Source: Actinomycetota bacterium (GTDB taxonomy: Bacteria > Actinomycetota > Acidimicrobiia > Acidimicrobiales > CADCSY01). Taken from it: a DNA stretch of 49,611 bases. Both the position numbers and the translations under genes were made by a program. A model generated the notes under the pieces. It saw only the letters and a program-made list of their open reading frames with translations. It had not been told where the DNA came from and searched no databases. This document shows positions 1-49,611 of this stretch, one piece after another; within the stretch, counting starts at the first letter, position 1; each line of letters starts with the position of its first letter. The stretch is taken from assembly GCA_019348555.1 (NCBI GenBank), contig JAHWJH010000002.1, positions 1 to 49,611 on the forward strand, read 5' to 3'.

Positions 1-521
1 ATGGCGTCGATGTCGGGGTCGCCGTCCCAGAAGTCGGCCTGCACGTCGGCGGTGACCGGCGAGCGCACCGAGCGGGAGTAGTCGCGGCGGGCCAGGAGCT
101 GCAACGGGTAGCCCCGGTGCCACAGGTCGGGGTGATTGGTGGCGCCGATGGGGTCGAAGGCGGGAAGCCCGGCGGCGTAGACGGTGGCCTCCACCTCCCG
201 GCCGACGAGCAGGTCGGTTCCCCAGCCCTCGAGAGGGATGTTGTCGTCGTCGACGACGGCCACGACGTCGGCCCCCATCTCCGCCGCCACCAGGAAGCCG
301 AAGTTCCGGCGCTGGATGCAGTTCCAGCCGATGAGGTCGGACAGGGTGGGGTCGATCTTCTCCTGGTCGTCCGGGGTCACGACGGTGCCCCGCTCGAGGC
401 GGTAGTCGCCGGGCGTCTTGCGGTCGCCGATGACCACCAGGTGCCAGTCGTCCATGGCGTCGAAGCGTCGTACCGCCTCGGTGGGCGGGTTGATGGTGGT
501 CGTGACGATGACGTTGGTCAT
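1..521 (-). CDS. DUF288/STELLO-like glycosyltransferase, N-terminal part only (gene continues left of the window)
   Basis: Not in the ORF track because it runs off the window edge. The reverse-strand ATG at 519-521 has an in-frame TGA 4 codons upstream. Translation: MTNVIVTTTINPPTEAVRRFDAMDDWHLVVIGDRKTPGDY...VAVVDDDNIPLEGW. The TT-I-P-T, GD-KTP and DDDN pattern is typical of STELLO/DUF288 glycosyltransferases. Confidence 0.55.
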   Translation of the reverse strand, partial: MTNVIVTTTINPPTEAVRRFDAMDDWHLVVIGDRKTPGDYRLERGTVVTPDDQEKIDPTLSDLIGWNCIQRRNFGFLVAAEMGADVVAVVDDDNIPLEGWGTDLLVGREVEATVYAAGLPAFDPIGATNHPDLWHRGYPLQLLARRDYSRSVRSPVTADVQADFWDGDPDIDA

Positions 522-618
522 GGCGGGGCGTCAGGCCCGGACGCGCTCGCGCGCGGGCGTAGAAGGCAGGGTCGCAGGCACCGGGGCGAGAGCGTAGTCG
601 GGCGGCGCGGTCAGATGA

Positions 619-2196
619 TCACCCGGTTCGTGACCACAGGGTCAGCGACGCGCCGGGCCGGATTTCGGTGGCGGTCGCCACGAAGCCTCGTTCGGCGAGG
701 AGCTGCTCGATGACGGGCAGGTCGGCGCCGGTGTGGGAGCTGATCAGCCAGATGCGGTCGTGGCCGGCGGCCAGCCGGTCGAGCGCCGGGGCGTGGGCGC
801 GGGGGTCGGCGCGATGAGGGCCGAGGACCTCGACGCGCTCGTCGGCGATGGCGACGGCGAAGCCGTTGGCCGACGTGACGTCACGCTCCAGCTCCACGGG
901 TCCGCTGGTGTAGAGGGCGTAGGCCCAGCGCGACGCCGAGTAGACGGCGATGGCGTCGCCCGATCGCGCCCGCTGCTCGACGGCTGCCACCAACGGGCGC
1001 AGGTCCTCGTCGGGATAGGGCGGCAAGGGGCGCACGGCGAGCACCAGAGCCGCCACCACCACCGCGACCAGTGTCCCGGCGGCCGGGCGGGGAAGCCGGG
1101 AGCCGACCACGTGCAGGGCCAGCGCCACCAGCAGCGCCAGCGACGGGTAGAGGTGGATGTCGGTACGACCGCCCCCCAGCGGCGCCAGCTGCAACGCGGC
1201 CAGCGCGACGGCGACGACCACCGGCGCCACGACGAGCGGGGCCAGCAGGGGCCGCCGGGCCACCACGACGACGGCGGCGGCCGCCAGGGCGGCGGCGGCA
1301 GGCGCCCGGGGAAGGGCGACGAAGCCCTGCACCACCTCCGCCAAGCCGGTGACCACGTCGCCGGCGGCGGCGCCCGGGCCGGCCGACACCTCGACGTAGC
1401 GATTCGCCCAGTACGCCCGCAGCCCCGGCGTGGACGCATGGCGTACGACCAGCGCCCACCACCCGACGGCGAAGACCCCGAAGCCGGCCGTCGACCACAC
1501 CGCCGGTCGTAGGGCGCGGGGGCGCCGGAGCCCGACCGCCAGCACGCCGGCGAGGTACGCACCGGCCACGGTGGCGGCGGTGGCCGCCGAGACCACCACG
1601 GCCAGGACCGACACGATGCCGAGCCCGGCCCAGCGACGGGCGGAGACGGGGCGCTCGACCACCCGCCACCCGGCCAAGAGCACGGCGACGGCGGCCAGGG
1701 CGTCGGCGGTGAACGGCTTGACCCGGGCGGAGTGCACGATGTGGAGCGGCGAGGTGGCCACCAGGGCTGCTCCCAGCACCGCCGCCGGAGCGCAGAGGCC
1801 GCAGCGACGGGCGACCAGGTACAGCGCCGGGGCGGCCGCCACGCCGAAGAGGAAGGGCAGCAGCTGGGCGGTGAGCTCGCTGAAGCCGACGACGCCGAGC
1901 ACCAACGCCTGCATGGCCACGAATCCGGGGGCGGTGTTGCCGACCATGACCACCTCGCCGAGGCCGTCGGCCCTGGAGACGAGCGCCACCCAGGCATCGT
2001 CGAGCCACAGGCTGGAGGGCGCCAGCGCCCCGACCCGTACCGCCACCGACACCGCCAGCAGGGCCAGCGCCACCACGGCGTCGAGGGGGCCGAGCGCCGC
2101 ACCCTGCGCTGCCATCTCCGTTCTGGCCCCTGAAGCGCGGTCATCACGGCGCGGTCTCGGGGACACAACGGGAGGGCCGCCGACGGCGGTCGCCAT
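619..2196 (-). CDS. Polytopic membrane glycosyltransferase, GT-C fold (PMT_2/ArnT-like)
   Basis: Last 525 codons of track ORF 619..2964. The ATG at 2196 shares one base with the TGA of the upstream GT2 gene (TGATG); an alternative ATG lies at 2115. The protein has many hydrophobic helices, an acidic first-loop motif (LWLDDAWVAL) and a soluble C-terminal domain. Confidence 0.6.
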   Translation of the reverse strand: MATAVGGPPVVSPRPRRDDRASGARTEMAAQGAALGPLDAVVALALLAVSVAVRVGALAPSSLWLDDAWVALVSRADGLGEVVMVGNTAPGFVAMQALVLGVVGFSELTAQLLPFLFGVAAAPALYLVARRCGLCAPAAVLGAALVATSPLHIVHSARVKPFTADALAAVAVLLAGWRVVERPVSARRWAGLGIVSVLAVVVSAATAATVAGAYLAGVLAVGLRRPRALRPAVWSTAGFGVFAVGWWALVVRHASTPGLRAYWANRYVEVSAGPGAAAGDVVTGLAEVVQGFVALPRAPAAAALAAAAVVVVARRPLLAPLVVAPVVVAVALAALQLAPLGGGRTDIHLYPSLALLVALALHVVGSRLPRPAAGTLVAVVVAALVLAVRPLPPYPDEDLRPLVAAVEQRARSGDAIAVYSASRWAYALYTSGPVELERDVTSANGFAVAIADERVEVLGPHRADPRAHAPALDRLAAGHDRIWLISSHTGADLPVIEQLLAERGFVATATEIRPGASLTLWSRTG

Positions 2197-2939
2197 CAGG
2201 ACCGGCGGGGGAACCGGCGCCACTGTCGCCACCGCCGGCCCAGCGGCGAGTAGCGCACGATGCAGGTCATGGCGTGCACGCCGTCGGCCCAACCGATCTT
2301 CTTGCCCTCGGCGTAGGTGCGGCCGTGGTAGGAGATGCCGACCTCGTAGATGCGCCAGCCTCCGGCGGCCACCTTGGCGGTGAGCTCGGGCTCGAAGCCG
2401 AAGCGGTCCTCCTCCAGCTCGATGCCGTCGAGCACCTCCTTGCGCATGGCCTTGTAGCACGTCTCCATGTCGGTGAGGTTGAGGTTGGTGAAGGCGTTCG
2501 ACACCAGCGTGAGCAACCGGTTGCCCACGCTGTGCCAGAAGTACAGGACACGATGGGGCCGGTCGGACACGAAGCGCGAGCCGAACACCACGTCGGCCTG
2601 ACCGCTGAGCAGCGGCGCCAGCAGGTGGGGGAAGTCGCCGGGGTCGTATTCGAGGTCGGCGTCCTGCACCACCACCAGCGGCCCGGCGGCCTCGGCGAAG
2701 CCGCGCCGCAGGGCCGCACCCTTGCCCTGGTTGGGATGCTGGTGCACCACCTTGACCCGGGGGTCGTCGATCGCCGCCAGGCGTTCGGCGGTGCCGTCGC
2801 TCGAGCCGTCGTCGACCACCACCAGCTCGGCGGTGTAAGGCGACTCGAGGACCCGCTTGCAGGCCTCGGCCACCGTGGCCTCCTCGTTGTAACAGGGCAT
2901 GACCACCGACAGCACGGGCTCGACGACGGCACGTCCCAT
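2196..2939 (-). CDS. Glycosyltransferase family 2, polyprenol-phosphate sugar synthase-like (DPM1/GtrB-like)
   Basis: 247 aa. Motifs: VVMPCYNEE, VVVDDGSSDGT, QDADLEYDP (DxD) and FGFEPELT. These indicate a GT-A fold, family 2. Confidence 0.85.
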   Translation of the reverse strand: MGRAVVEPVLSVVMPCYNEEATVAEACKRVLESPYTAELVVVDDGSSDGTAERLAAIDDPRVKVVHQHPNQGKGAALRRGFAEAAGPLVVVQDADLEYDPGDFPHLLAPLLSGQADVVFGSRFVSDRPHRVLYFWHSVGNRLLTLVSNAFTNLNLTDMETCYKAMRKEVLDGIELEEDRFGFEPELTAKVAAGGWRIYEVGISYHGRTYAEGKKIGWADGVHAMTCIVRYSPLGRRWRQWRRFPRRS

Positions 2940-3092
2940 GGGCGGCGAGGCTAGTGGCGGTCACTCGGGGCCGGTCGAGGCGCGGCGAGTAACCTCGATG
3001 ACCTGGACGCCACCCTGGAAGATCCCGCCGCCGGCGCGCCCGAGCGGCCAGCCCCCCAGGAGATCTCCGCCCGGCCGACCCCCCGCCAGCGG

Positions 3093-3932
3093 GTGGTCAA
3101 CGTCTGGCGCTACCGGGAGCTGCTCGGCAACCTGGTGCGCAAGGAGCTCAAGGTCAAGTACAAGAACAGCGCCTTGGGCTTCCTGTGGTCGCTGCTCAAC
3201 CCCATCCTCTACCTGGTCGTGTTCTGGCTGGTCTTCGAGAAGGTGCTGGGGTCGGGCATTCCCAACTTCCCGATCTTCCTCCTCGCCGGGCTGCTGCCCT
3301 GGAACCTGTTCGCCACCTCGCTTGGTTCGGCCACCGGCTCCATCGTCGGCAACGCCGGCCTGGTGAACAAGATCTACTTTCCTCGCGAGATCCTGCCCCT
3401 GGCGGGCATCGGGGCGGCGCTGGTGCACTTCCTCCTCCAGGCGGTCGTGCTCGTCGGCGCCCTGGCGGTGTTCCGCTATGCCCCGGCGTGGGAGTACCTG
3501 CCGGTGGTGGTGCTGGCCCTGGTCGTGCTGCTGGTGCTCGGGGCGGCGCTCGGCGTCGCCCTGGCGGCGGTGAACGTCTACCTGCGCGACACCCAGCACC
3601 TGCTCGAGCTGGTGCTGCTGGCGTGGTTCTGGATCACCCCCATCGTGTACCAATACCGGCTGCTGTCCGACAAGCTCCAGGAGAAGTCGGCGCTGCTGCT
3701 GCTCAACCCCATGAACGCCATCGTCCTCGCGTTCCAGCGGGGCATCTACAACCACGTCGGCGGTCCCACCTCCGGGGGCCGCCTCGGCGAGGCCACCGGC
3801 ATCCTGCCCGACGCCTCGCTGCTGTGGTACCTCCGCAACGTCGCCGTCGTGGGCGTGGTGTCGCTCGCCCTCCTCGTCGGCGCCCTGTGGTTGTTCGGCC
3901 GGCTGGAGGACAACTTCGCCGAGGAGCTCTAG
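3093..3932 (+). CDS. wzm: ABC-2 type polysaccharide/O-antigen export permease
   Basis: 279 aa. YRELLGNLVRKELKVKYKNSALGFLWSLLNP is the classic ABC-2 (Wzm/TagG) N-terminal signature, followed by about 6 hydrophobic segments. GTG start. Confidence 0.85.
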   Translation: MVNVWRYRELLGNLVRKELKVKYKNSALGFLWSLLNPILYLVVFWLVFEKVLGSGIPNFPIFLLAGLLPWNLFATSLGSATGSIVGNAGLVNKIYFPREILPLAGIGAALVHFLLQAVVLVGALAVFRYAPAWEYLPVVVLALVVLLVLGAALGVALAAVNVYLRDTQHLLELVLLAWFWITPIVYQYRLLSDKLQEKSALLLLNPMNAIVLAFQRGIYNHVGGPTSGGRLGEATGILPDASLLWYLRNVAVVGVVSLALLVGALWLFGRLEDNFAEEL

Positions 3933-5179
3933 TGGCAGACATCGCCATCGAGATCGACGGGGTGTCCAAGCGCTTCCGGCTCTACCAGGAGCAGGTGCAG
4001 TCGCTCAAGGAACGGGTGATCCGCGGCCGTATCCCCCACGAGGACTTTTGGGCCCTGCGCGACGTGAGCTTCGAGGTCAAACAGGGCGAGACCGTCGGCC
4101 TGCTGGGTCACAACGGCTCGGGCAAGTCGACCCTGCTCAAGTGCGTGGCCGGCATCCAGCGCCCGACCAGCGGGCGCATCGTCGTCGGTGGCCGTATGGC
4201 AGCGCTCCTGGAGCTCGGCGCCGGGTTCCACCCCGAGCTCACCGGGCGGGAGAACGTCTACCTCAACGGCTCGATCCTCGGGCTCTCCAAGGCGGAGATC
4301 ACCCGGGTGTTCGACGACATCGTCGCCTTCGCCGAGATCGAGCAGTTCATCGACAACCAGGTGAAGCACTTCTCCTCGGGTATGTACGCCCGCCTCGGCT
4401 TCGCCGTGGCGGTCAACGTCGACCCCGACCTGCTGGTGATCGACGAGGTGCTGTCGGTGGGCGACGAGGCCTTCCAGCGCAAGTGCATCAACCGCATCAA
4501 GCGCTTCCAGACCGAGGGGCGCACCATCTTGTTCGTGACCCACGCCGCCGACCTGGTGCGCCAGATCTGCGACCGGGCCGTGGTGCTCGACCACGGCGAG
4601 ATGGTGATCGACGCCGAGCCCGGCATCGCCGTGCGCGCCTTTCGCGAGACCCTGCTGCACCGCGAGGGGGTCGAGGGCGCCGCCGCCGCCGGCCCCGACG
4701 TGCGCACCGACGACCCCGATCCCGAGCGCCGGGGCACCCTGAAGATCCGCATCACCGGCGTCGACGTCGAGTACCCCGGCGCCGGGCGGGCACATCTGCT
4801 GCCCGGCGAACGACTGGTCGTGCGGGTGCGTTACTCGGCTGCCGAGGCGGTCGACGAGGCGGTGTTCGGCGTGGCCGTGCACGACATCAAGGGCGACCAC
4901 CTCTTCGGCACGAACACCGAGCTGGTGGGGCTCGGGGTGTCGGTGCCCGTGGGCGACGGCGAGGTGGCCTTCGTGTTCGACTCGGTCCCGCTGCTCGACG
5001 GCACCTACTTCCTCACGCTGGGGGCCCACGCCCCGGGCGGCGAGCCGGTCTACGACTGGAGCGAGCAGCGCCACAGCTTCGAGGTGGTCAACCCCGGGCG
5101 CACGCCGGGCCTGGTCGACCTGCGTCCCCGCATCGAGGTGCGGGGCGCCACCGCCACCCCCCTACCTCCCCAGCGCTGA
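3932..5179 (+). CDS. wzt: Polysaccharide export ABC transporter ATP-binding protein with a C-terminal Wzt_C-like carbohydrate-binding extension
   Basis: The GTG at 3932 shares one base with the wzm TAG (TAGTG). Walker A GHNGSGKST, signature FSSGMYARL, Walker B LLVIDE. A beta-rich C-terminal domain of about 170 aa follows (KIRITGVDVEY...VFGVAVHDIKGDHLFGTNT...LLDGTYFLTLG). Confidence 0.85.
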   Translation: MADIAIEIDGVSKRFRLYQEQVQSLKERVIRGRIPHEDFWALRDVSFEVKQGETVGLLGHNGSGKSTLLKCVAGIQRPTSGRIVVGGRMAALLELGAGFHPELTGRENVYLNGSILGLSKAEITRVFDDIVAFAEIEQFIDNQVKHFSSGMYARLGFAVAVNVDPDLLVIDEVLSVGDEAFQRKCINRIKRFQTEGRTILFVTHAADLVRQICDRAVVLDHGEMVIDAEPGIAVRAFRETLLHREGVEGAAAAGPDVRTDDPDPERRGTLKIRITGVDVEYPGAGRAHLLPGERLVVRVRYSAAEAVDEAVFGVAVHDIKGDHLFGTNTELVGLGVSVPVGDGEVAFVFDSVPLLDGTYFLTLGAHAPGGEPVYDWSEQRHSFEVVNPGRTPGLVDLRPRIEVRGATATPLPPQR

Positions 5180-5215
5180 GCCAGCCGCCCCGCCGTCCGG
5201 TCGGACCCGGAGGGC

Positions 5216-5884
5216 TCAGGGCCGGCGTCCGTTCCAGGCCACCAGGCGGTCGATGGCCGGGGCGTCGTCGCCCACGTCGACCGCTTCGGCGAAGGGCGCC
5301 TTGGCGTGGCGTAGCGCCTGGGGCAACGACGCCCGCATGGCCTCGAAGGCAGCGCTGCGCCCACCGGCCGGCATGCCCTGGCGAATGGCGGCGAAGGCGA
5401 CCTCGAGCACCTGAGCGTCCCAGTCGGGACGCTGCCCGGTGGCGGTGGCCACGTCCCAGGTGTGGACGGTGATCTCGTTGGTGTAGAGGGCCAGAGCCGC
5501 AGCGCCGGGCAGCTCGGTCCAGGGCAGGCGGACCATGCGGGCGAGGACGGCGTCGTCGCTCCAGGCGGCCTGGACCTGATGGGCGGCGTCGAGCCAGGCC
5601 GCCGACCAGGCGTCGCCGGCGACGTCATCGGCGATCTGCGGCACGCTCAGCGCGTCGCCGCCGCTTCCGACGACGGCCACGCGGCGCAGCACGCCGACCA
5701 GGTGCCCGAGAAGTTGGCGGACGTCGTAGTCGTCGCACGGCGTCGGTCGGTCGAGCTGCTCGGGCGCCACGGCGGCGATCACCGACCCGGCGGTGGATAC
5801 CGCTCGGGCGAAGATCGCTCGGGGATCGTCGTCACCGACGGTCGTGTCGTGGGGGGCGGGCATGGCGGTGGCGTTGGTGGTCAT
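5216..5884 (-). CDS. DinB/mycothiol-maleylpyruvate-isomerase-N-like protein (TIGR03086-type)
   Basis: Last 222 codons of track ORF 5216..6385, starting at the ATG at 5884 (MTTNATAMPAP). PCDDYDVRQLLGHLV and NEITVHTWD are typical of the actinobacterial DinB-fold family. Confidence 0.6.
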   Translation of the reverse strand: MTTNATAMPAPHDTTVGDDDPRAIFARAVSTAGSVIAAVAPEQLDRPTPCDDYDVRQLLGHLVGVLRRVAVVGSGGDALSVPQIADDVAGDAWSAAWLDAAHQVQAAWSDDAVLARMVRLPWTELPGAAALALYTNEITVHTWDVATATGQRPDWDAQVLEVAFAAIRQGMPAGGRSAAFEAMRASLPQALRHAKAPFAEAVDVGDDAPAIDRLVAWNGRRP

Positions 5885-5949
5885 GGGCCGATGGTGAGGC
5901 TTCCTGCGGCCAGGCAGTGTCCTGAAGCGGCATTCCTGTCGGGAAAGGC

Positions 5950-7302
5950 TCAGCCGGGCGGAGTGGTGGCCAGCACCGCGTACTCCTGGGGGCCGAAAAG
6001 GACATGGTTGAGATGGGCGAAGCCCTGGTCGACGGCGGCGGCCCAGGCCGGGGCATCGGCATCGGCGAGGTCGAGGCGAGGCAGGTGGTAGCCCTCGGCT
6101 GGGGCGTAGAACTCGAGGTGCACGTGGCGGAAGCCCGCCCGCTCGCACAGGAAGCTCAGCAGCGACGGGTGCAGGGGCCGCACGTGGGTGGGGTCGAGGA
6201 TGTAGGAGTTGCCGAGGACGATGAGCGAGGCGGGGTTGGGCGTCTCGGCCACGAAGACCCCACCGGGGACCAGCCGGGTGGCGGCCAGCTCCAGCAGCTC
6301 GATGAGGGCTCCCAGCTCGAGGTGCTCGACGACGTGCACGGTGAGGATCGAGCCCAGGGATCGCTCGGGCAGGGTGCGCAGCCACTCGACGGCGTCAGCC
6401 TGGTGGACGTCGAGGTGGCGGGCACGGGCCTCGGCCACCATCTCGGCGTTGAGGTCGACGCCCGACGCCGCCACCCCCCGGGCAACCAACGCCTCCAGCA
6501 GCTCGCCGCGGCCGCAGCCGATGTCGAGCACCGGAGCGTGGGAGGCCAGGAGCTCCAGGTAGCGCTCGCTCTGCGCTGCGGCGACGCTGGTGGAGTCGCC
6601 CCGGAAGCGGGCCTCGAAGCCGACGTAGTCGAAGCGGTCTTCGCCGGGCGGCGCGGCGGCGGCCGGCGCCGGCTCGCCGGGCGCGGACGGATGGCTGACC
6701 GGCTGGTCGGCCACCCGGCGCAGGCGGCGGTCGAGGGCGTTGACCCGCTCCCGGAGCTCGGCGAAGCGCTCCGCCACCCCTTCGAGGCCGGCGGCAGGAG
6801 CGACCGCCTGGCCGAACTCCTCCAGCCGGTCGACCACCGTGCGCAGCTCGGCTTTGATCAGCTCGAGGTTGACCGTGGCGGCGTGGACCTCGTCGAGCGC
6901 TCCGTCGGCCCGGACCAGCTCGGCCGCAGCGTCGACGTGGCGGAGGTGGTGCAGCGATCCCGCCGCCGCCCGGAGCTCGGCCCGCAACAGCTCGACGTCG
7001 GCGGCCAGGCGGTCGAGCCGGTCGGTGACCGCCGCCCGGTCGGCCAGCAGCAGCTCGGCGCGCCGGACCAGCCGGTGCGCCACCACGTCGGCCACCCGGT
7101 GCACGACCGGCCGCAGCCGCGCACGCCCGCTGGCCTTGGCCCGGGTCGCCACGCGGGCCACCCGACCGGCGCCGGCCACCAAGGGTGGAGCCTCGGCCCT
7201 GCTGGGCGATGACGGGACTCCAGAATCGGTGGGCGGCGGGACCCCCAGCTCGCGAGCGAGGGCCTCGAGGCGGTCGGGGTCGAGCTCGGGAGGCCCGCTC
7301 AC
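5950..7302 (-). CDS. Class I SAM-dependent methyltransferase with a long N-terminal coiled-coil
   Basis: The GTG at 7302 overlaps the upstream stop (GTGA). The N-terminal part of about 200 aa is Leu/Arg/Glu/Ala-rich with heptad-like segments (LDRLAADVELLRAELRAAAG, VNLELIKAELRTVVDRLEEF, FAELRERVNALDRRLRRV). The C-terminal part carries motif I, VLDIGCGRGELLEAL. Confidence 0.8.
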   Translation of the reverse strand: MSGPPELDPDRLEALARELGVPPPTDSGVPSSPSRAEAPPLVAGAGRVARVATRAKASGRARLRPVVHRVADVVAHRLVRRAELLLADRAAVTDRLDRLAADVELLRAELRAAAGSLHHLRHVDAAAELVRADGALDEVHAATVNLELIKAELRTVVDRLEEFGQAVAPAAGLEGVAERFAELRERVNALDRRLRRVADQPVSHPSAPGEPAPAAAAPPGEDRFDYVGFEARFRGDSTSVAAAQSERYLELLASHAPVLDIGCGRGELLEALVARGVAASGVDLNAEMVAEARARHLDVHQADAVEWLRTLPERSLGSILTVHVVEHLELGALIELLELAATRLVPGGVFVAETPNPASLIVLGNSYILDPTHVRPLHPSLLSFLCERAGFRHVHLEFYAPAEGYHLPRLDLADADAPAWAAAVDQGFAHLNHVLFGPQEYAVLATTPPG

Positions 7303-8195
7303 CGAGCCTCCACCGGCGCGAACAACGCCGTCGCCACCCGGGCACGGACCGCCACCCGCGCCCCCGCCGGGGTTCCCAGCTCGCGCAGGCGCTGCGCCAC
7401 CAGCTCGTCGGGGGGCGGGGGCGACGCCAGCAGACCCAGCCGGCGGGCGATGTCGGCGGCGACATCGCCTCGCCGCCAGCGCCGCTCCCAGGAGCTGCGG
7501 GCGGCCCGGCCGAGCGCCGCGCAGCGCCTGAGGTCGCCGGCCAGCTCGGCTGCCACCGCGGTGGCGGCCTTGCTGTCGGCCACCACCACCTCGGATCCAT
7601 CGGTGGCCTCGACCGAGGCGGCGGTGCGTGCGTCGGTGACCACCGGGGCACCCAGCGCCATGGCGTCGACCACCCAGCGCCGGTCGGCGACCACGACGGC
7701 GGCCACGGCGAGGGCGGTGGGAACCACCGCCTCCGACAGCGACGCCGTACCAGCCCGGACGTCGACCACCAGGTCGGGGGCAAGCCCGAGGCGACGGCGC
7801 CACCGCGAGCGCACGAACGGGGTGAGCGGGCGGTGGTCGTCGACCTCCACCTGGCCCTCGGGCACCACCACGGCGGGGACGCCCTCGACGCGGTCGCGCA
7901 GGTGGGCGGCCACCTCCTCCCGGCCGCACAGCAGCACGGCGCAGCGGGTCAGCAGCGACGAGGCGGCGTCGGCCTCGGTGGCACCGGCCACCCACAGGGC
8001 CACCGGAGGCCGGCCCTCGGCGAGGGCGTCGGCCAGCCCCGGCGCCCGCCACGAGCTGGCCAGGCGGGCGGCCGGGTCGGCCAGGGCGGCGTCGGGTGCG
8101 CGCAGGTCGCACCAGCGGGCCAGCCCCCGGGCGACCGGGCGGAGGCGCTCGCCCGTGCCCGGGGCGACCACCAGCTCCACCACCGGCACCGTCAT
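7299..8195 (-). CDS. Hypothetical protein, degenerate GT-B (GT1/GT4 C-terminal domain)-like
   Basis: Last 298 codons of track ORF 7299..9773. The ATG at 8195 overlaps the stop of the upstream GT4 gene (ATGA). AVVVADRRWVVDAMALGAPVVTD resembles the GT4 acceptor-domain motif, but the catalytic motifs are not evident. Confidence 0.5.
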   Translation of the reverse strand: MTVPVVELVVAPGTGERLRPVARGLARWCDLRAPDAALADPAARLASSWRAPGLADALAEGRPPVALWVAGATEADAASSLLTRCAVLLCGREEVAAHLRDRVEGVPAVVVPEGQVEVDDHRPLTPFVRSRWRRRLGLAPDLVVDVRAGTASLSEAVVPTALAVAAVVVADRRWVVDAMALGAPVVTDARTAASVEATDGSEVVVADSKAATAVAAELAGDLRRCAALGRAARSSWERRWRRGDVAADIARRLGLLASPPPPDELVAQRLRELGTPAGARVAVRARVATALFAPVEAR

Positions 8196-9214
8196 GGGCG
8201 GGTCAGGCGCTCGACCACACGGTCCCAGCGCAGATCGGCCACCGCCTGGCGGCCCGCCTCGCCCAGACGCCGGGCCAGCTGGTCGTCGGTGGCCAGCCGG
8301 TCGATGGCCGCGCCCAGCGCCTCGGGCGACCCGTCGGTCACCAGCCCGGTGACGCCGTCGCGCACCCACTCGAGGACCCCACCGCTGTCGGATGCGGTGA
8401 TCACCGGCTTGCCGGCGTAGAAGGCCTGGAGGGTCACGTAGCCGTAGTCCTCGTCGAAGGGGGCGTAGACCACGGCCCGGGCCCCGGCGTAGAGCCGCAC
8501 CAGCTCGTCGTCGTCGACGAAGCCGGGCAGGTCGAGGCGAGCGGTCACCCCGAGGCTCTCGGCCTCGCGGCGCAGGACATCGAGGAGGCTGCCCCTCCCG
8601 GCGAGGACGGCGCGGACCCCGGAGCGGGTGTGGGCCAGGGCCTCCACCACCAGATGCGGCCGCTTGTTGTGCTCGAGGCGGGTGGGGCAGAACACGTAGT
8701 CGCCGGCGGGGCCGCCGTGCAGGTGTCGGTGCAGCGGCGGTGGGTGGTAGAGCGGCTCGCCGGCGAGGCCGTTGTAGCGAGCCAGGCGGTCGGCGACGGC
8801 GCGGGACGTCGTGAAGATGTGGCGGGCCTCCTCGAGGGCTCGGACGTCCCACTCCGAGAGTTGCCGCTGCACCTCGAGCGACTCGTGGTCGAGGCCGAGG
8901 TCGGACCAGGCGGCGTCGGCGCCGTCGTAGGCGCCGCGGTGCTGGTGGAACAACCACACCACCTTGTTGTCGTGGCGGGCGAAGTACGACGGGAAGTTGG
9001 TGGAGATCACCAGGTCGGCGTCCAGCGGCACCAGCCGCCAGGCCAGGGCGGCGTCGAAGAGGCGGTCCTTCTCCCACGCCGCCGGGAGGCGCACCAGCTC
9101 GGCCCGATGCTCCTCGTTCAACGCCGTCACCAGGTTGTCCATGTGCAGCTCGGCCCCTCCCCGCATGAACGGGACCTGCGCGCCGCACACCACGATGTCC
9201 ACCGTCGCCAGCAT
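8192..9214 (-). CDS. Glycosyltransferase family 4 (GT-B)
   Basis: 340 aa. The C-terminal half is typical of GT4: VFCPTRLEHNKRPHLVVEAL, LPGFVDDDELVRLYAGARAVVYAPFDEDYGYVTLQAFYAGKPVI. Confidence 0.8.
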   Translation of the reverse strand: MLATVDIVVCGAQVPFMRGGAELHMDNLVTALNEEHRAELVRLPAAWEKDRLFDAALAWRLVPLDADLVISTNFPSYFARHDNKVVWLFHQHRGAYDGADAAWSDLGLDHESLEVQRQLSEWDVRALEEARHIFTTSRAVADRLARYNGLAGEPLYHPPPLHRHLHGGPAGDYVFCPTRLEHNKRPHLVVEALAHTRSGVRAVLAGRGSLLDVLRREAESLGVTARLDLPGFVDDDELVRLYAGARAVVYAPFDEDYGYVTLQAFYAGKPVITASDSGGVLEWVRDGVTGLVTDGSPEALGAAIDRLATDDQLARRLGEAGRQAVADLRWDRVVERLTRP

Positions 9215-9348
9215 GGCATCGCGCCGGGCGATGCCGGGAACCCGGTGCCGGCGGGGGTCTCGCGGGCGCCTCCCGGCGCCGGGTCCCGTTCGTGGCTAGC
9301 ATCCCCTCGCCCGGTGCTCCGCCGGTGCTCGCCGAAGGGAATCCCACC

Positions 9349-9798
9349 ATGAGGTCCGTTCTCCGCCTGCTGCTGGCCGTCGTCGTCATCGGCGCCCTGC
9401 AGTCGTCGTCAGTGGGAGTTGCCACGGCGGCCCGCGTCTCCGTCGAAGAGCAGTTCGCGTCCGCGGTCAACGGGGAGCGGGCGAAGTACGGCCTGGCCCC
9501 CCTCACCGTGAACCTCCAGCTGCAGAGCGTGGCGTCCGACTGGACCGACTCCATGGCGACGCGGTGCCCGACCGGCCTGGCCCACAACCCCAGCTTGGAG
9601 ACCGACGTGCCTGCGGGTTGGCGCAGCCTCGGCGAGAACGTCGCCTGCGGCGGATCGGTCAAGGAGCTCACCAACGCCTTCCTGGAGTCGCCGCTGCACC
9701 GGGCCAACATCCTCGGCGACTTCGACTCGATGGGGATCGGCGTGACCGGCGACCGCGCATCGCTGTGGGTCACCCAGATCTTCGCCGCCTACTTCTGA
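9349..9798 (+). CDS. Secreted CAP/SCP-domain protein
   Basis: The ATG at 9349 (MRSVLRLLLAVVVIGAL) gives a signal peptide. NGERAKYGLAPL, HNP, GENVA and SPLHRANIL match the CAP (PR-1/YkwD-like) domain. Confidence 0.75.
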   Translation: MRSVLRLLLAVVVIGALQSSSVGVATAARVSVEEQFASAVNGERAKYGLAPLTVNLQLQSVASDWTDSMATRCPTGLAHNPSLETDVPAGWRSLGENVACGGSVKELTNAFLESPLHRANILGDFDSMGIGVTGDRASLWVTQIFAAYF

Positions 9799-9862
9799 GC
9801 GCAACGTCGGCGCTCGGGGTCGGGAGCGTGCGCTGATCGAGCGCCGCGGGCGCCTGGGCTTC

Positions 9863-11029
9863 GTGCCGCCCCGGTTCGGTGCCGACATCGTGGGAGGCGC
9901 CGAGCTGGTGATCGCCGAGCTCTCCCGGGGCCTGGCCGACCGGGGATGGGAGGTCGAGGTCCTCACCACCTGCGCACGCGACCACTTCACGTGGGCGAAC
10001 GAGTACCCCGCCGGCGTGGATGAGGTCGACGGGATCACGGTGCGCCGCTTCCCGACCGTCGCCCCGGCCGCTCCCGAGGAGCGGGCGGAGCTGGAGTCCG
10101 CCATCCTCGCCGGCGCACGCCTTCCGCTGGGCGACCAGCAGCGGTGGATGAACGCGGGCGTCCGGGTCCCCGAGCTCTACCACCACCTGCTCGACCACGC
10201 TCGGGAGTTCCGGGCACTGGTGGTGTCGCCCTACCTCTTCTGGACGACCTTCGCCTGCGGCCAGATCGCCCCGGAGCGGACCATCCTGCGCCCCTGCCTC
10301 CACGACGAGCCCTTCGCCGCCCTCGAGCTCTTCCAGCCGCTGTTCACCGGGGCGGCGGGTATCTGGCTCCAGACCGACCCCGAGCACGAGCTGGCCCACC
10401 GGCTCTTCCCGCTCGGCGAGCGCCACCGGGTGGTGGGCGAGGGCATCCCCACCGACAAGTGCTACGACGCCGAGCGCTTCCGGCGCCGTCACGGCATCGA
10501 CGGGCCCTTCGTGCTCTACGCCGGTCGCCGGGAGGGGGCCAAGGGTTGGGAGGGCCTGCTCGACTGCTTCGCCCGCGCCGTCGTGGGGCGGGGCCTCGAC
10601 CTGTCGCTGGTCACCATGGGCGTGGGAGAGGTACGGCCTCCTGCCGACGTCGCCGACCGGGTCATCGACCTCGGCTTCCTCGACGACGCCGATCGTGACG
10701 ATGCCTTCGCCGCCGCCGCCGCCTACGTGCAGCCGTCCCGCTACGAGAGCTTCTCCCGCACGGTCATGGAGGCCTGGCTGGCCGGCACCCTGGTGGTGGC
10801 CAACGGCGCCAGCGCGGTGGTGCGCTGGCACTGCGACCGCTCCGATGCCGGGCTGGTGTACGAGGACGACCTGGAGCTGGAGCAGTGCCTGGCCTTCGTC
10901 GCCGAGCGACCCGGGGAGGCGGCGCGTCTGGCGGCACCGGGGCGCCAGTACGTGCTCGACCACTACACCTGGCCGGCGATCCTCGACCGCGTCGAGGCGA
11001 CGTTGGAGGAGTGGACGTGCGCGTCCTGA
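9863..11029 (+). CDS. Glycosyltransferase family 4
   Basis: 388 aa, GTG start. FGADIVGGAELVIAELSRGLADRGWEVEVLT (N-terminal GT4 motif) and AAYVQPSRYESFSRTVMEAWLAGTLVV (E-x7-E region). Confidence 0.8.
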   Translation: MPPRFGADIVGGAELVIAELSRGLADRGWEVEVLTTCARDHFTWANEYPAGVDEVDGITVRRFPTVAPAAPEERAELESAILAGARLPLGDQQRWMNAGVRVPELYHHLLDHAREFRALVVSPYLFWTTFACGQIAPERTILRPCLHDEPFAALELFQPLFTGAAGIWLQTDPEHELAHRLFPLGERHRVVGEGIPTDKCYDAERFRRRHGIDGPFVLYAGRREGAKGWEGLLDCFARAVVGRGLDLSLVTMGVGEVRPPADVADRVIDLGFLDDADRDDAFAAAAAYVQPSRYESFSRTVMEAWLAGTLVVANGASAVVRWHCDRSDAGLVYEDDLELEQCLAFVAERPGEAARLAAPGRQYVLDHYTWPAILDRVEATLEEWTCAS

Positions 11030-12393
11030 TGGTGAGCCCGTACCCGCCGGTGCGCGACGGGATCGCCGCCTACGCCGTGCAGGAGGTGGCCCGGCTGCGC
11101 CGGGAGGGCCACGACGTGGAGGTGCTGTCGCCGGGACCGTCGGCCGCCCACCACCACCTCGACCTGGTCGCCCGCCGGGGCCCGGTGGCCCTCGCCGCGC
11201 GGATGCGGGCCTTCGACCGGGTCATCGTGCAGTTCCACCCGGACGTCTTCTATCCCGCCGGGGCCACCACCGGGCGCCACGTCGCGACCAGCCTGGCCCT
11301 GTCGGCCGCCTTCGCCGCCGCCGCTGCCGCCGGAGGCGACGTGGAGGTGCGGGTGCACGAGGCCGACTACACGCTCTCGCCCCGCTCCCCCCGGGCGATG
11401 GCCATGGGGCTCATGTGGCGCCAGGTGCGACGGGTCGTCGTCCACACCGAGGCGGAGCGGGCGTCGTTCGCCGCAACCTTCGGTCTCGACCCGGCCAAGG
11501 TCGCCGTGGCCGCCCACGGGTCGCACTTCTCGGCCCGTACCACGCTCGACCGGGCCGGCGCCCGCCGGCGCCTGGGCCTGCCCGACGACGAGGTCGTCTT
11601 CCTGTCGATCGGGTTCATCCAGCCCCACAAGGGCTTCGACCGGGCGGTGCGGGCCTTCGCCCGCACGCCGTACATGGGGGCGCGCCTCGAGGTGGTCGGC
11701 TCGGTGCGGGTGGAGGAGCCGGAGTACCTCGACCACCTCGACGAGTTGCGGGCGCTGGTGGCCGCCACCCCGGGCGTGGAGCTGCGGGAGGGGTACCTGA
11801 GCGACGAGGCCTTCGACGTGTGGCTGGTGGCCGCCGACGTGGTGGTGCTGCCCTACCGCCACATCTGGTCGTCGGGGGTGATGGAGCGCGCCGCCATGTT
11901 CGACCGCCCGGTGATCGCCAGCCGCGTGGGTGGACTGGCCGCCCAGGCAGCGCCGGGCACCGTCCTCGTCGACGACGACGACGAGCTGGCGGCCGCCATG
12001 CGGGCGGCGATGCGCACGCCGCGCCCCGACCTGGCCAGCATGGCGGAGTCCCACGGGGACGACGGCTGGCCCGCCCCAGGGGCCAGCCGGGCCGAGGTCA
12101 TGGCGACGATCAAGGCCCGGGCCGGCACGCGGCGCCGGGTGCAGGCCAGCGAGGACGGCCTCGGCGCGGCGGTGACCTCGATGGCCACGTCGTCGCCGGC
12201 ATCGCCGCTCGCCCGGGTGCGGCCACTCGTCCTGCCGGTCCCGGCCGGTCCGGCGTCGCGGCGACTGGTCAAGCGACTGGCCCGCCGGCTCACCGCCTGG
12301 CAGGTCGACCCCATCGTCGCCCATGTCAACCGGCTCCACCGCGCCACCCTCGAGGCGCTGTCCTCGCCGGGACGGACCCCCGACGGCGGGTGA
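11017..12393 (+). CDS. Glycosyltransferase family 4 with a C-terminal extension of about 100 aa
   Basis: The GTG at 11017 lies 6 nt after GGAGGAG and overlaps the previous gene by 13 nt. VRVLMVSPYPPVRDGIAAY, FLSIGFIQPHKGFD, VVVLPYRHIWSSGVMERAAMFDRPVI. The tail contains LVKRLARRLTAWQVDPIVAHVNRL. Confidence 0.75.
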   Translation: MRVLMVSPYPPVRDGIAAYAVQEVARLRREGHDVEVLSPGPSAAHHHLDLVARRGPVALAARMRAFDRVIVQFHPDVFYPAGATTGRHVATSLALSAAFAAAAAAGGDVEVRVHEADYTLSPRSPRAMAMGLMWRQVRRVVVHTEAERASFAATFGLDPAKVAVAAHGSHFSARTTLDRAGARRRLGLPDDEVVFLSIGFIQPHKGFDRAVRAFARTPYMGARLEVVGSVRVEEPEYLDHLDELRALVAATPGVELREGYLSDEAFDVWLVAADVVVLPYRHIWSSGVMERAAMFDRPVIASRVGGLAAQAAPGTVLVDDDDELAAAMRAAMRTPRPDLASMAESHGDDGWPAPGASRAEVMATIKARAGTRRRVQASEDGLGAAVTSMATSSPASPLARVRPLVLPVPAGPASRRLVKRLARRLTAWQVDPIVAHVNRLHRATLEALSSPGRTPDGG

Positions 12394-13562
12394 CCCGGCT
12401 GGAGCGCCCATCCCGGGGCCTGGCGGACGGTCGGATGCTGGTCCGGAGGCTGCGGGCGTCGCTGGTGGCGGTGGTGCTGGCGCTCTACCTCGTCTCACGG
12501 CTGGTGACGATGGTGGGAGCGGCGCTGGCCACGCTGGTGGTCCCCGGCACGACCATGGCGTCGGTGCTCACGCAGTGGGACGGGGATTGGTACGTCGAGG
12601 TGGTCAACGAGGGCTACCCCTCGTCGGTGGCGGTGGTCGACGGCAGGTTGGAGCAGAACACGACCGGGTTCTTCCCCGGGTACCCCCTGGTGGTCCGGGC
12701 GGCCAACCCGATCCTGCCCGGTGGGCCCGACCAGGCCGCCGTCCTCGTCGCCCTGGTGCTCGGGGCCACCGCCACCGCAGGAGTCGCCCTCCTCGCCCAG
12801 GCGCTCAGCGACCGGGCGACGGCCGAGCGGGCGGCGGCCCTGTTCTGCTTCTTCCCCGGCTCCATCGCGTTCTCGCTGGCCTACAGCGAGGGCCTGATGC
12901 TGACGGCGGGTGCCGGCTGCCTGCTGTTCCTCCACCGCCGTCAGTGGCTTGCCGCCGGCATCGCCGCCGCCGTGGCCAGCGCCGCTCGGCCGACCGGCAT
13001 CGTCCTCGCCGCCAGCTGCGCCTGGGCAGCGGCGATGGCCATCCGGAGCCGACGGGAGTGGCGGGCCTTGGTGGCGCCGCTGCTGGCGCCGGCGGGCATG
13101 GTGGCCTTCTTCACCTTCCTCTGGGCGCGCACCGGCGACGCTGGCTTCTGGCGGCGTACCTCCGAGGAGGCCTGGCGGGAGCGACGGGACTTCGGGGCGA
13201 ACACCCTCCAGGGGTTCTGGGACTTCCTCGTGTCCCCCTTCGACGACGCCGACCAGTTCGTGCTCGGGCTCAGCCTGCTCTTCGCCCTCGCCGCGGTGGG
13301 ATGTCTGGTACGAGCCCGCCTCCCGGGCTACGCCAACGTGTACGTCGCCGGCATGCTCGCCCTGCCGTTGCTGTCGGCGATCCTCGGCCCGCGGCCCCGC
13401 TTCGTCCTGGCCGCGTTCCCGTTGTTCATCGGCCTGGCCGCGGTGGCCAGGCACCGCGCCTTCGTCCCGCTGCTGGCCGCCAGCGCCGGGCTCCTGCCGT
13501 TGGTGCTCGTGTACTACACCTCCACCTTCGTCGCCGGAGCGGCGGGCACCGTGGCGCCCTGA
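12390..13562 (+). CDS. Polytopic membrane mannosyltransferase-like protein (PIG-V/GT76-like GT-C)
   Basis: Last 390 codons of track ORF 10695..13562. The GTG at 12390 overlaps the upstream stop (GTGA); an alternative ATG lies at 12435. QWDGDWYVEVVNEGY is the hallmark first-loop motif of the PIG-V-like family. About 9 hydrophobic helices. Confidence 0.65.
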   Translation: MTRLERPSRGLADGRMLVRRLRASLVAVVLALYLVSRLVTMVGAALATLVVPGTTMASVLTQWDGDWYVEVVNEGYPSSVAVVDGRLEQNTTGFFPGYPLVVRAANPILPGGPDQAAVLVALVLGATATAGVALLAQALSDRATAERAAALFCFFPGSIAFSLAYSEGLMLTAGAGCLLFLHRRQWLAAGIAAAVASAARPTGIVLAASCAWAAAMAIRSRREWRALVAPLLAPAGMVAFFTFLWARTGDAGFWRRTSEEAWRERRDFGANTLQGFWDFLVSPFDDADQFVLGLSLLFALAAVGCLVRARLPGYANVYVAGMLALPLLSAILGPRPRFVLAAFPLFIGLAAVARHRAFVPLLAASAGLLPLVLVYYTSTFVAGAAGTVAP

Positions 13563-13577
13563 CCGTACGCTGAGCGC

Positions 13578-14351
13578 ATGCGACCCTCACGAGCGTTGAT
13601 CACCGGTGCTTCCAGCGGCATCGGGGAGTGCTTCGCCCGTCGCCTCGCGGCTGGGGGCGCCGACGTGGTGCTGGTGGCCCGCCGGGCCGACCGGCTCGAA
13701 GCGCTGGCCGATGACCTGCGCACACTTGGTGTCTCGGTCGAGGTGCTCGCCGCCGACCTCCAGCGGGAGCCGGGCCGATGCGAGGTGGCCGAGCGGTTGA
13801 CGGCCACCGAGGCGCCGGTCGACGTGCTGGTGAACAACGCCGGGTTCGGGACCTCCGGCACCTTCGCCGACCTGCCGGTCGACCGCGAGCTCGAGATGGT
13901 GGAGCTGAACGTGGTCGCCGTGGTCCAGCTCACCTCCGCCGCCCTGGGCGCGATGGCCGCCGCAGGAGGCGGGGCCATCGTCAACGTGGCGTCGCTGGCC
14001 GCCTTCCAGCCGTTGGCCAAGTCGGCCACCTACGCGGCGAGCAAGGCGTTCGTGCTCAGCTTCACCGAGGCGGTGGCCCACGAGTCGCGGGGTTCGGGGG
14101 TGTGGCTCCAGGCGCTGTGCCCGGGTTTCACCCGCACCGAGTTCCACGACGTCAACGACTTCAACGCGAGCCGGCTCCCGGGCTTCGTCTGGCAGAGCGC
14201 CGAGCAGGTGGTCGACACCTCGCTGGCCGCCCTCGGCAGCTCGAAGGTCGTGGTGGTGCCCGGGTTGGTCAACCGTCTCGCCGCCACCTCGGCCACTCTG
14301 GCGCCTCGGGGGCTGGTCCGCCGGGTGGCGTCGGTCGCCGTCCGGCGCTGA
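13578..14351 (+). CDS. SDR family NAD(P)-dependent oxidoreductase
   Basis: 257 aa. TGASSGIG (cofactor motif), NNAG and YAASKA (catalytic Y-x3-K). Confidence 0.85.
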   Translation: MRPSRALITGASSGIGECFARRLAAGGADVVLVARRADRLEALADDLRTLGVSVEVLAADLQREPGRCEVAERLTATEAPVDVLVNNAGFGTSGTFADLPVDRELEMVELNVVAVVQLTSAALGAMAAAGGGAIVNVASLAAFQPLAKSATYAASKAFVLSFTEAVAHESRGSGVWLQALCPGFTRTEFHDVNDFNASRLPGFVWQSAEQVVDTSLAALGSSKVVVVPGLVNRLAATSATLAPRGLVRRVASVAVRR

Positions 14352-14363
14352 GGTTCGCCCCCG

Positions 14364-15836
14364 TCACCCGGTGCCGGCGCCGCCGGGGGTGAGGGCATAG
14401 ACCCGGATCCCCGCCCGGTCGAAGACGAGTCTGGCGCCGGTCTGGCGCACGATGCGCTCGAGGGCCTCGGCGCGGCCCGGGTCCCACTGGGCGCGGTCGA
14501 CGGTGTCGACGAGCAGGTAGTCGACCTCGGCCCGGCGCACCTCGACGGGGATGGGATCGTTGCTCGCTTCGTAGCGCTCCCAGGGGCTGGGGAAGTTGTA
14601 GAGCGTCCGGCGCTCGGCCACCAGCGGCCACATCCGGTCCGTTCCTGACACGGCGGCGTCCGGGGGGATGAGCTCGGCGGCCGCCAACCGGGCCTGGTCG
14701 ACGCCGTCGCGGCTGCGCATGCCCCAGGGGCGGGTGAGCACCGAGTCGTTGGCCAGGGCGGTGTGGCTGACCACGGCTGCCGCCGCCAGCGCCACCGCCG
14801 GCGCCCACGACGGCAGGGTCTTCCGGCGTGGCGCCCACCAGGCGCAGACCTTGGGCAGCGCCATGGTGGTGGCGACGAACACCATGGCGATGGCCGACAC
14901 GGTGTACTGCGCCTCGATGGTGTGGGCGGTCGCCCGTGACGACAGGAGGTAGAGGATCTCCAGGGGCACCACCGGAAGCAGGTAGGAGGGGGCGAGCAGC
15001 GGGAGGAACAGGACCGGGGCGAGCATGGCCGCCACGAAGAAGGCGTTCTGGGCGGTGAAGAGGTCCCCGAGCACCGCCACCGGGTCGCCGGCCATGGTGA
15101 CGACGATCTCGCCGATGCCGTCGCCGTAGCGCTCGAGGAACGCTGCCTGCACGAAGGTCCCGGCGAAGTGGGGTTGGATCACCTGGGTGGTGAGGACCAG
15201 CCAGGCGAACCCGGCGGCCATGGTGACCACCCCGGCGCGGCGACGGCCCTGGAGGGCCAGCAGCACACCGAGGAACAGGACCACCAGCGAGATGTCCTCC
15301 CGGCACGCCAGCGCCAGCGCCACGCAGCCGGCGTAGGGCCACCAGCGGTCGGTGAGGGCGAACAGCACGGCACCGAGGAGAGCGGGCACGGCCACCACCT
15401 CGGGGTGGAAGTCGAAGAAGTTGACGTTGTGGAGTGCTGGGTAGGCGGCGTAGGCGACGCACAGCCCGGCGGCGGCAGGCACGCCCAGACCGGCCACCCG
15501 CCGTGCCAGGGCCCACAGGGGCACGATGCCGGCCGCCAGGGCAGCGGCCTGCACGGCGAGCAGCGTCGGCACGGTGGGGAGCACCCACGTGAGCCAGGCC
15601 ATGGGATAGAAGATCGGGTAGGCGTGGTCACCGAGGAGGTGCAGCCCGCGGATGGTGACGAAGGGGGCCTCACCGGAGCTGATCAGCCACGCCGCCTGGC
15701 TGAACGTGGCCAGGTCGTAGCCGCCGAGGAGGGTGTACGCCCGCAGCATGGCCACCAGGTACAGCCAGGCGAAGGTGGCTCCCGCCAGGGCCAGGGGCAG
15801 CGCCCACTCCCGCCCCCGCGGCGGGGCGTCGGTCAC
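14364..15836 (-). CDS. DUF2079-family polytopic membrane protein (putative GT-C glycosyltransferase)
   Basis: The GTG at 15836 overlaps the rmlD stop (GTGA); the track ORF start at 15860 would overlap rmlD by 28 nt. GGYDLATFSQAAW, FFDFHPE, many helices and a soluble C-terminal domain are typical of DUF2079. Confidence 0.7.
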   Translation of the reverse strand: MTDAPPRGREWALPLALAGATFAWLYLVAMLRAYTLLGGYDLATFSQAAWLISSGEAPFVTIRGLHLLGDHAYPIFYPMAWLTWVLPTVPTLLAVQAAALAAGIVPLWALARRVAGLGVPAAAGLCVAYAAYPALHNVNFFDFHPEVVAVPALLGAVLFALTDRWWPYAGCVALALACREDISLVVLFLGVLLALQGRRRAGVVTMAAGFAWLVLTTQVIQPHFAGTFVQAAFLERYGDGIGEIVVTMAGDPVAVLGDLFTAQNAFFVAAMLAPVLFLPLLAPSYLLPVVPLEILYLLSSRATAHTIEAQYTVSAIAMVFVATTMALPKVCAWWAPRRKTLPSWAPAVALAAAAVVSHTALANDSVLTRPWGMRSRDGVDQARLAAAELIPPDAAVSGTDRMWPLVAERRTLYNFPSPWERYEASNDPIPVEVRRAEVDYLLVDTVDRAQWDPGRAEALERIVRQTGARLVFDRAGIRVYALTPGGAGTG

Positions 15837-16678
15837 CGGTCGTAGACGATGTCGTCGCACAGCCGAGGCAGCGACTCGCGCCAGTGGGGGAGCAGGGCGA
15901 TGCCCTCCCGGCGCAGGGCGGCGTTGTCGAGCACCGAGTTGGCCGGTCGGGGCGCCCGCCTCGGCGGGTCGAGCTCGGCGGCGGAGATGGGCTTGATCCG
16001 CTCCGGGCCGAGGCGCAGCGACTCCATCGTGGCCCGGGCCAGCTCGAACCAGGTGGCCGCACCCTGGTTGGTCACGTGGAAGACGCCGCCGAGGCGGGCC
16101 TCGGTCAGCTCCAACACCTTGGCGGCGAGGTCAGAGGCGATGGTGGGCGAGCCCCGCTGGTCGTCGACGAAGGGCAGGAACAAGCTGGACTGGGCGATGA
16201 GATAGGTGATGATGCTGGGCCCGTGTCGGGGGATGATCCAGGCGGTGCGGACCAGCGTGTCGTCGGGGCGCAGCGCACGCTCACCCAGGAGCTTCGACCA
16301 CCCGTAGACCGACAGCGGGTTGGCCTCGTCGTCTTCGACGTAGGGGTCGGGCTTGCGACCGTCGAAGACGTAGTCGGTGGAGAGGTGGCAGACGTGGGCG
16401 CCGACCGCCTCGGCCGCCTCCACCAGGTGGACGACGGCGTGCCAGTTCACCCGCTCGGCGCGCTCGCGGTCGTCCTGGCAGGCGTCGACGTCGGTCCAGG
16501 CGGCGGCGTTGACCACGACGTCGGGCACCAGTGCGTGCAGGGCCTTCCACACGGCGGACCAGTCGGTCACGTCGAGGGTGGCCGAGGTGGTGGCGCTGAC
16601 CTGGTGGCCGGCGGCGGTGAACACCTTGACCAGCTCTCGGCCGACCCGGCCGGAGGCACCGGTGATCAGGACCCGCAT
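15833..16678 (-). CDS. rmlD: dTDP-4-dehydrorhamnose reductase
   Basis: Last 281 codons of track ORF 15833..17323. The ATG at 16678 shares one base with the rmlB TGA. MRVLITGASGRVG, NAAAWTDVD, STDYVFDG and YGWSK. Confidence 0.85.
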   Translation of the reverse strand: MRVLITGASGRVGRELVKVFTAAGHQVSATTSATLDVTDWSAVWKALHALVPDVVVNAAAWTDVDACQDDRERAERVNWHAVVHLVEAAEAVGAHVCHLSTDYVFDGRKPDPYVEDDEANPLSVYGWSKLLGERALRPDDTLVRTAWIIPRHGPSIITYLIAQSSLFLPFVDDQRGSPTIASDLAAKVLELTEARLGGVFHVTNQGAATWFELARATMESLRLGPERIKPISAAELDPPRRAPRPANSVLDNAALRREGIALLPHWRESLPRLCDDIVYDR

Positions 16679-17637
16679 CACGGTCGCCGGGCCAGCGGTT
16701 CCCACCACGCCCGGTTGGTCCGGTACCACGCCACCGTGTCGGCCAGGGCCTCGTCGAGGCCTCGGCGGGGCTCCCACCCGAGCGCCCGCACCTTGGTGGT
16801 GTCGACCGAGTACCGGCGGTCGTGCCCGAGGCGGTCGGGAACCCGCTCGACCATGGCGTCGTCGGCTCCGCACAGGGTCACCAGCCTCGACGTCAGATCG
16901 AGGTTGGTGAGCTCGTTGCCGGCGCCCACGTTGTAGATCTGCCCCGGCGCTCCCCGGCGCAGGAGCAGGTCGATGGCGGCGCAGTTGTCGTCGACATGGC
17001 ACCAGTCGCGCACGTTGGCGCCGTCGCCGTAGAGCGGGACCGGTCGACCGTCGAGGAGGTTGGTGACGAAGAGGGGGATGATCTTCTCGGGGAACTGGTA
17101 GGGGCCGAAGTTGTTCGACGAGCGGGTGACGACCACCTCCAGCCCGTAGGTGTGCGCGTAGGACAGGGCGATCAGGTCGGAGCCGGCCTTGGACGCCGAG
17201 TAGGGCGACGCCGGCGCCAGGCGGTCGGCCTCGGTGGAGGAGCCCTCGGCGATGGACCCGTACACCTCGTCGGTCGACACGTGCACCACCCTGTCCACAC
17301 CGAGGCGCTGCGCCACCGCGCACACCACGTTGGTGCCGCCGCAGTTGGTGCGCACGAACTCGTCGGGCGAGACGATGGAGCGGTCGACGTGCGACTCGGC
17401 AGCGAAGTGCACCACGGCGTCGTGGCCTGCCATGGCCTCAACCACCGCAGCGCGGTCGACGACGTCGCCCTTGACGAAGCGGTAGCGGGGATCGACATCC
17501 AGGCCGGCCAGGTTGGCGAGGTTGCCGGCGTAGGTGAGCGCGTCGAAGACGGTGACGGAGTCGGAGGATCGCGCCAGCACCCGGCGCACGAAGTTCGACC
17601 CGATGAACCCCGCCCCTCCGGTGACGAGGAGCTTCAC
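16678..17637 (-). CDS. rmlB: dTDP-glucose 4,6-dehydratase
   Basis: 319 aa. VTGGAGFIGSNF, HFAAESHVDRS, STDEVYG and YSASKA. GTG start. Confidence 0.9.
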   Translation of the reverse strand: MKLLVTGGAGFIGSNFVRRVLARSSDSVTVFDALTYAGNLANLAGLDVDPRYRFVKGDVVDRAAVVEAMAGHDAVVHFAAESHVDRSIVSPDEFVRTNCGGTNVVCAVAQRLGVDRVVHVSTDEVYGSIAEGSSTEADRLAPASPYSASKAGSDLIALSYAHTYGLEVVVTRSSNNFGPYQFPEKIIPLFVTNLLDGRPVPLYGDGANVRDWCHVDDNCAAIDLLLRRGAPGQIYNVGAGNELTNLDLTSRLVTLCGADDAMVERVPDRLGHDRRYSVDTTKVRALGWEPRRGLDEALADTVAWYRTNRAWWEPLARRP

Positions 17638-18203
17638 GCGTGCGGGCGCAGGCCGGCGTGGGGCCGGCGGGCGGGAGGCAGGTCGGCCCTCCGGGGATTG
17701 GCCTGGTCGCGAGTCGAGAGCATCGGTGCGCGCAGGCCCCAGTCGGCGCCGATCTCGGGGTCGTCCCAGGCCACGCCCAGCTCGTCGGCCGGGTTGTAGT
17801 AGCGGTCGACCAGATAGGTGATGGTGACGTCGGTGAGGGCGGCGAAGCCGTGCGCCACCCCGGGAGGGATGAACACCCCGCGATGGTCGCCGGCGGTGGC
17901 GTCGATGTCGAACGCGAGGGTGGCGCCGTCGGACGGCGAGCCGGTGCGCAGGTCGTGGAGCACCACCCGGGCGCTCCCGGCGGTCACGTACCAGTGGTCG
18001 GCCTGGTGGAGGTGGTAGTGGAGCCCGACCACCGAGCCGGCACCACGATCACCACGGTTGGCCTGCACCATCTCCAGGCCCGCCGGGAACCACTCCCGGC
18101 GGTAGGTCTCGACGAAGCATCCCCGCTCGTCGTGGTGGACCTTCGGCTCGACGACGTAGACGCCGGTGATGACGTCGGACTGTGTGATGCTGGCGGCGGC
18201 CAC
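17634..18203 (-). CDS. rmlC: dTDP-4-dehydrorhamnose 3,5-epimerase
   Basis: Last 189 codons of track ORF 17634..20450, with a GTG at 18203. The stop overlaps the rmlB GTG (GTGA). DERGCFVETY, GLHYH, GVAHGF and YNPADELGVAWDDP. Confidence 0.85.
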   Translation of the reverse strand: MAAASITQSDVITGVYVVEPKVHHDERGCFVETYRREWFPAGLEMVQANRGDRGAGSVVGLHYHLHQADHWYVTAGSARVVLHDLRTGSPSDGATLAFDIDATAGDHRGVFIPPGVAHGFAALTDVTITYLVDRYYNPADELGVAWDDPEIGADWGLRAPMLSTRDQANPRRADLPPARRPHAGLRPHA

Positions 18204-18257
18204 GGCCGGGCAAGCGTAGGCGGCTGACGGCGGGCCGGTCCTCGGGAGGCGACGAGC

Positions 18258-19796
18258 ATGGAGCAGGCAGGCCGGCGACGCCTCGGGGGGCTGGTCGTCG
18301 TGGCGGTGTTCGTGGCCTCGCGGCTGGCGTTGGCGCTCGCCGGGGTGGAGTTCGACGTGCGACCGGTCCAGGACTCCTTCGCCCTGGTCGACGTCGAGCT
18401 GCTGCGCCAGGACCTGTTCTCCACCATCGTGCAGCTCCACACCCAGCCGCCGCTGTTCAACCTGGCCGTGGGCCTCGCCCTGCAACTCGGCCCCGACGCC
18501 GCCACCGACGTGTTCCACCTGGCTTTCCTCGGCCTCGGCCTGACGCTCGCCCTCGGCACCTATGTGGCGCTCGAGCGCCTCGGCGCCAGCGTCGCCGTGG
18601 CCACCGTCGGCGCGTCGGTGTTGGCGTGCAGCCCGTCGATCTTCCTCTACGAGTCGTGGTTCCACTACGACTACCCCGTCGCCGTCCTGTTGGTCCTGGC
18701 GGTGCTCGCCCTGCAGCGCTTCGCCGCCGACCGGCGGGCCCTCGACGGCGGGCTGTTCCTCGCCCTGGTGGCCGCCGTGGCTCTCACCCGCAGCATGTTC
18801 CACCTGGCGTGGGTCGTGGTGTGGGCGGTGGTCGTGGTGGTCGCTTCTCGCCGACAGCCCCGGCCCCGGCGCATGGCGGTGTTGGCCGTCGCCGTGGCGT
18901 CGGTGCTGGCCGTCGCCGGCGCCTACGCCAACTCGCTGCGCATCTCGGGGGAGTTCGCGTCGAGCACCACGCTCGGCATCAGCGTGGCCAAGATCACCAC
19001 CTTTCAGCTCGACGACGACGAGCGGCGGCGCCTGGTCGACGACGAGGTCCTGTCGCCCTACGCCCTCGTCTATCCGGCAAGCCCCCTGGCGCAGTACCGC
19101 CACCTGCTCGAACCGCACGCTCCGACGGGGCAAGCCGTGCTCGACGCCCCCGCCAAGGGCAGCGCCGAGGCGACCACCGCCGCTCGGTCCAACTTCAACA
19201 ACCTCGACTACGTCGAGGTATCCGACCGGTACATGGCCGATGCCGTACGCACCGTACGGGCCCGGCCCGACGCCTACGTCCGCGGTGTCGTGACCGCCGT
19301 GCGTACGTTCTTCCGGCCTCCGAGCGCCTTCTTCGGGCTCGCGGCCAACCGGGCGCGCGTCGAGCCCGTCGACCGCGCCTACAACCTTGCGCTGGGAGAC
19401 CTCACCGCCACCGGTTCCGTCCCGTCGCCCCGGACCCCGGGGGCCGCCGATCGCTTCGCCCCACCACCGGGAGGCCCGACGTGGCTGGTGGTCGCCGCCT
19501 ACGTCGTGGCGCTCGCCGGCGGGGCGGTGACGGTGGCCGCCCGCCTGCGGCGCCGCCAGCCGGTGCTGGTGCTGGCCTTCCTGTGGTCGACGGTGGCCTA
19601 CGTGGCGGTGGTCGGCAACCTGCTCGAGGTCGGCGAGAACAACCGCTTCCGGCTCTACTCCGACCCGCTGGCGCTGGTGTTGGTCGTGGCGCTGGGGCTG
19701 GCGCTCTGGCGGCAGCCGGCGAGCAGGCGTTCCAGCTCCCGGCGGCGGACCTGGGCCTTCTGGAAGGCCAGCACCCCGAAGCCCAGCGAGATGTAA
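18258..19796 (+). CDS. Polytopic membrane protein, GT-C-like, with a large central extracytoplasmic loop
   Basis: 512 aa. The ATG lies 8 nt after GGGAGG and the gene is divergent from rmlC. Multiple hydrophobic helices. The last 30 aa or so (RQPASRRSSSRRRTWAFWKASTPKPSEM) look like non-native read-through. Confidence 0.55.
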   Translation: MEQAGRRRLGGLVVVAVFVASRLALALAGVEFDVRPVQDSFALVDVELLRQDLFSTIVQLHTQPPLFNLAVGLALQLGPDAATDVFHLAFLGLGLTLALGTYVALERLGASVAVATVGASVLACSPSIFLYESWFHYDYPVAVLLVLAVLALQRFAADRRALDGGLFLALVAAVALTRSMFHLAWVVVWAVVVVVASRRQPRPRRMAVLAVAVASVLAVAGAYANSLRISGEFASSTTLGISVAKITTFQLDDDERRRLVDDEVLSPYALVYPASPLAQYRHLLEPHAPTGQAVLDAPAKGSAEATTAARSNFNNLDYVEVSDRYMADAVRTVRARPDAYVRGVVTAVRTFFRPPSAFFGLAANRARVEPVDRAYNLALGDLTATGSVPSPRTPGAADRFAPPPGGPTWLVVAAYVVALAGGAVTVAARLRRRQPVLVLAFLWSTVAYVAVVGNLLEVGENNRFRLYSDPLALVLVVALGLALWRQPASRRSSSRRRTWAFWKASTPKPSEM

Positions 19797-19895
19797 GCGG
19801 CGTCCTCGACGAGCTTCGGAAGCTCCATCTTCGGACCCTAACCTCCTGGAGGCCGGCGTGAGCGACCGGCAGGGGACGGCTACCCTCGCCCTACC

Positions 19896-22800
19896 GTGGC
19901 CTTGCAGCACCAGCGGCGGTCGGCCGACGAGCACGAGCTCGTTCCCCGGGCCACCGACGACGTCGAGGGCGACGCGCTCGACCCCTCCCACGCCCCTCCC
20001 GTGGTGGCGGTGGTCGTCACCCACGACGCCGGACCGTGGCTCGAGCAGTGCCTCGCCTCGCTCGGCGCCCAGGACTACCCCAACCTGGCCGTGCTGGTCA
20101 TCGACGCCGCCAGCTCGATCGACCCCGTGCCCCGGGTGGCGGCGGTCCTTCCCGACGCCTACGTGCGCCGCATGGAGGACAACCCCGGCTTCGGGGCCGC
20201 CGCCAACGAGGTCCTCACCGCGGTGGAGGGCGCCTCGTTCTACCTCTTCTGCCACGACGACGTGCTCCTCGACCCCAGCGCCGTGCGGGCGCTGGTGGAG
20301 GAGGCCTACCGCTCCAACGCCGGGGTCGCCGGCCCCAAGCTGGTGTGTTGGGGCCGGCCCGAGGCGCTCCTGCAGGTGGGGCTGTCGGCGGACAAGACGG
20401 GGGTGATGACGCCCCTCGTGGAGCGGGGTGAGCTCGACCAGGAACAGCACGACCGGGTGCGGGACGTGTTCGCCGTCCCCGGGGCGTGCACCCTGGTGCG
20501 GGCCGACCTGTTCGCGACCATCGGGGGGTTCGACCCGGCCATCACCTTCCTCGGTGACGACCTCGACCTGTGCTGGCGGGCCCAGGTCGCCGGCTCACGA
20601 GTGGTGGTCGTCCCCGCCGCGCGCGTCCAGCACCGTGAGGAGCTGAGCGCTCGCCGGGCGGTCGACGACCGTCGCCGGTTGTTCGCCCGTCACCGCCTGC
20701 GCACCATGCTCACCTGCTACGGCGGGTTCCATCTGCTGCGGGTGGTGCCCCAGGCCCTGGTCCTCACCCTGGTCGAAGCCGCTTACGCCCTGGCCGCCGG
20801 CCAGGTGAGCCAGGCGGTCGACGTGCTGGGCGCCTGGTCGTGGAACCTCCGGCGGTGGGGCGACCTGCGCCGGCGCCGGCGCCAGCTCCGGGCCGTGCGA
20901 GGGCTGCGCGACGCCGAGGTCCGCCGTCTCCAGGGTCAGGGCAGCGCCCGGATCACCGCCTACCTGCGGGGCGAGCTGGGCAGGGGCGACCGGGTCCGCC
21001 AGTCGCTGGCCGACGCCGGGCGGGGCATCAGCGGGTCGCTGCGCGCCGGTCCCCGTCGACTGGCGGTGGTGACCTGCGTGCTGGTGGCCGTGGTGGTGCT
21101 GCTGGGCAGCCGTGAGCTCATCGGCGAGCGCCTCCCGTCCTTCGCCAGCGTGATCCCGTTCGACTCGGGACCCGTGACGCTGCTCCGCAGCTATCTCAGT
21201 GGGTGGAGCCGGGCAGGGCTGGGCTCGGAGGCCCCGGCCCCCACGGCCCTGGCCCTGATCGGCGTGGCCGGCATGGCCTTCCTGGGCGCCATGGGCGTCC
21301 TCCAGCAGGTCCTGGTGCTGGGGGCGCTGCCCGTCGGCCTTCTGGGCGTCTGGCGGCTGACCCGCGGCCTCGGCTCGCCGCGCGCCCGAGCCGTCGGCCT
21401 GGTGGTCTATGCCGTGGTGCCCCTGCCTTATGACGCCCTGTACCGGGGGCGCTGGGACGGTCTGGTGCTGTACGCGGCGGCACCGTGGATCCTCCGCCGC
21501 CTGCTCGCCGCCACCGGCGATGAGCCCTTCGGCTCGCCCGACGACTCTGGGTCGTCCGTCGGCTGGCGCAGCGTGGTCCCCCTCGGGCTGCTCGTCGCCC
21601 TGGTGGCGGCATTCGTGCCCCTGGTCGTCGTCCTCGTTCCGGTCGTGGCCCTGGCCATGGTGGTGGCGTCGCTGCTGGCCGGCGGGGCACGGCAGAGCCT
21701 GCGGGCGCTGGCCGTCGCCGCCGGGGCGTCGGTGGTGGCGATCGTCTTGCACCTGCCGTGGAGCCTCGAGTTCCTGCCCACCTCGGGGGGGTGGTCGGCC
21801 ATGGCCGGCATCTCGCCGCTGGGCACCGATGACTTGGGCGTCGGCCAGCTGCTGCGGCTCGAGACGGGCGTCGTCGGGCTGTCCGCCCTCGGCTGGGCGG
21901 TGCCGCTGGCGGCCAGCCTCGCCCTGGTGATCGGCCGCGGCTGGCGCTTCGCCTGGGCCGCCCGGCTGTGGCTGGTGGCCCTGGTGTGCTGGGCCCTGGC
22001 GTGGGCCGGCGGTCGGGGGCTGACGGGGCTGCCGCTGCCGCCGGCCGAGGTGATCTTGACCCCCGCTGCTGCCGCCCTGGCCCTGGCCGGCGCCTTGGGC
22101 ATGGTCTCGTTCGAGCGCGACCTGCTCGGCTATCGCTTCGGGTTCCGCCAGGTGGCCTCGCTGATCGCCGCCTGCGGGGTGGTCCTCGCCGTGGTGCCGG
22201 TGGCGGTGGCCTCCCTGGACGGCGACTGGGACACCCCCGACAACGACTTCAGCCGCACGCTCGCGTTCATGGATACCGAGGAGTCGCGGGCCGACGGGGC
22301 ATTCCGGGTGCTGTGGCTGGGCAACCCCGAGGTGCTGCCGGTCGCCGGCCACCGGCTGGGCCGCGATCTGGCCTACGGCCTGGCCCACAACGGAGCGGTC
22401 GAGCTCCGCGAGCGCTGGGCCACCTCGGCGGGCCCGGCCACCGGGCTGGTGGCGGGTGCGCTGCGCCTGGCCGCCGCCGGCGACACCCAGCGCCTGGGCC
22501 GCCTGCTCGGCCCCCTCGGCATCCGCTACGTCGTGGTCGCCGAGCAGGCGGCTCCCGCCCGCACCGGTGCCCAGGCCCGTCCGGTGCCCGGCGCCGTGCA
22601 GGCGACGCTCGCCCAGCAGCTCGACCTGCGCAGCATCGACGTCGACCCGGCGCTGACCATCTACGAGAACGCCGCGTGGGTGCCGGCGCGAGCGGTGCTG
22701 TCGACCGCCGCCGCCGGCCCCGGCGACAGCCTGGGGCCCGACGCCGTGAGCGAGGCGCTCGCCCGCCCCTCTCCGTTCGAGGCCACCGTGGGCCTCGACC

Positions 22801-23135
22801 TGTCGGCGTCGGCGCCGGCGCTCGGCGAGGTCCGGGGCCCGCTGCGCTTCAGCGGGCCCGTCGCCGGCGGGCCGGTGTACCTCGCCGAGGCCTTCTCGCC
22901 TCGCTGGGAGTTGAGCGCCGCCGGGGAGGTGGCCGAGCGCCAGCGCGGCTTCGGGTGGGCCAACGCCTTCACCATCGACGCCGCCACCACCGCCGGCGCC
23001 GAAGGTGCGCTCGACGCCCAGCTGCGCTATCGGACGTCACCCCTTCGGTGGCTGGCGGTCGCCGGCCAGACGGTGCTGTGGGTGGCGGTCGTCGGGCTCG
23101 CCGCTCGAGGCTGGCGGGACCGCCGGCGGGCATGA
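19896..23135 (+). CDS. Large fusion protein: N-terminal GT2 glycosyltransferase, polytopic membrane domain and C-terminal extracytoplasmic domain
   Basis: 1079 aa. VVAVVVTHDAGPWL, NPGFGAAANE, FCHDDVLLD and DDLDLCWR resemble rhamnosyl/galactofuranosyl-type GT2 enzymes. At least 10 helices follow, then a C-terminal domain (LGIRYVVV...) and a final transmembrane segment. The GTG start is uncertain because no Shine-Dalgarno sequence precedes it. Confidence 0.75.
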   Translation: MALQHQRRSADEHELVPRATDDVEGDALDPSHAPPVVAVVVTHDAGPWLEQCLASLGAQDYPNLAVLVIDAASSIDPVPRVAAVLPDAYVRRMEDNPGFGAAANEVLTAVEGASFYLFCHDDVLLDPSAVRALVEEAYRSNAGVAGPKLVCWGRPEALLQVGLSADKTGVMTPLVERGELDQEQHDRVRDVFAVPGACTLVRADLFATIGGFDPAITFLGDDLDLCWRAQVAGSRVVVVPAARVQHREELSARRAVDDRRRLFARHRLRTMLTCYGGFHLLRVVPQALVLTLVEAAYALAAGQVSQAVDVLGAWSWNLRRWGDLRRRRRQLRAVRGLRDAEVRRLQGQGSARITAYLRGELGRGDRVRQSLADAGRGISGSLRAGPRRLAVVTCVLVAVVVLLGSRELIGERLPSFASVIPFDSGPVTLLRSYLSGWSRAGLGSEAPAPTALALIGVAGMAFLGAMGVLQQVLVLGALPVGLLGVWRLTRGLGSPRARAVGLVVYAVVPLPYDALYRGRWDGLVLYAAAPWILRRLLAATGDEPFGSPDDSGSSVGWRSVVPLGLLVALVAAFVPLVVVLVPVVALAMVVASLLAGGARQSLRALAVAAGASVVAIVLHLPWSLEFLPTSGGWSAMAGISPLGTDDLGVGQLLRLETGVVGLSALGWAVPLAASLALVIGRGWRFAWAARLWLVALVCWALAWAGGRGLTGLPLPPAEVILTPAAAALALAGALGMVSFERDLLGYRFGFRQVASLIAACGVVLAVVPVAVASLDGDWDTPDNDFSRTLAFMDTEESRADGAFRVLWLGNPEVLPVAGHRLGRDLAYGLAHNGAVELRERWATSAGPATGLVAGALRLAAAGDTQRLGRLLGPLGIRYVVVAEQAAPARTGAQARPVPGAVQATLAQQLDLRSIDVDPALTIYENAAWVPARAVLSTAAAGPGDSLGPDAVSEALARPSPFEATVGLDLSASAPALGEVRGPLRFSGPVAGGPVYLAEAFSPRWELSAAGEVAERQRGFGWANAFTIDAATTAGAEGALDAQLRYRTSPLRWLAVAGQTVLWVAVVGLAARGWRDRRRA

Positions 23136-24559
23136 GACCGCGTCGGACCCCGATCCTCGTCCTGCTCGTGTGCAGCCTGGTCGTCCTGGCCCTGGTCGAG
23201 GTCGACGACCGCGCGCCGGCACCGCTGGGAGGTGAGGCCGGGGAGTTCGCCATGCCCACCGTGGAGGGCAGCTCGGCGCTGTCGTCGGCGTGGTTCTGCG
23301 CCGCCAGTGCGACGCGAGGCGATGGCCGGGCCGACCTGTCGGTCACCGTGGCCAACGGCGGGGCGGAGCCTCGCACCGGCACGGTCACCTGGGTGCCCAA
23401 CGTCGGCGATCCCGTCACCCGGACGCTCGATGTCGGCCCCTTCCGGGGCGTGCGCCTGGAGGCGGTCGACGCCGTCAACGCCGCCGGGGCGTCGGCCATC
23501 GTCGAGCTCGACGGTGGCGGGGTGAGCGTGGAGCACGCGGTCGAGAGCCCGAGGGGTACGGGCCTGGCGCCGTGCGCCCCGGCTGCGTCGGACCGGTGGT
23601 TCCTGGCCAATGGCACGACGGCTCGTGACGCCACCCAGGTGCTGGTGCTGTTCAACCCCTTTCCGGACGACGCCATCGTCGACGTCAGCTTCGCCACCGA
23701 CCAGGGCCGTGACGCTCCCGACGACCTCCAGGGGCTGCCGATCCGGGCCCGGTCGACCACGCGGATCAACCTCACCGAGGCGGTGCGTCGACGGGAGGTC
23801 ACGGCGACGACGGTGGCCGCTCGCCGGGGAAGGTTGGTGGTCGACCGCCTGCAGTGGTTCGACGGAAGCGCGGGAAGGACGGGCTTGACGCTGACCCTGG
23901 CGGCGCCCGCGCCGGCGGAAGTGTGGAGCTTCCCGGGCGGGCTGTTCGAGAAGGGTCTGACGGAGCGTTGGCGTCTCTACAACCCCGGCGACCGTGACGC
24001 CGTGGTGATCATCGAGGTGGTCCCCGACAGCGGCGAGGTGCCCATCCCCGTCGAGCGAACGGTCCCTGCCCGCTCGCAGGTGGCGGTCGACGCCGCCGAG
24101 AGCGAGTCGATCCCCCCGGGCACGGGCCACTCGTCCACCGTGCGGTCGGTGAACGGGGTGGCGGTCGTGGCCGAGCGGGAGCTGGTGGCGGCGCCGCCGT
24201 CGGGCCGCCGGGGGTGGTCGTCGGTCCTCGGATCGCCTCTTGCCTCCCGGAGGTGGGTGCTCGCCACCGGCCCCGACGCCGGCAACGTCGACGAGCAACT
24301 GGTCGTGCACAACCCGGGCGCCGAGCCGGTGCGGTTCTCGGTGTCGGCCCTGGCGACGGGCTCGGCCGTCGCCGTTCCCACGCTCCAGCAGGTCGAGCTC
24401 GGCCCCGCCCAGCGCCGGGTGATCGACGTGGCCGACGTGCTGGAGCGCTCACCGCTGCCGCTGGTGGTGGAGGCCGACGGGCCCGTGGTCGTCGAGCGCG
24501 ACCTCTCGCCCGCCGTCGACCCCGGCATCGCCGCCATGATGGGCGTCCCCGAGCTCTGA
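23132..24559 (+). CDS. DUF5719-like secreted or membrane-anchored beta-rich protein
   Basis: Last 475 codons of track ORF 21968..24559. The ATG at 23132 overlaps the upstream stop (ATGA). It has an N-terminal transmembrane anchor (ILVLLVCSLVVLALV) followed by repeated beta-rich modules. As I recall, pairing with a large GT2 fusion is typical of DUF5719 in Actinobacteria. Confidence 0.6.
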   Translation: MRPRRTPILVLLVCSLVVLALVEVDDRAPAPLGGEAGEFAMPTVEGSSALSSAWFCAASATRGDGRADLSVTVANGGAEPRTGTVTWVPNVGDPVTRTLDVGPFRGVRLEAVDAVNAAGASAIVELDGGGVSVEHAVESPRGTGLAPCAPAASDRWFLANGTTARDATQVLVLFNPFPDDAIVDVSFATDQGRDAPDDLQGLPIRARSTTRINLTEAVRRREVTATTVAARRGRLVVDRLQWFDGSAGRTGLTLTLAAPAPAEVWSFPGGLFEKGLTERWRLYNPGDRDAVVIIEVVPDSGEVPIPVERTVPARSQVAVDAAESESIPPGTGHSSTVRSVNGVAVVAERELVAAPPSGRRGWSSVLGSPLASRRWVLATGPDAGNVDEQLVVHNPGAEPVRFSVSALATGSAVAVPTLQQVELGPAQRRVIDVADVLERSPLPLVVEADGPVVVERDLSPAVDPGIAAMMGVPEL

Positions 24560-24570
24560 CCTCCCGTTCC

Positions 24571-24611
24571 GGCCGGCGAAACGTCGCGCTTTCCGCCGCG
24601 TTCTGCCGGCC
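24571..24611. terminator. Possible bidirectional hairpin between convergent genes
   Basis: GGCCGGCGAAACG (24571-24583) pairs with CGTTCTGCCGGCC (24599-24611): 11 Watson-Crick pairs, 1 G-U and 1 mismatch, with a 15-nt loop. There is no U-tract on either strand. Confidence 0.35.
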
Positions 24612-24633
24612 AAAAGCGTGGGAGGTGAGACGG

Positions 24634-25077
24634 TCAGCGCCTCCGCCTGAGGGCGTCGACGGCGGCCACCGCCGCCACGGCCAGGGCGACCGCCGAGGTC
24701 ACCAGGGCCAGGTTGGCGGCGTAGTGGTGGGGCAGGGCCGTCGGGTTGTCGGGGAGGCGACCGAAGCCACGGACCATCGGGTAGGCGAACAGCGCCAGCG
24801 GGGCGGTGGCGACCAGGGCGGCCTGCACCCAACGCCGCCCCCGGGCGGGCACGACTCTGGCCACCACCCAGGTGCCCAGAAGCGCCAGGGGCACCACGAC
24901 GAGGTCGTGGACCAGGATGCCGCCGACGACGAGGCGCACCAGGTCGGCGGGGCGGGTGTCGACGTGCTGACCGACCGCACCCCACACGCCCCAGGCGATC
25001 ACCGCCCAACCGGCCGCGGCGCTTCCCCAGAACACCGCGCCGCGGCACGGGGAGCAGCTCGGCGGCCCGCCGGTCAC
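24634..25077 (-). CDS. Small integral membrane protein (about 4 helices), function unknown
   Basis: The GTG at 25077 overlaps the stop of the upstream molybdoenzyme gene (GTGA). 147 aa, hydrophobic (AAGWAVIAWGVWGAV, LVVVPLALLGTWVVA, LALVTSAVALAVAAVAAV). Confidence 0.55.
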   Translation of the reverse strand: MTGGPPSCSPCRGAVFWGSAAAGWAVIAWGVWGAVGQHVDTRPADLVRLVVGGILVHDLVVVPLALLGTWVVARVVPARGRRWVQAALVATAPLALFAYPMVRGFGRLPDNPTALPHHYAANLALVTSAVALAVAAVAAVDALRRRR

Positions 25078-26297
25078 TCGACCACCAGGCGGGTGACCCA
25101 CTTCGTCTGGTTGACTCCCGGCCGGTCCGGGCCGATCAGGCGCAGTGGGAAACCGTGGTCGAGGCTGAGGACGTCCCCGTCGAGGTGGGTGGCCAGGAGG
25201 GTGTCACGGTCCTGGGCCTGAGCCCGGTTGACGAACGACGTCCGGAAGGCGCCCTCCTGCTCCAGCGACTCGACCCGCACCTCGGCCCCCTCCGGCGCTC
25301 CGGCCAGCACCAGCAGGTCGCGCAGGCGCACACCGCTCCAGGGGGCGGAGTAGCTCCACCCCTCCACGCAGGCGATGGGGAGTCGGGCCTCGTGGCTGGG
25401 CAGGTCGACCAGCTCGTCGAGGGTGAGGCGCAGCGGGCGCTCCACCCGGCCCTCGACCGAGAACACGTAGCCGGCGGCCACATCGCCTGCCTGCACCCCG
25501 GCCATCGCCGCCGTGCGGTTGACGGGTCGGTCCCTCGGGTCGCGCGGGGCGAGCAGGGCGAGGGGGCTGAGGGCGGGCACCGTCTGGCCCACGGTGACCG
25601 CGGTGAGGGCGCCGGTGGCGGCTCCGACGGTGAGGAGGAAGCCACGCCGGCTCAGCCCGTCGTGGACGCCTTCCGCCGCCGTGCCCAGCGCCGGGTCGGC
25701 CTCGGCGAGGGCCGGCCGTGGGCGCTCTCGCGGTGGTGACGCGCCCGCTCGGCCCCACCCGCCCAGTGCCCGCCGGCTGGTCGTCCACCTGGCCCCGACG
25801 TGGGACACGAGCGCCCCGATGGTGACCCACGCCATCCAGAAGTGGGCCGCCCGGAACGAGAACGGCCACGGGTACCACAGGGCGATGTTGGCGACGCCGC
25901 TGAAGACCATGAAGATCCCCCCGCCGACCAGCACGAGGATCCCGAGGCGCTCGACCACGTCGCTGACGTGGCGGAACGGCGGGAAGCTGAGCAGGCGGGG
26001 CCAGACGACCCAGAGCTTGGCCAGGAGCACGGGAAGCGAGGCGATGCCGCTGGCCACGTGCAGGCCCTGGGTGATCCGGTACAGGCCGGCCGGCCTGGCC
26101 GGTACCGGCAGCCAGGTCACCGGGTTCTGGTGGAGGTGCGAGAACAGGCCGGTGAGGAAGCAGGCACCGAACAGCACCCCGACGCCGGCTCCCAGCCAGG
26201 CAGCCAGGCGCTCGTCGCGCAGGGGACTGCGGTAGCGGCCCTGGCGCAACGGCCGGTCGGGATCGGTCAGCAGGGAACGGGCCGGCACCTTCGTCAC
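25074..26297 (-). CDS. Molybdopterin-dependent oxidoreductase (sulfite-oxidase/MsrP fold) fused to an N-terminal His-containing membrane domain
   Basis: The GTG at 26297 overlaps the upstream stop (GTGA). The N-terminal 200 aa hold about 5 helices with conserved His residues (FSHLHQNP, GLHVASG, AAHFWMAWV, VSHVG). An internal Tat-like SRRGFLLTVGAATGAL follows. The Moco domain motifs are ACVEGWSYSAPWSGVRLRDLL and HGFPLRLIGP. Confidence 0.75.
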   Translation of the reverse strand: MTKVPARSLLTDPDRPLRQGRYRSPLRDERLAAWLGAGVGVLFGACFLTGLFSHLHQNPVTWLPVPARPAGLYRITQGLHVASGIASLPVLLAKLWVVWPRLLSFPPFRHVSDVVERLGILVLVGGGIFMVFSGVANIALWYPWPFSFRAAHFWMAWVTIGALVSHVGARWTTSRRALGGWGRAGASPPRERPRPALAEADPALGTAAEGVHDGLSRRGFLLTVGAATGALTAVTVGQTVPALSPLALLAPRDPRDRPVNRTAAMAGVQAGDVAAGYVFSVEGRVERPLRLTLDELVDLPSHEARLPIACVEGWSYSAPWSGVRLRDLLVLAGAPEGAEVRVESLEQEGAFRTSFVNRAQAQDRDTLLATHLDGDVLSLDHGFPLRLIGPDRPGVNQTKWVTRLVVE

Positions 26298-26938
26298 GGC
26301 TGCTGGTCCTCTCCGGTCGCCCCGGGGGTGACGAGATGGGCGAGCCATCGGTGCTCGCCGTCGTCGTGCTGCAAACGGGCGACGTGCAAGCCGGCGGCGG
26401 CCGCCACAGGAGCGACGGCGTCGGCGCCGACCACCGCCCAGAGGAACCACGACCCGTGCCCGCGCTCACGCTCGAGGCGCGCCCGGCAGCGGTGGGTGCG
26501 CTGGCCCGGGCCCTGCACCTCGGCCACGATCGTCCCGCCCGGGGCGGCCAGCGCTCGGCAGCGCCGAAGGAGGCGGACCGGGTCACCACCGATTCCCAGG
26601 TTGCCGTCGAGCAGCAGGACGCTGCGCCACCGACCCTGGGCGGGCAGGAGGTCGAACACCGAGCGCTGGAGGACCCGGGCACCTCGGCGCCGGGCCAGGC
26701 CGACGGCGCCCGGCGCGGGGTCCACGCCGAGAGCGGCGACCCCCAGCTGCGCCAGGGCCGCCACCATGCGGCCCGGCCCACAGCCGACGTCGAGCACCGG
26801 GCCGGCCAGGCCGACCAACAGGCGATGCTCGAGAGGACTGGGCTCACCGTGCCAGCGGGCGGCGTCGAGGGGAAGGCGGTGCCCGTCGTCGCTCCACAGG
26901 CTGACCCCCCGGCTCTCCTCGGCGGCGACCGTCGTCAT
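26294..26938 (-). CDS. Class I SAM-dependent methyltransferase
   Basis: The ATG at 26938 overlaps the upstream stop (ATGA). 214 aa; motif I is VLDVGCGPGRMVAAL. Confidence 0.75.
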   Translation of the reverse strand: MTTVAAEESRGVSLWSDDGHRLPLDAARWHGEPSPLEHRLLVGLAGPVLDVGCGPGRMVAALAQLGVAALGVDPAPGAVGLARRRGARVLQRSVFDLLPAQGRWRSVLLLDGNLGIGGDPVRLLRRCRALAAPGGTIVAEVQGPGQRTHRCRARLERERGHGSWFLWAVVGADAVAPVAAAAGLHVARLQHDDGEHRWLAHLVTPGATGEDQQP

Positions 26939-27621
26939 CGGCCGGCCGCCCGCTCGCACAGGAGGCGGTAGACCGTCGCCGTGCGGCTGCGGGGAATCTC
27001 GGCCGCCACCTCCGCCAGGTCGGCGACGGTGTCGATGTCGCGGCGTCGTGGCGCGAGCGCCACGTCGAAGCCCAGGGAACGTAGTCGCCGCCGCTGTTCG
27101 GTCCCGGTGCTCGCTGTGCTCATCGCCACACCCTCGAACACCGCGCCATGGCGGCCGGTCGCCAGTGCCGGCAGCCCGATGGCCCACCAGCCACCGTCGA
27201 CGGCGGGACCGAGGACCGCCCGCCGCCCGGTCCCCTCGCCGAGGAGGCGGAGCAGGCCATCGAGCTCCGCCGGGCCGACCTGGGGGGTGTCCATGCCGAT
27301 CTGGACGCCCGCCCCGCCGAGGTCGGACCAGGCGTTGGCCAGGCGCGCGGCGAAGGTCGTCCCCCGCTGGGGGATCACTTCCAGGCCGGGAGCCAACCAC
27401 GGGCCGGCCGGCCCGTCGAGGGCCACCACCTTGCGGCCGGCGCTGCACGCGGCCACCGCCTCCAGCGTGTCGGCCAGTGCCGCCTCGGCCACCAGCGCCG
27501 CCTCCTCCGGCGAGCACGGCGGGCACAACCTCGTCTTGGCGGCCCCCGCCACCGGGGCCTTGGCCATGACCAGGAGCTGGAGCTCGCCGGAGCTGCGCCC
27601 CCGGGACGTCACCGCCGTCAC
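26935..27621 (-). CDS. DUF2064 family protein (nucleotidyltransferase-like; TIGR04282-type)
   Basis: The GTG at 27621 overlaps the upstream stop (GTGA); alternative starts are at 27612 and near 27567. LLVMAKAPVAGAAKTRLCPPCSPEEAALVAEAALADTL and DGGWWAIG are hallmark DUF2064 motifs. Confidence 0.7.
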   Translation of the reverse strand: MTAVTSRGRSSGELQLLVMAKAPVAGAAKTRLCPPCSPEEAALVAEAALADTLEAVAACSAGRKVVALDGPAGPWLAPGLEVIPQRGTTFAARLANAWSDLGGAGVQIGMDTPQVGPAELDGLLRLLGEGTGRRAVLGPAVDGGWWAIGLPALATGRHGAVFEGVAMSTASTGTEQRRRLRSLGFDVALAPRRRDIDTVADLAEVAAEIPRSRTATVYRLLCERAAGR

Positions 27622-28268
27622 CGCAGGGCGCGGGTCATGTCGGCGACGGTGCGAAGGGTGCCGGCGACCGTGCCGGTCACCTTGGAGCGCCCGATCCGAG
27701 GGCGGTAGGCGACGTCCACCTCGGTCAACCGCCAGCCGGCCGCCGCCGCCCGGAGCACCATCTCCAGCGGCCACCCGAAGCGCCGGTCGCGGATGCCGAG
27801 GGATACCAGCTGGTCGCGCCGGGCCGCCCGCATGGGACCGAGGTCGGACAGGCCCACCCCCGTCCGCCGGCGCAACTCCCAGGCCAGCGCGGCGTTGGCG
27901 GCGCGGGCGTGCAGCGGCCAGGCCGCCGAGGTGGAGGGACGACGGGCACCGAGGGCCAGGTCGGCCCGGCCGTCGAGCACCGGACGAGCCACCCGGGGGA
28001 GCTCCGACGGATCCAGCGACCCGTCGGCATCCATGAAGCACACCACGCCGTCGTCGGGTGCCGACGCCGACAGCCCCGCCCAGCAGGCCGAGCCGAACCC
28101 GCGCCGGGCCTCGACCACGACCGTCGCCCCGAGCTGGCGGGCAACGTCCGCCGAGCCGTCCGTCGAGCCGTTGTCGACCACGAGCGGCCGGTACCCGGGG
28201 GGCATGGCCGCCAGGAGGGCCGGCAGGGCGGCGGCCTCGTCCAGGACGGGAAGCACGACATCGGGCAC
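27618..28268 (-). CDS. Small glycosyltransferase family 2 protein (TIGR04283-type partner of DUF2064)
   Basis: 216 aa, GTG start. VVLPVLDEAAALP, VVDNGSTDGSADVA, CFMDADGSLDP (DxD). Confidence 0.8.
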   Translation of the reverse strand: MPDVVLPVLDEAAALPALLAAMPPGYRPLVVDNGSTDGSADVARQLGATVVVEARRGFGSACWAGLSASAPDDGVVCFMDADGSLDPSELPRVARPVLDGRADLALGARRPSTSAAWPLHARAANAALAWELRRRTGVGLSDLGPMRAARRDQLVSLGIRDRRFGWPLEMVLRAAAAGWRLTEVDVAYRPRIGRSKVTGTVAGTLRTVADMTRALR

Positions 28269-28343
28269 GCCGACGTTCTAGCCAACGCACCCTTACAGTC
28301 CTCGGCCAGGATCCTCACATTTGGGTGAACTCGTGGCGCGAGC

Positions 28344-29099
28344 GTGCTCCCGCTGACCAGAGTGGCGCCCGTGCCGGGCGTGCTGGATGCTCCTGCGGTG
28401 GCCACTCGGGTCCTGATCGTGGAGGACGACCCCACGGTGGCGGAGGTCGTGGCCCGCTACCTCCTGCGCGAGGGCTACCAGGTGGAAGCGGTGGCCGACG
28501 GTGCCGTCGGGCTGGAGCGGGCGTTGGCCGATCCGCCCGATCTGGTGGTGCTCGACCTCATGCTCCCGACGCTCGGTGGCCTGGAGCTCTGCCGCCGACT
28601 CCGGGCCGTGGCCCCCGTCCCGGTCATCATGCTGACCGCGCGGGGGGAGGAGGCCGACCGCATCATCGGCCTGGAGCTGGGGGCCGACGACTACGTGGCC
28701 AAGCCCTTCTCGCCTCGCGAGCTCACCGCCCGGGTCAAGGCGGTGCTGCGCCGGGCGGCCGCCCCTCTGGTCGCCTCCGAGGAGCGGGGACTGTTGGCCG
28801 CGGCCGGGCTGGAGCTCGACGAGGTGGCCCACGAAGTCCGCCTCCACGGGGCACTGGTCGCCCTGACCGCCAAGGAGTTCGACCTGCTGGCCCACCTCAT
28901 GCGTCATCCCCGGCGGGCGTTTCGTCGCGAGGAGCTGCTCGAGGCGATCTGGGGCTTCAGGTGCGGAGACACCTCGACGGTCACCGTCCACGTCCGGCGC
29001 CTCCGCGAGAAGATCGAGGTCGACCCGTCCGCCCCCCGGCTGGTGCGCACGGTCCGGGGTGTGGGCTACCGCTTCGAGCCGTCGGGAGGCGACGGGTGA
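28344..29099 (+). CDS. OmpR/PhoB-family response regulator
   Basis: RVLIVEDD, DLVVLDLMLP, MLTARGEE, DDYVAKPF and a winged-helix C-terminus (TVRGVGYRF). The start is uncertain: in-frame GTGs at 28344, 28380 and 28398 (the last gives VATRVLIVEDD). Confidence 0.85.
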   Translation: MLPLTRVAPVPGVLDAPAVATRVLIVEDDPTVAEVVARYLLREGYQVEAVADGAVGLERALADPPDLVVLDLMLPTLGGLELCRRLRAVAPVPVIMLTARGEEADRIIGLELGADDYVAKPFSPRELTARVKAVLRRAAAPLVASEERGLLAAAGLELDEVAHEVRLHGALVALTAKEFDLLAHLMRHPRRAFRREELLEAIWGFRCGDTSTVTVHVRRLREKIEVDPSAPRLVRTVRGVGYRFEPSGGDG

Positions 29100-30436
29100 G
29101 CGAGCTCGCCCGCCCGGGGAGGCCGTGGCGCCTCGCGGCCCTGGCAGTTGCCGGCCTGAGCATGGCGGCGGCGGTGGCGACCGCCGGTGGCATACCCGCC
29201 GACGAGGCGGTCCGTCTCGTGGTGCAGTCGAGCCTGGGGGCGGCGGCGACGGGCCTGGCCGTCTCGGGCCTGCTCTACGTCGTGCGGCGTCGCGCCATCG
29301 GCGTCCAGGTCGCCGTCGCTGCCCTGGCCCCGGTGCTGGCCGTGGGTCTCGGCGTGGGTTGGGCGGCGTCGCAGATGTTCATCACCAGCCACGACCTCTG
29401 GGTGCTGTGGGTGGTCCTGGTAGGGGCAGGGACCGTCGGCTTGGTCGTCGCGCTGCTACTCGGGCGAAGGATGTCCGAGGCGAGCGCGTCGGTGAGCGAC
29501 ATGGCGCGCCGTCTGGGTGAGCGCGGGCCGGGGTCGCGGCTGCGACAAGGGACCAGGCCGCTGCCCGGCACCGGGCCCCACGAGCTCGTCACGCTCGCCG
29601 TCGAGCTGGAGCAGACGTCGGCCCGGCTGGCCGACGCCCAGGCGCGGGCGGCGGCTCTGGAGCGGAGCCGTCGGGAGCTGGTGTCGTGGGTCTCCCACGA
29701 CTTGCGCACGCCCCTGGCCGGGATTCGGGCCATGGTGGAGGCGTTGGAGGACCGGGTGGTCGACGACCCCGAGACGGTGGCCCGCTACCACCGCACCATG
29801 CGCCAGGAGGCCGATCGCCTGGCCGGCCTGGTCGACGACCTCTTCGAGCTGTCGAGGATCCACGCCGGGGCCCTGGCCCTCGACCTCCGGCCGGTCGCCC
29901 TCGACGAGTTGATCGCCGACGCCGTCGCCGGCGCGTCCATCGCCGCCCGGGGCAAGGGCATCGTTCTGGTGGAGCAGGTCGAAGACCCGGCGCCGGTGGT
30001 GGAGCTGTCGACCCCCGAGATGGCGCGTGTGGTCCGCAACCTCCTGGACAACGCCATCCGCCACACCCCCGAGGGTGGGACCGTCGTGGTCCACGCCGCC
30101 GTCACGGACACCGGCTCCGTCGAGGTCTGGGTGCAGGACCGCTGCGGGGGCATCCCCGAGCGCGACCTGGACCACGTCTTCGACGTGGCCTATCGGGGAG
30201 ATACCGCCCGCACCCCCGGCGATGGTGGCGCCGGCCTCGGCCTGGCGGTGGCCCGCGGCCTGGTGGAGGCCCACCGTGGTCGGATCAGCGTTCGCAACGA
30301 GGGCCAGGGCTGTCGCTTCACCGTCTCACTTCCCGTTTCGGCGTCGCCCACGACGCAACCGTCTTCTCGTGGTCACAACGCGCCGGGAACGAACCGTCTC
30401 GACCACGAGAACGCGGGAGGCGCAGGTAGCCGGTGA
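29096..30436 (+). CDS. Sensor histidine kinase (two transmembrane segments, HisKA and HATPase_c domains)
   Basis: The GTG at 29096 overlaps the regulator stop (GTGA). H-box SWVSHDLRTPL, N-box NLLDNAIRHT, G-box GGAGLGLAVARG. Confidence 0.85.
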   Translation: MSELARPGRPWRLAALAVAGLSMAAAVATAGGIPADEAVRLVVQSSLGAAATGLAVSGLLYVVRRRAIGVQVAVAALAPVLAVGLGVGWAASQMFITSHDLWVLWVVLVGAGTVGLVVALLLGRRMSEASASVSDMARRLGERGPGSRLRQGTRPLPGTGPHELVTLAVELEQTSARLADAQARAAALERSRRELVSWVSHDLRTPLAGIRAMVEALEDRVVDDPETVARYHRTMRQEADRLAGLVDDLFELSRIHAGALALDLRPVALDELIADAVAGASIAARGKGIVLVEQVEDPAPVVELSTPEMARVVRNLLDNAIRHTPEGGTVVVHAAVTDTGSVEVWVQDRCGGIPERDLDHVFDVAYRGDTARTPGDGGAGLGLAVARGLVEAHRGRISVRNEGQGCRFTVSLPVSASPTTQPSSRGHNAPGTNRLDHENAGGAGSR

Positions 30437-31488
30437 GAGTGCTCGTCACCGGTGGCGCCGGGTTCGTAGGCTCTCGGGTCGTCACCGCCCTGGTCGAGCG
30501 TGGTGCCGACGTTCGCGTGCTCGACAGCCTCGATCCCGGCGTCCACGCCGTGGCTCCCGAGGTCGACGCCCGCGCCGAGCTGGTGGTGGGCGACGTCGCC
30601 GATCCCGCCGTGGCCGCCGCCGCCGTCGAGGACGTCGACGCCGTGTGTCACCAGGCGGCCAAGGTGGGCCTCGGCGTCGACTTCGGCGATGTGGGCGCCT
30701 ATGTGGCCGCCAACGACGTGGGGACGGCGAGCCTGCTCGGTGCCTTGTGGAGTCGGCGCTTCGACGGGCGCCTGGTGCTGGCCAGCAGCATGGTGGTCTA
30801 CGGGGAGGGCCGGTCGCGCTGCCCGCGCCACGGCCTGGTGGCGCCGGGCCCCCGGCGAGCGTCCGACCTCGACGCCGGGCGCTTCGACGCACCCTGCCCG
30901 CAGCCCGGCTGCGGGGAGACCGTGGAGGTGGCCGCGGTCACCGAGGACACCCCGGCCGACCCCCGCAACGTCTACGCCGCCACCAAGCTCCACCAGGAGC
31001 ACCTGTGCGCGCTGTGGGGTAGGGAGGCGGGCGCGTCGGTGGTGGCGCTGCGCTACCACAACGTCTACGGCCCGGGGATGCCGCGCGACACCCCCTACGC
31101 CGGCGTGGCCGCCATCTTCCTGTCGGCGCTGGCCCGGGGCCGGGCCCCCCAGGTCTTCGAGGACGGCGGCCAGACGCGCGACTTCATCCATGTCGACGAC
31201 GTGGCCCGGGCCAACGTGCTGGCCCTCACCGTCCCAGGTGCGGCCGGCGCCTACAACGTGGCCAGCGGCTCCCCCCACACCGTGTTGGACATGGCCGAGG
31301 CGCTGGCCCGGGCCACCGGCGGGGGTCTTCGACCCGAGGTCACCGGGCGATGGCGTGGCGGCGACGTCCGCCATGTCGTGGCCTCGCCACGCCGGGCCGT
31401 TGACCAGCTGGGGTTCGTCGCCGAGGTCGGCTTCGCCGAGGGCATGGCGGCGCTGGCGGCGTCGCCGCGCGCCCCCGCCGGGAGGTGA
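30433..31488 (+). CDS. NAD-dependent epimerase/dehydratase (extended SDR) with a Cys-rich insertion
   Basis: The GTG at 30433 overlaps the kinase stop (GTGA). VTGGAGFVGSRV and YAATKLHQE (Y-x3-K). The insertion is CPRHG...CPQPGCGE. Confidence 0.8.
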   Translation: MRVLVTGGAGFVGSRVVTALVERGADVRVLDSLDPGVHAVAPEVDARAELVVGDVADPAVAAAAVEDVDAVCHQAAKVGLGVDFGDVGAYVAANDVGTASLLGALWSRRFDGRLVLASSMVVYGEGRSRCPRHGLVAPGPRRASDLDAGRFDAPCPQPGCGETVEVAAVTEDTPADPRNVYAATKLHQEHLCALWGREAGASVVALRYHNVYGPGMPRDTPYAGVAAIFLSALARGRAPQVFEDGGQTRDFIHVDDVARANVLALTVPGAAGAYNVASGSPHTVLDMAEALARATGGGLRPEVTGRWRGGDVRHVVASPRRAVDQLGFVAEVGFAEGMAALAASPRAPAGR

Positions 31489-32987
31489 GCCGAGGCCCTC
31501 TCCGGGCAGCACCGGGCGTCCCGGCGGTGATCTTCCTCGCCGCCGCCGGTTGCGGCACGGCGCTCTCGGCGTCGATAGCCGCCGGTCCGCCTCTCCTCGA
31601 GGCACGCTGGCGCTTGCCGGCCCAACTCGCTCTGTGGGGCCTGGCGTGGGCCGTCGCCCTCGCCGCCGCCCTGCGACTGCCCACCCGTATGGCCCTGGTC
31701 CTGACGCTGGGCGCCGGGCTGGCGCTTCGGCTGGCCGCCCTGGCCGGGCCACCCACCACCTCGGACGACTTGTACCGCTACGCGTGGGACGCGCGGGTGC
31801 AGGCGACCGGCGTCAACCCCTACCTCCATCCTCCGGCCAGCGAGGAGCTGGCCGGTCTGCGGGAGCCCTGGCTGTGGCCCGACGACGCCGGGTGCGCCGA
31901 GCTCGACCGGCCGCCCGGGTGCACGAGGATGAACCGCCCGGCGGTGCCTACCATCTACCCCCCACTGGCGCAGGGTTGGTTCGTCGTGGTCGACACCTTC
32001 GCTCCCGGCGGCGGGCGTCACACCACCTGGCAGGTGGCCGGGCTGGTGACCGAGGTCGCCGTGCTGGTCCTGCTCCCGGTCGCCCTCGGCCGCTGGGGCG
32101 GCGACCGCCGCTGGAGCGCTCTGTACGCCCTGTCCCCGGGACCGGTGGTGGAGATCGTGCAGAACGGCCACGTGGACGGGCTGGCTGTCCTGCTCGTCGT
32201 GGGTGCCATGGTCCTCGTGGCCCCCCGTGAAGGCTCGTCCCGAGGGTCCCGCTCTCCGGGATGGCGCCACGTCGGTGCCGGTGCGCTCCTCGGCGCCGCC
32301 GCCATGGTGAAGCTCTACCCGGCGGTGATCCTGCTGGCGCTGGTGGGAGCCGGCACCGGCCGGCGCCTGACCGTCCTGGCCCGGGCCGGCGCCGGCGCCC
32401 TCGTCGTGGTCGTCGCCGGCTACCTGCCGCACGTGCTCGATGTGGGGTGGCGCCTGGTGGGCTACCTCCCGGGGTACCTGGCCGAGGAGGATTACCGCGA
32501 GGGGAGCCGGTTCCTGCTGGCGACGGCGCTGGGACTACCCCCGGCGGTGGCGGGGGCCGCCTCCGTGGCGGCGGTCCTCGGCGTGGCCGGCTGGGTCGTG
32601 GTCCGGCGACCCCCGCCCCCGGCGGGCGCAGCGGCCCTGCTGGGAGCCATGGTGTTGGCCGCCTCGCCGGTCCAGTCGTGGTACGCCGTCGTCCTGCTCG
32701 CCATGGCGACCATCGCCATCCAGCCGTGGTGGGCGGCCGTGGTGGTGGCCGGCCACCCGTACTACGTCGCCGTGTTGCTGGACCACCCCGACGCCACGAA
32801 CCTCGGCCGCCTCGCCTACGGCGCCGCCCTGGTGGCGGTGGTGGCCGGAGCCCTCAGCGCAGCTGCAGGTCGCCGTAGTCGACTTCCAGGTGCACCCGCT
32901 GCCGATCCAGCTCGGCCGCACCCTCCGACGGGTCCACGCCGACGCTGCCCGAGTAGCCCTCCGAGTGCAGGGCGGCGGTCCCGGTGA
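31485..32987 (+). CDS. GT87/DUF2029-family polytopic membrane glycosyltransferase (polyprenol-P-mannose-dependent mannosyltransferase-like)
   Basis: The GTG at 31485 overlaps the epimerase stop (GTGA). SDDLYRYAWDARVQATGVNPY, IYPPLAQ and AMVKLYPAVILL are typical of GT87. The last 45 codons or so overlap the convergent sigma gene and look non-native. Confidence 0.7.
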   Translation: MSRGPLRAAPGVPAVIFLAAAGCGTALSASIAAGPPLLEARWRLPAQLALWGLAWAVALAAALRLPTRMALVLTLGAGLALRLAALAGPPTTSDDLYRYAWDARVQATGVNPYLHPPASEELAGLREPWLWPDDAGCAELDRPPGCTRMNRPAVPTIYPPLAQGWFVVVDTFAPGGGRHTTWQVAGLVTEVAVLVLLPVALGRWGGDRRWSALYALSPGPVVEIVQNGHVDGLAVLLVVGAMVLVAPREGSSRGSRSPGWRHVGAGALLGAAAMVKLYPAVILLALVGAGTGRRLTVLARAGAGALVVVVAGYLPHVLDVGWRLVGYLPGYLAEEDYREGSRFLLATALGLPPAVAGAASVAAVLGVAGWVVVRRPPPPAGAAALLGAMVLAASPVQSWYAVVLLAMATIAIQPWWAAVVVAGHPYYVAVLLDHPDATNLGRLAYGAALVAVVAGALSAAAGRRSRLPGAPAADPARPHPPTGPRRRCPSSPPSAGRRSR

Positions 32988-34023
32988 GCTCGAGGCGCCG
33001 GCCCGGCGAGATCCGTTCGGGCGACTCACCCACGCCGGTGAGCTGGATCCACACCCGACCGTCGGCGCAGCCCAGCCAGAAGCCCTCGTTGGCGGGAACC
33101 GACTCGACGGGCAGGTCGTCGGCCTCGACCGGCCGTCCGCCGGACTCGGCGAGTCGGTCGGTCTCGGCGATCCCGACCCGGGACCCGTCCACGGTGAGGG
33201 TGCCCCCGCAGGCCGCCGGATCCCCGGAGCGAGCGACGAGGAGGACGGCCAGGGTGGCACCGGCGGCGGTGACCACCGTCGCCGTACGGGTTGGTCGTCG
33301 CCGCAGGCGGGTGCGCAGCCAGCGGGCCGACGCCGCAAGCGGCAGGAGCGGCCACACCGCCCGAAGCGGTCGTTGCCGCTCCAACAGGTCCTGGCTCAGT
33401 GCCGCGCAGCTCGGACACGCGAGCAGATGGCCGCCGGCGTCGAGCTCGCGCTGTCGCCGACGGTCGCCGGCGGAAAGGGCCATGAGCACGGGCCGACACG
33501 CCGGGGTCGGCGGCTGGACCCCGCCGAGGGCGAGGAGGTACTCGACCCGGAGCTTGGCTCGCGCCCGGAACAGGCGCAGGGATACGGCGCCGGACGAGGC
33601 CTGGAGCTCCCGAGCCAGTGAGGCGTTGTCCCTGCCCTCGACCTCACGGGCCACGAGGGTGGTGCGCTCGTCGTGGGAGAGCTGCCGCAGCGCCCTGCGC
33701 ACGGCCCTGCGCTCCTCGCTGGCCACCACCGCATCGTCCGGGCGCTCCGGCTGGGAGACGTCGGCCAAGCGGGGACCCAGACGCTCGCGGCGGTCCTCCG
33801 TGCGGCCCTCGGAGATGACCAGGTTTCGCGCCGACACCACCGCGTAGGCCAGCAGCGCCTCGCCTTCCAGCGACCGTCGGCACTCGAGGACGCGGGCGAG
33901 CGTCTCCTGCACGAGGTCGTCGACCCGGTGTGGATCGGCGACCCGGGCGGCGACGACCCGGCGGACGGCGGGCTCGAGGGCAGCGACGTCGGAGTCGCCT
34001 TCGTCCCGTTCCGAGGCGCTCAC
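32854..34023 (-). CDS. ECF sigma factor fused to a zinc-finger anti-sigma (ZAS) module, a transmembrane helix and an extracytoplasmic domain
   Basis: GTG at 34023 (the track ORF extends to 34137). Region 2 is DDLVQETLARV; region 4 is LSHDERTTLVAREVEGRDNASLARELQASSGAVSLRLFRARAKL. Then C-x25-HLLACPSC (H-x3-C-x2-C), the helix TATVVTAAGATLAVLLVA and a C-terminal domain of about 130 aa. No stop codon separates the modules. Confidence 0.75.
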   Translation of the reverse strand: MSASERDEGDSDVAALEPAVRRVVAARVADPHRVDDLVQETLARVLECRRSLEGEALLAYAVVSARNLVISEGRTEDRRERLGPRLADVSQPERPDDAVVASEERRAVRRALRQLSHDERTTLVAREVEGRDNASLARELQASSGAVSLRLFRARAKLRVEYLLALGGVQPPTPACRPVLMALSAGDRRRQRELDAGGHLLACPSCAALSQDLLERQRPLRAVWPLLPLAASARWLRTRLRRRPTRTATVVTAAGATLAVLLVARSGDPAACGGTLTVDGSRVGIAETDRLAESGGRPVEADDLPVESVPANEGFWLGCADGRVWIQLTGVGESPERISPGRRLELTGTAALHSEGYSGSVGVDPSEGAAELDRQRVHLEVDYGDLQLR

Positions 34024-34080
34024 GACGACTCGACCCCGGAGATCGGTCCGGTCCCGAGAGGACGAGGAGGAGCGGCCCGC

Positions 34081-34178
34081 GTAACGAAGTCGGTTCTCGT
34101 GCGTTTCATGGAGTGGAGGTGTCAGCGCCCGCCACACGGGGAGGGTAGGTCATGCAGCCCGAGCGAGGAGCAGGATGA
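34081..34178 (+). promoter_or_regulatory. Conserved intergenic element, copy A: ECF-type promoter motif, leader, strong Shine-Dalgarno sequence and 8-codon uORF
   Basis: GTAAC (34081-85), 16 nt, CGTTT (34102-06). The reverse strand reads TGAAAC, 16 nt, CGTTAC. A 22-nt block (34096-34117) is identical to 42832-42853. GGGGAGGG lies 6 nt before the ATG at 34152 (MQPERGAG, stop at 34176-78). Confidence 0.55.
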
Positions 34179-34254
34179 CCCCCACATCGCAGGCCAGGAT
34201 CGAGGCCCTCGTCGGCCCGAATCAAACGTGCTCGATCGGCACGGGTGGCCGGTG

Positions 34255-34707
34255 ATGCCGGGCACTCCGGGCCACAACGCTGCAGGCGACGACAGGTCCG
34301 TCTCCGAGCTCCTCGCCGACATGAGCAATCAGGTCAAGCTCCTCATCAGCAAGGAGGTGGAGCTGGCCAAGCTGGAGGTCAAGGACCAGGCCGCCAAGGC
34401 CTCCAAGGCCGGGGCGCTGCTGGCGGCGACCGGGGTGGCTGCGCTCTTCGGACTGTTGTTGGTGTCGTTCGCGGCGGCATGGGGCCTGGCCGCGGTGATC
34501 CCCACCGGCTTCGCCTTCCTCGTCGTCGGCGTGGTGTTCCTCGGGGTCGCCGCGGTGTTGCTCGGCAAAGGACGAAAGCAACTGGCCGAGGTCAGCCCCG
34601 CTCCCGATCAGGCCATCGCCAGCGTGAAGGACGACGTCCAGGTGGCCAAGGCGGCACTGTCGCGAGGGGCGAACCGCCCGATGGGCACTCCTGGGAGCCG
34701 GAGCTGA
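34255..34707 (+). CDS. Holin-X/DUF1469 family membrane protein (annotated 'phage holin family' in databases)
   Basis: Last 150 codons of track ORF 33673..34707 (ATG at 34255; GTG at 34252). SELLADMSNQVKLLISKEVELAKLEVKDQAAKASKAG is followed by two helices, as is typical of the actinobacterial DUF1469 family. Confidence 0.7.
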   Translation: MPGTPGHNAAGDDRSVSELLADMSNQVKLLISKEVELAKLEVKDQAAKASKAGALLAATGVAALFGLLLVSFAAAWGLAAVIPTGFAFLVVGVVFLGVAAVLLGKGRKQLAEVSPAPDQAIASVKDDVQVAKAALSRGANRPMGTPGSRS

Positions 34708-34708
34708 C

Positions 34709-35560
34709 ATGGGCTCGGACACCGAGGCGCTGACGCGGGACATCCGGCGGGCCCGTGCCGATCTGGCCACCACCCTCGAGGCCGTGGGCGACCGGATCGC
34801 CCCCAAGAAGGTGGTGGCGAGGGCCAAGGCCGACGTCGCCGAGCGGGTCGAGAACGTCCGCGAGCGAGTGAGCCCCACCCGCATGCTCGAGCGGCGGACC
34901 GAGGGGCTTCGTTCGGCCGTCGGCAACATCCAGGGTTTCGTGACCGAGAGGAAGGAAGACGTGGCCAGGAGCGACGGGTCGGAGCAAGGTCGGCTGCCGC
35001 AGCTGACCGGGACCGTGCGAGCACAGTCTCGGCGCCTGGCAGAGCGCACCGGCGATGTGACCGGCACGGTTGCCGGTGGCGCGCGGCGGGCGCCGGTCAG
35101 CCTTCGGGACCAGGCCGGCGACCATCCCTTCGTCGCCGGCCTCGTGGCTCTGGGGGGAGGCGCCCTGCTGGCCTCCCTGGTGGCGCCGTCGGACCGTGAG
35201 CGAAAGCTCGCCAGGCAGGTCAAGGAGAACGCGCAGCCGGTGAAGGACCAGGCCATCGAGGCCGGACGAAGCGTCGCCGACGAGATGCAACAGGCCGCCC
35301 AGGACCGTACCGAGCAGGTCAAGAAGCAGGCCCGCAAGGCAGCCGGAGAGGTCAAGCAGCAAGCCAGCGCCTCGACGCAGCGCACCAAGGGCCAGGCCAA
35401 GAAGGCGGCAACCCAGGTGAAGCGTCAGACCAAGGCGGCGACCAGCCAGGTCAAGGCCGAGGCAAAGCGCCCCTCGACCTCCGCCCCGGCCAGGACGACG
35501 ACCAAGGCGAAGGCCGGGCGGTCGGCGCCGGCGAAGAAGGTCGTCGCCCCCCGCCGTTGA
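34709..35560 (+). CDS. DUF3618 domain protein with a Lys/Ala/Gln-rich C-terminal tail
   Basis: 283 aa. TEALTRDIRRARADLATTLEAVGDRIAPKKV is the DUF3618 signature. It has a central helix (FVAGLVALGGGALLASLV) and a basic repetitive tail (KKQARKAAGEVKQQA...KKAATQVKRQTKAATSQVK). Confidence 0.7.
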   Translation: MGSDTEALTRDIRRARADLATTLEAVGDRIAPKKVVARAKADVAERVENVRERVSPTRMLERRTEGLRSAVGNIQGFVTERKEDVARSDGSEQGRLPQLTGTVRAQSRRLAERTGDVTGTVAGGARRAPVSLRDQAGDHPFVAGLVALGGGALLASLVAPSDRERKLARQVKENAQPVKDQAIEAGRSVADEMQQAAQDRTEQVKKQARKAAGEVKQQASASTQRTKGQAKKAATQVKRQTKAATSQVKAEAKRPSTSAPARTTTKAKAGRSAPAKKVVAPRR

Positions 35561-35606
35561 AGCACGACATCACCCACAGCAGACCCCACTACGACAGGAG
35601 CGACAG

Positions 35607-36365
35607 ATGCCCCAGCTCAGCTTCGAAGACGTCCAGCCCATGATCGACGCCAACCTCCTCGACGCCGAAGGCAGCAAGGTGGGCAAGATCGAGGACATCT
35701 ACCTCGACAACGACACCCAGGAGCCGGCATGGGCCCTGGTCCACACCGGCCTGTTGGGCCGCAAGCTCAACTACGTCCCGCTCAAGGGGGCCAGCGTCTC
35801 CGGCGACTCCCTGCAAGCTGCCTACCCCGAGGCCCAGATCAAGGACGCCCCCAGCATCGATCCCGACGTGGAGATCACCCCCGAGGAGGAGGCGCAGCTC
35901 TACCGGCACTACGGCGTGGATGCCGAGCCCCGGGTCCTGCACGCCGGTGACGTCGAGGCGGCGGCTGAACCCGACACCGGGCACGACACCAGCGGTCCCA
36001 CCACCGACGACGCCATGACCCGCTCCGAGGAGCAGCTGCAGGTCGGCACCGTGCGCCGACCCTCCTCGCTCGTGCGGCTGAAGAAGTACATCGTGACCGA
36101 GAACGTCCAGATGACCGTTCCGGTCCAGCGTGAGGAGGTCCGGGTGGTGCGTGAGCCGGTCACCGACGCCAACGTCGGCGCGGCGACGTCCGGACCGGAC
36201 CTCTCGGAGGAAGAGCACGAGATGACCCTGATGGAGGAGCAGGTGGTGGTCGACAAGCAGGTCGTTCCCAAGGAGCGGGTGCGCCTCGACAAGAGCGTCA
36301 ACGTCGACGAGGAGGTCGTCTCCGAGGAGGTGCGCAAGGAGCAGATCGACCTTGAGCAGCAGTAG
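35607..36365 (+). CDS. PRC-barrel plus DUF2382 (YsnF/AvaK-like) stress-response protein
   Basis: 252 aa. GSKVGKIEDIYLDNDTQEPAWALV (PRC barrel) and EEQLQVGTV...VRLKKYIVTENVQMTVPVQREEVRVVREP...EEQVVVDKQVVPKERVRL (DUF2382 repeats). AGGAG lies upstream. Confidence 0.75.
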   Translation: MPQLSFEDVQPMIDANLLDAEGSKVGKIEDIYLDNDTQEPAWALVHTGLLGRKLNYVPLKGASVSGDSLQAAYPEAQIKDAPSIDPDVEITPEEEAQLYRHYGVDAEPRVLHAGDVEAAAEPDTGHDTSGPTTDDAMTRSEEQLQVGTVRRPSSLVRLKKYIVTENVQMTVPVQREEVRVVREPVTDANVGAATSGPDLSEEEHEMTLMEEQVVVDKQVVPKERVRLDKSVNVDEEVVSEEVRKEQIDLEQQ

Positions 36366-36439
36366 GCCTGCCACCCCGCCGGAAGCCTCCTCTCCGTCGA
36401 CGCCCGTCGACCGCGAGCTTCCGTGGAGGAGGTGTCCCG

Positions 36440-36877
36440 ATGGTGCGGCTGGGCATCGCCGAGGCGAACTCGCGCTGTCTGGTGACCGTCCAGGGTGAGC
36501 TGAATCGACACGCCGGCCAGTGGTTGCGGGAGCATCTGGTGGCCCTCGCCACGCGCGGGTGCCGGCAGGTCCTGGTCGACCTGAGGGAGACGACGTTCAT
36601 CGACTCATCGGGACTGAGCGTCCTGATCGGGGCCATGGAGGGTATGGAGGACCTCGGGGGGCAGCTCGTCCTGCGGGCTCCGCCCGCCGGGGTCTACGAG
36701 GAGGGTCGAGTGCGCAGGCTCGGGGAGCTCATGGCCATCGTCGACGATGCCGTCGACGAGGCCGCGGCCATCGAGCGGTTGAGCACGTTGTTCACGGCCG
36801 GAGACCTCGAAGAACCGGGGACCGACGTGCAGAACTGGATCTACCGGGATGGAGGAGCATCCGTCGAGCCGGGATGA
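36440..36877 (+). CDS. STAS-domain protein (anti-sigma-factor antagonist-like)
   Basis: 145 aa. LVTVQGELNRHAGQWLREHL, VLVDLRETTFIDSSGLSVLIGA. GGAGGAGG lies upstream. Confidence 0.75.
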   Translation: MVRLGIAEANSRCLVTVQGELNRHAGQWLREHLVALATRGCRQVLVDLRETTFIDSSGLSVLIGAMEGMEDLGGQLVLRAPPAGVYEEGRVRRLGELMAIVDDAVDEAAAIERLSTLFTAGDLEEPGTDVQNWIYRDGGASVEPG

Positions 36878-36910
36878 ACCAACACCAAACCGAAGCGGAG
36901 AGGGGGAGGC

Positions 36911-37969
36911 GTGCCCGAGAGCGATGAGGAATGGCGCAGGCGCTGGGCCGAGATGATCGAGCGAGAGGGCGGGGACACCCGAGTGATCGGTCACCCGCAA
37001 CAGGTTCCGGAGTCGAGCGATGGCGGTGACGCCGAGCACCGCGCCCCGGAGAAGCCGACGGATCTGCAGAAGCCGGCGTTGGGAGGCGTCCTGAAGCGCA
37101 CGGCGCGGGAGTTCAAGGAGGACAACGTCACCGACTGGGCGGCGGCGCTCACCTATTACGGCGTGCTCGCCATCTTCCCGGCCCTCCTCGCCCTCGTCTC
37201 GGTGGTGGGGCTCCTGGGCCAGTCCGCCACCCAGGTGCTCATCGACAATCTCGGGAAGGTGGCGCCGGGCCCGGCGAAGGAGATCTTCACCACCGCCATC
37301 GAGAACCTGCAGCAGAGCCAGGGTGCGGCGGGGGTCCTCTTCGTCGTCGGCCTCGCCGCCGCACTGTGGTCGGCGTCCGGCTATGTCGCCGCCTTCATGC
37401 GCGCCTCGAACGCCATCTACGACGTCGAAGAGGGGAGGCCGTTCTGGAAGACCGGTCCGGTTCGACTGGGCGTGACGCTGGTCATGCTCGTGTTGCTGGC
37501 GATCAGCGCCCTTGCCGTGGTGCTCACCGGGGGGCTGGCTGACCAGGTGGGCCGACTGCTCGGCCTCGGTACGACGGTGGTCACCGTCTGGGATGTCGCC
37601 AAGTGGCCGGTGCTGCTGGTGATCGTCAGCCTGATGTTCGCCATCTTGTACTGGGCCTCGCCCAACGTCAGGCAGCCGGGCTTCCGCTGGCTCAGCCCCG
37701 GCGGTCTGCTGGCGGTGGTCGTGTGGTTGCTCGCTTCGGCGGCGTTCGCCTTCTACGTCGCCAACTTCGGCTCCTACAACAAGACCTATGGCGCGCTCGG
37801 CGGCGTGATCGTGTTCCTGGTATGGCTGTGGATCTCCAACATCGCCGTGCTCCTCGGCGCGGAGTTCAATGCCGAGCTCGAGCGAGGGCGCCAGATCGAG
37901 GCGGGCCACCCAGCGGATCAAGAGCCGTTCCTCGAGCCGCGCGACACCCGGAAGATGAATCGAGGATGA
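36911..37969 (+). CDS. YihY/BrkB family membrane protein
   Basis: 352 aa. LKRTAREFKEDNVTDWAAALTYYGVLAIFPALLALVSVVGLL, YGALGGVIVFLVWLWISNIAVLLGAEFNAE. Confidence 0.85.
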   Translation: MPESDEEWRRRWAEMIEREGGDTRVIGHPQQVPESSDGGDAEHRAPEKPTDLQKPALGGVLKRTAREFKEDNVTDWAAALTYYGVLAIFPALLALVSVVGLLGQSATQVLIDNLGKVAPGPAKEIFTTAIENLQQSQGAAGVLFVVGLAAALWSASGYVAAFMRASNAIYDVEEGRPFWKTGPVRLGVTLVMLVLLAISALAVVLTGGLADQVGRLLGLGTTVVTVWDVAKWPVLLVIVSLMFAILYWASPNVRQPGFRWLSPGGLLAVVVWLLASAAFAFYVANFGSYNKTYGALGGVIVFLVWLWISNIAVLLGAEFNAELERGRQIEAGHPADQEPFLEPRDTRKMNRG

Positions 37970-38039
37970 GCAACTCGTCCTCCCAACACACCAACATGCC
38001 CAGCTCGATGAGCGGGTCATCTCGCTATGGAGGTCAACA

Positions 38040-38828
38040 ATGAGTCTCGTCGCAGCAGTGGAGCTGAGCCGTGGCATCGAAGAGGCATGGGCCAACGTGG
38101 CGGCTTTTTTTCCGAAGTTCGTCGCGTTCCTCCTCATTCTGGTCGTCGGCATCTTCATCGCCAAGGCCCTGGCCAAAGCAGCCGACAAAATCCTCGAGCG
38201 GGTCGGATTCGACCAGGCGGTCGAGCGAGGCGGTGTAAAGCAGGCATTGTCGAAGTCGCAGTACGACGCCAGTGACATCGTCGGCAAGATCATCTACTAC
38301 GCCTTGGTCCTCTTCGTGCTCCAGTTCGCATTCGGCGTCTTCGGGCCCAACCCGGTTTCGGACCTGATCACCGGCGTGATCGGCTTTCTCCCCAGGGTCT
38401 TTGCCGCCATCGTCATCGTGGTGGTAGGCGCTGCCATCGCCGCTGCGGTGAAGGAGTTGCTCGAAGCGGCCCTCGGCGGTCTCAGCTATGGCAAGGCGCT
38501 CGCCGTGTCGGCCTCGGTCGCCATCCTCACCGTGGCCGGCTTCGCCGCCCTGAGCCAGCTCCGGATCGCCCCGGCCATCGTGAACGGTCTGTTCTATGCC
38601 TTGCTGGCCATCGTGGTCGGCTCGGCCGTCATCGCCATCGGCGGCGGTGGCATCCAGCCCATGCGCAGCAAGTGGGAACAGGCCCTGGGGAAGCTCGAGG
38701 AGGAGTCGCAGGCCGTGCGCCGGGAGAGCGCAGGAGCCGGTGAACGCATCCAAGGGCGGATGGAGCAGCGCACGTCGCAGCTCAGCACCTCCGAGGGCAC
38801 TTCCGAGCGACCACTTCGAGCTCAGTAG
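38040..38828 (+). CDS. Membrane protein with repeated 'conserved TM helix' motifs (PF05552-like)
   Basis: 262 aa. The ATG follows GGAGG. Four helix repeats (FVAFLLILVVGIFIAKALAKAA, IIYYALVLFVLQFAF, VFAAIVIVVVGAAIAAAVKELL, LLAIVVGSAVIAIGGG) and a polar tail. G+C is visibly lower than in neighbouring genes. Confidence 0.65.
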   Translation: MSLVAAVELSRGIEEAWANVAAFFPKFVAFLLILVVGIFIAKALAKAADKILERVGFDQAVERGGVKQALSKSQYDASDIVGKIIYYALVLFVLQFAFGVFGPNPVSDLITGVIGFLPRVFAAIVIVVVGAAIAAAVKELLEAALGGLSYGKALAVSASVAILTVAGFAALSQLRIAPAIVNGLFYALLAIVVGSAVIAIGGGGIQPMRSKWEQALGKLEEESQAVRRESAGAGERIQGRMEQRTSQLSTSEGTSERPLRAQ

Positions 38829-38831
38829 TCA

Positions 38832-38897
38832 GCCGGTGCACGGCGAAGGTGCCAGACGATGAGCGACACGGTGAAGGAACGACGCCGTGCAGCCGGC
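38832..38897 (+). other. Long-stem hairpin between the TM-helix gene and ppm1
   Basis: GCCGGTGCACGGCG (38832-45) pairs with CGCCGTGCAGCCGGC (38883-97): 14 bp with one bulged G and a 37-nt loop. It may be a terminator or attenuator; this is not proven. Confidence 0.3.
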
Positions 38898-38926
38898 GCG
38901 ACCGCGGCACCGTCGCATGCGGTGCG

Positions 38927-39781
38927 GTGAGACGCACCCTGGTCGTCCTGCCGACCTACCTCGAGGCCGACAACCTGGAGGAGGTCCTCCGGCGACTGCG
39001 GGCGGCGGTACCGGCTGCCGACGTGTTGGTGATCGACGACTCGAGCCCCGACGGCACCGCCCAGGTGGCGAAGGCGGTGGGCGAAGAGCTCGGCCGGGTG
39101 GAAGTGTGGGTCAGGCCGGGGAAGGCGGGGCTCGGGAGCGCCTACCGGGACGGCTTCCGGCAGGGCCTGACCCGGGGCTACGAGGTGTTGGTGGAGATGG
39201 ACAGCGACCTCTCGCACGACCCGGCGGCACTGCCGGCACTGATCGCCGCCATCGACCAGGGGGCGGCACTGGTGATCGGCTCCCGGTACGTCCCCGGAGG
39301 GCGCATCCCGAACTGGTCGCTCTACCGGCGGTTGCTGTCTCGCTTCGGGAACCGCTACGCCGCCCGACTGTTGCGCCTCGACGTGGCCGACGCCACCTCG
39401 GGCTTTCGCGCCTACGACGGCGCCACCCTCGGCCGGCTCGACCTCAGCGCCGTCCGGGCGGACGGCTACGGCTTCCAGATCGAGATGGCCCATCGGATCT
39501 CCCGCCTCGGCGGTGGGGTGGTCGAGCTGCCCATCGACTTCGTCGAGCGCCATCGTGGGACCTCCAAGATGTCGTTGCCGATCGTGATCGAGGCGTTCGT
39601 GCTGGTCACCCGCCGTGGGCTGGGCCAGCGGCTGCAGAGCGTCGTGCGGGCGATCAGTCGCACGACTCCACGAGCTGCCTTCGGCCGCCGGGTGACGCCG
39701 GTAGGTGCAGATCGCGTACAGTGCAGCGGTACCGGAAACGTCCCTCTACACCTTTCAGGAAAGGACGCACCTCTACGATGA
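38927..39781 (+). CDS. ppm1: Polyprenol-monophosphomannose synthase (GT2, Ppm1/DPM1-like)
   Basis: GTG at 38927 (VRRTLVVLPTYLEADN); the track ORF starts at 38849. VIDDSSPDGT, EMDSDLSHDP, GSRYVPGG, TSGFRAY. The last 25 codons or so run through DNA homologous to the non-coding leader of the second lipoprotein copy. Confidence 0.85.
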   Translation: MRRTLVVLPTYLEADNLEEVLRRLRAAVPAADVLVIDDSSPDGTAQVAKAVGEELGRVEVWVRPGKAGLGSAYRDGFRQGLTRGYEVLVEMDSDLSHDPAALPALIAAIDQGAALVIGSRYVPGGRIPNWSLYRRLLSRFGNRYAARLLRLDVADATSGFRAYDGATLGRLDLSAVRADGYGFQIEMAHRISRLGGGVVELPIDFVERHRGTSKMSLPIVIEAFVLVTRRGLGQRLQSVVRAISRTTPRAAFGRRVTPVGADRVQCSGTGNVPLHLSGKDAPLR

Positions 39782-40035
39782 ACTCCCTTTGGAAGAAGGC
39801 CGCCGTAGGACTGATCGTCACCGGATTCTCGCTCGGAGCCACTGCCTGCGACGGTGACGGGGAAGGCACGGTGGAGGTGACCGAGACCGAGTTGGAGACC
39901 GAGCTCGAGATCGAGACCGAGACCGAGACCCAGACCCTCGAGCCGACCGAGACCGAGACCGAGACCGAGACCGAAGAGGTCGCCACCGAGACCGGCACCA
40001 TCACCGAGACAGAAACCGAGTTCCAGCCTCGGTAG
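39778..40035 (+). CDS. 85-aa lipoprotein with a highly acidic Thr/Glu-repeat mature region (copy 1)
   Basis: The ATG at 39778 overlaps the ppm1 stop (ATGA). The signal peptide and lipobox are MNSLWKKAAVGLIVTGFSLGATAC. The mature 61 aa contain 21 Glu, 2 Asp, 19 Thr and one basic residue (hand count): ...TETELETELEIETETETQTLEPTETETETETEE... Confidence 0.75.
   Translation: MNSLWKKAAVGLIVTGFSLGATACDGDGEGTVEVTETELETELEIETETETQTLEPTETETETETEEVATETGTITETETEFQPR
39946..39969 (+). repeat. In-frame hexanucleotide tandem repeat (ACCGAG)x4 inside lipoprotein gene copy 1
   Basis: Four perfect ACCGAG units, followed by the degenerate unit ACCGAA. They encode TETETETE. Further degenerate GAGACC units span about 39880-40020. 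Confidence 0.9.
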
Positions 40036-40169
40036 ATCGGTCCGCCGGCGCGGCGACCAGCCCCTCCTCCACTGCGGCCGTCCCCGGCGGGTCCACCACG
40101 GGTGCGCCGGACGGGGCTGAAGGCGGGCCCGCCCGGCGCTCGCATCGGAATGGCGGGTCCCGCCTCGGG

Positions 40170-41492
40170 TTGCTCGTGCCCGTGGCCCTCATCGTCATCG
40201 CCGCCTGTCTGCGCTTCGTCAACCTCGCCGAGCCACCCCGCCTCTACTTCGACGAGGTCTTCTACGCCAACGACGCCCGGTCCATGCTGGAGACCGGGGT
40301 GGAGGTGGATCGCCCGGCTCATCCCCCCGTCGGGAAGTGGCTCATCGCCGTCGGCATCGCCGTCATCGGCTTCGAGCCCCTGGGCTGGCGGTTGGCGAGC
40401 GCCACCGCCGGCACGCTGACGGTCCTCGTCACCTACTTCGCCGCATGGCGGTTGTTCCGCTGCCGGTGGCCGGCGGCGCTGGCGGCGCTGCTCGTCGCAT
40501 TCGACGGACTGGCGCTGACCATGAGCAGGATCGCCATGCTCGACGTCTTCGTGGGGCTGTTCATCGTCACCGGCTTCTGGCTCGTCGCCGTGGCGCTCGA
40601 CGACCGGCGATCGCCAGGTCGCTGTCTGGCCCTCGCCGGCATTGCCTTCGGGCTGGGCGTCGCCACCAAGTGGTCGGCGGTCTTCGCCCTGGTCACGGCC
40701 CTCGCCGTGGTCCTCGTGTCGCAGCTCCGGCAGGCCCGACGTAACCGCGCCGGAGGGCGTGCGATGGCCCGCGGCGTGGGTGTGGCGGCACTGTGCCTGG
40801 GGGTGCTGCCCATCGCCGTCTATGTGCTCGGCTACACGGGTTGGTTCGCCAACTACCACCACTCCGACGCCGGCCGTGACCGGTGCCCGGAGGGAGGCTG
40901 TGACGTCGGGATGACCGAGCGGGCACGGGTGTGGTGGGAGGAGCAGCTCGAGCTGGTGGACTACCACCAGCGCTTGCCGACGACGCATCCCTACCGCTCC
41001 TCGGCCACCACCTGGCCGCTGATGACCCGCCCGGTCCTGTACTACTTCGAGCGCTGCACGAACGAGCAGGTCCAAGCCGGTGAGCCCTGTGCCGTCGGCG
41101 TGGGCAACCGAGCCAAGATCCTGGGCCTCGGCAACCCCGTGGTGTGGTGGACCGGCCTCCTCGCCTACCCGGTGGTCGCCTGGTCGGCGCTCGTCCGCCG
41201 CCGCCGCTCCGCGCTCGCCCTCCTGGTGTTCCTCCTCGGCCAGTACGTGCCGTGGCTGCTGGTCGGCAAGGACGGCTACTTCTTCTATGCCACGCCTCTC
41301 GTCCCTTTCGTGGCCATGAGCGTCGCCCATCTCTGCATCCGGGCGGACGCGTCGAGGCGACTGCGGTGGTTGCCGGGCGGAGTCGCCGGGCTGGCTCTGG
41401 TGGCGCTCGTGTACTTCCTGCCAATCTGGTCAGGCGTCGAGCTGCCCCGGTCGGTGCTCGAAGCGCGCATGTGGCTGGACTCTTGGCGCTGA
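40170..41492 (+). CDS. pmt: Protein O-mannosyltransferase (GT39, actinobacterial Pmt)
   Basis: 440 aa. YFDEVFYANDA (DE motif in loop 1), HPPVGKWLIAVG, GWRLASA, ATKWSA and HPYRSSATTWPLM. The start is uncertain (TTG at 40170, GTG at 40176 or 40182). Confidence 0.85.
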   Translation: MLVPVALIVIAACLRFVNLAEPPRLYFDEVFYANDARSMLETGVEVDRPAHPPVGKWLIAVGIAVIGFEPLGWRLASATAGTLTVLVTYFAAWRLFRCRWPAALAALLVAFDGLALTMSRIAMLDVFVGLFIVTGFWLVAVALDDRRSPGRCLALAGIAFGLGVATKWSAVFALVTALAVVLVSQLRQARRNRAGGRAMARGVGVAALCLGVLPIAVYVLGYTGWFANYHHSDAGRDRCPEGGCDVGMTERARVWWEEQLELVDYHQRLPTTHPYRSSATTWPLMTRPVLYYFERCTNEQVQAGEPCAVGVGNRAKILGLGNPVVWWTGLLAYPVVAWSALVRRRRSALALLVFLLGQYVPWLLVGKDGYFFYATPLVPFVAMSVAHLCIRADASRRLRWLPGGVAGLALVALVYFLPIWSGVELPRSVLEARMWLDSWR

Positions 41493-42790
41493 GGCGCCGA
41501 GGTGGTCGCCGGCGGCCCGATCCCAGGCCCTCGAAGTGAGGCGACGATGATCCAGACCAGGGCGGCGGCGCGGAGGGCGACGGCCACCCCGAGCAGCCCA
41601 TAGTCGAGCGGTGGCTCCTCCCCGGCTCGCCCCCCCAGGTAGGCGAACTCGGCGGCGAACACGGCCAGGTCGGCGACGACGAAGACGGCGAACGGGGCTA
41701 CCCGGGGAAGGAGGAGGGCGAGCAGGGGGATCAGCCACAGGTCGTACTGCGGCGAGAACACCTTGTTGGTCACGAGGAACCAGGCGAGCAGCGGCAGCAG
41801 CAGCGTCCAGGTCGTCGCCGGGCGGCGCCGTCTGAGGCCGATGGCGAGCACGACCAGGGCGCCGGCGGCGAATGCCAGGGCGCTGGCGCGGTTGAGCGCC
41901 TGGCGGTCGAGGGCCACGCCACCGAGCTGGTCAGCCACCGCCCAGAGCGTGGACCAGCTGGCGCCCCGCTCGCGATTCACCTCGAAGAAGCGGCTCCACC
42001 CTTCCGGAGCGACGAAGGCCAGGGGGACGTTCACCGCCGCCCAGGCCACAGCGGCGCCGGCGATGTGGTGGCCGGCGGCGCGCCAGTTCCGCTGGCGCAG
42101 GCGCGCAGCCACGACCAGCGGGACGAGCAGGACGGGAAACAGCTTGGCGGCGGCGCCGAGCCCCGCCGCCACGCCGGCCGCCCCATCCCGCCCGTCCACG
42201 TGCAGAGCGACGGCGAGCACGGTGAGCAGCACCGGGAGCGGGTCCCAGTTCAAGGAGGCGTAGAGGACCAGAGGTGGCGCCCCCGCCCACCACAACTGCC
42301 TGCTGGTGGGCAGCTTCAACCGCCGCAGGATGAACAGGGTGGCCACCACGAACGCTGCGTTGAGCCCTGCATTGAGGTTGTAGAAGACCAGAACGCCGCC
42401 GCCCCAGGCCCTGGTGACCAGCGCCGTGGACCACATCTGCAGACCGATCAGGGGTGGGTACTCGAGCGGCTGATCGATGTAGGGGATGCGCCCGTCGGCG
42501 AGACCTCGGCCCGACCACAAGGCGACCAGGTCGCTGTAGCAATACTGGCGGAACTGCTCCCCGCCTTCCCAGCCCCCGTCGAAGATGCAGTGGCCCTTCG
42601 ACCACCAGCCGAGCACGAGGGCAACCCCGACGACTGCCAACGGGGCCCCACCGACGCGGCGATCGCGCTGTTCGGAACCATCCGACCTGGCCGCCTCCGA
42701 CGTTCCGCGCTTCAGCGACAGGCTCGGACGCGGCACAGTCCGGCGAGGATAGCGAGGGCGCCTTCGCCGCCTGAGGGGCTCCTCCCTCAC
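41285..42790 (-). CDS. GT87/DUF2029-family polytopic membrane glycosyltransferase (second, divergent paralogue)
   Basis: 501 aa. CYSDLVALWSGRGLADGRIPYIDQPLEYPPLIG and AAKLFPVLLV are typical of GT87. The C-terminal 70 aa or so are antisense to pmt and look non-native. The GTG start at 42790 is uncertain. Confidence 0.7.
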   Translation of the reverse strand: MREEPLRRRRRPRYPRRTVPRPSLSLKRGTSEAARSDGSEQRDRRVGGAPLAVVGVALVLGWWSKGHCIFDGGWEGGEQFRQYCYSDLVALWSGRGLADGRIPYIDQPLEYPPLIGLQMWSTALVTRAWGGGVLVFYNLNAGLNAAFVVATLFILRRLKLPTSRQLWWAGAPPLVLYASLNWDPLPVLLTVLAVALHVDGRDGAAGVAAGLGAAAKLFPVLLVPLVVAARLRQRNWRAAGHHIAGAAVAWAAVNVPLAFVAPEGWSRFFEVNRERGASWSTLWAVADQLGGVALDRQALNRASALAFAAGALVVLAIGLRRRRPATTWTLLLPLLAWFLVTNKVFSPQYDLWLIPLLALLLPRVAPFAVFVVADLAVFAAEFAYLGGRAGEEPPLDYGLLGVAVALRAAALVWIIVASLRGPGIGPPATTSAPQRQESSHMRASSTDRGSSTPDQIGRKYTSATRASPATPPGNHRSRLDASARMQRWATLMATKGTRGVA

Positions 42791-42816
42791 CGCATCGGCC
42801 AGGGAAGGTCGGCCGC

Positions 42817-42948
42817 GTAACCGATCCGCACCTCGTGCGTTTCATGGAGTGGAAGGGTGTCAACGCCCACCACGGGGGAGGGTGTGCCATGCCGCCTGAG
42901 CGGGTGTCGGGAGTGAGCGGTACGAGAACCTCTCGCCGTACTTCTTGA
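42817..42948 (+). promoter_or_regulatory. Conserved intergenic element, copy B: ECF-type promoter motif, leader, strong Shine-Dalgarno sequence and 19-codon uORF
   Basis: GTAAC (42817-21), 16 nt, CGTTT (42838-42). The reverse strand reads TGAAAC, 16 nt, GGTTAC. GGGGGAGGG lies 6 nt before the ATG at 42889 (MPPERVSGVSGTRTSRRTS, stop at 42946-48, 12 nt before the lipoprotein ATG). Confidence 0.55.
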
Positions 42949-42960
42949 AAGGACTCGATC

Positions 42961-43218
42961 ATGAACTCGTTCTGGAACAAGGCCGCCGTGGGCGTGCTCG
43001 CCGCCGGCCTCTCGCTGGGGGCCACCGCCTGCGACGGGGACGGCGAAGGCACGGTCGAGGTGACCGAGACCGAACTGGACACCGAGCTCGAGATCGAGAC
43101 CGAGACCGCCACGGAGACCGTGGAGCCGACCGAGACCGAGACCGAGACGGTGACCGAAGAGGTCGCCACCGAGACCGGCACCATCACCGAGACGGAGACG
43201 GAGTTCCAGCCCCGGTAG
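42961..43218 (+). CDS. 85-aa Thr/Glu-repeat lipoprotein (copy 2)
   Basis: MNSFWNKAAVGVLAAGLSLGATAC followed by DGDGEGTVEVTETELDTELEIETETATETVEPTETETETVTEEVATETGTITETETEFQPR. By manual alignment, 73 of 85 residues are identical to copy 1. Confidence 0.8.
   Translation: MNSFWNKAAVGVLAAGLSLGATACDGDGEGTVEVTETELDTELEIETETATETVEPTETETETVTEEVATETGTITETETEFQPR
43129..43146 (+). repeat. In-frame (ACCGAG)x3 tandem repeat inside lipoprotein gene copy 2
   Basis: Three perfect units. The unit that is perfect in copy 1 reads ACGGTG here. Confidence 0.9.
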
Positions 43219-43265
43219 TCGGGCGGTTCTGACGCCGGTTGGGCGCTGCTCGCTAGCGTCGTGGC

Positions 43266-43700
43266 GTGGAGCGCCTGGTGATCGCCGCCGTCCTGGTGGC
43301 CCTCGCCGTGGTGGTGGCGGTGGTGCTCGACCGGCGCCGGCCCGACGCCCCGACCCAGGCCCGCTGGGCCGTGCCCACGCAGCTCGACCGGGGCGACTTC
43401 GCCCGCCCGGAGGCGCCTTGGCTGGTGGCGGTGTTCACCTCGGCGACCTGTGACTCCTGTGCCGGCGTGGTGGCGAAGGCCGTCCCGCTCGACGGTGGCG
43501 AGGTCGTCGTCCAGGAGGTGGAGATCGGCGCCGACCCGGCCCTGCACCGCCGCTACGGCATCGACGCCGTGCCGTGCCTGGTGGTGGCCGACGCCGAGGG
43601 CGTGGTGCGGGCCAGCTTCGTGGGGCCGCCCACGGCGACCGACCTGTGGGCGACGCTCGCCGACCTCCGGCGGGACGACGCGGCCAGAGCCGGCGACTAG
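43266..43700 (+). CDS. Membrane-anchored thioredoxin-fold protein (CxxC)
   Basis: 144 aa, GTG start. N-terminal helix LVIAAVLVALAVVVAVVL. WLVAVFTSATCDSCAG is the CxxC motif in a Trx-like context, and IDAVPCLVV is the cis-Pro loop region. Confidence 0.65.
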   Translation: MERLVIAAVLVALAVVVAVVLDRRRPDAPTQARWAVPTQLDRGDFARPEAPWLVAVFTSATCDSCAGVVAKAVPLDGGEVVVQEVEIGADPALHRRYGIDAVPCLVVADAEGVVRASFVGPPTATDLWATLADLRRDDAARAGD

Positions 43701-43716
43701 GAGCGCGCAGGAGCCT

Positions 43717-45675
43717 CTAGGAGCGGGCGGGACGAAGCTCGGCGGGCGCGGCGGAGGCCACCGAACCGGCACCGTCGGAACCGGCCCCGTTGGCGGCAGC
43801 CCGTTGCGCCTCGTCGATCAGGCGGGTCACCTCCGCGCCGTCGATCGTCTCGTGCTCGAGGAGGGCGGCGGCCACGGCGTCGAGGCCTGGCCGGTAGTGG
43901 CGCAGCGTGTCGCGGCAACGGTCTTCCTGCTCACGCAGGATGCGCTCGACCTCCTCGTCGATCACCCTGGCGGTCTCGTCGGAGTACTCCCTGCTGTGCA
44001 TGAGGTCCTCCCCGAGGAAGACCTGGCCCTGGCCACCCCAGGCCATGGGCCCGATCCGTTCGCTCATGCCCCACTCGCGCACCATCTTGCGGCTGAGCTC
44101 GGTGGCCCCCATCAGGTCGTTGTTGGCGCCGGTGGAGATGACGCCGAACACCAACTCCTCGGAGATGCGCCCGCCCAGGCGCACGACCAGCGAGTCCTCG
44201 ATGTAGTCCTGGCGGTAGAGGTGGCGCTCCTCGGGCAGCTGCTGGGTCACGCCGAGCGCCATGCCGCTCGGCAGGATGGTCACCTTGTGCAGAGGGTCGG
44301 CGTGGGGGAGCACGGCGGCGCACACGGCGTGGCCGCCCTCGTGGTAGGCGACGATCTCCTTCTCCACGTCGGACAGCGCCATCGACTCCCGGCGCTGGCC
44401 CATGAGCATCCGGTCGCGCGCCGACTCGAAGTCCTCCATGTGGACCTGCTTGGCGTCGCGGCGCACGGCGAACAGAGCCGCCTCGTTCACCAGGTTCGAC
44501 AGATCGGCGCCGCTCATCCCCGGTGTGCCCTTGGCCACGGTCACCAGGTCGACGTCGTCGGCCAGCTTCTTGTCCTTGCTGTGGACGTGGAGGATGGCGA
44601 GGCGCTCCTCGCACTCGGGCAGGGGAACGACCACCTGGCGGTCGAACCGGCCCGGGCGCAACAGGGCGGGGTCGAGGATGTCGGGGCGGTTGGTGGCGGC
44701 CATCATCACGATGCCCTCGGTCGCCTCGAAGCCGTCCATCTCCGACAGCATCTGGTTGAGGGTCTGCTCGCGCTCGTCGTGGCCGCCGCCCAGGCCCGCC
44801 CCGCGCTTTCGCCCGATGGAGTCGATCTCGTCGACGAAGATGATGGCCCTGCCCATCTTGCGGGCCGACTGGAACAGGTCGCGGACCCGGCTGGCGCCCA
44901 CGCCGACGAACATCTCCATGAAGTCCGAGCCGGTGACCGACAGGAACGGCACGCCGGCCTCACCGGCCACCGCCCGGGCGATGAGGGTCTTGCCGGTCCC
45001 CGGCGGGCCCACCAGCAGGACCCCCTTGGGGATGCGTGCGCCGATGGTGGCGAATCGCTCGGGCGACTTGAGGAAATCGACCACCTCGGTGATCTCCTGC
45101 TTGACGCCCTCGTAGCCGGCCACGTCGGCGAAGGTGGTTCCCGGCTTCTCGGTGCTGTAGGTCTTGGCCTTGGACCGCCCGATCTGCATGATGCCGCCCA
45201 TCTGGCCCTGCGTCCGGCGCTGCATGTACACGATGAAGCCGATGAGCAGCGCGACCGGCAGCAGGAACGGGATCAGTGAGGCCAGCAGGTTGGGCGTGGG
45301 GGTGCGGGTCTCGTACTTGATGTCGTTGTTCTCGAAGACCCGCGTGTCCTTGGCGAACAGCTCGGGCGTGGCGCTGCTCTGGAACTGCTCGCCGTCATTG
45401 GTCTCCGCCACGATGACGTTGGTCTGGGTGTTGTAGGTGATCGACGCCACCTCTCCCGCTTCGACGCGATCGCGCAGCTCCGAGTAGCTCACGTGGGTGC
45501 TCTCGGGAGCCGAGAAAAGACCGGTGACGAGGAAGAACGACAGGAGCAGGCCCAGCGCCGCCCACATCGCCCAGCGGGGCCATCCCTGGTCGGGTCGCCC
45601 GCCCTTGGCCCCGAAGCGGCGCGCGTCGCGGGGGTCGCGAGGCGGGTTCGGCGACTGGGGGACCATGGCCCCCAT
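43717..45675 (-). CDS. ftsH: ATP-dependent zinc metalloprotease FtsH
   Basis: ATG at 45675 (MGAMVPQ; alternative at 45666; track ORF start at 45759). Two N-terminal helices, Walker A GPPGTGKT, Walker [12 protein letters not shown] region [19 protein letters not shown], zinc site HEGGHA. Confidence 0.95.
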
Positions 45676-45816
45676 GCTACGGGCCACTTCCCGCCACCGC
45701 GGTCCACCTGGCCCCACGAGGGTCAGCCGACGAAAGAAAGGAGTGGCCGAGAGCGCCATCCTCCGGGAGAGGCACCATCCCCCACCTGGGACGCCACCGT
45801 CGCTACCGTCACAACC

Positions 45817-46119
45817 ATGTCATTCCCTTCGGGCGGGCCCCGCGGCCCGGCATTGTCGGGGTTCTCTTCGACCAGGCGCGCGACGCTCGCCCCGCGGCCT
45901 CGGCTCTGCGCTCGCCAGGGCTGTGCCGTCGAGGCCACCTCGACCATGACCTACGACTACGCCAGCCGCTGCGTGTGGCTCGACGGCTTGGATGCCGACG
46001 CCTCGCCCGCCGGCTACGACCTCTGCACCGACCACGCCGACCGCATGGCCGTCCCCAGCGGCTGGAGCCGCACCGACCGCCGGCCGGGCCCCTCGCCGTT
46101 CACGCGGGTCGCCGTCTGA
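45817..46119 (+). CDS. DUF3499 domain protein
   Basis: Last 100 codons of track ORF 45493..46119. CARQGC...TMTYDY...YDLCTDHADRMAVPSGW matches the actinobacterial DUF3499 pattern. Confidence 0.7.
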   Translation: MSFPSGGPRGPALSGFSSTRRATLAPRPRLCARQGCAVEATSTMTYDYASRCVWLDGLDADASPAGYDLCTDHADRMAVPSGWSRTDRRPGPSPFTRVAV

Positions 46120-46180
46120 GCGACACCGCCGCCTGAGCCGGTCCCGTCGGCCGACGAGGCACCGGGCACGACGGGTCATC

Positions 46181-46948
46181 GTGGGTACGGTGGGGCCCGT
46201 GCTGCCCGAGGAGCGAGTCGCCCCCGTCGGGCAGCCCCCGGACGAGCACGACGACCGGGTGCGCTGGGGGATGGGCGACGCCGTGGCCGGGACCCTCCTC
46301 GCCATCCTCGTCCCCGGCCTGGTCGTGGTGGCGGTGCTGGCAGCGAGCGGCCGCAGCGATCTCGACGGGCTCTCCCTGGGGGCGACCGCGCTGCTCCAGG
46401 TCCCGCTGTGGGCGGGGCTGCTCGGCGCCCCCCTGTGGTCCACCTACGGCAAGGGCCGTCGCAGTCTGGCCGCCGACTTCGGCCTGCGGATGCGTTGGAG
46501 CGACGTCCCCCTCGGCGTCGCCACCGGGCTGGGCGCCCAGATCGCGCTCGCCGTGGTCGTCGCCCTGCTTTACCAGGTTCTCGGCGTCGACCTCGACAAG
46601 GTCGGCACCAGCGCCGAGGCCCTCACCTCGAGCGCCACCGACGTTGTGGGGGTGGTGCTGCTCGTCGCCATCGTGGCGGTGGCGGCTCCCCTGGTCGAGG
46701 AGTTGTTCTACCGGGGCCTGTGGCTGCGCGCCGTCGAACGGAGGTGGGGCACGACCCCGGCGGTGGTGATGTCGTCGCTGCTGTTCGGTTCCATCCACTT
46801 CCAGCCCTACGACATGCCGGCGCTGGTCGGCTTCGGCCTCGTGGCCGGGGTGCTCACGGTGCGCACGGGCCGGCTGGGCCCGGCCATCTGGGCCCACGTG
46901 GCGTTCAACCTCTCGGCGGTGGTGAGCCTGCTGGCGGGCATCGGCTGA
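46181..46948 (+). CDS. CPBP family intramembrane glutamic endopeptidase (CAAX protease-like)
   Basis: GTG at 46181 (alternatives downstream). Motifs: PLVEELFYRG, LLFGSIHF and AHVAFN. Confidence 0.8.
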   Translation: MGTVGPVLPEERVAPVGQPPDEHDDRVRWGMGDAVAGTLLAILVPGLVVVAVLAASGRSDLDGLSLGATALLQVPLWAGLLGAPLWSTYGKGRRSLAADFGLRMRWSDVPLGVATGLGAQIALAVVVALLYQVLGVDLDKVGTSAEALTSSATDVVGVVLLVAIVAVAAPLVEELFYRGLWLRAVERRWGTTPAVVMSSLLFGSIHFQPYDMPALVGFGLVAGVLTVRTGRLGPAIWAHVAFNLSAVVSLLAGIG

Positions 46949-46991
46949 ACATCGCAGCCGCCCGTACGCCGTCATCAAGTCGTCACTCAAG

Positions 46992-47237
46992 GTGGCGGCG
47001 TGGTCTGCCGACACCGCGGGAGTGCCCCCCGCCAGCCCCGGTTCACCGTGCCCTCGGTGCTCAGGCCCCCTCGTGACGATCTCGGTCAGGCGCGGGTCGT
47101 CCACCATCGACATGCGCTCGTGCGCCACGTGCCACCGTCGCACCTGGGTCCGCGACGGCGAGGACCTCGACCTCGAGGCGGTCCTGGGCGCCATGGCGTC
47201 GGATCCACCCGCCACCCGCCGCCCCCGAAGGCGCTGA
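46992..47237 (+). CDS. Small zinc-ribbon protein (zf-TFIIB-like)
   Basis: 81 aa. CPRCSGPL...IDMRSCATCHRRTWVRDGEDL follows the CxxC...CxxC...W-x-D-x-E-L pattern of PF13453-type zinc ribbons. The start is uncertain. Confidence 0.5.
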   Translation: MAAWSADTAGVPPASPGSPCPRCSGPLVTISVRRGSSTIDMRSCATCHRRTWVRDGEDLDLEAVLGAMASDPPATRRPRRR

Positions 47238-47280
47238 ACCCGAGGCACGCATCGTCACCGTCGATGGCAGGATGGGGGCC

Positions 47281-49503
47281 ATGATCGAGCGCGTCCGCCG
47301 TCGGCCCGCGCACGAGGTCGTGACGTTCGCCATGGTTGCGGTGGCGGTGGGGTTCACGCTCTTGCAACTGCAGCCCGGCCTGCTGCTCACCGACAGCCTG
47401 CCCGCAGGTGGCGACATGGGCGCCCACGTGTGGGGGCCGGCGTTCCTGCGCGATCACCTCCTGAGCCAGGGTCGCCTGAGCGGGTGGTCGCCCGACTGGT
47501 ACGCCGGGTTCCCCGCCTACCACTTCTACATGGTGGTGCCCAGCCTGCTCATCGTCGCCCTCGACGTGGTGCTGCCCTACACCATCGCCTTCAAGCTGAT
47601 CTCGGTGTCGGGTCTGTTGGCGCTGCCGGTGGCGGCGTGGGCGCTCGGGCGACTGGGGCGACTTCCCTTCCCGGGCCCGGGCCTCCTGGCGGTGGCCACC
47701 GTGCCGTTCATCTTCGACCGGTCGTTCACCATCTACGGCGGCAACGCCGCCTCCACCCTCGCCGGTGAGTTCGCCTTCAGCATCAGCCTCGCTCTAGCCG
47801 TGCTGTTCCTGGGCCTGGTGCTCAGAGGCCTCGAGACCGGGCGCCACCGGGCCATCGCCGCCCTGGTGCTCGCCTTGTGCGCCCTGTGCCACGTCATCCC
47901 CGCCATCTTCGCCGTCGTCGGCGGCGGCCTCGCCCTGGTGCTGCGGGCCGACAGGTCCCGGCTGCGCTGGGCTCTGGGCGTCGGCGTGGTGGGCGGGTTG
48001 CTGAGCTCGTTCTGGACGGTGCCGTTCGTGGCCCGCCGGGCCTATCTCAACGACATGGGCTGGGAGAAGCTCACCACCTACTGGGAAGGGCTGTTTCCCG
48101 GGCGCCTGGGCGGATCGCTCAGCCGGGCGTTCGGGGGAGAGGGCACCGTCACGGTGGCGGGTGACCTCACCTGGGTGGCCGCGCTCGCCATCGTCGGAGT
48201 GGTCACCTCCGTGATCTTCCGCCGTCGCCTCGGGGTCTTCCTCGGTCTGCTGGCGGCGGTGTTCGCGGTGGCGTTCCTGGTGGCGCCCCAGGGGCGCCTG
48301 TGGAACGCCCGCCTCCTTCCCTTCTGGTACCTGATGCTGTACCTCCTGGCGGCGGTGGCCGTGGCCGAGTTCGTCACGTCGGCAGCGGTGCTGTTCTCCC
48401 GGCGCCCCGATCGACCGAACCGGGCGGTCACCATCGGCGCAACTGTCCTCGCCGCTCTGGCCACGTTCGTGGCGGTGGGCCTGCCGCTGCGAGCGCTGCC
48501 GTTCGGGCAGGTCTCGTCCGACGGATCGACCTACTCCTGGGCGGGGCTGAGTACCACCGACCAGAGCTTCATCCCCGGCTGGGCCCGCTGGAACTACTCC
48601 GGCTACCAGGCCAAGGCCTCCTTCCCCGAGTTCCAGGGCGTGCTCGCCACCATGGACGGCGTGGGCCGCCAGCGCGGCTGTGGCCGCGCCATGTGGGAGT
48701 ACGACAGCGACCTCGACCGCTTCGGCACGCCGATGGCGCTGATGCTCCTCCCCTACGCCACCGACGGCTGCATCGGATCGATGGAGGGCCTCTACTTCGA
48801 GGCGTCGGCCACCACGCCGTTCCACTTCCTCAACCAGTCGGAGCTGTCGAAGGAGCCGTCCCGGGCCCAGCGCGATCTGCCCTACGGGCCCCTCGACGTC
48901 GATCTCGGGGTCGACCACCTCCAGCTCCTCGGCGTCCGCTACTACATGGCGTTCTCGCCCGAGGCGGTGCAGCAGGCCGACGCCGAACCGGAGCTGACTC
49001 CGGTGGCGAGCACCGGCGCCTGGCGCATCTACGAGGTGGCCGACGCCGAGCTGGTGCAACCGCTCTCCGCCGAGCCGGTCGTGCTCAGCGACGTGCCGGC
49101 CGGGGGCAAGGGCTGGCTCGAGCCCGCCGTGGACTGGTACCTCGATCGCTCGGCGCATGACGTGTTCCTCGCCGCCGACGGACCGGCCACATGGTCGCGG
49201 ATCGAGGCCGGTGACGTCCCCGAGGCCGAGGAGGTGGCGCCCGCCCAGGTGAGCTCCGTCACCGCCACGACCGACGCCATCTCGTTCCGGGTCGACCGGC
49301 CCGGTACGCCGGTGCTGGTCAAGACCTCCTACTTCCCGAACTGGAAGGTGACCGGGGCCGAGGGGCCGTGGCGGGTCGCTCCCAACCTCATGGTCGTGGT
49401 GCCCACCGCCAACGACGTCGAGCTGCGCTACGGCACCACCTCCGTCGAGTGGGTGTCGTGGGCGCTGACCCTCGCCGGCCTGGCCGGTCTCGGTGTGCTG
49501 CGT
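47281..49503 (+). CDS. Large polytopic membrane protein with an extracytoplasmic C-terminal domain (GT-C/YfhO-like); 3' end lost in the poly-G artefact
   Basis: Not in the track because no stop codon occurs before the window end. I read the frame manually at 47281, 48652 and 49141, and all three are in phase. MIERVRRRPAHEVVTFAMVAVAVGF..GGDMGAHVWGPAFLRDHL..WSPDWYAGFPAYHFYM...; the C-terminus reads SYFPNWKVTGAEGPWRVAPNLMVVVPTANDVELRY, which resembles YfhO-like C-termini. Confidence 0.6.
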
Positions 49504-49504
49504 C

Positions 49505-49611
49505 TCATTGTAACACGGGGGCGGGGCGGGCGGGGGTGGGGCGGGCGCGACGGGGCGGGGGGGGGGGGGGGGGGGGGGGCGGTGGTGGGGGGGGGGGGGG
49601 GGGGGGGCGGG
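49505..49611. other. Poly-G/low-complexity tract at the contig end, probably a sequencing or assembly artefact
   Basis: Normal coding sequence stops abruptly at ...ctgcgtctcattgtaacac and is followed by G-runs (two runs of more than 20 G) to the last base. Confidence 0.8.

Follow-up and report, generated by a model that had tools for sequence, protein, structure and literature searches.

The window, by which we mean the whole 49,611-nt stretch of DNA that was analysed, contains two copies of an intergenic element. Copy A lies between a gene for a fused ECF sigma/anti-sigma factor on the minus strand and a stress/envelope operon on its plus side (34255-38828), and copy B is flanked by a GT87 glycosyltransferase gene on the minus strand, whose start falls somewhere in 42655-42790, and by a gene for a small Thr/Glu-rich lipoprotein on the plus strand.

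Two copies of a repeat and their neighbouring genes

Features at copy A (basis in brackets):
32854-34023, minus strand: ECF sigma factor with ZAS anti-sigma motif, 389 aa (Pfam, NCBIfam, alignment)
About 34077-34180, plus strand: copy A (alignment of both regions)
34079-34085, plus strand: -35-like box GCGTAAC (conservation)
34086-34101, plus strand: spacer, 16 nt (length fixed in all 16 distinct sites)
34102-34107, plus strand: -10-like box CGTTTC (CGTT invariant in all sites)
34108-34151, plus strand: non-coding leader (conservation above flanks)
34115-34121, plus strand: purine box GGAGGTG, in the leader
34125-34135, plus strand: C-rich box GCGCCCGCCAC, in the leader
34138-34146, plus strand: Shine-Dalgarno (SD) sequence GGGGAGGGT, in the leader
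34152-34178, plus strand: short upstream ORF (uORF) of 8 codons, MQPERGAG and stop (stop overlaps the next ATG as ATGA)
34175-34255, plus strand: 26-codon stub of "orfX" (stop overlaps the holin-X ATG as TGATG)
34255-34707, plus strand: holin-X (Pfam)
34709-35560, plus strand: DUF3618 (Pfam)
35607-36365, plus strand: PRC/DUF2382 (Pfam)
36440-36877, plus strand: STAS (Pfam)
36911-37969, plus strand: BrkB (Pfam)
38040-38828, plus strand: MS-channel (Pfam)

Features at copy B:
About 42813-42925, plus strand: copy B (alignment of both regions; 42815-42948 when counted to the uORF stop)
42815-42843, plus strand: core GCGTAAC-N16-CGTTTC (exact motif match)
42815-42821, plus strand: -35-like box GCGTAAC (motif match)
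42838-42843, plus strand: -10-like box CGTTTC (motif match)
42844-42888, plus strand: leader (matches the copy A leader at 82% of positions)
42874-42883, plus strand: SD sequence GGGGGAGGGT, in the leader
42889-42948, plus strand: uORF of 19 codons, MPPERVSGVSGTRTSRRTS and stop (L006, a close relative, has 8 codons here)
42961-43218, plus strand: Thr/Glu-rich lipoprotein, 85 aa (ORF and translation; signal peptide, then GATAC|D)

The two copies have a block of about 100 nt in common. An earlier note on this DNA had aligned them and pointed to an identical 22-mer, and both alignment and shuffling bear this out: CTCGTGCGTTTCATGGAGTGGA occurs exactly twice in the window (34096-34117 and 42832-42853), and with three mismatches allowed there are still two matches, compared with 0.00 expected from 100 shuffles. 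The GTAAC-N16-CGTTT pattern reported for both copies also holds, and it can be refined to GCGTAAC and CGTTTC boxes. Including the relatives described below, the core is a 29-bp bipartite motif, GCGTAAY-N16-CGTTYC. A search of the window for the motif with two mismatches allowed returned the two known copies and a single further match at chance level. Comparing copy A with copy B gives identities of 0.76 (promoter boxes), 0.82 (leader), 0.57 (uORF) and 0.29-0.41 (flanks), and the likeness ends at the block edges. Both leaders are G/C-rich. A mobile element was rejected as the source of the repeat, since inspection by eye showed neither terminal inverted repeats nor target duplications and the boundaries vary among lineages.

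The product of the sigma gene has Pfam matches to Sigma70_r2 and r4_2 only, is assigned by NCBIfam to the sigma70-ECF superfamily, and has M. tuberculosis SigL as its nearest solved structure (E = 7e-8). The two sigma regions are followed by a fused ZAS anti-sigma motif, C-x22-H-x3-C-x2-C (HxxxCxxC). Among 11 sigma homologues (46-75% identity), the residues C176, H199, C203 and C206 are invariant, as is a C-terminal block ANEGFW...W.QL..ES. The alignment also shows TVVTAAGATLAVLLVA, a hydrophobic segment, as well as a C-terminal domain that is conserved, and the region 2 and region 4 segments are conserved across the set, including homologues at 44-48% identity.

On the plus side of copy A, the earlier note had placed a stress operon beginning at 34255. 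The orientation of the element towards this operon stands, and relatives likewise have the genes of the operon to the plus side of it. The start given as 34255 needs correction, since the 26-codon stub at 34175-34255 comes between the uORF and holin-X and overlaps both. In L001, L002 and L025 orfX encodes 194-206 aa from the same start and opens with MT(A/P)..RR(S/T)EALVAR..; no Pfam family matches this protein above the curated threshold, and in the window only the stub is present. The lipoprotein gene downstream of copy B lies in a protein-O-mannosylation-like cluster. No copy of the element was found at a paralogous lipoprotein gene (39778-40035).

The element in related genomes

The contigs for twelve sigma homologues were searched by regular expression and with an nhmmer profile built on the element, and the relatives were read over +/-10 kb around the sigma gene. 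The resulting sample comprises 12 distinct full copies and four distant sites from a narrow clade. We checked whether the element is absent from related genomes and found it in related Acidimicrobiales. In the near clade, where the sigma proteins are 69-93% identical, the full element lies directly upstream of the sigma gene and divergent from it (L001, L002, L003, L004, L006, L008, L009 and L025). A second copy is located upstream of a lipoprotein gene in L006, where it is orthologous to copy B, and in L008. In three lineages the copies without an adjacent sigma gene face a gene for a T/E-rich lipoprotein: the window and L006 with orthologous genes, L008 with an equivalent copy, and L003 with a variant. 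This variant, ACGTAAC-N16-CGTTGTAGT (CGTTGT in the -10 box region), occurs twice in L003, once before the lipoprotein gene and once before an MS-channel/DUF2382/orfX/holin-X/DUF3618 operon that is not sigma-adjacent, and its two occurrences are near-identical over about 85 nt.

The boxes reach further than the rest of the element. At four more distant sigma loci (L035, L037, L038 and L040; sigma 44-48% identical) both boxes and the 16-nt spacing are kept, at the position and orientation that they have in the window relative to the sigma gene, next to a leader and a spacer sequence that are unrelated to those of the window. The sites read GCGTAAT-N16-CGTTTCAGT in L035 and L037, GCGTAAT-N16-CGTTCCAGT in L038 and GCGTCAT-N16-CGTTTCAGT in L040. 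GCGTAA is present in all 12 near-clade copies and in three of the four distant loci, L040 having GCGTCA. At the base that ends the -35 AAC, 8 of 15 sites have C, 6 have T and 1 has A, and L040 has CAT in place of AAx; AAC/AAT degeneracy is known for sigmaH-type promoters. Within the spacer, the final 6 nt of copy A (CTCGTG) are conserved in the near clade only. The motif adjoins the fused sigma/anti-sigma gene in 13 of the 15 distinct loci, always with GCGTAA sigma-proximal and CGTTYC sigma-distal. The two sigma loci that lack it are L033, which has a different gene context, and L036, in which the boxes are lost and the leader is partly kept.

Three properties of ECF promoters were thus found: a bipartite -35/-10 pair with a fixed spacer in the 16-17 nt range (16 distinct sites), conservation of the motif beside the cognate ECF gene while the surrounding DNA diverges, and occurrence of the motif upstream of further regulon genes, pointing at them. 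Since boxes at a rigid distance outlast their diverged surroundings and track one sigma family, they look like the promoter of that sigma, and the fused sigma is presumed to be the cognate regulator of the element. The proposal of an ECF-type -35/-10 pair used by the fused sigma and facing the stress operon hence gains comparative support. A scan of either intergenic region found no sigma-70-type promoter.

Equal divergence of flanks and core was also looked for, and the two differ. Over seven lineages the mean pairwise identity is 0.81 for boxes plus spacer, 0.65 for the leader and 0.55 for the uORF, compared with 0.32 for the 35 nt upstream and 0.39 and then 0.30 further downstream. By this comparison of sequences the element block is under selection. 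Copies also resemble each other within genomes. Apart from its orthologue in L006 (90%), copy B of the window is nearest to copy A of the window (75%), and the second copy of L008 is 74-76% identical to the A-type copies of other genomes versus 63% to copy B of the window. Judged from these alignments, the block is shared repeatedly within genomes by the stress operon and the lipoprotein gene, and this could have come about through repeated copying or gene conversion. The element is rare: an 18-base-specified pattern gave 20 matches in 185,579 species-representative genomes, of which four are real (four Acidimicrobiales/Actinomycetota MAG contigs) and the remainder are chance matches in unrelated phyla, and a metagenome scan with the full-element pattern gave three matches, all false.

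Downstream of the boxes, AGGGT-N2-G-N2-ATG, which comprises the SD sequence and a start codon, is invariant in 12 of 12 copies, which confirms the description of a strong SD followed by an ATG opening a short ORF. The uORF that this ATG opens (34152 in copy A, 42889 in copy B) is 8 codons long in 8 of the 12 copies, and in seven its stop and the next start codon overlap as ATGA; the overlap is lost in copy B and three A-type copies, which retain the SD and ATG. The encoded peptides vary freely among genomes (MQPERGAG, MGHEGGAG, MPRARRAG, MRRQRGGR, MGQKAGPE), so the suggested leader-peptide control finds no backing in the amino acid sequence. The leader itself is non-coding, because 1-nt indels split near-identical copies (copies A of L001 and L002, copies A of the window and L006, copies B of the window and L006). 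The same indels exclude a coding frame joined to orfX from a GTG at GTGCGCCC, where the window lineage moreover lacks a start codon. Conservation of the leader in the near clade is not accounted for by the SD alone.

We found no indication of a conserved fold in the leader. Rfam returned no relevant match for the whole window, nor for the element at a relaxed threshold; there was none at the gathering score and none at E<=1. RNAalifold on the leaders gave a consensus of -3.2 kcal/mol with zero compensatory pairs, and the near-clade leaders fold no better than dinucleotide shuffles (MFE z-scores -0.87 to +1.35). The GTGG...CCAC hairpin that had been put forward, taken together with GGTG/CGCC, has 61% of its cells paired, with a shuffled mean of 60.5% and equal values in slid controls; its pairing does not exceed that of the controls and shows no covariation, and as a conserved RNA structure it finds no support. 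Scans of both intergenic regions for a plus-strand terminator after the element found none, the single look-alike being on the minus strand (34243-34227).

Direction of reading and alternative explanations

Sigma-adjacent sites are flanked by genes both ways, so their context cannot settle which strand is read. The second copy of L008 and the lipoprotein copy of L003 have no divergent gene on the minus side. The copies away from the sigma gene still face a gene, which favours the plus direction and lets it work alone. Two further observations favour it as well: in the plus reading the CGTT of the -10 is invariant and the sole variable core base is the last one of the -35, and conservation runs on into the leader on the plus side but breaks off sharply towards the sigma gene. 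The minus-strand -35, (C/A)TGAAACG, is as well conserved as any part of the element. Of the 16 distinct sites, 6 have CGTTAC as the -10 of that strand; elsewhere it is CATTAC (the A copies of L003 and L004, the second copy of L008, and L038), GATTAC (L035, L037), GGTTAC (copies B of the window and L006), CTTTAC (copy A of L006) or CATGAC (L040). Of the textbook autoregulatory promoter that the earlier note suggested on the minus strand, the TGAAAC part is conserved and the CGT of the -10 varies; this lack of conservation makes the minus-strand autoregulatory reading the weaker one.

An alternative that we regard as rather unlikely, yet keep in view, is a quasi-palindromic ECF promoter whose 29 bp are read both ways, as GTAAC-N16-CGTT on one strand and TGAAAC-N16-CGTTAC on the other, so that through a single site the sigma factor would autoregulate its own gene and activate the divergent stress operon. 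It is kept because the motif sticks to the sigma gene while the plus-side genes change: at the sigma loci the first of these is holin-X, DUF2382, BrkB, MS-channel or GAF-ANTAR, and a motif serving the sigma gene would also show such a linkage. The strong conservation of TGAAAC, a classical ECF -35, on the minus strand fits this reading. So do the 18-97 nt that separate the motif and the sigma start, a length suitable for a 5' UTR, the absence of a second conserved motif between the two, and the divergent GT87 neighbour found at copy B of the window and L006 and at one L003 variant copy. The variable minus-strand -10 speaks against it, as do the two copies in L008 and L003 that keep the motif with no gene on the minus side, and L036, whose sigma gene is 72% identical and has no motif.

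The remaining alternatives concern the leader and the block as a whole. AGGGTA(T/G/C) could be, instead of or in addition to an SD, the -10 of a second promoter of the sigmaB/sigmaF type (GTTT-N15-GGGTAY); transcription would then start inside the "uORF", which would be illusory, and the GGAGCAGG-ATG of orfX would be the first ribosome-binding site. The downstream genes are of the general-stress type, DUF2382/YsnF-like, YtxH-like and STAS genes being typical of this class, and GGGT(A/G) is invariant in all 12 copies, eight of which have GTGC, GTTT, GTTG or GTGT exactly 15 nt upstream. A canonical GTTT-N15-GGGTAC also precedes an RsbW-like gene in L004, and L036 retains a GGGTA-type box despite the loss of its ECF boxes. 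We nevertheless consider such a promoter improbable: a true GTTT is present in one of 12 copies (GTGC, GTTG or GTGT in seven), the window lineage has CAGC or CAAC at the -35 position, the distant sigma loci lack the GGGTA box, GTTT-N13-18-GGGTA is unmatched in the window, and the invariant ATG 5 nt past the box is not required of a -10. Somewhat less probable again is that the leader acts as a structured cis-regulatory RNA (riboswitch, thermometer or switch that sequesters the SD) or as a leader-peptide attenuator. The leader is conserved well above its flanks, RNAalifold suggests that GC..ACC.C could pair weakly with GGGT..GC and so mask the SD, and the copies of the window lineage can form a GUGG/CCAC plus GGUG/CGCC hairpin. 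Against this stand the folding energies, covariation counts and Rfam searches given above, which yielded neither a covarying structure nor a curated family; the SD-sequestering helix has no covariation support, and an attenuator is at odds with the varying peptide and the missing plus-strand terminator. We give hardly any weight to the idea that the likeness of the copies is a decaying, functionless trace of local duplication. Copies within a genome are indeed alike (75% between A and B in the window, near-identity over about 85 nt between the L003 variants), but conservation peaks sharply on two boxes at a fixed spacing, the flanks are unalignable, the motif is kept among sigma homologues down to 44% identity, and two target classes recur in three lineages.

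Proposed mechanism and comparison with known systems

We consider it fairly probable that the element is a promoter-plus-leader cassette, i.e. a plus-strand ECF promoter read by the adjacent sigma factor and followed by a leader and a mini-ORF. The comparative data support an ECF target promoter that would drive the stress operon. RNA polymerase with the adjacent sigma would recognise the GTAAC/T -35 and the CGTT -10 on the plus strand. By analogy, the ZAS motif and the putative membrane/extracytoplasmic extension would hold the sigma inactive until cleavage or inactivation of the extension. The active sigma would then direct transcription from copy A, with a predicted start at about 34112-34116, into the holin-X/DUF3618/DUF2382/STAS/BrkB/MS-channel operon, and from copy B into the small Thr/Glu-rich lipoprotein gene. 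The transcript would begin with an unstructured, purine-rich leader of about 40 nt that leads to a near-perfect SD and the ATG of a mini-ORF. This ORF, in most cases 8 codons long, would be translated, and its stop/start overlap would hand the ribosomes to the next ORF. From the SD and the ATGA overlap we infer that leader and mini-ORF form an efficient ribosome-loading site whose ribosomes may be passed on by translational coupling.

Actinobacterial promoters of the sigmaD type have a GTAAC(A/G) -35 and a GAT -10, and those of the sigmaH/sigmaE type have a GGAA(T/C) -35 and a GTT -10; in Corynebacterium glutamicum, GTAAC(A/G) is the -35 of sigmaD, and GGAA(T/C) and GTT are the boxes of sigmaH (PMC6338062). 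The candidate promoter resembles such actinobacterial ECF promoters in its bipartite layout, its AAC/AAT and (C)GTT cores and its rigid 16-nt spacer, and it likewise sits beside its presumed ECF gene and is reused before envelope and stress genes. It differs in being a hybrid, combining a sigmaD-like GTAAC -35 with a sigmaH/E-like CGTT -10 behind an invariant GC. It differs further in that the sigma is a sigma/ZAS/membrane fusion in place of a free sigma with a separate anti-sigma, and in that it comes from an uncultured Acidimicrobiales lineage and has a predicted start site.

Fused C-terminal ZAS domains with a transmembrane extension are found in ECF48, ECF52 and ECF53 (e.g. SCO4117), for which proteolytic activation has been predicted and positive autoregulation suggested (PMC8999054, PMC5826349). 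In architecture the protein encoded here is like these actinobacterial groups, having sigma2 and sigma4, HxxxCxxC, a hydrophobic segment and a putative extracytoplasmic domain; its C-terminal domain has no Pfam match, proline-rich region or carbohydrate-binding module, unlike ECF48/52/53. A literature search for predicted ECF48, ECF52 and ECF53 promoter motifs yielded only that of SCO4117, CSGYN-17 bp-SRHA, which is unrelated to GCGTAAY-N16-CGTTYC.

Symmetric bidirectional sigma-70 promoters have overlapping symmetric -10 elements that are read by the housekeeping sigma (PMC10268837, PMC12825309). Like them, the element is a pseudo-symmetric sequence between divergent genes that could bind RNA polymerase either way; unlike them, it would be read by an ECF sigma, the -35 of one reading would be the -10 of the other, and the second direction lacks support from the conservation of its -10. 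In its strong SD, very short ORF, unconserved peptide and ATGA stop/start overlap, the leader end is like translationally coupled mini-uORFs, and it departs from them in that the overlap is lost in copy B and three A-type copies, and in that translation of the mini-ORF is predicted.

Taken as a promoter-plus-leader cassette read in the plus direction, the element is a conventional regulatory element; a new concept would come from the bidirectional reading only. We mention as a speculation, not a likely outcome, that the 29-bp GTAACG...CGTTTCA may serve the same sigma both ways, with -35 and -10 swapping roles, as a mutually exclusive shared site that would link sigma autoregulation to the divergent stress operon, the leader and mini-uORF adding a translational layer on the operon side. 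To our knowledge, experiments have so far defined the promoters targeted by fused ECF groups only poorly. The cassette would provide a concrete promoter motif and a first, predicted two-member regulon for a clade of sigma/anti-sigma fusions in uncultured Acidimicrobiales, the members being the holin-X/DUF3618/DUF2382/STAS/BrkB/MS-channel envelope-stress operon and the Thr/Glu-rich lipoprotein. In several lineages, copying or homogenisation of the promoter-plus-leader block has apparently taken place between the same pair of targets, and this may be a small example of how a regulon grows through promoter duplication.

Variant and degenerate forms of the element

Promoter-like blocks of a variant type, and a hairpin in the leader after the motif, were found on contigs of related genomes, the latter at two distant sigma loci (L035 and L037).

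L003:14987-15060, minus strand, promoter-like block of ~85 nt, ACGTAAC-N16-CGTTGTAGTAGGYGACGACCATCC
L003:18098-18170, minus strand, nearly identical second copy of this block
L035:5835-5891, minus strand, leader hairpin GACGCC-loop-GGCGTC
L037:4865-4921, minus strand, leader hairpin GACGCC-loop-GGCGTC

The L003 blocks precede an MS-channel/DUF2382/orfX/holin-X/DUF3618 operon and a T/E-rich lipoprotein gene, the same two target classes as those of window copies A and B, and their leader differs from that of the window copies. The L035 and L037 hairpins (z = -1.3 and -2.1) are located 5' of the SD of a PRC/DUF2382 gene; their loops differ from each other. At a 72%-identical sigma locus (L036:560-640) the GCGTAA and CGTTTC boxes are lost, yet ..GCCCACC..AAGGGTATGCCATGG is retained. 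The gene caller placed the sigma start at the palindromic CCATGG found there, so that the predicted protein (P0010) has 415 aa and is probably over-long.

Within the window, a GCGTAC-N19-CGTCCC look-alike (39704-39734) is present upstream of a paralogous lipoprotein gene (39778-40035). Its spacer is 2 nt too long; the site may have decayed or have no function.

The orfX stub and a glycosylation-like gene cluster

The ORF next after the uORF (orfX) is short in the window, where a gene cluster resembling a protein-O-mannosylation system was also observed (38849-43218).

34175-34255, 26-codon ORF MTPTSQARIEALVGPNQTCSIGTGGR* (orfX stub)
within 38849-43218, GT2
40170-41492, PMT
41285-about 42700, minus strand, GT87
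31485-32987, further GT87

The stub overlaps the uORF at its stop (ATGA) and holin-X at its start (TGATG). What remains here is the N-terminus of a protein that comes after the element in L001, L002 and L025, where it is 194-206 aa long; this protein has no Pfam match exceeding the curated threshold. Also within the stub is a terminator-like stem-loop with a T-rich tail (34227-34243, minus strand) directed at the element, probably a chance match.

In the cluster, the ORFs of PMT and GT87 are convergent and share about 200 nt. Two 85-aa Thr/Glu-rich lipoproteins encoded inside it look like candidate glycosylation substrates.

SigmaB/sigmaF-type promoter look-alike in a related genome

Immediately 5' of an RsbW-like HATPase_c_2 gene, L004:1586-1610 (plus strand) reads GTTT-N15-GGGTAC, a canonical sigmaB/sigmaF-type promoter look-alike. 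This suggests that the clade has a stress sigma system of the partner-switching kind.

Follow-up and report, generated by a model that had tools for sequence, protein, structure and literature searches.

A conserved lipoprotein–pmt gene pair in Actinobacteria encodes a candidate dedicated substrate for protein O-mannosylation

The stretch of DNA analysed here (49,611 nt of an Actinomycetota genome, hereafter the window) is rich in envelope-glycan genes. Three of its genes lie on one strand: a GT2 Ppm1-type synthase (38927–39781, +), lpp1, encoding an 85-aa Thr/Glu lipoprotein (39778–40035, +), and a GT39 protein O-mannosyltransferase, Pmt (40170–41492, +). An earlier note on this DNA had named all three at the family level, and our searches agree; the 388 nt that it gave between the GT2 stop and the pmt start was re-measured and stands. 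Convergent with pmt is a GT87-family membrane glycosyltransferase (41285–42790, −) whose 3′ end overlaps that of pmt by 208 nt, followed by lpp2 (42961–43218, +), a second 85-aa Thr/Glu lipoprotein gene recognized as a paralogue by its DNA identity to lpp1. The overlapping GT87 gene, lpp2, the lipoprotein–pmt core and the distribution of this arrangement elsewhere are additions to that note. Directly 3′ of lpp2, an ORF with an N-terminal hydrophobic segment (43266–43700, +) is thioredoxin-like by weak profile matches only (TIGR00411, E = 6 × 10−7; PF13098 and PF00085 below cut-off); the gene is absent beside the module in the other surveyed loci and its membership is uncertain.

The GT2 frame yields 284 residues from GTG 38927 to a stop at 39779–39781; the longest ORF opens at GTG 38849, and the start is uncertain. 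Its C-terminal tail of ~30 residues is longer than those of its relatives and reaches into the start of lpp1. The protein matches PF00535 (E = 1.8 × 10−25), with Dol-P-Man synthase from P. furiosus as its best solved relative (5mlz, E = 1.1 × 10−30) and ArnC further away (2 × 10−9). A tblastn match shows 50% identity to the GT2 beside lpp–pmt in Blastococcus xanthinilyticus (WP_166533012), named polyprenol monophosphomannose synthase by NCBI, and NCBIfam matches (AglJ, PpgS and a haloarchaeal hexose transferase) are sub-threshold only. We infer a specificity for mannose from sequence. No Lnt-type domain is found in the GT2 protein or in the 28 window ORFs scanned, unlike the arrangement in Corynebacterineae, where Lnt (Ppm2) fusion or adjacency is a lineage trait that is inessential to the Ppm1 family (PMC3460810). 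The background given in the earlier note on Ppm1 and Lnt, and on unlinked genes in model organisms, agrees with the literature (PMC3460810, PMC5882110).

Pmt comprises 440 residues from TTG 40170, or 438 with the GTG 40176 start used in the protein collection, and contains both the N-terminal domain and the C-terminal four-TM module. PF02366 (80.9 bits), PF16192 (67 bits) and PF13231 (60.7 bits) all score above their cut-offs, and yeast Pmt1 (6p25) is matched at E = 2.2 × 10−7. The DE motif reported previously is present (LYFDEVFY), with D28–E29, the catalytic pair of the first outer loop (YFDEVFY), invariant in 12 homologues. Against the NCBIfam equivalog NF058602 the protein reaches 155 bits (cut-off 800), and identity to the nearest Pmts outside its own clade is ~45–52%; by these comparisons it is a GT39 family member, but a distant one. 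The convergent ORF encodes a polytopic membrane protein placed in GT87 by its domain (PF09594, 38.2 bits against a cut-off of 25, E = 1.7 × 10−9), with a Blastococcus orthologue (WP_166533015) annotated as ‘glycosyltransferase 87 family protein’; its true start is probably downstream of 42790.

Signal peptide and lipobox occupy residues 1–23 of lpp1 (39778–39846), followed by Cys24 (39847–39849) and an acidic linker (residues 25–30). The amino terminus, MNSLWKK-AAVGLIVTGFSLGATA-C24, has a K/R n-region, a hydrophobic h-region and a PROSITE-type lipobox (G-A-T-A-C), and Cys with Ala/Gly at −1 is kept in 29/29 family members examined; lpp1 is accordingly a predicted lipoprotein. Its mature part (62 residues counting Cys) holds 19 Thr, consistent with the share of about one-third given in the earlier note, along with 21 Glu and a single Pro. 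All but one of the Thr (18/19) are Glu-flanked, net charge is about −20 and zero Pfam families match. A strong Shine-Dalgarno sequence (AGGAAAGGA, 39757–39765, +) lies 12 nt before the ATG, its GAAAGG core being kept before the gene in seven relatives and also before lpp2. The overlap of the lpp1 start with the ppm1 stop, to which attention had been drawn, is indeed present (ATGA, 39778–39781) but is not conserved, with a gap of 21–142 nt in relatives; translational coupling of the two genes is a peculiarity of this genome.

The two lipoprotein genes share 87% DNA identity, confined to the CDS plus Shine-Dalgarno, and differ by 18 synonymous and 12 non-synonymous changes, 7 of the latter in the signal-peptide h-region. 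lpp2 (GC3 0.96) has its own upstream region, is divergent from GT87 and stands outside the operon. Attenuation classically makes use of leader peptides rich in Thr, and a (GACCGA)16 hexamer array lies within the lpp1 ORF, so a non-coding or regulatory leader, such as an attenuator built on Thr codons or a hypervariable repeat of hexamers, has to be weighed. We consider this extremely improbable: two classes share the signal peptide, lipobox and Cys; synonymous differences predominate; seven genes keep to exactly 85 aa despite the repeat; lpp2 occurs alone, distant from pmt; and the 134-nt lpp1–pmt spacer (40036–40169, +) has no terminator-like site and only ordinary RNA structure (z = 0.56). 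The substitution pattern of the paralogue, the orthologues and the conserved strong Shine-Dalgarno together establish lpp1 as a real gene. Conservation of the small ORF, on which the original proposal had been staked, is borne out by orthologues in other genomes, recognizable down to ~45% Pmt identity.

We surveyed 82 Pmt-centred loci with ±8 kb flanks. The lipoprotein family is present in 22, on the same strand as pmt and with its stop 73–207 nt before the first aligned Pmt residue. Acidimicrobiales contribute the window clade and others such as Iamia, uncultured Acidimicrobiia included, and cultured Modestobacter and Blastococcus also carry the pair, such that it spans two classes of Actinobacteria; two members obtained from the protein search alone (P0002, P0003) and a further lineage (L214) likewise have the lipoprotein before pmt, directly so in the former two. 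A possible pmt start in B. xanthinilyticus lies 4 nt beyond the lipoprotein stop, and GenBank numbering there runs from Ppm1 (TYP88100) over one unlisted gene to Pmt (TYP88102) and GT87 (TYP88103). Besides lpp2 and an identical tandem copy at locus L002, the ±8 kb flanks contain no extra lipoprotein copies. Short low-complexity genes like lpp1 are largely absent from protein databases, and similar substrate genes may be overlooked elsewhere.

Pmts with the lipoprotein group together in a neighbour-joining tree, and a Nitriliruptoria clade is without it. A convergent GT87 or YfhO gene directly follows pmt in 17/22 lpp-positive loci versus effectively 0/54 lpp-negative ones (Fisher p about 7 × 10−13, counting related genomes that represent about 5–7 independent lineages), and ppm1 lies within 8 kb of pmt in 16/22 versus 1/60 (p about 3 × 10−11, with the same count of related genomes and about 5–7 independent lineages). 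Seen from ppm1, 16 of the 17 loci with this gene within 8 kb of pmt include the small lipoprotein gene, an outcome in favour of the earlier note on a condition that it had itself set. ppm1 itself shares the pmt strand in the window clade and is divergent in Geodermatophilaceae, and several Acidimicrobiales have none within 8 kb. The proposed ppm1–pmt module is a conserved arrangement and not a set of chance neighbours, but its conserved core is lipoprotein–pmt. Judged by gene order, the conserved unit consists of the lipoprotein gene, pmt after it and a convergent GT-C gene (GT87 or YfhO), with ppm1 as a frequent, movable fourth member.

Relatives of the lipoprotein are also encoded at sites away from pmt (Aquipuribacter L084; L210, L085, L087 and L213), three small acidic lipoproteins standing in tandem in the unrelated context of L213, and Thr/Glu-rich stretches are common as tethers in larger lipoproteins (P0137, P0138, P0140 and P0148). 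Taken with the strong negative charge and the abundance of envelope-glycan genes in the window, this would suit an independent, unglycosylated polyanionic envelope protein (for cation binding, hydration or mineral-surface contact) linked to those genes by co-regulation only. We regard this as unlikely: the lipoprotein gene invariably lies on the pmt strand directly before pmt, in otherwise differing flanks, a position over-specific for co-regulation, and its presence is predictive of ppm1 as well as of a second GT-C beside pmt.

AlphaFold2 predicts lpp1 to form one long β-hairpin (residues 31–82, 39868–40023, +), with a pLDDT of 94–95 over residues 40–70 in a monomer model built on 8 sequences. 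Arm 1 (residues 31–55, 39868–39942) leads through a Pro56–Thr57 turn (39943–39948) into arm 2 (residues 58–82, 39949–40023), in a modelled register that places Thr on one face and Glu on the other. A control Thr/Glu-rich tether is predicted to be disordered (pLDDT 40–55). In the family alignment (A3) Pro56 is invariant, Pro followed by Thr/Ser being the only invariant non-T/E residue, and arm lengths are near-constant across lineages (30–32 and 24 residues). In view of the single Pro, a length fixed at 85 aa in the clade and the confidently predicted order, lpp1 does not resemble a mucin-like disordered carrier. With its invariant Pro-Thr/Ser, near-constant arms and predicted hairpin, lpp1 is more than low-complexity sequence.

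Searching the PDB with the hairpin using Foldseek returns no significant match (best E-value 0.16), the nearest shapes being toxin-pore stems (for example, anthrax PA, CDTb and aerolysin); with this E-value and a non-acidic face that is mainly Thr, the hairpin does not class with β-pore-forming-toxin stems. On its own, a two-stranded ribbon of 25 residues would probably be unstable, which, with these nearest shapes and the modelled segregation of faces, raises the idea that hairpins assemble into a membrane-anchored barrel, sheet or fibre whose assembly is controlled by glycosylation. Such an assembly is very unlikely given the Foldseek result, a would-be hydrophobic face composed mostly of Thr and a monomer model resting on 8 sequences; an outer membrane is also not known from these bacteria.

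The reading that we favour, at a probability of about 0.5, is that Pmt glycosylates lpp1 as a dedicated lipoprotein substrate and that the neighbouring GT-C extends the glycan; the locus would then form a compact module for envelope glycosylation. From its family membership, Ppm1 would place mannose from GDP-mannose on polyprenol phosphate at the cytoplasmic face, and the 85-aa precursor, with its conserved signal peptide and lipobox, would be exported, lipidated at Cys24 and cleaved. The conserved operon-like pairing of lipoprotein and pmt suggests that Pmt would then transfer mannose from polyprenol-phosphate-mannose to Thr of the emerging chain, most likely at the invariant Pro56–Thr57 and possibly at many of the 19 Thr. 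The convergent GT-C (GT87 here, YfhO in other lineages), to judge from its strict co-occurrence with the lipoprotein, may add further sugar at the outer face. After maturation the lipoprotein would be a strongly anionic β-hairpin on a lipid anchor, its arms of ~25 residues each arranged with Thr on one face and Glu on the other, and would act as an abundant, glycosylated part of the envelope.

Lipoproteins are the largest class among known actinobacterial Pmt substrates, and M. tuberculosis Pmt requires P-[S/T] contexts (PMC6593405, PMC12331936); the invariant Pro-Thr/Ser of the family is this same context and thus counts for a substrate. Mapped actinobacterial Pmt sites are Pro/Ala/Gly-flanked (PMC6593405) and a Pro-free Ser/Thr peptide is unbound by the M. 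tuberculosis Pmt recognition loop (PMC12331936), so the 18 Glu-flanked Thr would make atypical acceptors; perhaps only the invariant P-T is used. Counting against a substrate, the conserved length, invariant turn and confidently modelled hairpin would exceed the needs of a simple glycan carrier, related lipoproteins exist away from pmt, and lpp2 is outside the operon.

A fixed-length hairpin with an invariant turn and modelled segregated faces, tight operon-like linkage to pmt and co-variation with one particular Pmt clade would also fit a partner protein, specific to this clade, of Pmt, the neighbouring GT-C or both, for instance a membrane-anchored acidic hairpin that could recruit cations or acceptor proteins, or regulate or stabilize the enzymes. 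We think this unlikely. In model Actinobacteria Pmt needs no such protein for its activity, and entire Pmt clades, such as that of Nitriliruptoria, are without the lipoprotein, which argues against an obligatory subunit; two independent, recent duplications (lpp2 and the L002 tandem copy) and the strong Shine-Dalgarno indicate a product needed in quantity and not as a 1:1 subunit. Family members exist without adjacent pmt, and the interchange of GT87 and YfhO is easier to reconcile with a common substrate than with a common subunit.

The actinobacterial Ppm1/Pmt pathway (S. coelicolor SCO1423/SCO3154; M. tuberculosis Rv2051c/Rv1002c; C. glutamicum) uses the same GT2 and GT39 families, and the same chemistry would be expected here (GT2-made polyprenol-P-mannose, used by GT39 on Ser/Thr of exported proteins); lipoproteins are its major substrates (PMC5882110, PMC6593405, PMC3460810). 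In model organisms ppm1 and pmt are unlinked, judging by gene numbers, and the substrate is not co-encoded (PMC5882110), whereas the window has four genes in one locus. The lipoprotein differs from the Pro/Ala-rich sites of that pathway in its Glu-flanked Thr.

Operons combining a transferase with its own substrate include P. aeruginosa pilA–tfpO (pilO), serine-rich-repeat adhesins with GtfA/B, HMW1–HMW1C and sublancin sunA–sunS; in pilA–tfpO the substrate gene comes first, followed by a membrane transferase using a polyprenol-linked donor. The lipoprotein gene matches this by position in 22 loci, with the modification of lpp1 putative and read from gene order; the known operons have other enzyme families and substrates, none with GT39 or a lipoprotein. 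Actinobacterial Pmts can prefer cognate substrates, and an engineered ‘O-mannosylation operon’ in C. glutamicum carries a GT39 and its target mannoprotein on one transcript (PMC11727336). Its logic of Pmt and substrate in one unit is the same, but that operon is synthetic and its targets are large cellulases with Pro/Thr linkers, compared with a natural 85-aa lipoprotein here.

In lipoteichoic acid (LTA) and lipoglycan glycosylation (B. subtilis and Listeria LTA; mycobacterial PimE/Rv2181), an outer-face, lipid-anchored polyanion is decorated by a YfhO- or GT87-type GT-C with polyprenol-phosphate sugars from a cytoplasmic GT2 (CsbB/GtrB-type). GT87 and YfhO are enzyme types that decorate lipomannan and teichoic acids; a structure of PimE is the subject of PMC12041525. 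YfhO or GT87 is likewise the conserved neighbour at lpp–pmt loci, but in place of poly-glycerolphosphate or mannan the putative GT-C target is a gene-encoded Glu/Thr peptide. By this analogy, the module product may be a gene-encoded counterpart of LTA or lipoglycan in Acidimicrobiia and Geodermatophilaceae: a lipid-anchored, polyanionic Thr/Glu β-ribbon of fixed length, mannosylated on its Thr by Pmt and further decorated by GT87/YfhO, as the anionic, glycosylated polymer of the envelope. We hold this further step to be unlikely.

Work on protein O-mannosylation in bacteria has been confined almost entirely to Mycobacterium, Corynebacterium, Streptomyces and Cellulomonas, where the consensus acceptor is undefined, the benefit for non-pathogens is not agreed and a substrate genetically tied to the enzyme is not reported (PMC11727336, PMC6593405). 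The lpp1 family is, from its sequence and gene order, so far the strongest candidate for a dedicated substrate of O-mannosylation in bacteria, and its presence in cultured Blastococcus and Modestobacter strains offers a directly testable system. If the substrate reading is true, the 62-residue mature lpp1 would be a natural minimal acceptor for biochemistry and Pmt–substrate structural work, GT87/YfhO would become candidate elongating enzymes for O-mannosyl glycans, and the module would provide a genetic handle on the purpose of O-mannosylation in environmental Actinobacteria.

The module at 38927–41492 of the window comprises three genes on one strand, encoding a GT2 glycosyltransferase, an 85-aa lipoprotein and a 440-aa GT39 protein; our ORF and Pfam reading bears out this description, from which an earlier note had proposed a donor synthase, an acceptor and a transferase in one locus. 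The GT2 (ppm1, polyprenol-phosphate-mannose synthase type; + strand, GTG at 38927 to 39781, longest ORF from 38849; PF00535) has the Pyrococcus Dol-P-mannose synthase as its nearest solved structure (5mlz, E 1.1e-30; ArnC, 2e-9). Pmt, the putative protein O-mannosyltransferase (40170–41492, + strand), contains LYFDEVFY and has the GT39 Pmt architecture (PF02366, PF16192 and PF13231), with an Asp-Glu motif shared without exception by 12 aligned homologues and a weak match to yeast Pmt1 (E 2.2e-7). It scores 155 bits against the NCBI equivalog for characterised Pmt, far below the cut-off of 800, and is therefore a distant family member. Four cysteines in predicted outer loops (C239, C244, C296 and C307) are also invariant in the 12 homologues.

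Between these enzymes lies lpp1 (39778–40035, + strand), which matches no Pfam or NCBIfam model. In its product a K/R n-region precedes a hydrophobic core and a lipobox whose last residue is Cys24; the mature part, of 62 residues, includes 19 Thr and 21 Glu. The lpp1 ATG overlaps the GT2 stop as ATGA; at 39640–39781 the window Ppm1 ORF lacks the stop of its relatives, runs ~30 codons longer and ends inside the lpp1 start. The lpp1–pmt spacer contains no terminator-like site and its folding energy is not unusual, and we reject an attenuator or terminator there. A second copy, lpp2 (42961–43218, + strand), has 87% DNA identity to lpp1, the similarity being confined to the coding region and the Shine-Dalgarno sequence; 18 synonymous and 12 non-synonymous changes separate the two, 7 of the 12 in the signal-peptide core. 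The gene directly after it (43266–43700) encodes a thioredoxin-like protein whose N-terminus bears a hydrophobic segment. Between pmt and lpp2, a GT87-family membrane glycosyltransferase (41285–42790, − strand; PF09594) converges with pmt.

Elsewhere the window has many genes for envelope glycans (2196–23135 and 27618–32987), including GT2 (one a 1079-aa fusion), three GT4, an ABC-2 transporter, DUF2079, sugar epimerases and a second GT87 at 31485–32987. Another GT2 (2196–2939, − strand) is 30% identical to Ppm1. A sigma-70 factor, DUF3618, PRC/DUF2382, a holin-like protein, BrkB and a mechanosensitive-channel-type membrane protein recur near the module, in differing order and side, in the window (32854–38828) and in two loci from other genomes, L002 (9886–15368) and L003 (1–4598).

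Contigs encoding Pmt homologues at 85%, 83% and 70% identity all have the order GT2, small ORF, pmt; their flanking genes differ, their small ORFs are clear orthologues of lpp1, and a convergent GT87 is called in two of the three. We then surveyed one genome per species (GTDB) with the Pmt alignment, yielding 80 loci, and searched both strands of the ±8 kb flanks of each for ORFs in which a Thr/Glu-rich tail follows a lipobox. The lipoprotein gene is present in 22 loci, counting the window and two further contigs, and in all 22 it lies on the same strand as pmt with its stop 73–207 nt ahead of the first aligned Pmt residue; the small ORF, whose conservation the earlier note had left to be checked, is thus retained among relatives as the gene before pmt. 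Apart from lpp2 and one tandem copy, no further copies occur in the ±8 kb flanks of these loci. Carriers within Acidimicrobiia are the window's own uncultured clade and other Acidimicrobiales, including an Iamia; those in a different class are seven Geodermatophilaceae genomes (Modestobacter and Blastococcus), six of them named species or strains. The survey loci from Nitriliruptoria, Frankiaceae and Pseudonocardiales have nothing comparable upstream of pmt, and a neighbour-joining tree places the lipoprotein-associated Pmts mostly in one clade. The spacing can be tight: in Blastococcus xanthinilyticus a possible pmt start lies 4 nt past the lipoprotein stop. NCBI names in this species are polyprenol monophosphomannose synthase (TYP88100), Pmt (TYP88102) and GT87 family protein (TYP88103), and the first two flank the lipoprotein gene, so that one protein number remains for it.

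L002 carries two tandem copies between ppm1 and pmt (6100–7000) whose DNA is 100% identical from 45 nt upstream through 20 nt beyond the stop, which points to a very recent duplication or to an artefact of assembly. At L214 a frameshift (3529–3836) breaks the gene upstream of pmt in two, one ORF of 57 aa with the signal peptide and one of 45 aa with the Thr/Glu part, and a convergent YfhO lies downstream; the split reflects either a pseudogene or an error in sequencing. L040 (~6850–7855) and L073 (~6530–7624), from lineages without the Thr/Glu lipoprotein, have putative ORFs whose ends lie 146 and 377 nt ahead of pmt and whose tails are acidic Ser/Thr/Asp/Phe repeats (FTDDSG..., SDFSDYSDF...); these ORFs may be analogous to the lipoprotein neighbour.

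The pairing of lipoprotein gene and pmt does not vary, and directly after pmt it is accompanied by a convergent outer-face membrane glycosyltransferase (GT-C) whose family varies by lineage, GT87 in some and YfhO in others. This GT-C is found at 17 of the 22 lipoprotein-positive loci with enough sequence (18 with the partly diverged YfhO of L012) versus 1 of 55 lipoprotein-negative loci, effectively 0 of 54 because the exception, L008, represents the 3′ half left where an assembly break divides a lipoprotein-positive locus (Fisher p ~7e-13), and 16 of the 17 loci with ppm1 within 8 kb of pmt have the lipoprotein (p ~3e-11), both associations being counted over related genomes that represent an estimated ~5–7 independent lineages. 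The linkage of ppm1–pmt adjacency to a small ORF, also raised in the earlier note, therefore holds beyond the window. Placement of ppm1 itself is variable: it is on the same strand in the window clade only, is divergently oriented in Geodermatophilaceae and lies downstream in a few loci, and several Acidimicrobiales have none within 8 kb. Only the window has the ATGA overlap, the ppm1–lipoprotein gap in relatives being 21–142 nt, and we reject the idea that translational coupling between ppm1 and lpp1 is conserved. The 3′ ends of pmt and GT87 overlap by 63–82 nt in L002, L003 and a RefSeq-annotated Blastococcus locus (L026), and by 208 nt in the window (41285–41492); the final ~75 aa of GT87 in the window appear to be antisense read-through into pmt.

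The lipoprotein is not always beside pmt. A protein search with the family alignment gave few matches; among the strongest with usable context, P0002 and P0003 are encoded directly before pmt, and P0125 and P0131 (from Aquipuribacter) share the family motifs but neither is beside pmt. Looser small acidic lipoproteins (P0130, P0139 and P0126) are likewise not beside pmt, and in larger lipoproteins a similar Thr/Glu stretch is a mere tether ahead of a globular domain. A 1.7-kb contig without pmt (L213) has three small acidic lipoprotein genes in tandem (412–1444; 82, 85 and 55 aa). A profile search of 1.84 billion representative proteins returned only four matches at E ≤ 1e-10. Exact look-up showed that the small proteins of L001, L002 and five Geodermatophilaceae genomes are absent from a 15-billion-protein collection, those of L001 and L002 although the gene is called on the contig; protein-level counts hence underestimate the family. 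Scanning metagenomes with the lipoprotein alignment gave 600 pattern matches, none confirmed by tblastn, for which we suspect a low-complexity filter. The first 120 matches of a scan with back-translated EPTETETE were unrelated, with no small lipoproteins and none near pmt; neither scan is informative on the reverse association.

The small protein is more than a composition, and looks ordered in its predicted fold. The family alignment has a conserved GTVEVTETE start, a TETETEF end and, within xEPTETETE, a single invariant Pro, after which comes Thr in every member but one, which has Ser. In most lineages the Cys lies 30–32 residues from this Pro, and the Pro 24 from the TETEF end. The two arms usually lengthen together (+17/+18 in L029 and L045, +4/+4 in L028), the exception being L043, with 6 extra residues in arm 1 only. 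Seven genes of the window clade encode exactly 85 aa despite a (GACCGA)16 DNA array, leading us to reject a hypervariable repeat locus. AlphaFold2, from an 8-sequence alignment, predicts one long hairpin (strands 31–55 and 58–82, turn at Pro56-Thr57) with pLDDT 94–95 over residues 40–70. A composition artefact is less likely, as the Thr/Glu tether of a larger lipoprotein (P0138, 9-sequence alignment) is predicted as coil at pLDDT 40–55. In the half nearer the membrane the predicted register pairs Thr with Thr on one rung and Glu with Glu on the next, so that one face would be Thr and the other Glu; close to the turn, Thr is paired with Glu. Foldseek finds no significant relatives (best E 0.16), the nearest shapes being pore-forming-toxin stem hairpins.

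The simplest account fitting this gene pattern is that the lipoprotein is a substrate: Ppm1 would supply polyprenol-phosphate-mannose, the lipoprotein would be exported and lipidated, Pmt would mannosylate it as it emerges, and the neighbouring GT-C would extend or further decorate the glycan. The lipoprotein could instead be a subunit, but Pmt functions without it in model organisms and in those clades that lack it, and the partner GT-C can come from either of two different families. The gene moreover appears to have undergone two independent duplications and is preceded by a strong ribosome-binding site; among known Pmt substrates, lipoproteins form the main class (PMC6593405), and the invariant Pro-Thr pair is the context recognised by M. 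tuberculosis Pmt (PMC12331936). Other points speak against mucin-like glycosylation at many sites: Ala, Pro and Gly flank the sites mapped in actinobacteria (PMC6593405), the recognition loop of M. tuberculosis Pmt did not bind a Pro-free Ser/Thr peptide (PMC12331936), and the lipoprotein looks ordered in the predicted structure. These arguments suggest that the putative glycan may sit mainly at the hairpin tip.

Operons of substrate plus transferase occur in other systems, such as pilA-tfpO, serine-rich-repeat adhesins and HMW1-HMW1C, and a synthetic operon of Pmt with a target protein has been engineered (PMC11727336). The window enzymes belong to the known Ppm1/Pmt pathway families, whose S. 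coelicolor genes are sco1423 and sco3154 (PMC5882110). Whereas ppm1 is linked to lnt in Corynebacterineae (PMC3460810), in the window it is found instead with a lipoprotein and pmt. Literature on the repeat motif, pmt gene context and Geodermatophilaceae glycoproteins yielded no prior description, and we found none of a natural pmt-linked substrate candidate, the lipoprotein family or the GT87/YfhO association. The pairing of lipoprotein and pmt is directly testable in cultured Geodermatophilaceae.

Follow-up and report, generated by a model that had tools for sequence, protein, structure and literature searches.

An undescribed family of predicted Thr/Glu-rich lipoproteins is co-inherited with pmt and probably provides a dedicated target or partner of protein O-mannosyltransferase

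In model species, pmt, the gene for the GT39 protein O-mannosyltransferase (Pmt), is genetically unlinked to its targets, and to our knowledge neither an acceptor rule nor a dedicated Pmt substrate has been described. Among the Pmt-dependent lipoglycoproteins of Actinomycetota are LpqH and SodC of M. tuberculosis and PstS and CseA of S. coelicolor, exported proteins with a lipobox and with Thr clusters near the lipidated Cys. The known substrates are globular apart from a short tether, which is glycosylated, and the genes too lie apart from pmt. They come from genomes with a GT39 Pmt and a polyprenol-phosphate sugar synthase, and lipoproteins are a major Pmt substrate class in S. coelicolor (PMC6593405). 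In the glycoside hydrolases of Cellulomonas fimi and C. flavigena, the Pmt targets are (Pro-Thr)n linkers, that is, alternating X-Thr tracts with Thr as the acceptor and almost no Ser, which carry tens of mannoses (up to 32-65), and O-mannose is elongated by GT87 enzymes (PMC12757957). The role of actinobacterial protein O-mannosylation has nevertheless been called ‘enigmatic’ in a 2025 review (PMC12757957). Further, a 2026 preprint reports that GT-C enzymes generally need protein partners, some of them lipoproteins, and that the mycobacterial Pmt forms a complex with a GT87-like, a beta-propeller and a DivIVA-like protein (10.64898/2026.07.15.738315).

The locus described here lies in a 49,611-nt stretch of an Actinomycetota genome (assembly GCA_019348555.1, contig JAHWJH010000002.1), referred to below as the window. 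Whereas the genes of the mycobacterial complex are dispersed and include no counterpart of the lipoprotein, here pmt and a GT87 gene are adjacent, and the additional conserved component is a small predicted lipoprotein rich in Thr and Glu (TE-lipoprotein), present in two copies (Table 1). The pmt product matches the Pfam models PMT, PMT_4TMC and PMT_2 above their cut-offs and yeast Pmt1 (6P25) at 2e-7, and its D28/E29 is invariant. The best NCBIfam matches of the GT2 protein are polyprenyl-phosphate sugar synthases, every one below its cut-off, and its 3' tail is probably over-called.

Table 1. Features of the TE-lipoprotein and pmt locus in the window
Feature	Coordinates	Strand	Remarks
GT2 glycosyltransferase, polyprenol-phosphate sugar synthase type (Ppm1-like)	38849..39781	+	PF00535, 1.8e-25
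TA(C/G)AGT hexamer, copy A leader	39717..39722	+	leader conserved in window, L001, L090
Ribosome-binding site AGGAAAGGA	39757..39765	+	12 nt 5' of ATG; similarity of copies A and B starts here
TE-lipoprotein gene, copy A	39778..40035	+	85 aa + stop; family profile score 118 bits
Predicted signal peptide of copy A	codons 1-23	+	lipobox Cys24 at 39847-39849
Fixed-length Thr/Glu core, residues 31-82	39868..40023	+	gapless alignment of 9 members; V-24-P-26-F spacing
pmt, GT39 protein O-mannosyltransferase	40170..41492	+	PF02366, PF16192, PF13231 above cut-off; DE motif D28-E29
GT87-family membrane glycosyltransferase	41285..42790	-	PF09594, 1.7e-9; convergent with and overlapping pmt
GTAAC-N16-CGT motif, ECF-sigma-type promoter, 5' of copy B	42817..42840	+	in ~95-nt element shared with 34081-34178
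TE-lipoprotein gene, copy B	42961..43218	+	85 aa; 86% aa identity to copy A
Thioredoxin-like protein	43266..43700	+	47 nt 3' of copy B; weak thioredoxin matches

Copy A translates as MNSLWKKAAVGLIVTGFSLGATAC followed by the mature part DGDGEGTVEVTETELETELEIETETETQTLEPTETETETETEEVATETGTITETETEFQPR. Its preliminary description, made by eye, had counted 21 Glu, 2 Asp and 19 Thr in a mature chain of 61 residues whose sole basic residue is the C-terminal Arg; the count is exact, and the chain carries a calculated net charge of about -22 at pH 7. The stretches of alternating x-E that it named are present in the translation, as are the four perfect ACCGAG units at 39946-39969, which form part of a period-6 array detected by Tandem Repeats Finder (39879-39974, 16 copies, 78% matches). 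For this ORF the description names neither copy B nor the adjoining GT2, pmt and GT87 genes. The two-residue periodicity, moreover, exceeds what this composition would yield by chance: 15 acidic residues at lag 2 were observed, where 20,000 shuffles gave 8.2 +/- 1.8 (p = 2.5e-4), and there is a single pair of neighbouring acidic residues, where 8.3 would be expected (p = 5e-5). Trypsin would find no internal site in the mature chain. The signal of the window copy comprises KK (residues 6-7), an uncharged core of 12 residues and the lipobox LGATAC, which contains Cys24. In the leader, the ribosome-binding sequence recurs, with the same GGAAAGGA at two related loci (L001 and L090), and the TA(C/G)AGT hexamer is a possible -10 element of a promoter belonging to copy A itself. 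Two long ORFs on the minus strand of the region (39654..41330 and 41931..43772) are artefacts of high GC content, in which the repeat reappears in mirror form as SVSVSV.

Comparison of the copies bears on whether this is a gene at all. Copies A and B differ by 19 synonymous and 14 non-synonymous changes (dN/dS 0.16, and 0.11 in the mature part), with dN/dS spanning 0.11-0.51 among four DNA copies; the similarity between A and B is limited to the ribosome-binding site and the ORF and stops exactly at the stop codon. The GC content by codon position is 0.59/0.47/0.86, with GC3 ranging over 0.86-0.96. By these measures, copy A is a genuine gene under purifying selection. In two metatranscriptome runs (X16 and X17), the sole matches were to the (GAGACC)n repeat core and came from other organisms.

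The preliminary description had recognised a lipobox but no family, and both points are borne out. We found 15 members, from cultured Geodermatophilaceae to Acidimicrobiales-type MAGs. None had a significant match in Pfam or NCBIfam, a PDB sequence search returned nothing significant, and only five matches below 1e-9 emerged from 1.84 billion cluster representatives; an exact-sequence cluster look-up contained neither the window proteins nor that of L001, and a full-text literature search on Thr-Glu or TE repeats gave only noise. In every member, the window copy included, the n-region is basic, the core hydrophobic, and a single Cys stands at the equivalent lipobox position. The stricter G+LPP-type regular expression accepted 10 of the 15 sequences as entered and missed five, because of lipobox variants or the way the start was entered (a truncated call or an extra codon). 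Thus, on sequence criteria, the TE-lipoproteins are an undescribed family of small lipoproteins. A Tat route was considered, TRR or STRR being present in some distant members; the window copies, however, carry KK and no twin-Arg, so Sec export is assumed. Set aside as not belonging to the family were weak profile matches (P0004-P0030 and many of P0032-P0070), a mixture of short lipoproteins and of acidic tethers at the N-terminus of larger proteins. Their genomic contexts are unrelated: P0004 and P0006 sit beside MbnB/DUF692-type genes and P0017 beside DJ-1 and GHL10 genes.

What unites the family is a fixed layout. The core aligns without gaps among nine members down to 44% identity, its length is constant without indels across all 15, also where members share only ~44-52% identity, and the V-24-P-26-F spacing that follows the lipobox Cys, counted partly by hand, is kept in 13 of them. 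The close relatives are of nearly one length (85 residues each for window copies A and B and the L001 and L090 proteins, 86 for that of L009), and related contigs from soil metagenomes span the ORF with 0 gaps. The idea that the hexamer array might expand and contract in frame is thus not supported: relatives show no in-frame differences in repeat number, and a shared layout without indels indicates that the repeat is not a free-running or expandable array. Composition and periodicity are conserved in the homologues, even to the exact register. The best conserved columns are those of Thr (88%, against 77% for Glu), and Ser is nearly absent. Acidity is less constant: P0031 has 10 Lys/Arg and a net charge of about -6, and the L091 member has 5 Lys/Arg, while the Thr positions persist in both. 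The C-terminal residue varies among R, G, N, D and E.

Excluding P0031, 14 of the 15 members have readable neighbourhoods, and 12 of these 14 genes lie 3-177 nt 5' of a pmt on the same strand (window, L001, L090 with two copies, L091, L092, L093, L002, L003, L010, L011 and L015); in Blastococcus, Modestobacter and L003 the gap is just 3-4 nt. The two exceptions are copy B, beside the GT87 and thioredoxin-like genes, and P0001 in L009, which is followed by a ferredoxin gene. At L095, a frameshifted remnant of the family gene occupies the same position relative to pmt. The genes 5' of the pair vary by locus (GT2, AAA ATPase or sulfotransferase). A convergent GT87 is usual, with the window-like arrangement in L001, L010, L011, L090, L091 and L092; in L002 and L095 a YfhO gene takes its place. 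In a tree of 82 PMTs, all 11 linked PMTs, including those of Blastococcus xanthinilyticus and Modestobacter roseus, fall within one clade of 13 (SH-aLRT 98), and the linkage requires two changes, one gain and one loss, against 10.5 in shuffles, none of 500 being as low. Four PMTs lack an upstream family gene, two inside the clade (L012 and L013) and two adjoining it (L014 and L094), and a scan of 96 sources with the family HMM found no member at about 75 more distant PMT loci. The TE-lipoprotein gene is therefore co-inherited with pmt. Copy number rose independently in two genomes, those of the window and L090. The motif before copy B occurs only twice in the window, and a thioredoxin-like gene accompanies no other family member in the readable neighbourhoods.

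Two AlphaFold2 predictions agree on a single long beta-hairpin, with arms at 31-54 and 58-82, a turn at E55-P56-T57 and a pLDDT of about 87-91 at its centre. This favours beta structure over disorder, as the preliminary description had surmised, and we infer that the mature chain forms a hairpin. A Foldseek search of the PDB returned nothing below E = 0.04; its top rows are generic long beta-hairpins of pore- or ring-forming assemblies, which any long hairpin resembles.

We propose that the TE-lipoprotein is probably Pmt's own dedicated target or partner. The first of these options, to which we assign an even balance of confidence, is that it is an operon-encoded acceptor, heavily mannosylated by the adjacent Pmt to give a lipid-anchored acidic glycopeptide. 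The precursor would be exported by Sec, Cys24 lipidated and the signal cleaved by signal peptidase II, leaving the 61-residue chain on the outer face of the cytoplasmic membrane. As the chain leaves the translocon, Pmt would mannosylate many of its ~19 Thr, using polyprenol-phosphate-mannose that the adjacent GT2 would supply, and the convergent GT87 may extend these mannoses or serve as a partner subunit of Pmt. The result would be a lipid-anchored beta-hairpin or rod of fixed length (about 8 nm), acidic and densely mannosylated, within the hydrated layer between membrane and wall. Since copy B follows an ECF-sigma-type promoter, supply could rise under envelope stress. The ingredients of a GT39 substrate are in place: a Pmt and, judged only by the resemblance of the GT2, a putative lipid-linked mannose donor in the same organism, and an apparently exported protein with a Sec-type signal and 19 candidate acceptor Thr in 61 residues. 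Of the three functions offered earlier, a Thr ladder for glycosylation has much the strongest support, given that the gene is co-inherited with pmt, whereas purely polyanionic or metal-binding roles are weakened. The high conservation of the Thr columns and the near absence of Ser also suit a substrate. The increased copy number in the window and L090 is as expected of an abundant product. If so, the putative glycoprotein departs from the known ones in that its whole mature chain is Thr-rich, with Glu rather than Pro/Ala as the accompanying residue, and its gene travels with pmt. It differs likewise from the Cellulomonas linkers, extended and disordered segments of a large enzyme in which X is Pro; in the TE-lipoprotein, X is Glu or aliphatic, and the chain stands alone as a predicted lipid-anchored beta-hairpin. 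Against an acceptor role, known Pmt acceptor regions are rich in Pro, Ala, Ser and Thr, not in Glu. The two family genes that are not directly 5' of pmt and the four PMTs without one upstream also speak against it. Moreover, that length and register have stayed strictly fixed across deep divergence suits a structured interaction surface more than a mucin-like brush, because brush regions usually tolerate indels.

That last point leads to the alternative of a non-substrate accessory subunit or regulator of a Pmt-GT87 complex, in which the acidic hairpin would dock on the periplasmic face of either or both enzymes as a gatekeeper, scaffold or pseudo-substrate controlling acceptor access. We regard it as unlikely, though several observations suit it: the layout fixed at such low identity, the reproduced hairpin prediction and the conserved order of lipoprotein gene, pmt and convergent GT87, while the 3-4 nt gaps suggest translational coupling and stoichiometric production. 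There is also the analogy with lipoproteins and other partners acting on mycobacterial GT-C enzymes, including a Pmt complexed with a GT87-like protein (preprint 10.64898/2026.07.15.738315). However, the TE-lipoproteins resemble no reported Pmt partner, and Pfam and NCBIfam searches gave no homology to the GT87-like, beta-propeller or DivIVA-like proteins. A low-complexity chain of 61 residues that includes 19 Thr has the look of an acceptor, the duplications are more in keeping with a product made in bulk than with a stoichiometric subunit, and, as YfhO replaces GT87 in L002 and L095, there is no conserved specific contact with GT87.

An unglycosylated polyanionic envelope lipoprotein, serving as a Ca2+/Mg2+ reservoir, charge brush or membrane-wall spacer and tied to pmt merely by shared envelope regulation, appears more doubtful still. 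Its net charge, the cross-strand Glu/Glu pairs of the predicted hairpin, which would need counter-ions, and the ECF-type promoter 5' of copy B are in its favour. So is a weak likeness to the procyclins (EP/GPEET, PF05887) of Trypanosoma brucei, small lipid-anchored proteins of acidic dipeptide repeats thought to form an extended polyanionic surface coat; these are, however, eukaryotic, GPI-anchored and built of Glu-Pro repeats, and the match to the family model (Trypan_PARP; 15.3 bits against a cut-off of 100, E = 0.02) reflects composition, not homology. Yet acidity is not universal in the family, as the basic residues of P0031 and L091 attest, Thr columns outrank Glu columns, and co-regulation alone cannot account for same-strand adjacency, 3-4 nt gaps and retention on the PMT tree. 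Finally, a non-functional ORF, be it an untranslated frame that arose from GAGACC hexamers or a contingency repeat prone to slippage and free to vary in length, is very improbable and already largely refuted: although the DNA is a degenerate hexamer array and spurious ORFs abound in high-GC genomes, the excess of synonymous changes, the coding-type GC signature, the conserved ribosome-binding site, the paralogue similarity that ends at the stop codon and the gap-free core in homologues and related contigs all oppose it.

To return to the acceptor reading, an extension of it to which we give little credence casts the TE-lipoprotein as a protein counterpart of lipoteichoic acid, lipomannan or the procyclin coat: a polyanionic, lipid-anchored beta-hairpin of about 8 nm, made in bulk, with its Thr ladder mannosylated by Pmt and GT87, that would fill the space between membrane and wall and set its width. 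Braun's lipoprotein Lpp of E. coli, an envelope ruler, likewise has a short mature chain of fixed length (~58-61 residues); Lpp, in contrast, is an alpha-helical trimeric coiled coil joined to peptidoglycan by its C-terminal Lys, whereas the TE-lipoproteins are predicted to be beta structures with a variable C-terminal residue. In this extension, its production would be boosted through the ECF-sigma-type promoter under envelope stress. Were this extension true, the TE-lipoprotein would be the main reason for the O-mannosylation machinery in this PMT clade.

More generally, proteins of this kind would have been missed because they match no family model, are of low complexity and lack internal tryptic sites, so that standard proteomics would miss the mature chain. 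While lipidation, mannosylation and the envelope role are inferred, the family supplies a minimal candidate for an acceptor or partner, of 61 residues, whose gene stands immediately before pmt and has been co-inherited with it across a whole PMT clade. As this clade includes culturable, non-pathogenic soil Blastococcus and Modestobacter, the proposed relation to Pmt is testable there, and the system offers a simple genetic and biochemical handle on Pmt specificity, on the role of the GT87 partner and on the physical role of envelope mannoproteins.

The TE-lipoprotein encoded by copy A (translated as MNSLWKKAAVGLIVTGFSLGATAC, then a 61-residue chain) belongs to a family tied by gene order to the GT39 protein O-mannosyltransferases (PMT; gene pmt). 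Among the family genes with a readable neighbourhood, 12 of 14 immediately precede pmt and share its strand (the match P0031, a protein without a locus, stands outside this count), with a gap of 3-4 nt in Blastococcus, Modestobacter and locus L003 and of 20-177 nt in the other loci. Two genes depart from this pattern: copy B, the second copy in the window, adjoins GT87 at a distance of 1.5 kb from pmt, and on the 1.1-kb contig of L009 the gene after P0001 encodes a ferredoxin. The far-side neighbour differs among loci: some have GT2, in one orientation or the other, and others a sulfotransferase or an AAA ATPase gene. Downstream of pmt, seven loci have a convergent GT87 gene, and two have instead a gene for YfhO, which is also a GT-C enzyme. 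In a maximum-likelihood tree built from 82 PMTs, the 11 linked ones all fall within one clade of 13 (SH-aLRT 98), and the linkage label changes twice (one gain, and one loss in loci L012/L013) versus 10.5 times in shuffles, none of 500 reaching so low a count. No family member was found in about 75 more distant PMT loci. The pmt of an Egibacteraceae MAG (L094) has no small gene ahead of it and is transcribed divergently from a gene of the rsmI methyltransferase type; its product is placed just outside the linked clade, and its neighbourhood differs.

Features of the window and of the compared loci
Contig	Feature	Coordinates	Strand	Remark
Window	GT2, polyprenyl-phosphate sugar synthase type	38849-39781		first in gene order, before copy A
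Window	GT2 ORF across conserved leader of copy A	39620-39781		ATGA overlap with copy A start codon
Window	TE-lipoprotein, copy A	39778..40035	+	
Window	Degenerate period-6 array in copy A	39879-39974		16 copies, 78% matches
Window	ACCGAG x4 in copy A	39946-39969		
Window	PMT, GT39	40170-41492		invariant D28-E29; directly after copy A
Window	GT87	41285-42790	minus	convergent with PMT and overlapping; between PMT and copy B
Window	pmt/GT87 ORF overlap	41285-41492		208 nt
Window	TE-lipoprotein, copy B	42961..43218		
Window	Thioredoxin-like gene			after copy B, last in gene order listed
Window	GTAAC-N16-CGT	42817-42840		ahead of copy B
Window	GTAAC-N16-CGT	34081-34104		beside ECF sigma gene region
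Window	Second copy of ~95-nt element	34081-34178		adjoining ECF sigma gene
Window	Terminal G-rich run	49517-49611		~95 nt, period-1 G, 71% matches
L090	Tandem TE-lipoprotein genes	4203-4460, 4723-4980		upstream of pmt
L094	pmt region	2109-4467		
L095	Lipoprotein signal and TE-rich tail	2307-2836		upstream of pmt/YfhO pair
L005	Three successive small ORFs	4588-5571		4588-4989, 4947-5264, 5287-5568

Terminator prediction for the window gave none in the interval separating copy A from pmt. Convergent pmt/GT87 pairs are also seen in L001, L010, L011, L090, L091 and L092, a recurrence that fits the Pmt-GT87-like heterodimer reported for mycobacteria. As the window GT2 ORF crosses the conserved leader of copy A, whereas that of L001 ends about 98 nt ahead of the lipoprotein gene, its last ~50 codons are probably either not genuine coding sequence or the product of a recent stop loss. 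The ECF-sigma-type promoter motif GTAAC-N16-CGT occurs only twice in the 49.6-kb window, both times inside a common element; in L090 it is present in the spacer preceding the second tandem lipoprotein copy. The G-rich run closing the window, at the contig end, probably arose as an artefact of sequencing or assembly.

Relatives are very scarce: word-indexed and exhaustive profile searches returned 5 matches below 1e-9 among 1.84 billion cluster representatives, and further members were recovered by inspecting the neighbourhoods of PMT homologues. The resulting 15 members comprise copies A and B, two tandem copies in L090, P0031, and one each in L001, L009, L091, L010, L011, L003, L015, L002, L092 (Blastococcus xanthinilyticus) and L093 (Modestobacter roseus). 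A family HMM scores the 14 members with DNA sequence at 76-120 bits, and the next matches at 37 bits or less. The preliminary description had recognised no family, and Pfam, NCBIfam and PDB indeed hold none matching the TE-lipoprotein. In L095, a lipoprotein signal (…SLALGASAC) and a TE-rich tail, annotated as two small genes, lie in two different frames, representing either a frameshifted member or a sequencing error. Three small ORFs in L005, among them the genes for the acidic lipoproteins P0004 and P0006, match the profile weakly; with neighbours of the MbnB/DUF692 type and HvfC-like genes, they were rejected as a separate system of purely compositional resemblance.

Copy B is a paralogue of equal length and 86% amino acid identity, whose DNA likeness to copy A begins at the ribosome-binding site (GAAAGGA) and ends at the stop codon. 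Of their 33 differences 19 are synonymous; dN/dS stands at 0.16 for the whole gene, at 0.11 for the mature part, and at 0.26-0.51 in comparisons with the L001 and L009 orthologues. The GC content by codon position (0.59/0.47/0.86-0.96) is the usual coding signature for a genome of 73% GC; long opposite-strand ORFs over the region were rejected as genes, being mirror artefacts of the repeat. In the relative L090, whose contig measures 1.54 Mb and whose PMT shares 83% identity with that of the window, the 85-aa gene is present as a tandem pair; the two copies match at 97% over 396 nt, and their protein products do not differ. We hold it very probable that copy A is both a real lipoprotein gene and functionally coupled to Pmt.

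A recount upholds the composition first given for the 61-residue chain of copy A, namely 21 Glu, 2 Asp, 19 Thr and a single basic residue, the C-terminal Arg; Ser is absent, and the calculated net charge is about -22. The four perfect hexamer units were likewise found within the degenerate array, and the strict two-residue periodicity exceeds the chance expectation for this composition: in a shuffle test, acidic pairs at lag 2 number 15 versus 8.2 +/- 1.8 (p = 2.5e-4), and adjacent acidic pairs 1 versus 8.3 (p = 5e-5). The suggestion that the array might expand or contract in frame did not survive comparison. The core alignment is gapless for members down to 44% identity, and the spacing V-24-P-26-F between the landmarks Val32 (GTVxV), the central Pro56 (xPTETE) and Phe82 (TETETEF) is identical in 13 of 15 members by alignment and manual counts, from Acidimicrobiales-type MAGs to Geodermatophilaceae. 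Four close relatives with DNA are exactly 85 aa long and a fifth (L009) 86 aa, and related soil-metagenome contigs traverse the copy A ORF with 0 gaps. The gapless core, constant spacing and gap-free contigs therefore argue that the hexamer array is not acting as an expandable repeat. Column conservation is slightly higher for Thr (88%) than for Glu (77%), and P0031 has 10 Lys/Arg, mostly where other members have Glu, with the Thr positions retained. Judged from these sequences, the constant feature of the family is the Thr ladder and not charge alone.

The proposed beta-strand character is borne out at the level of prediction: from alignments of 6 and 9 rows, both shallow and of low complexity, AlphaFold2 gave an identical model of a single long beta-hairpin (strands 31-54 and 58-82, turn E55-P56-T57; pLDDT 87-91 mid-region, pTM 0.33-0.34). 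Its two equal arms agree with the conserved 24/26 spacing flanking the Pro. A conserved EE at 66-67 would shift the phase, such that Glu is predicted opposite Glu and Thr opposite Thr near the turn; in the membrane-proximal half of the model, Glu is mostly opposite Thr or an aliphatic residue. Structural comparison of the model with Foldseek brought up no significant relative.

Published work counts lipoproteins among the main classes of Pmt substrates (PMC6593405); hyper-mannosylation of alternating Pro-Thr linkers and the elongation of O-mannose by GT87 enzymes are also on record (PMC12757957), and a preprint reports that mycobacterial Pmt acts together with other proteins, a GT87-like partner among them (10.64898/2026.07.15.738315). 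Read with the gene content, this work suggests a locus in which GT2 would be the donor synthase, PMT the initiating transferase, GT87 the elongating enzyme or partner, and the TE-lipoprotein a minimal lipoprotein bearing a Thr ladder. The fixed length and the predicted hairpin would also suit an accessory subunit that is itself no substrate, which we regard as unlikely. That it serves as a polyanionic spacer or binds cations while carrying no sugar is more doubtful still, and a non-functional ORF is highly improbable. Judged by sequence, neighbourhood and structure prediction, the TE-lipoprotein would be expressed and lipidated, and it may be glycosylated and folded as the predicted hairpin. 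We give roughly an even chance to its being a dedicated, heavily mannosylated acceptor, which would yield a fixed-length, lipid-anchored acidic glycopeptide.
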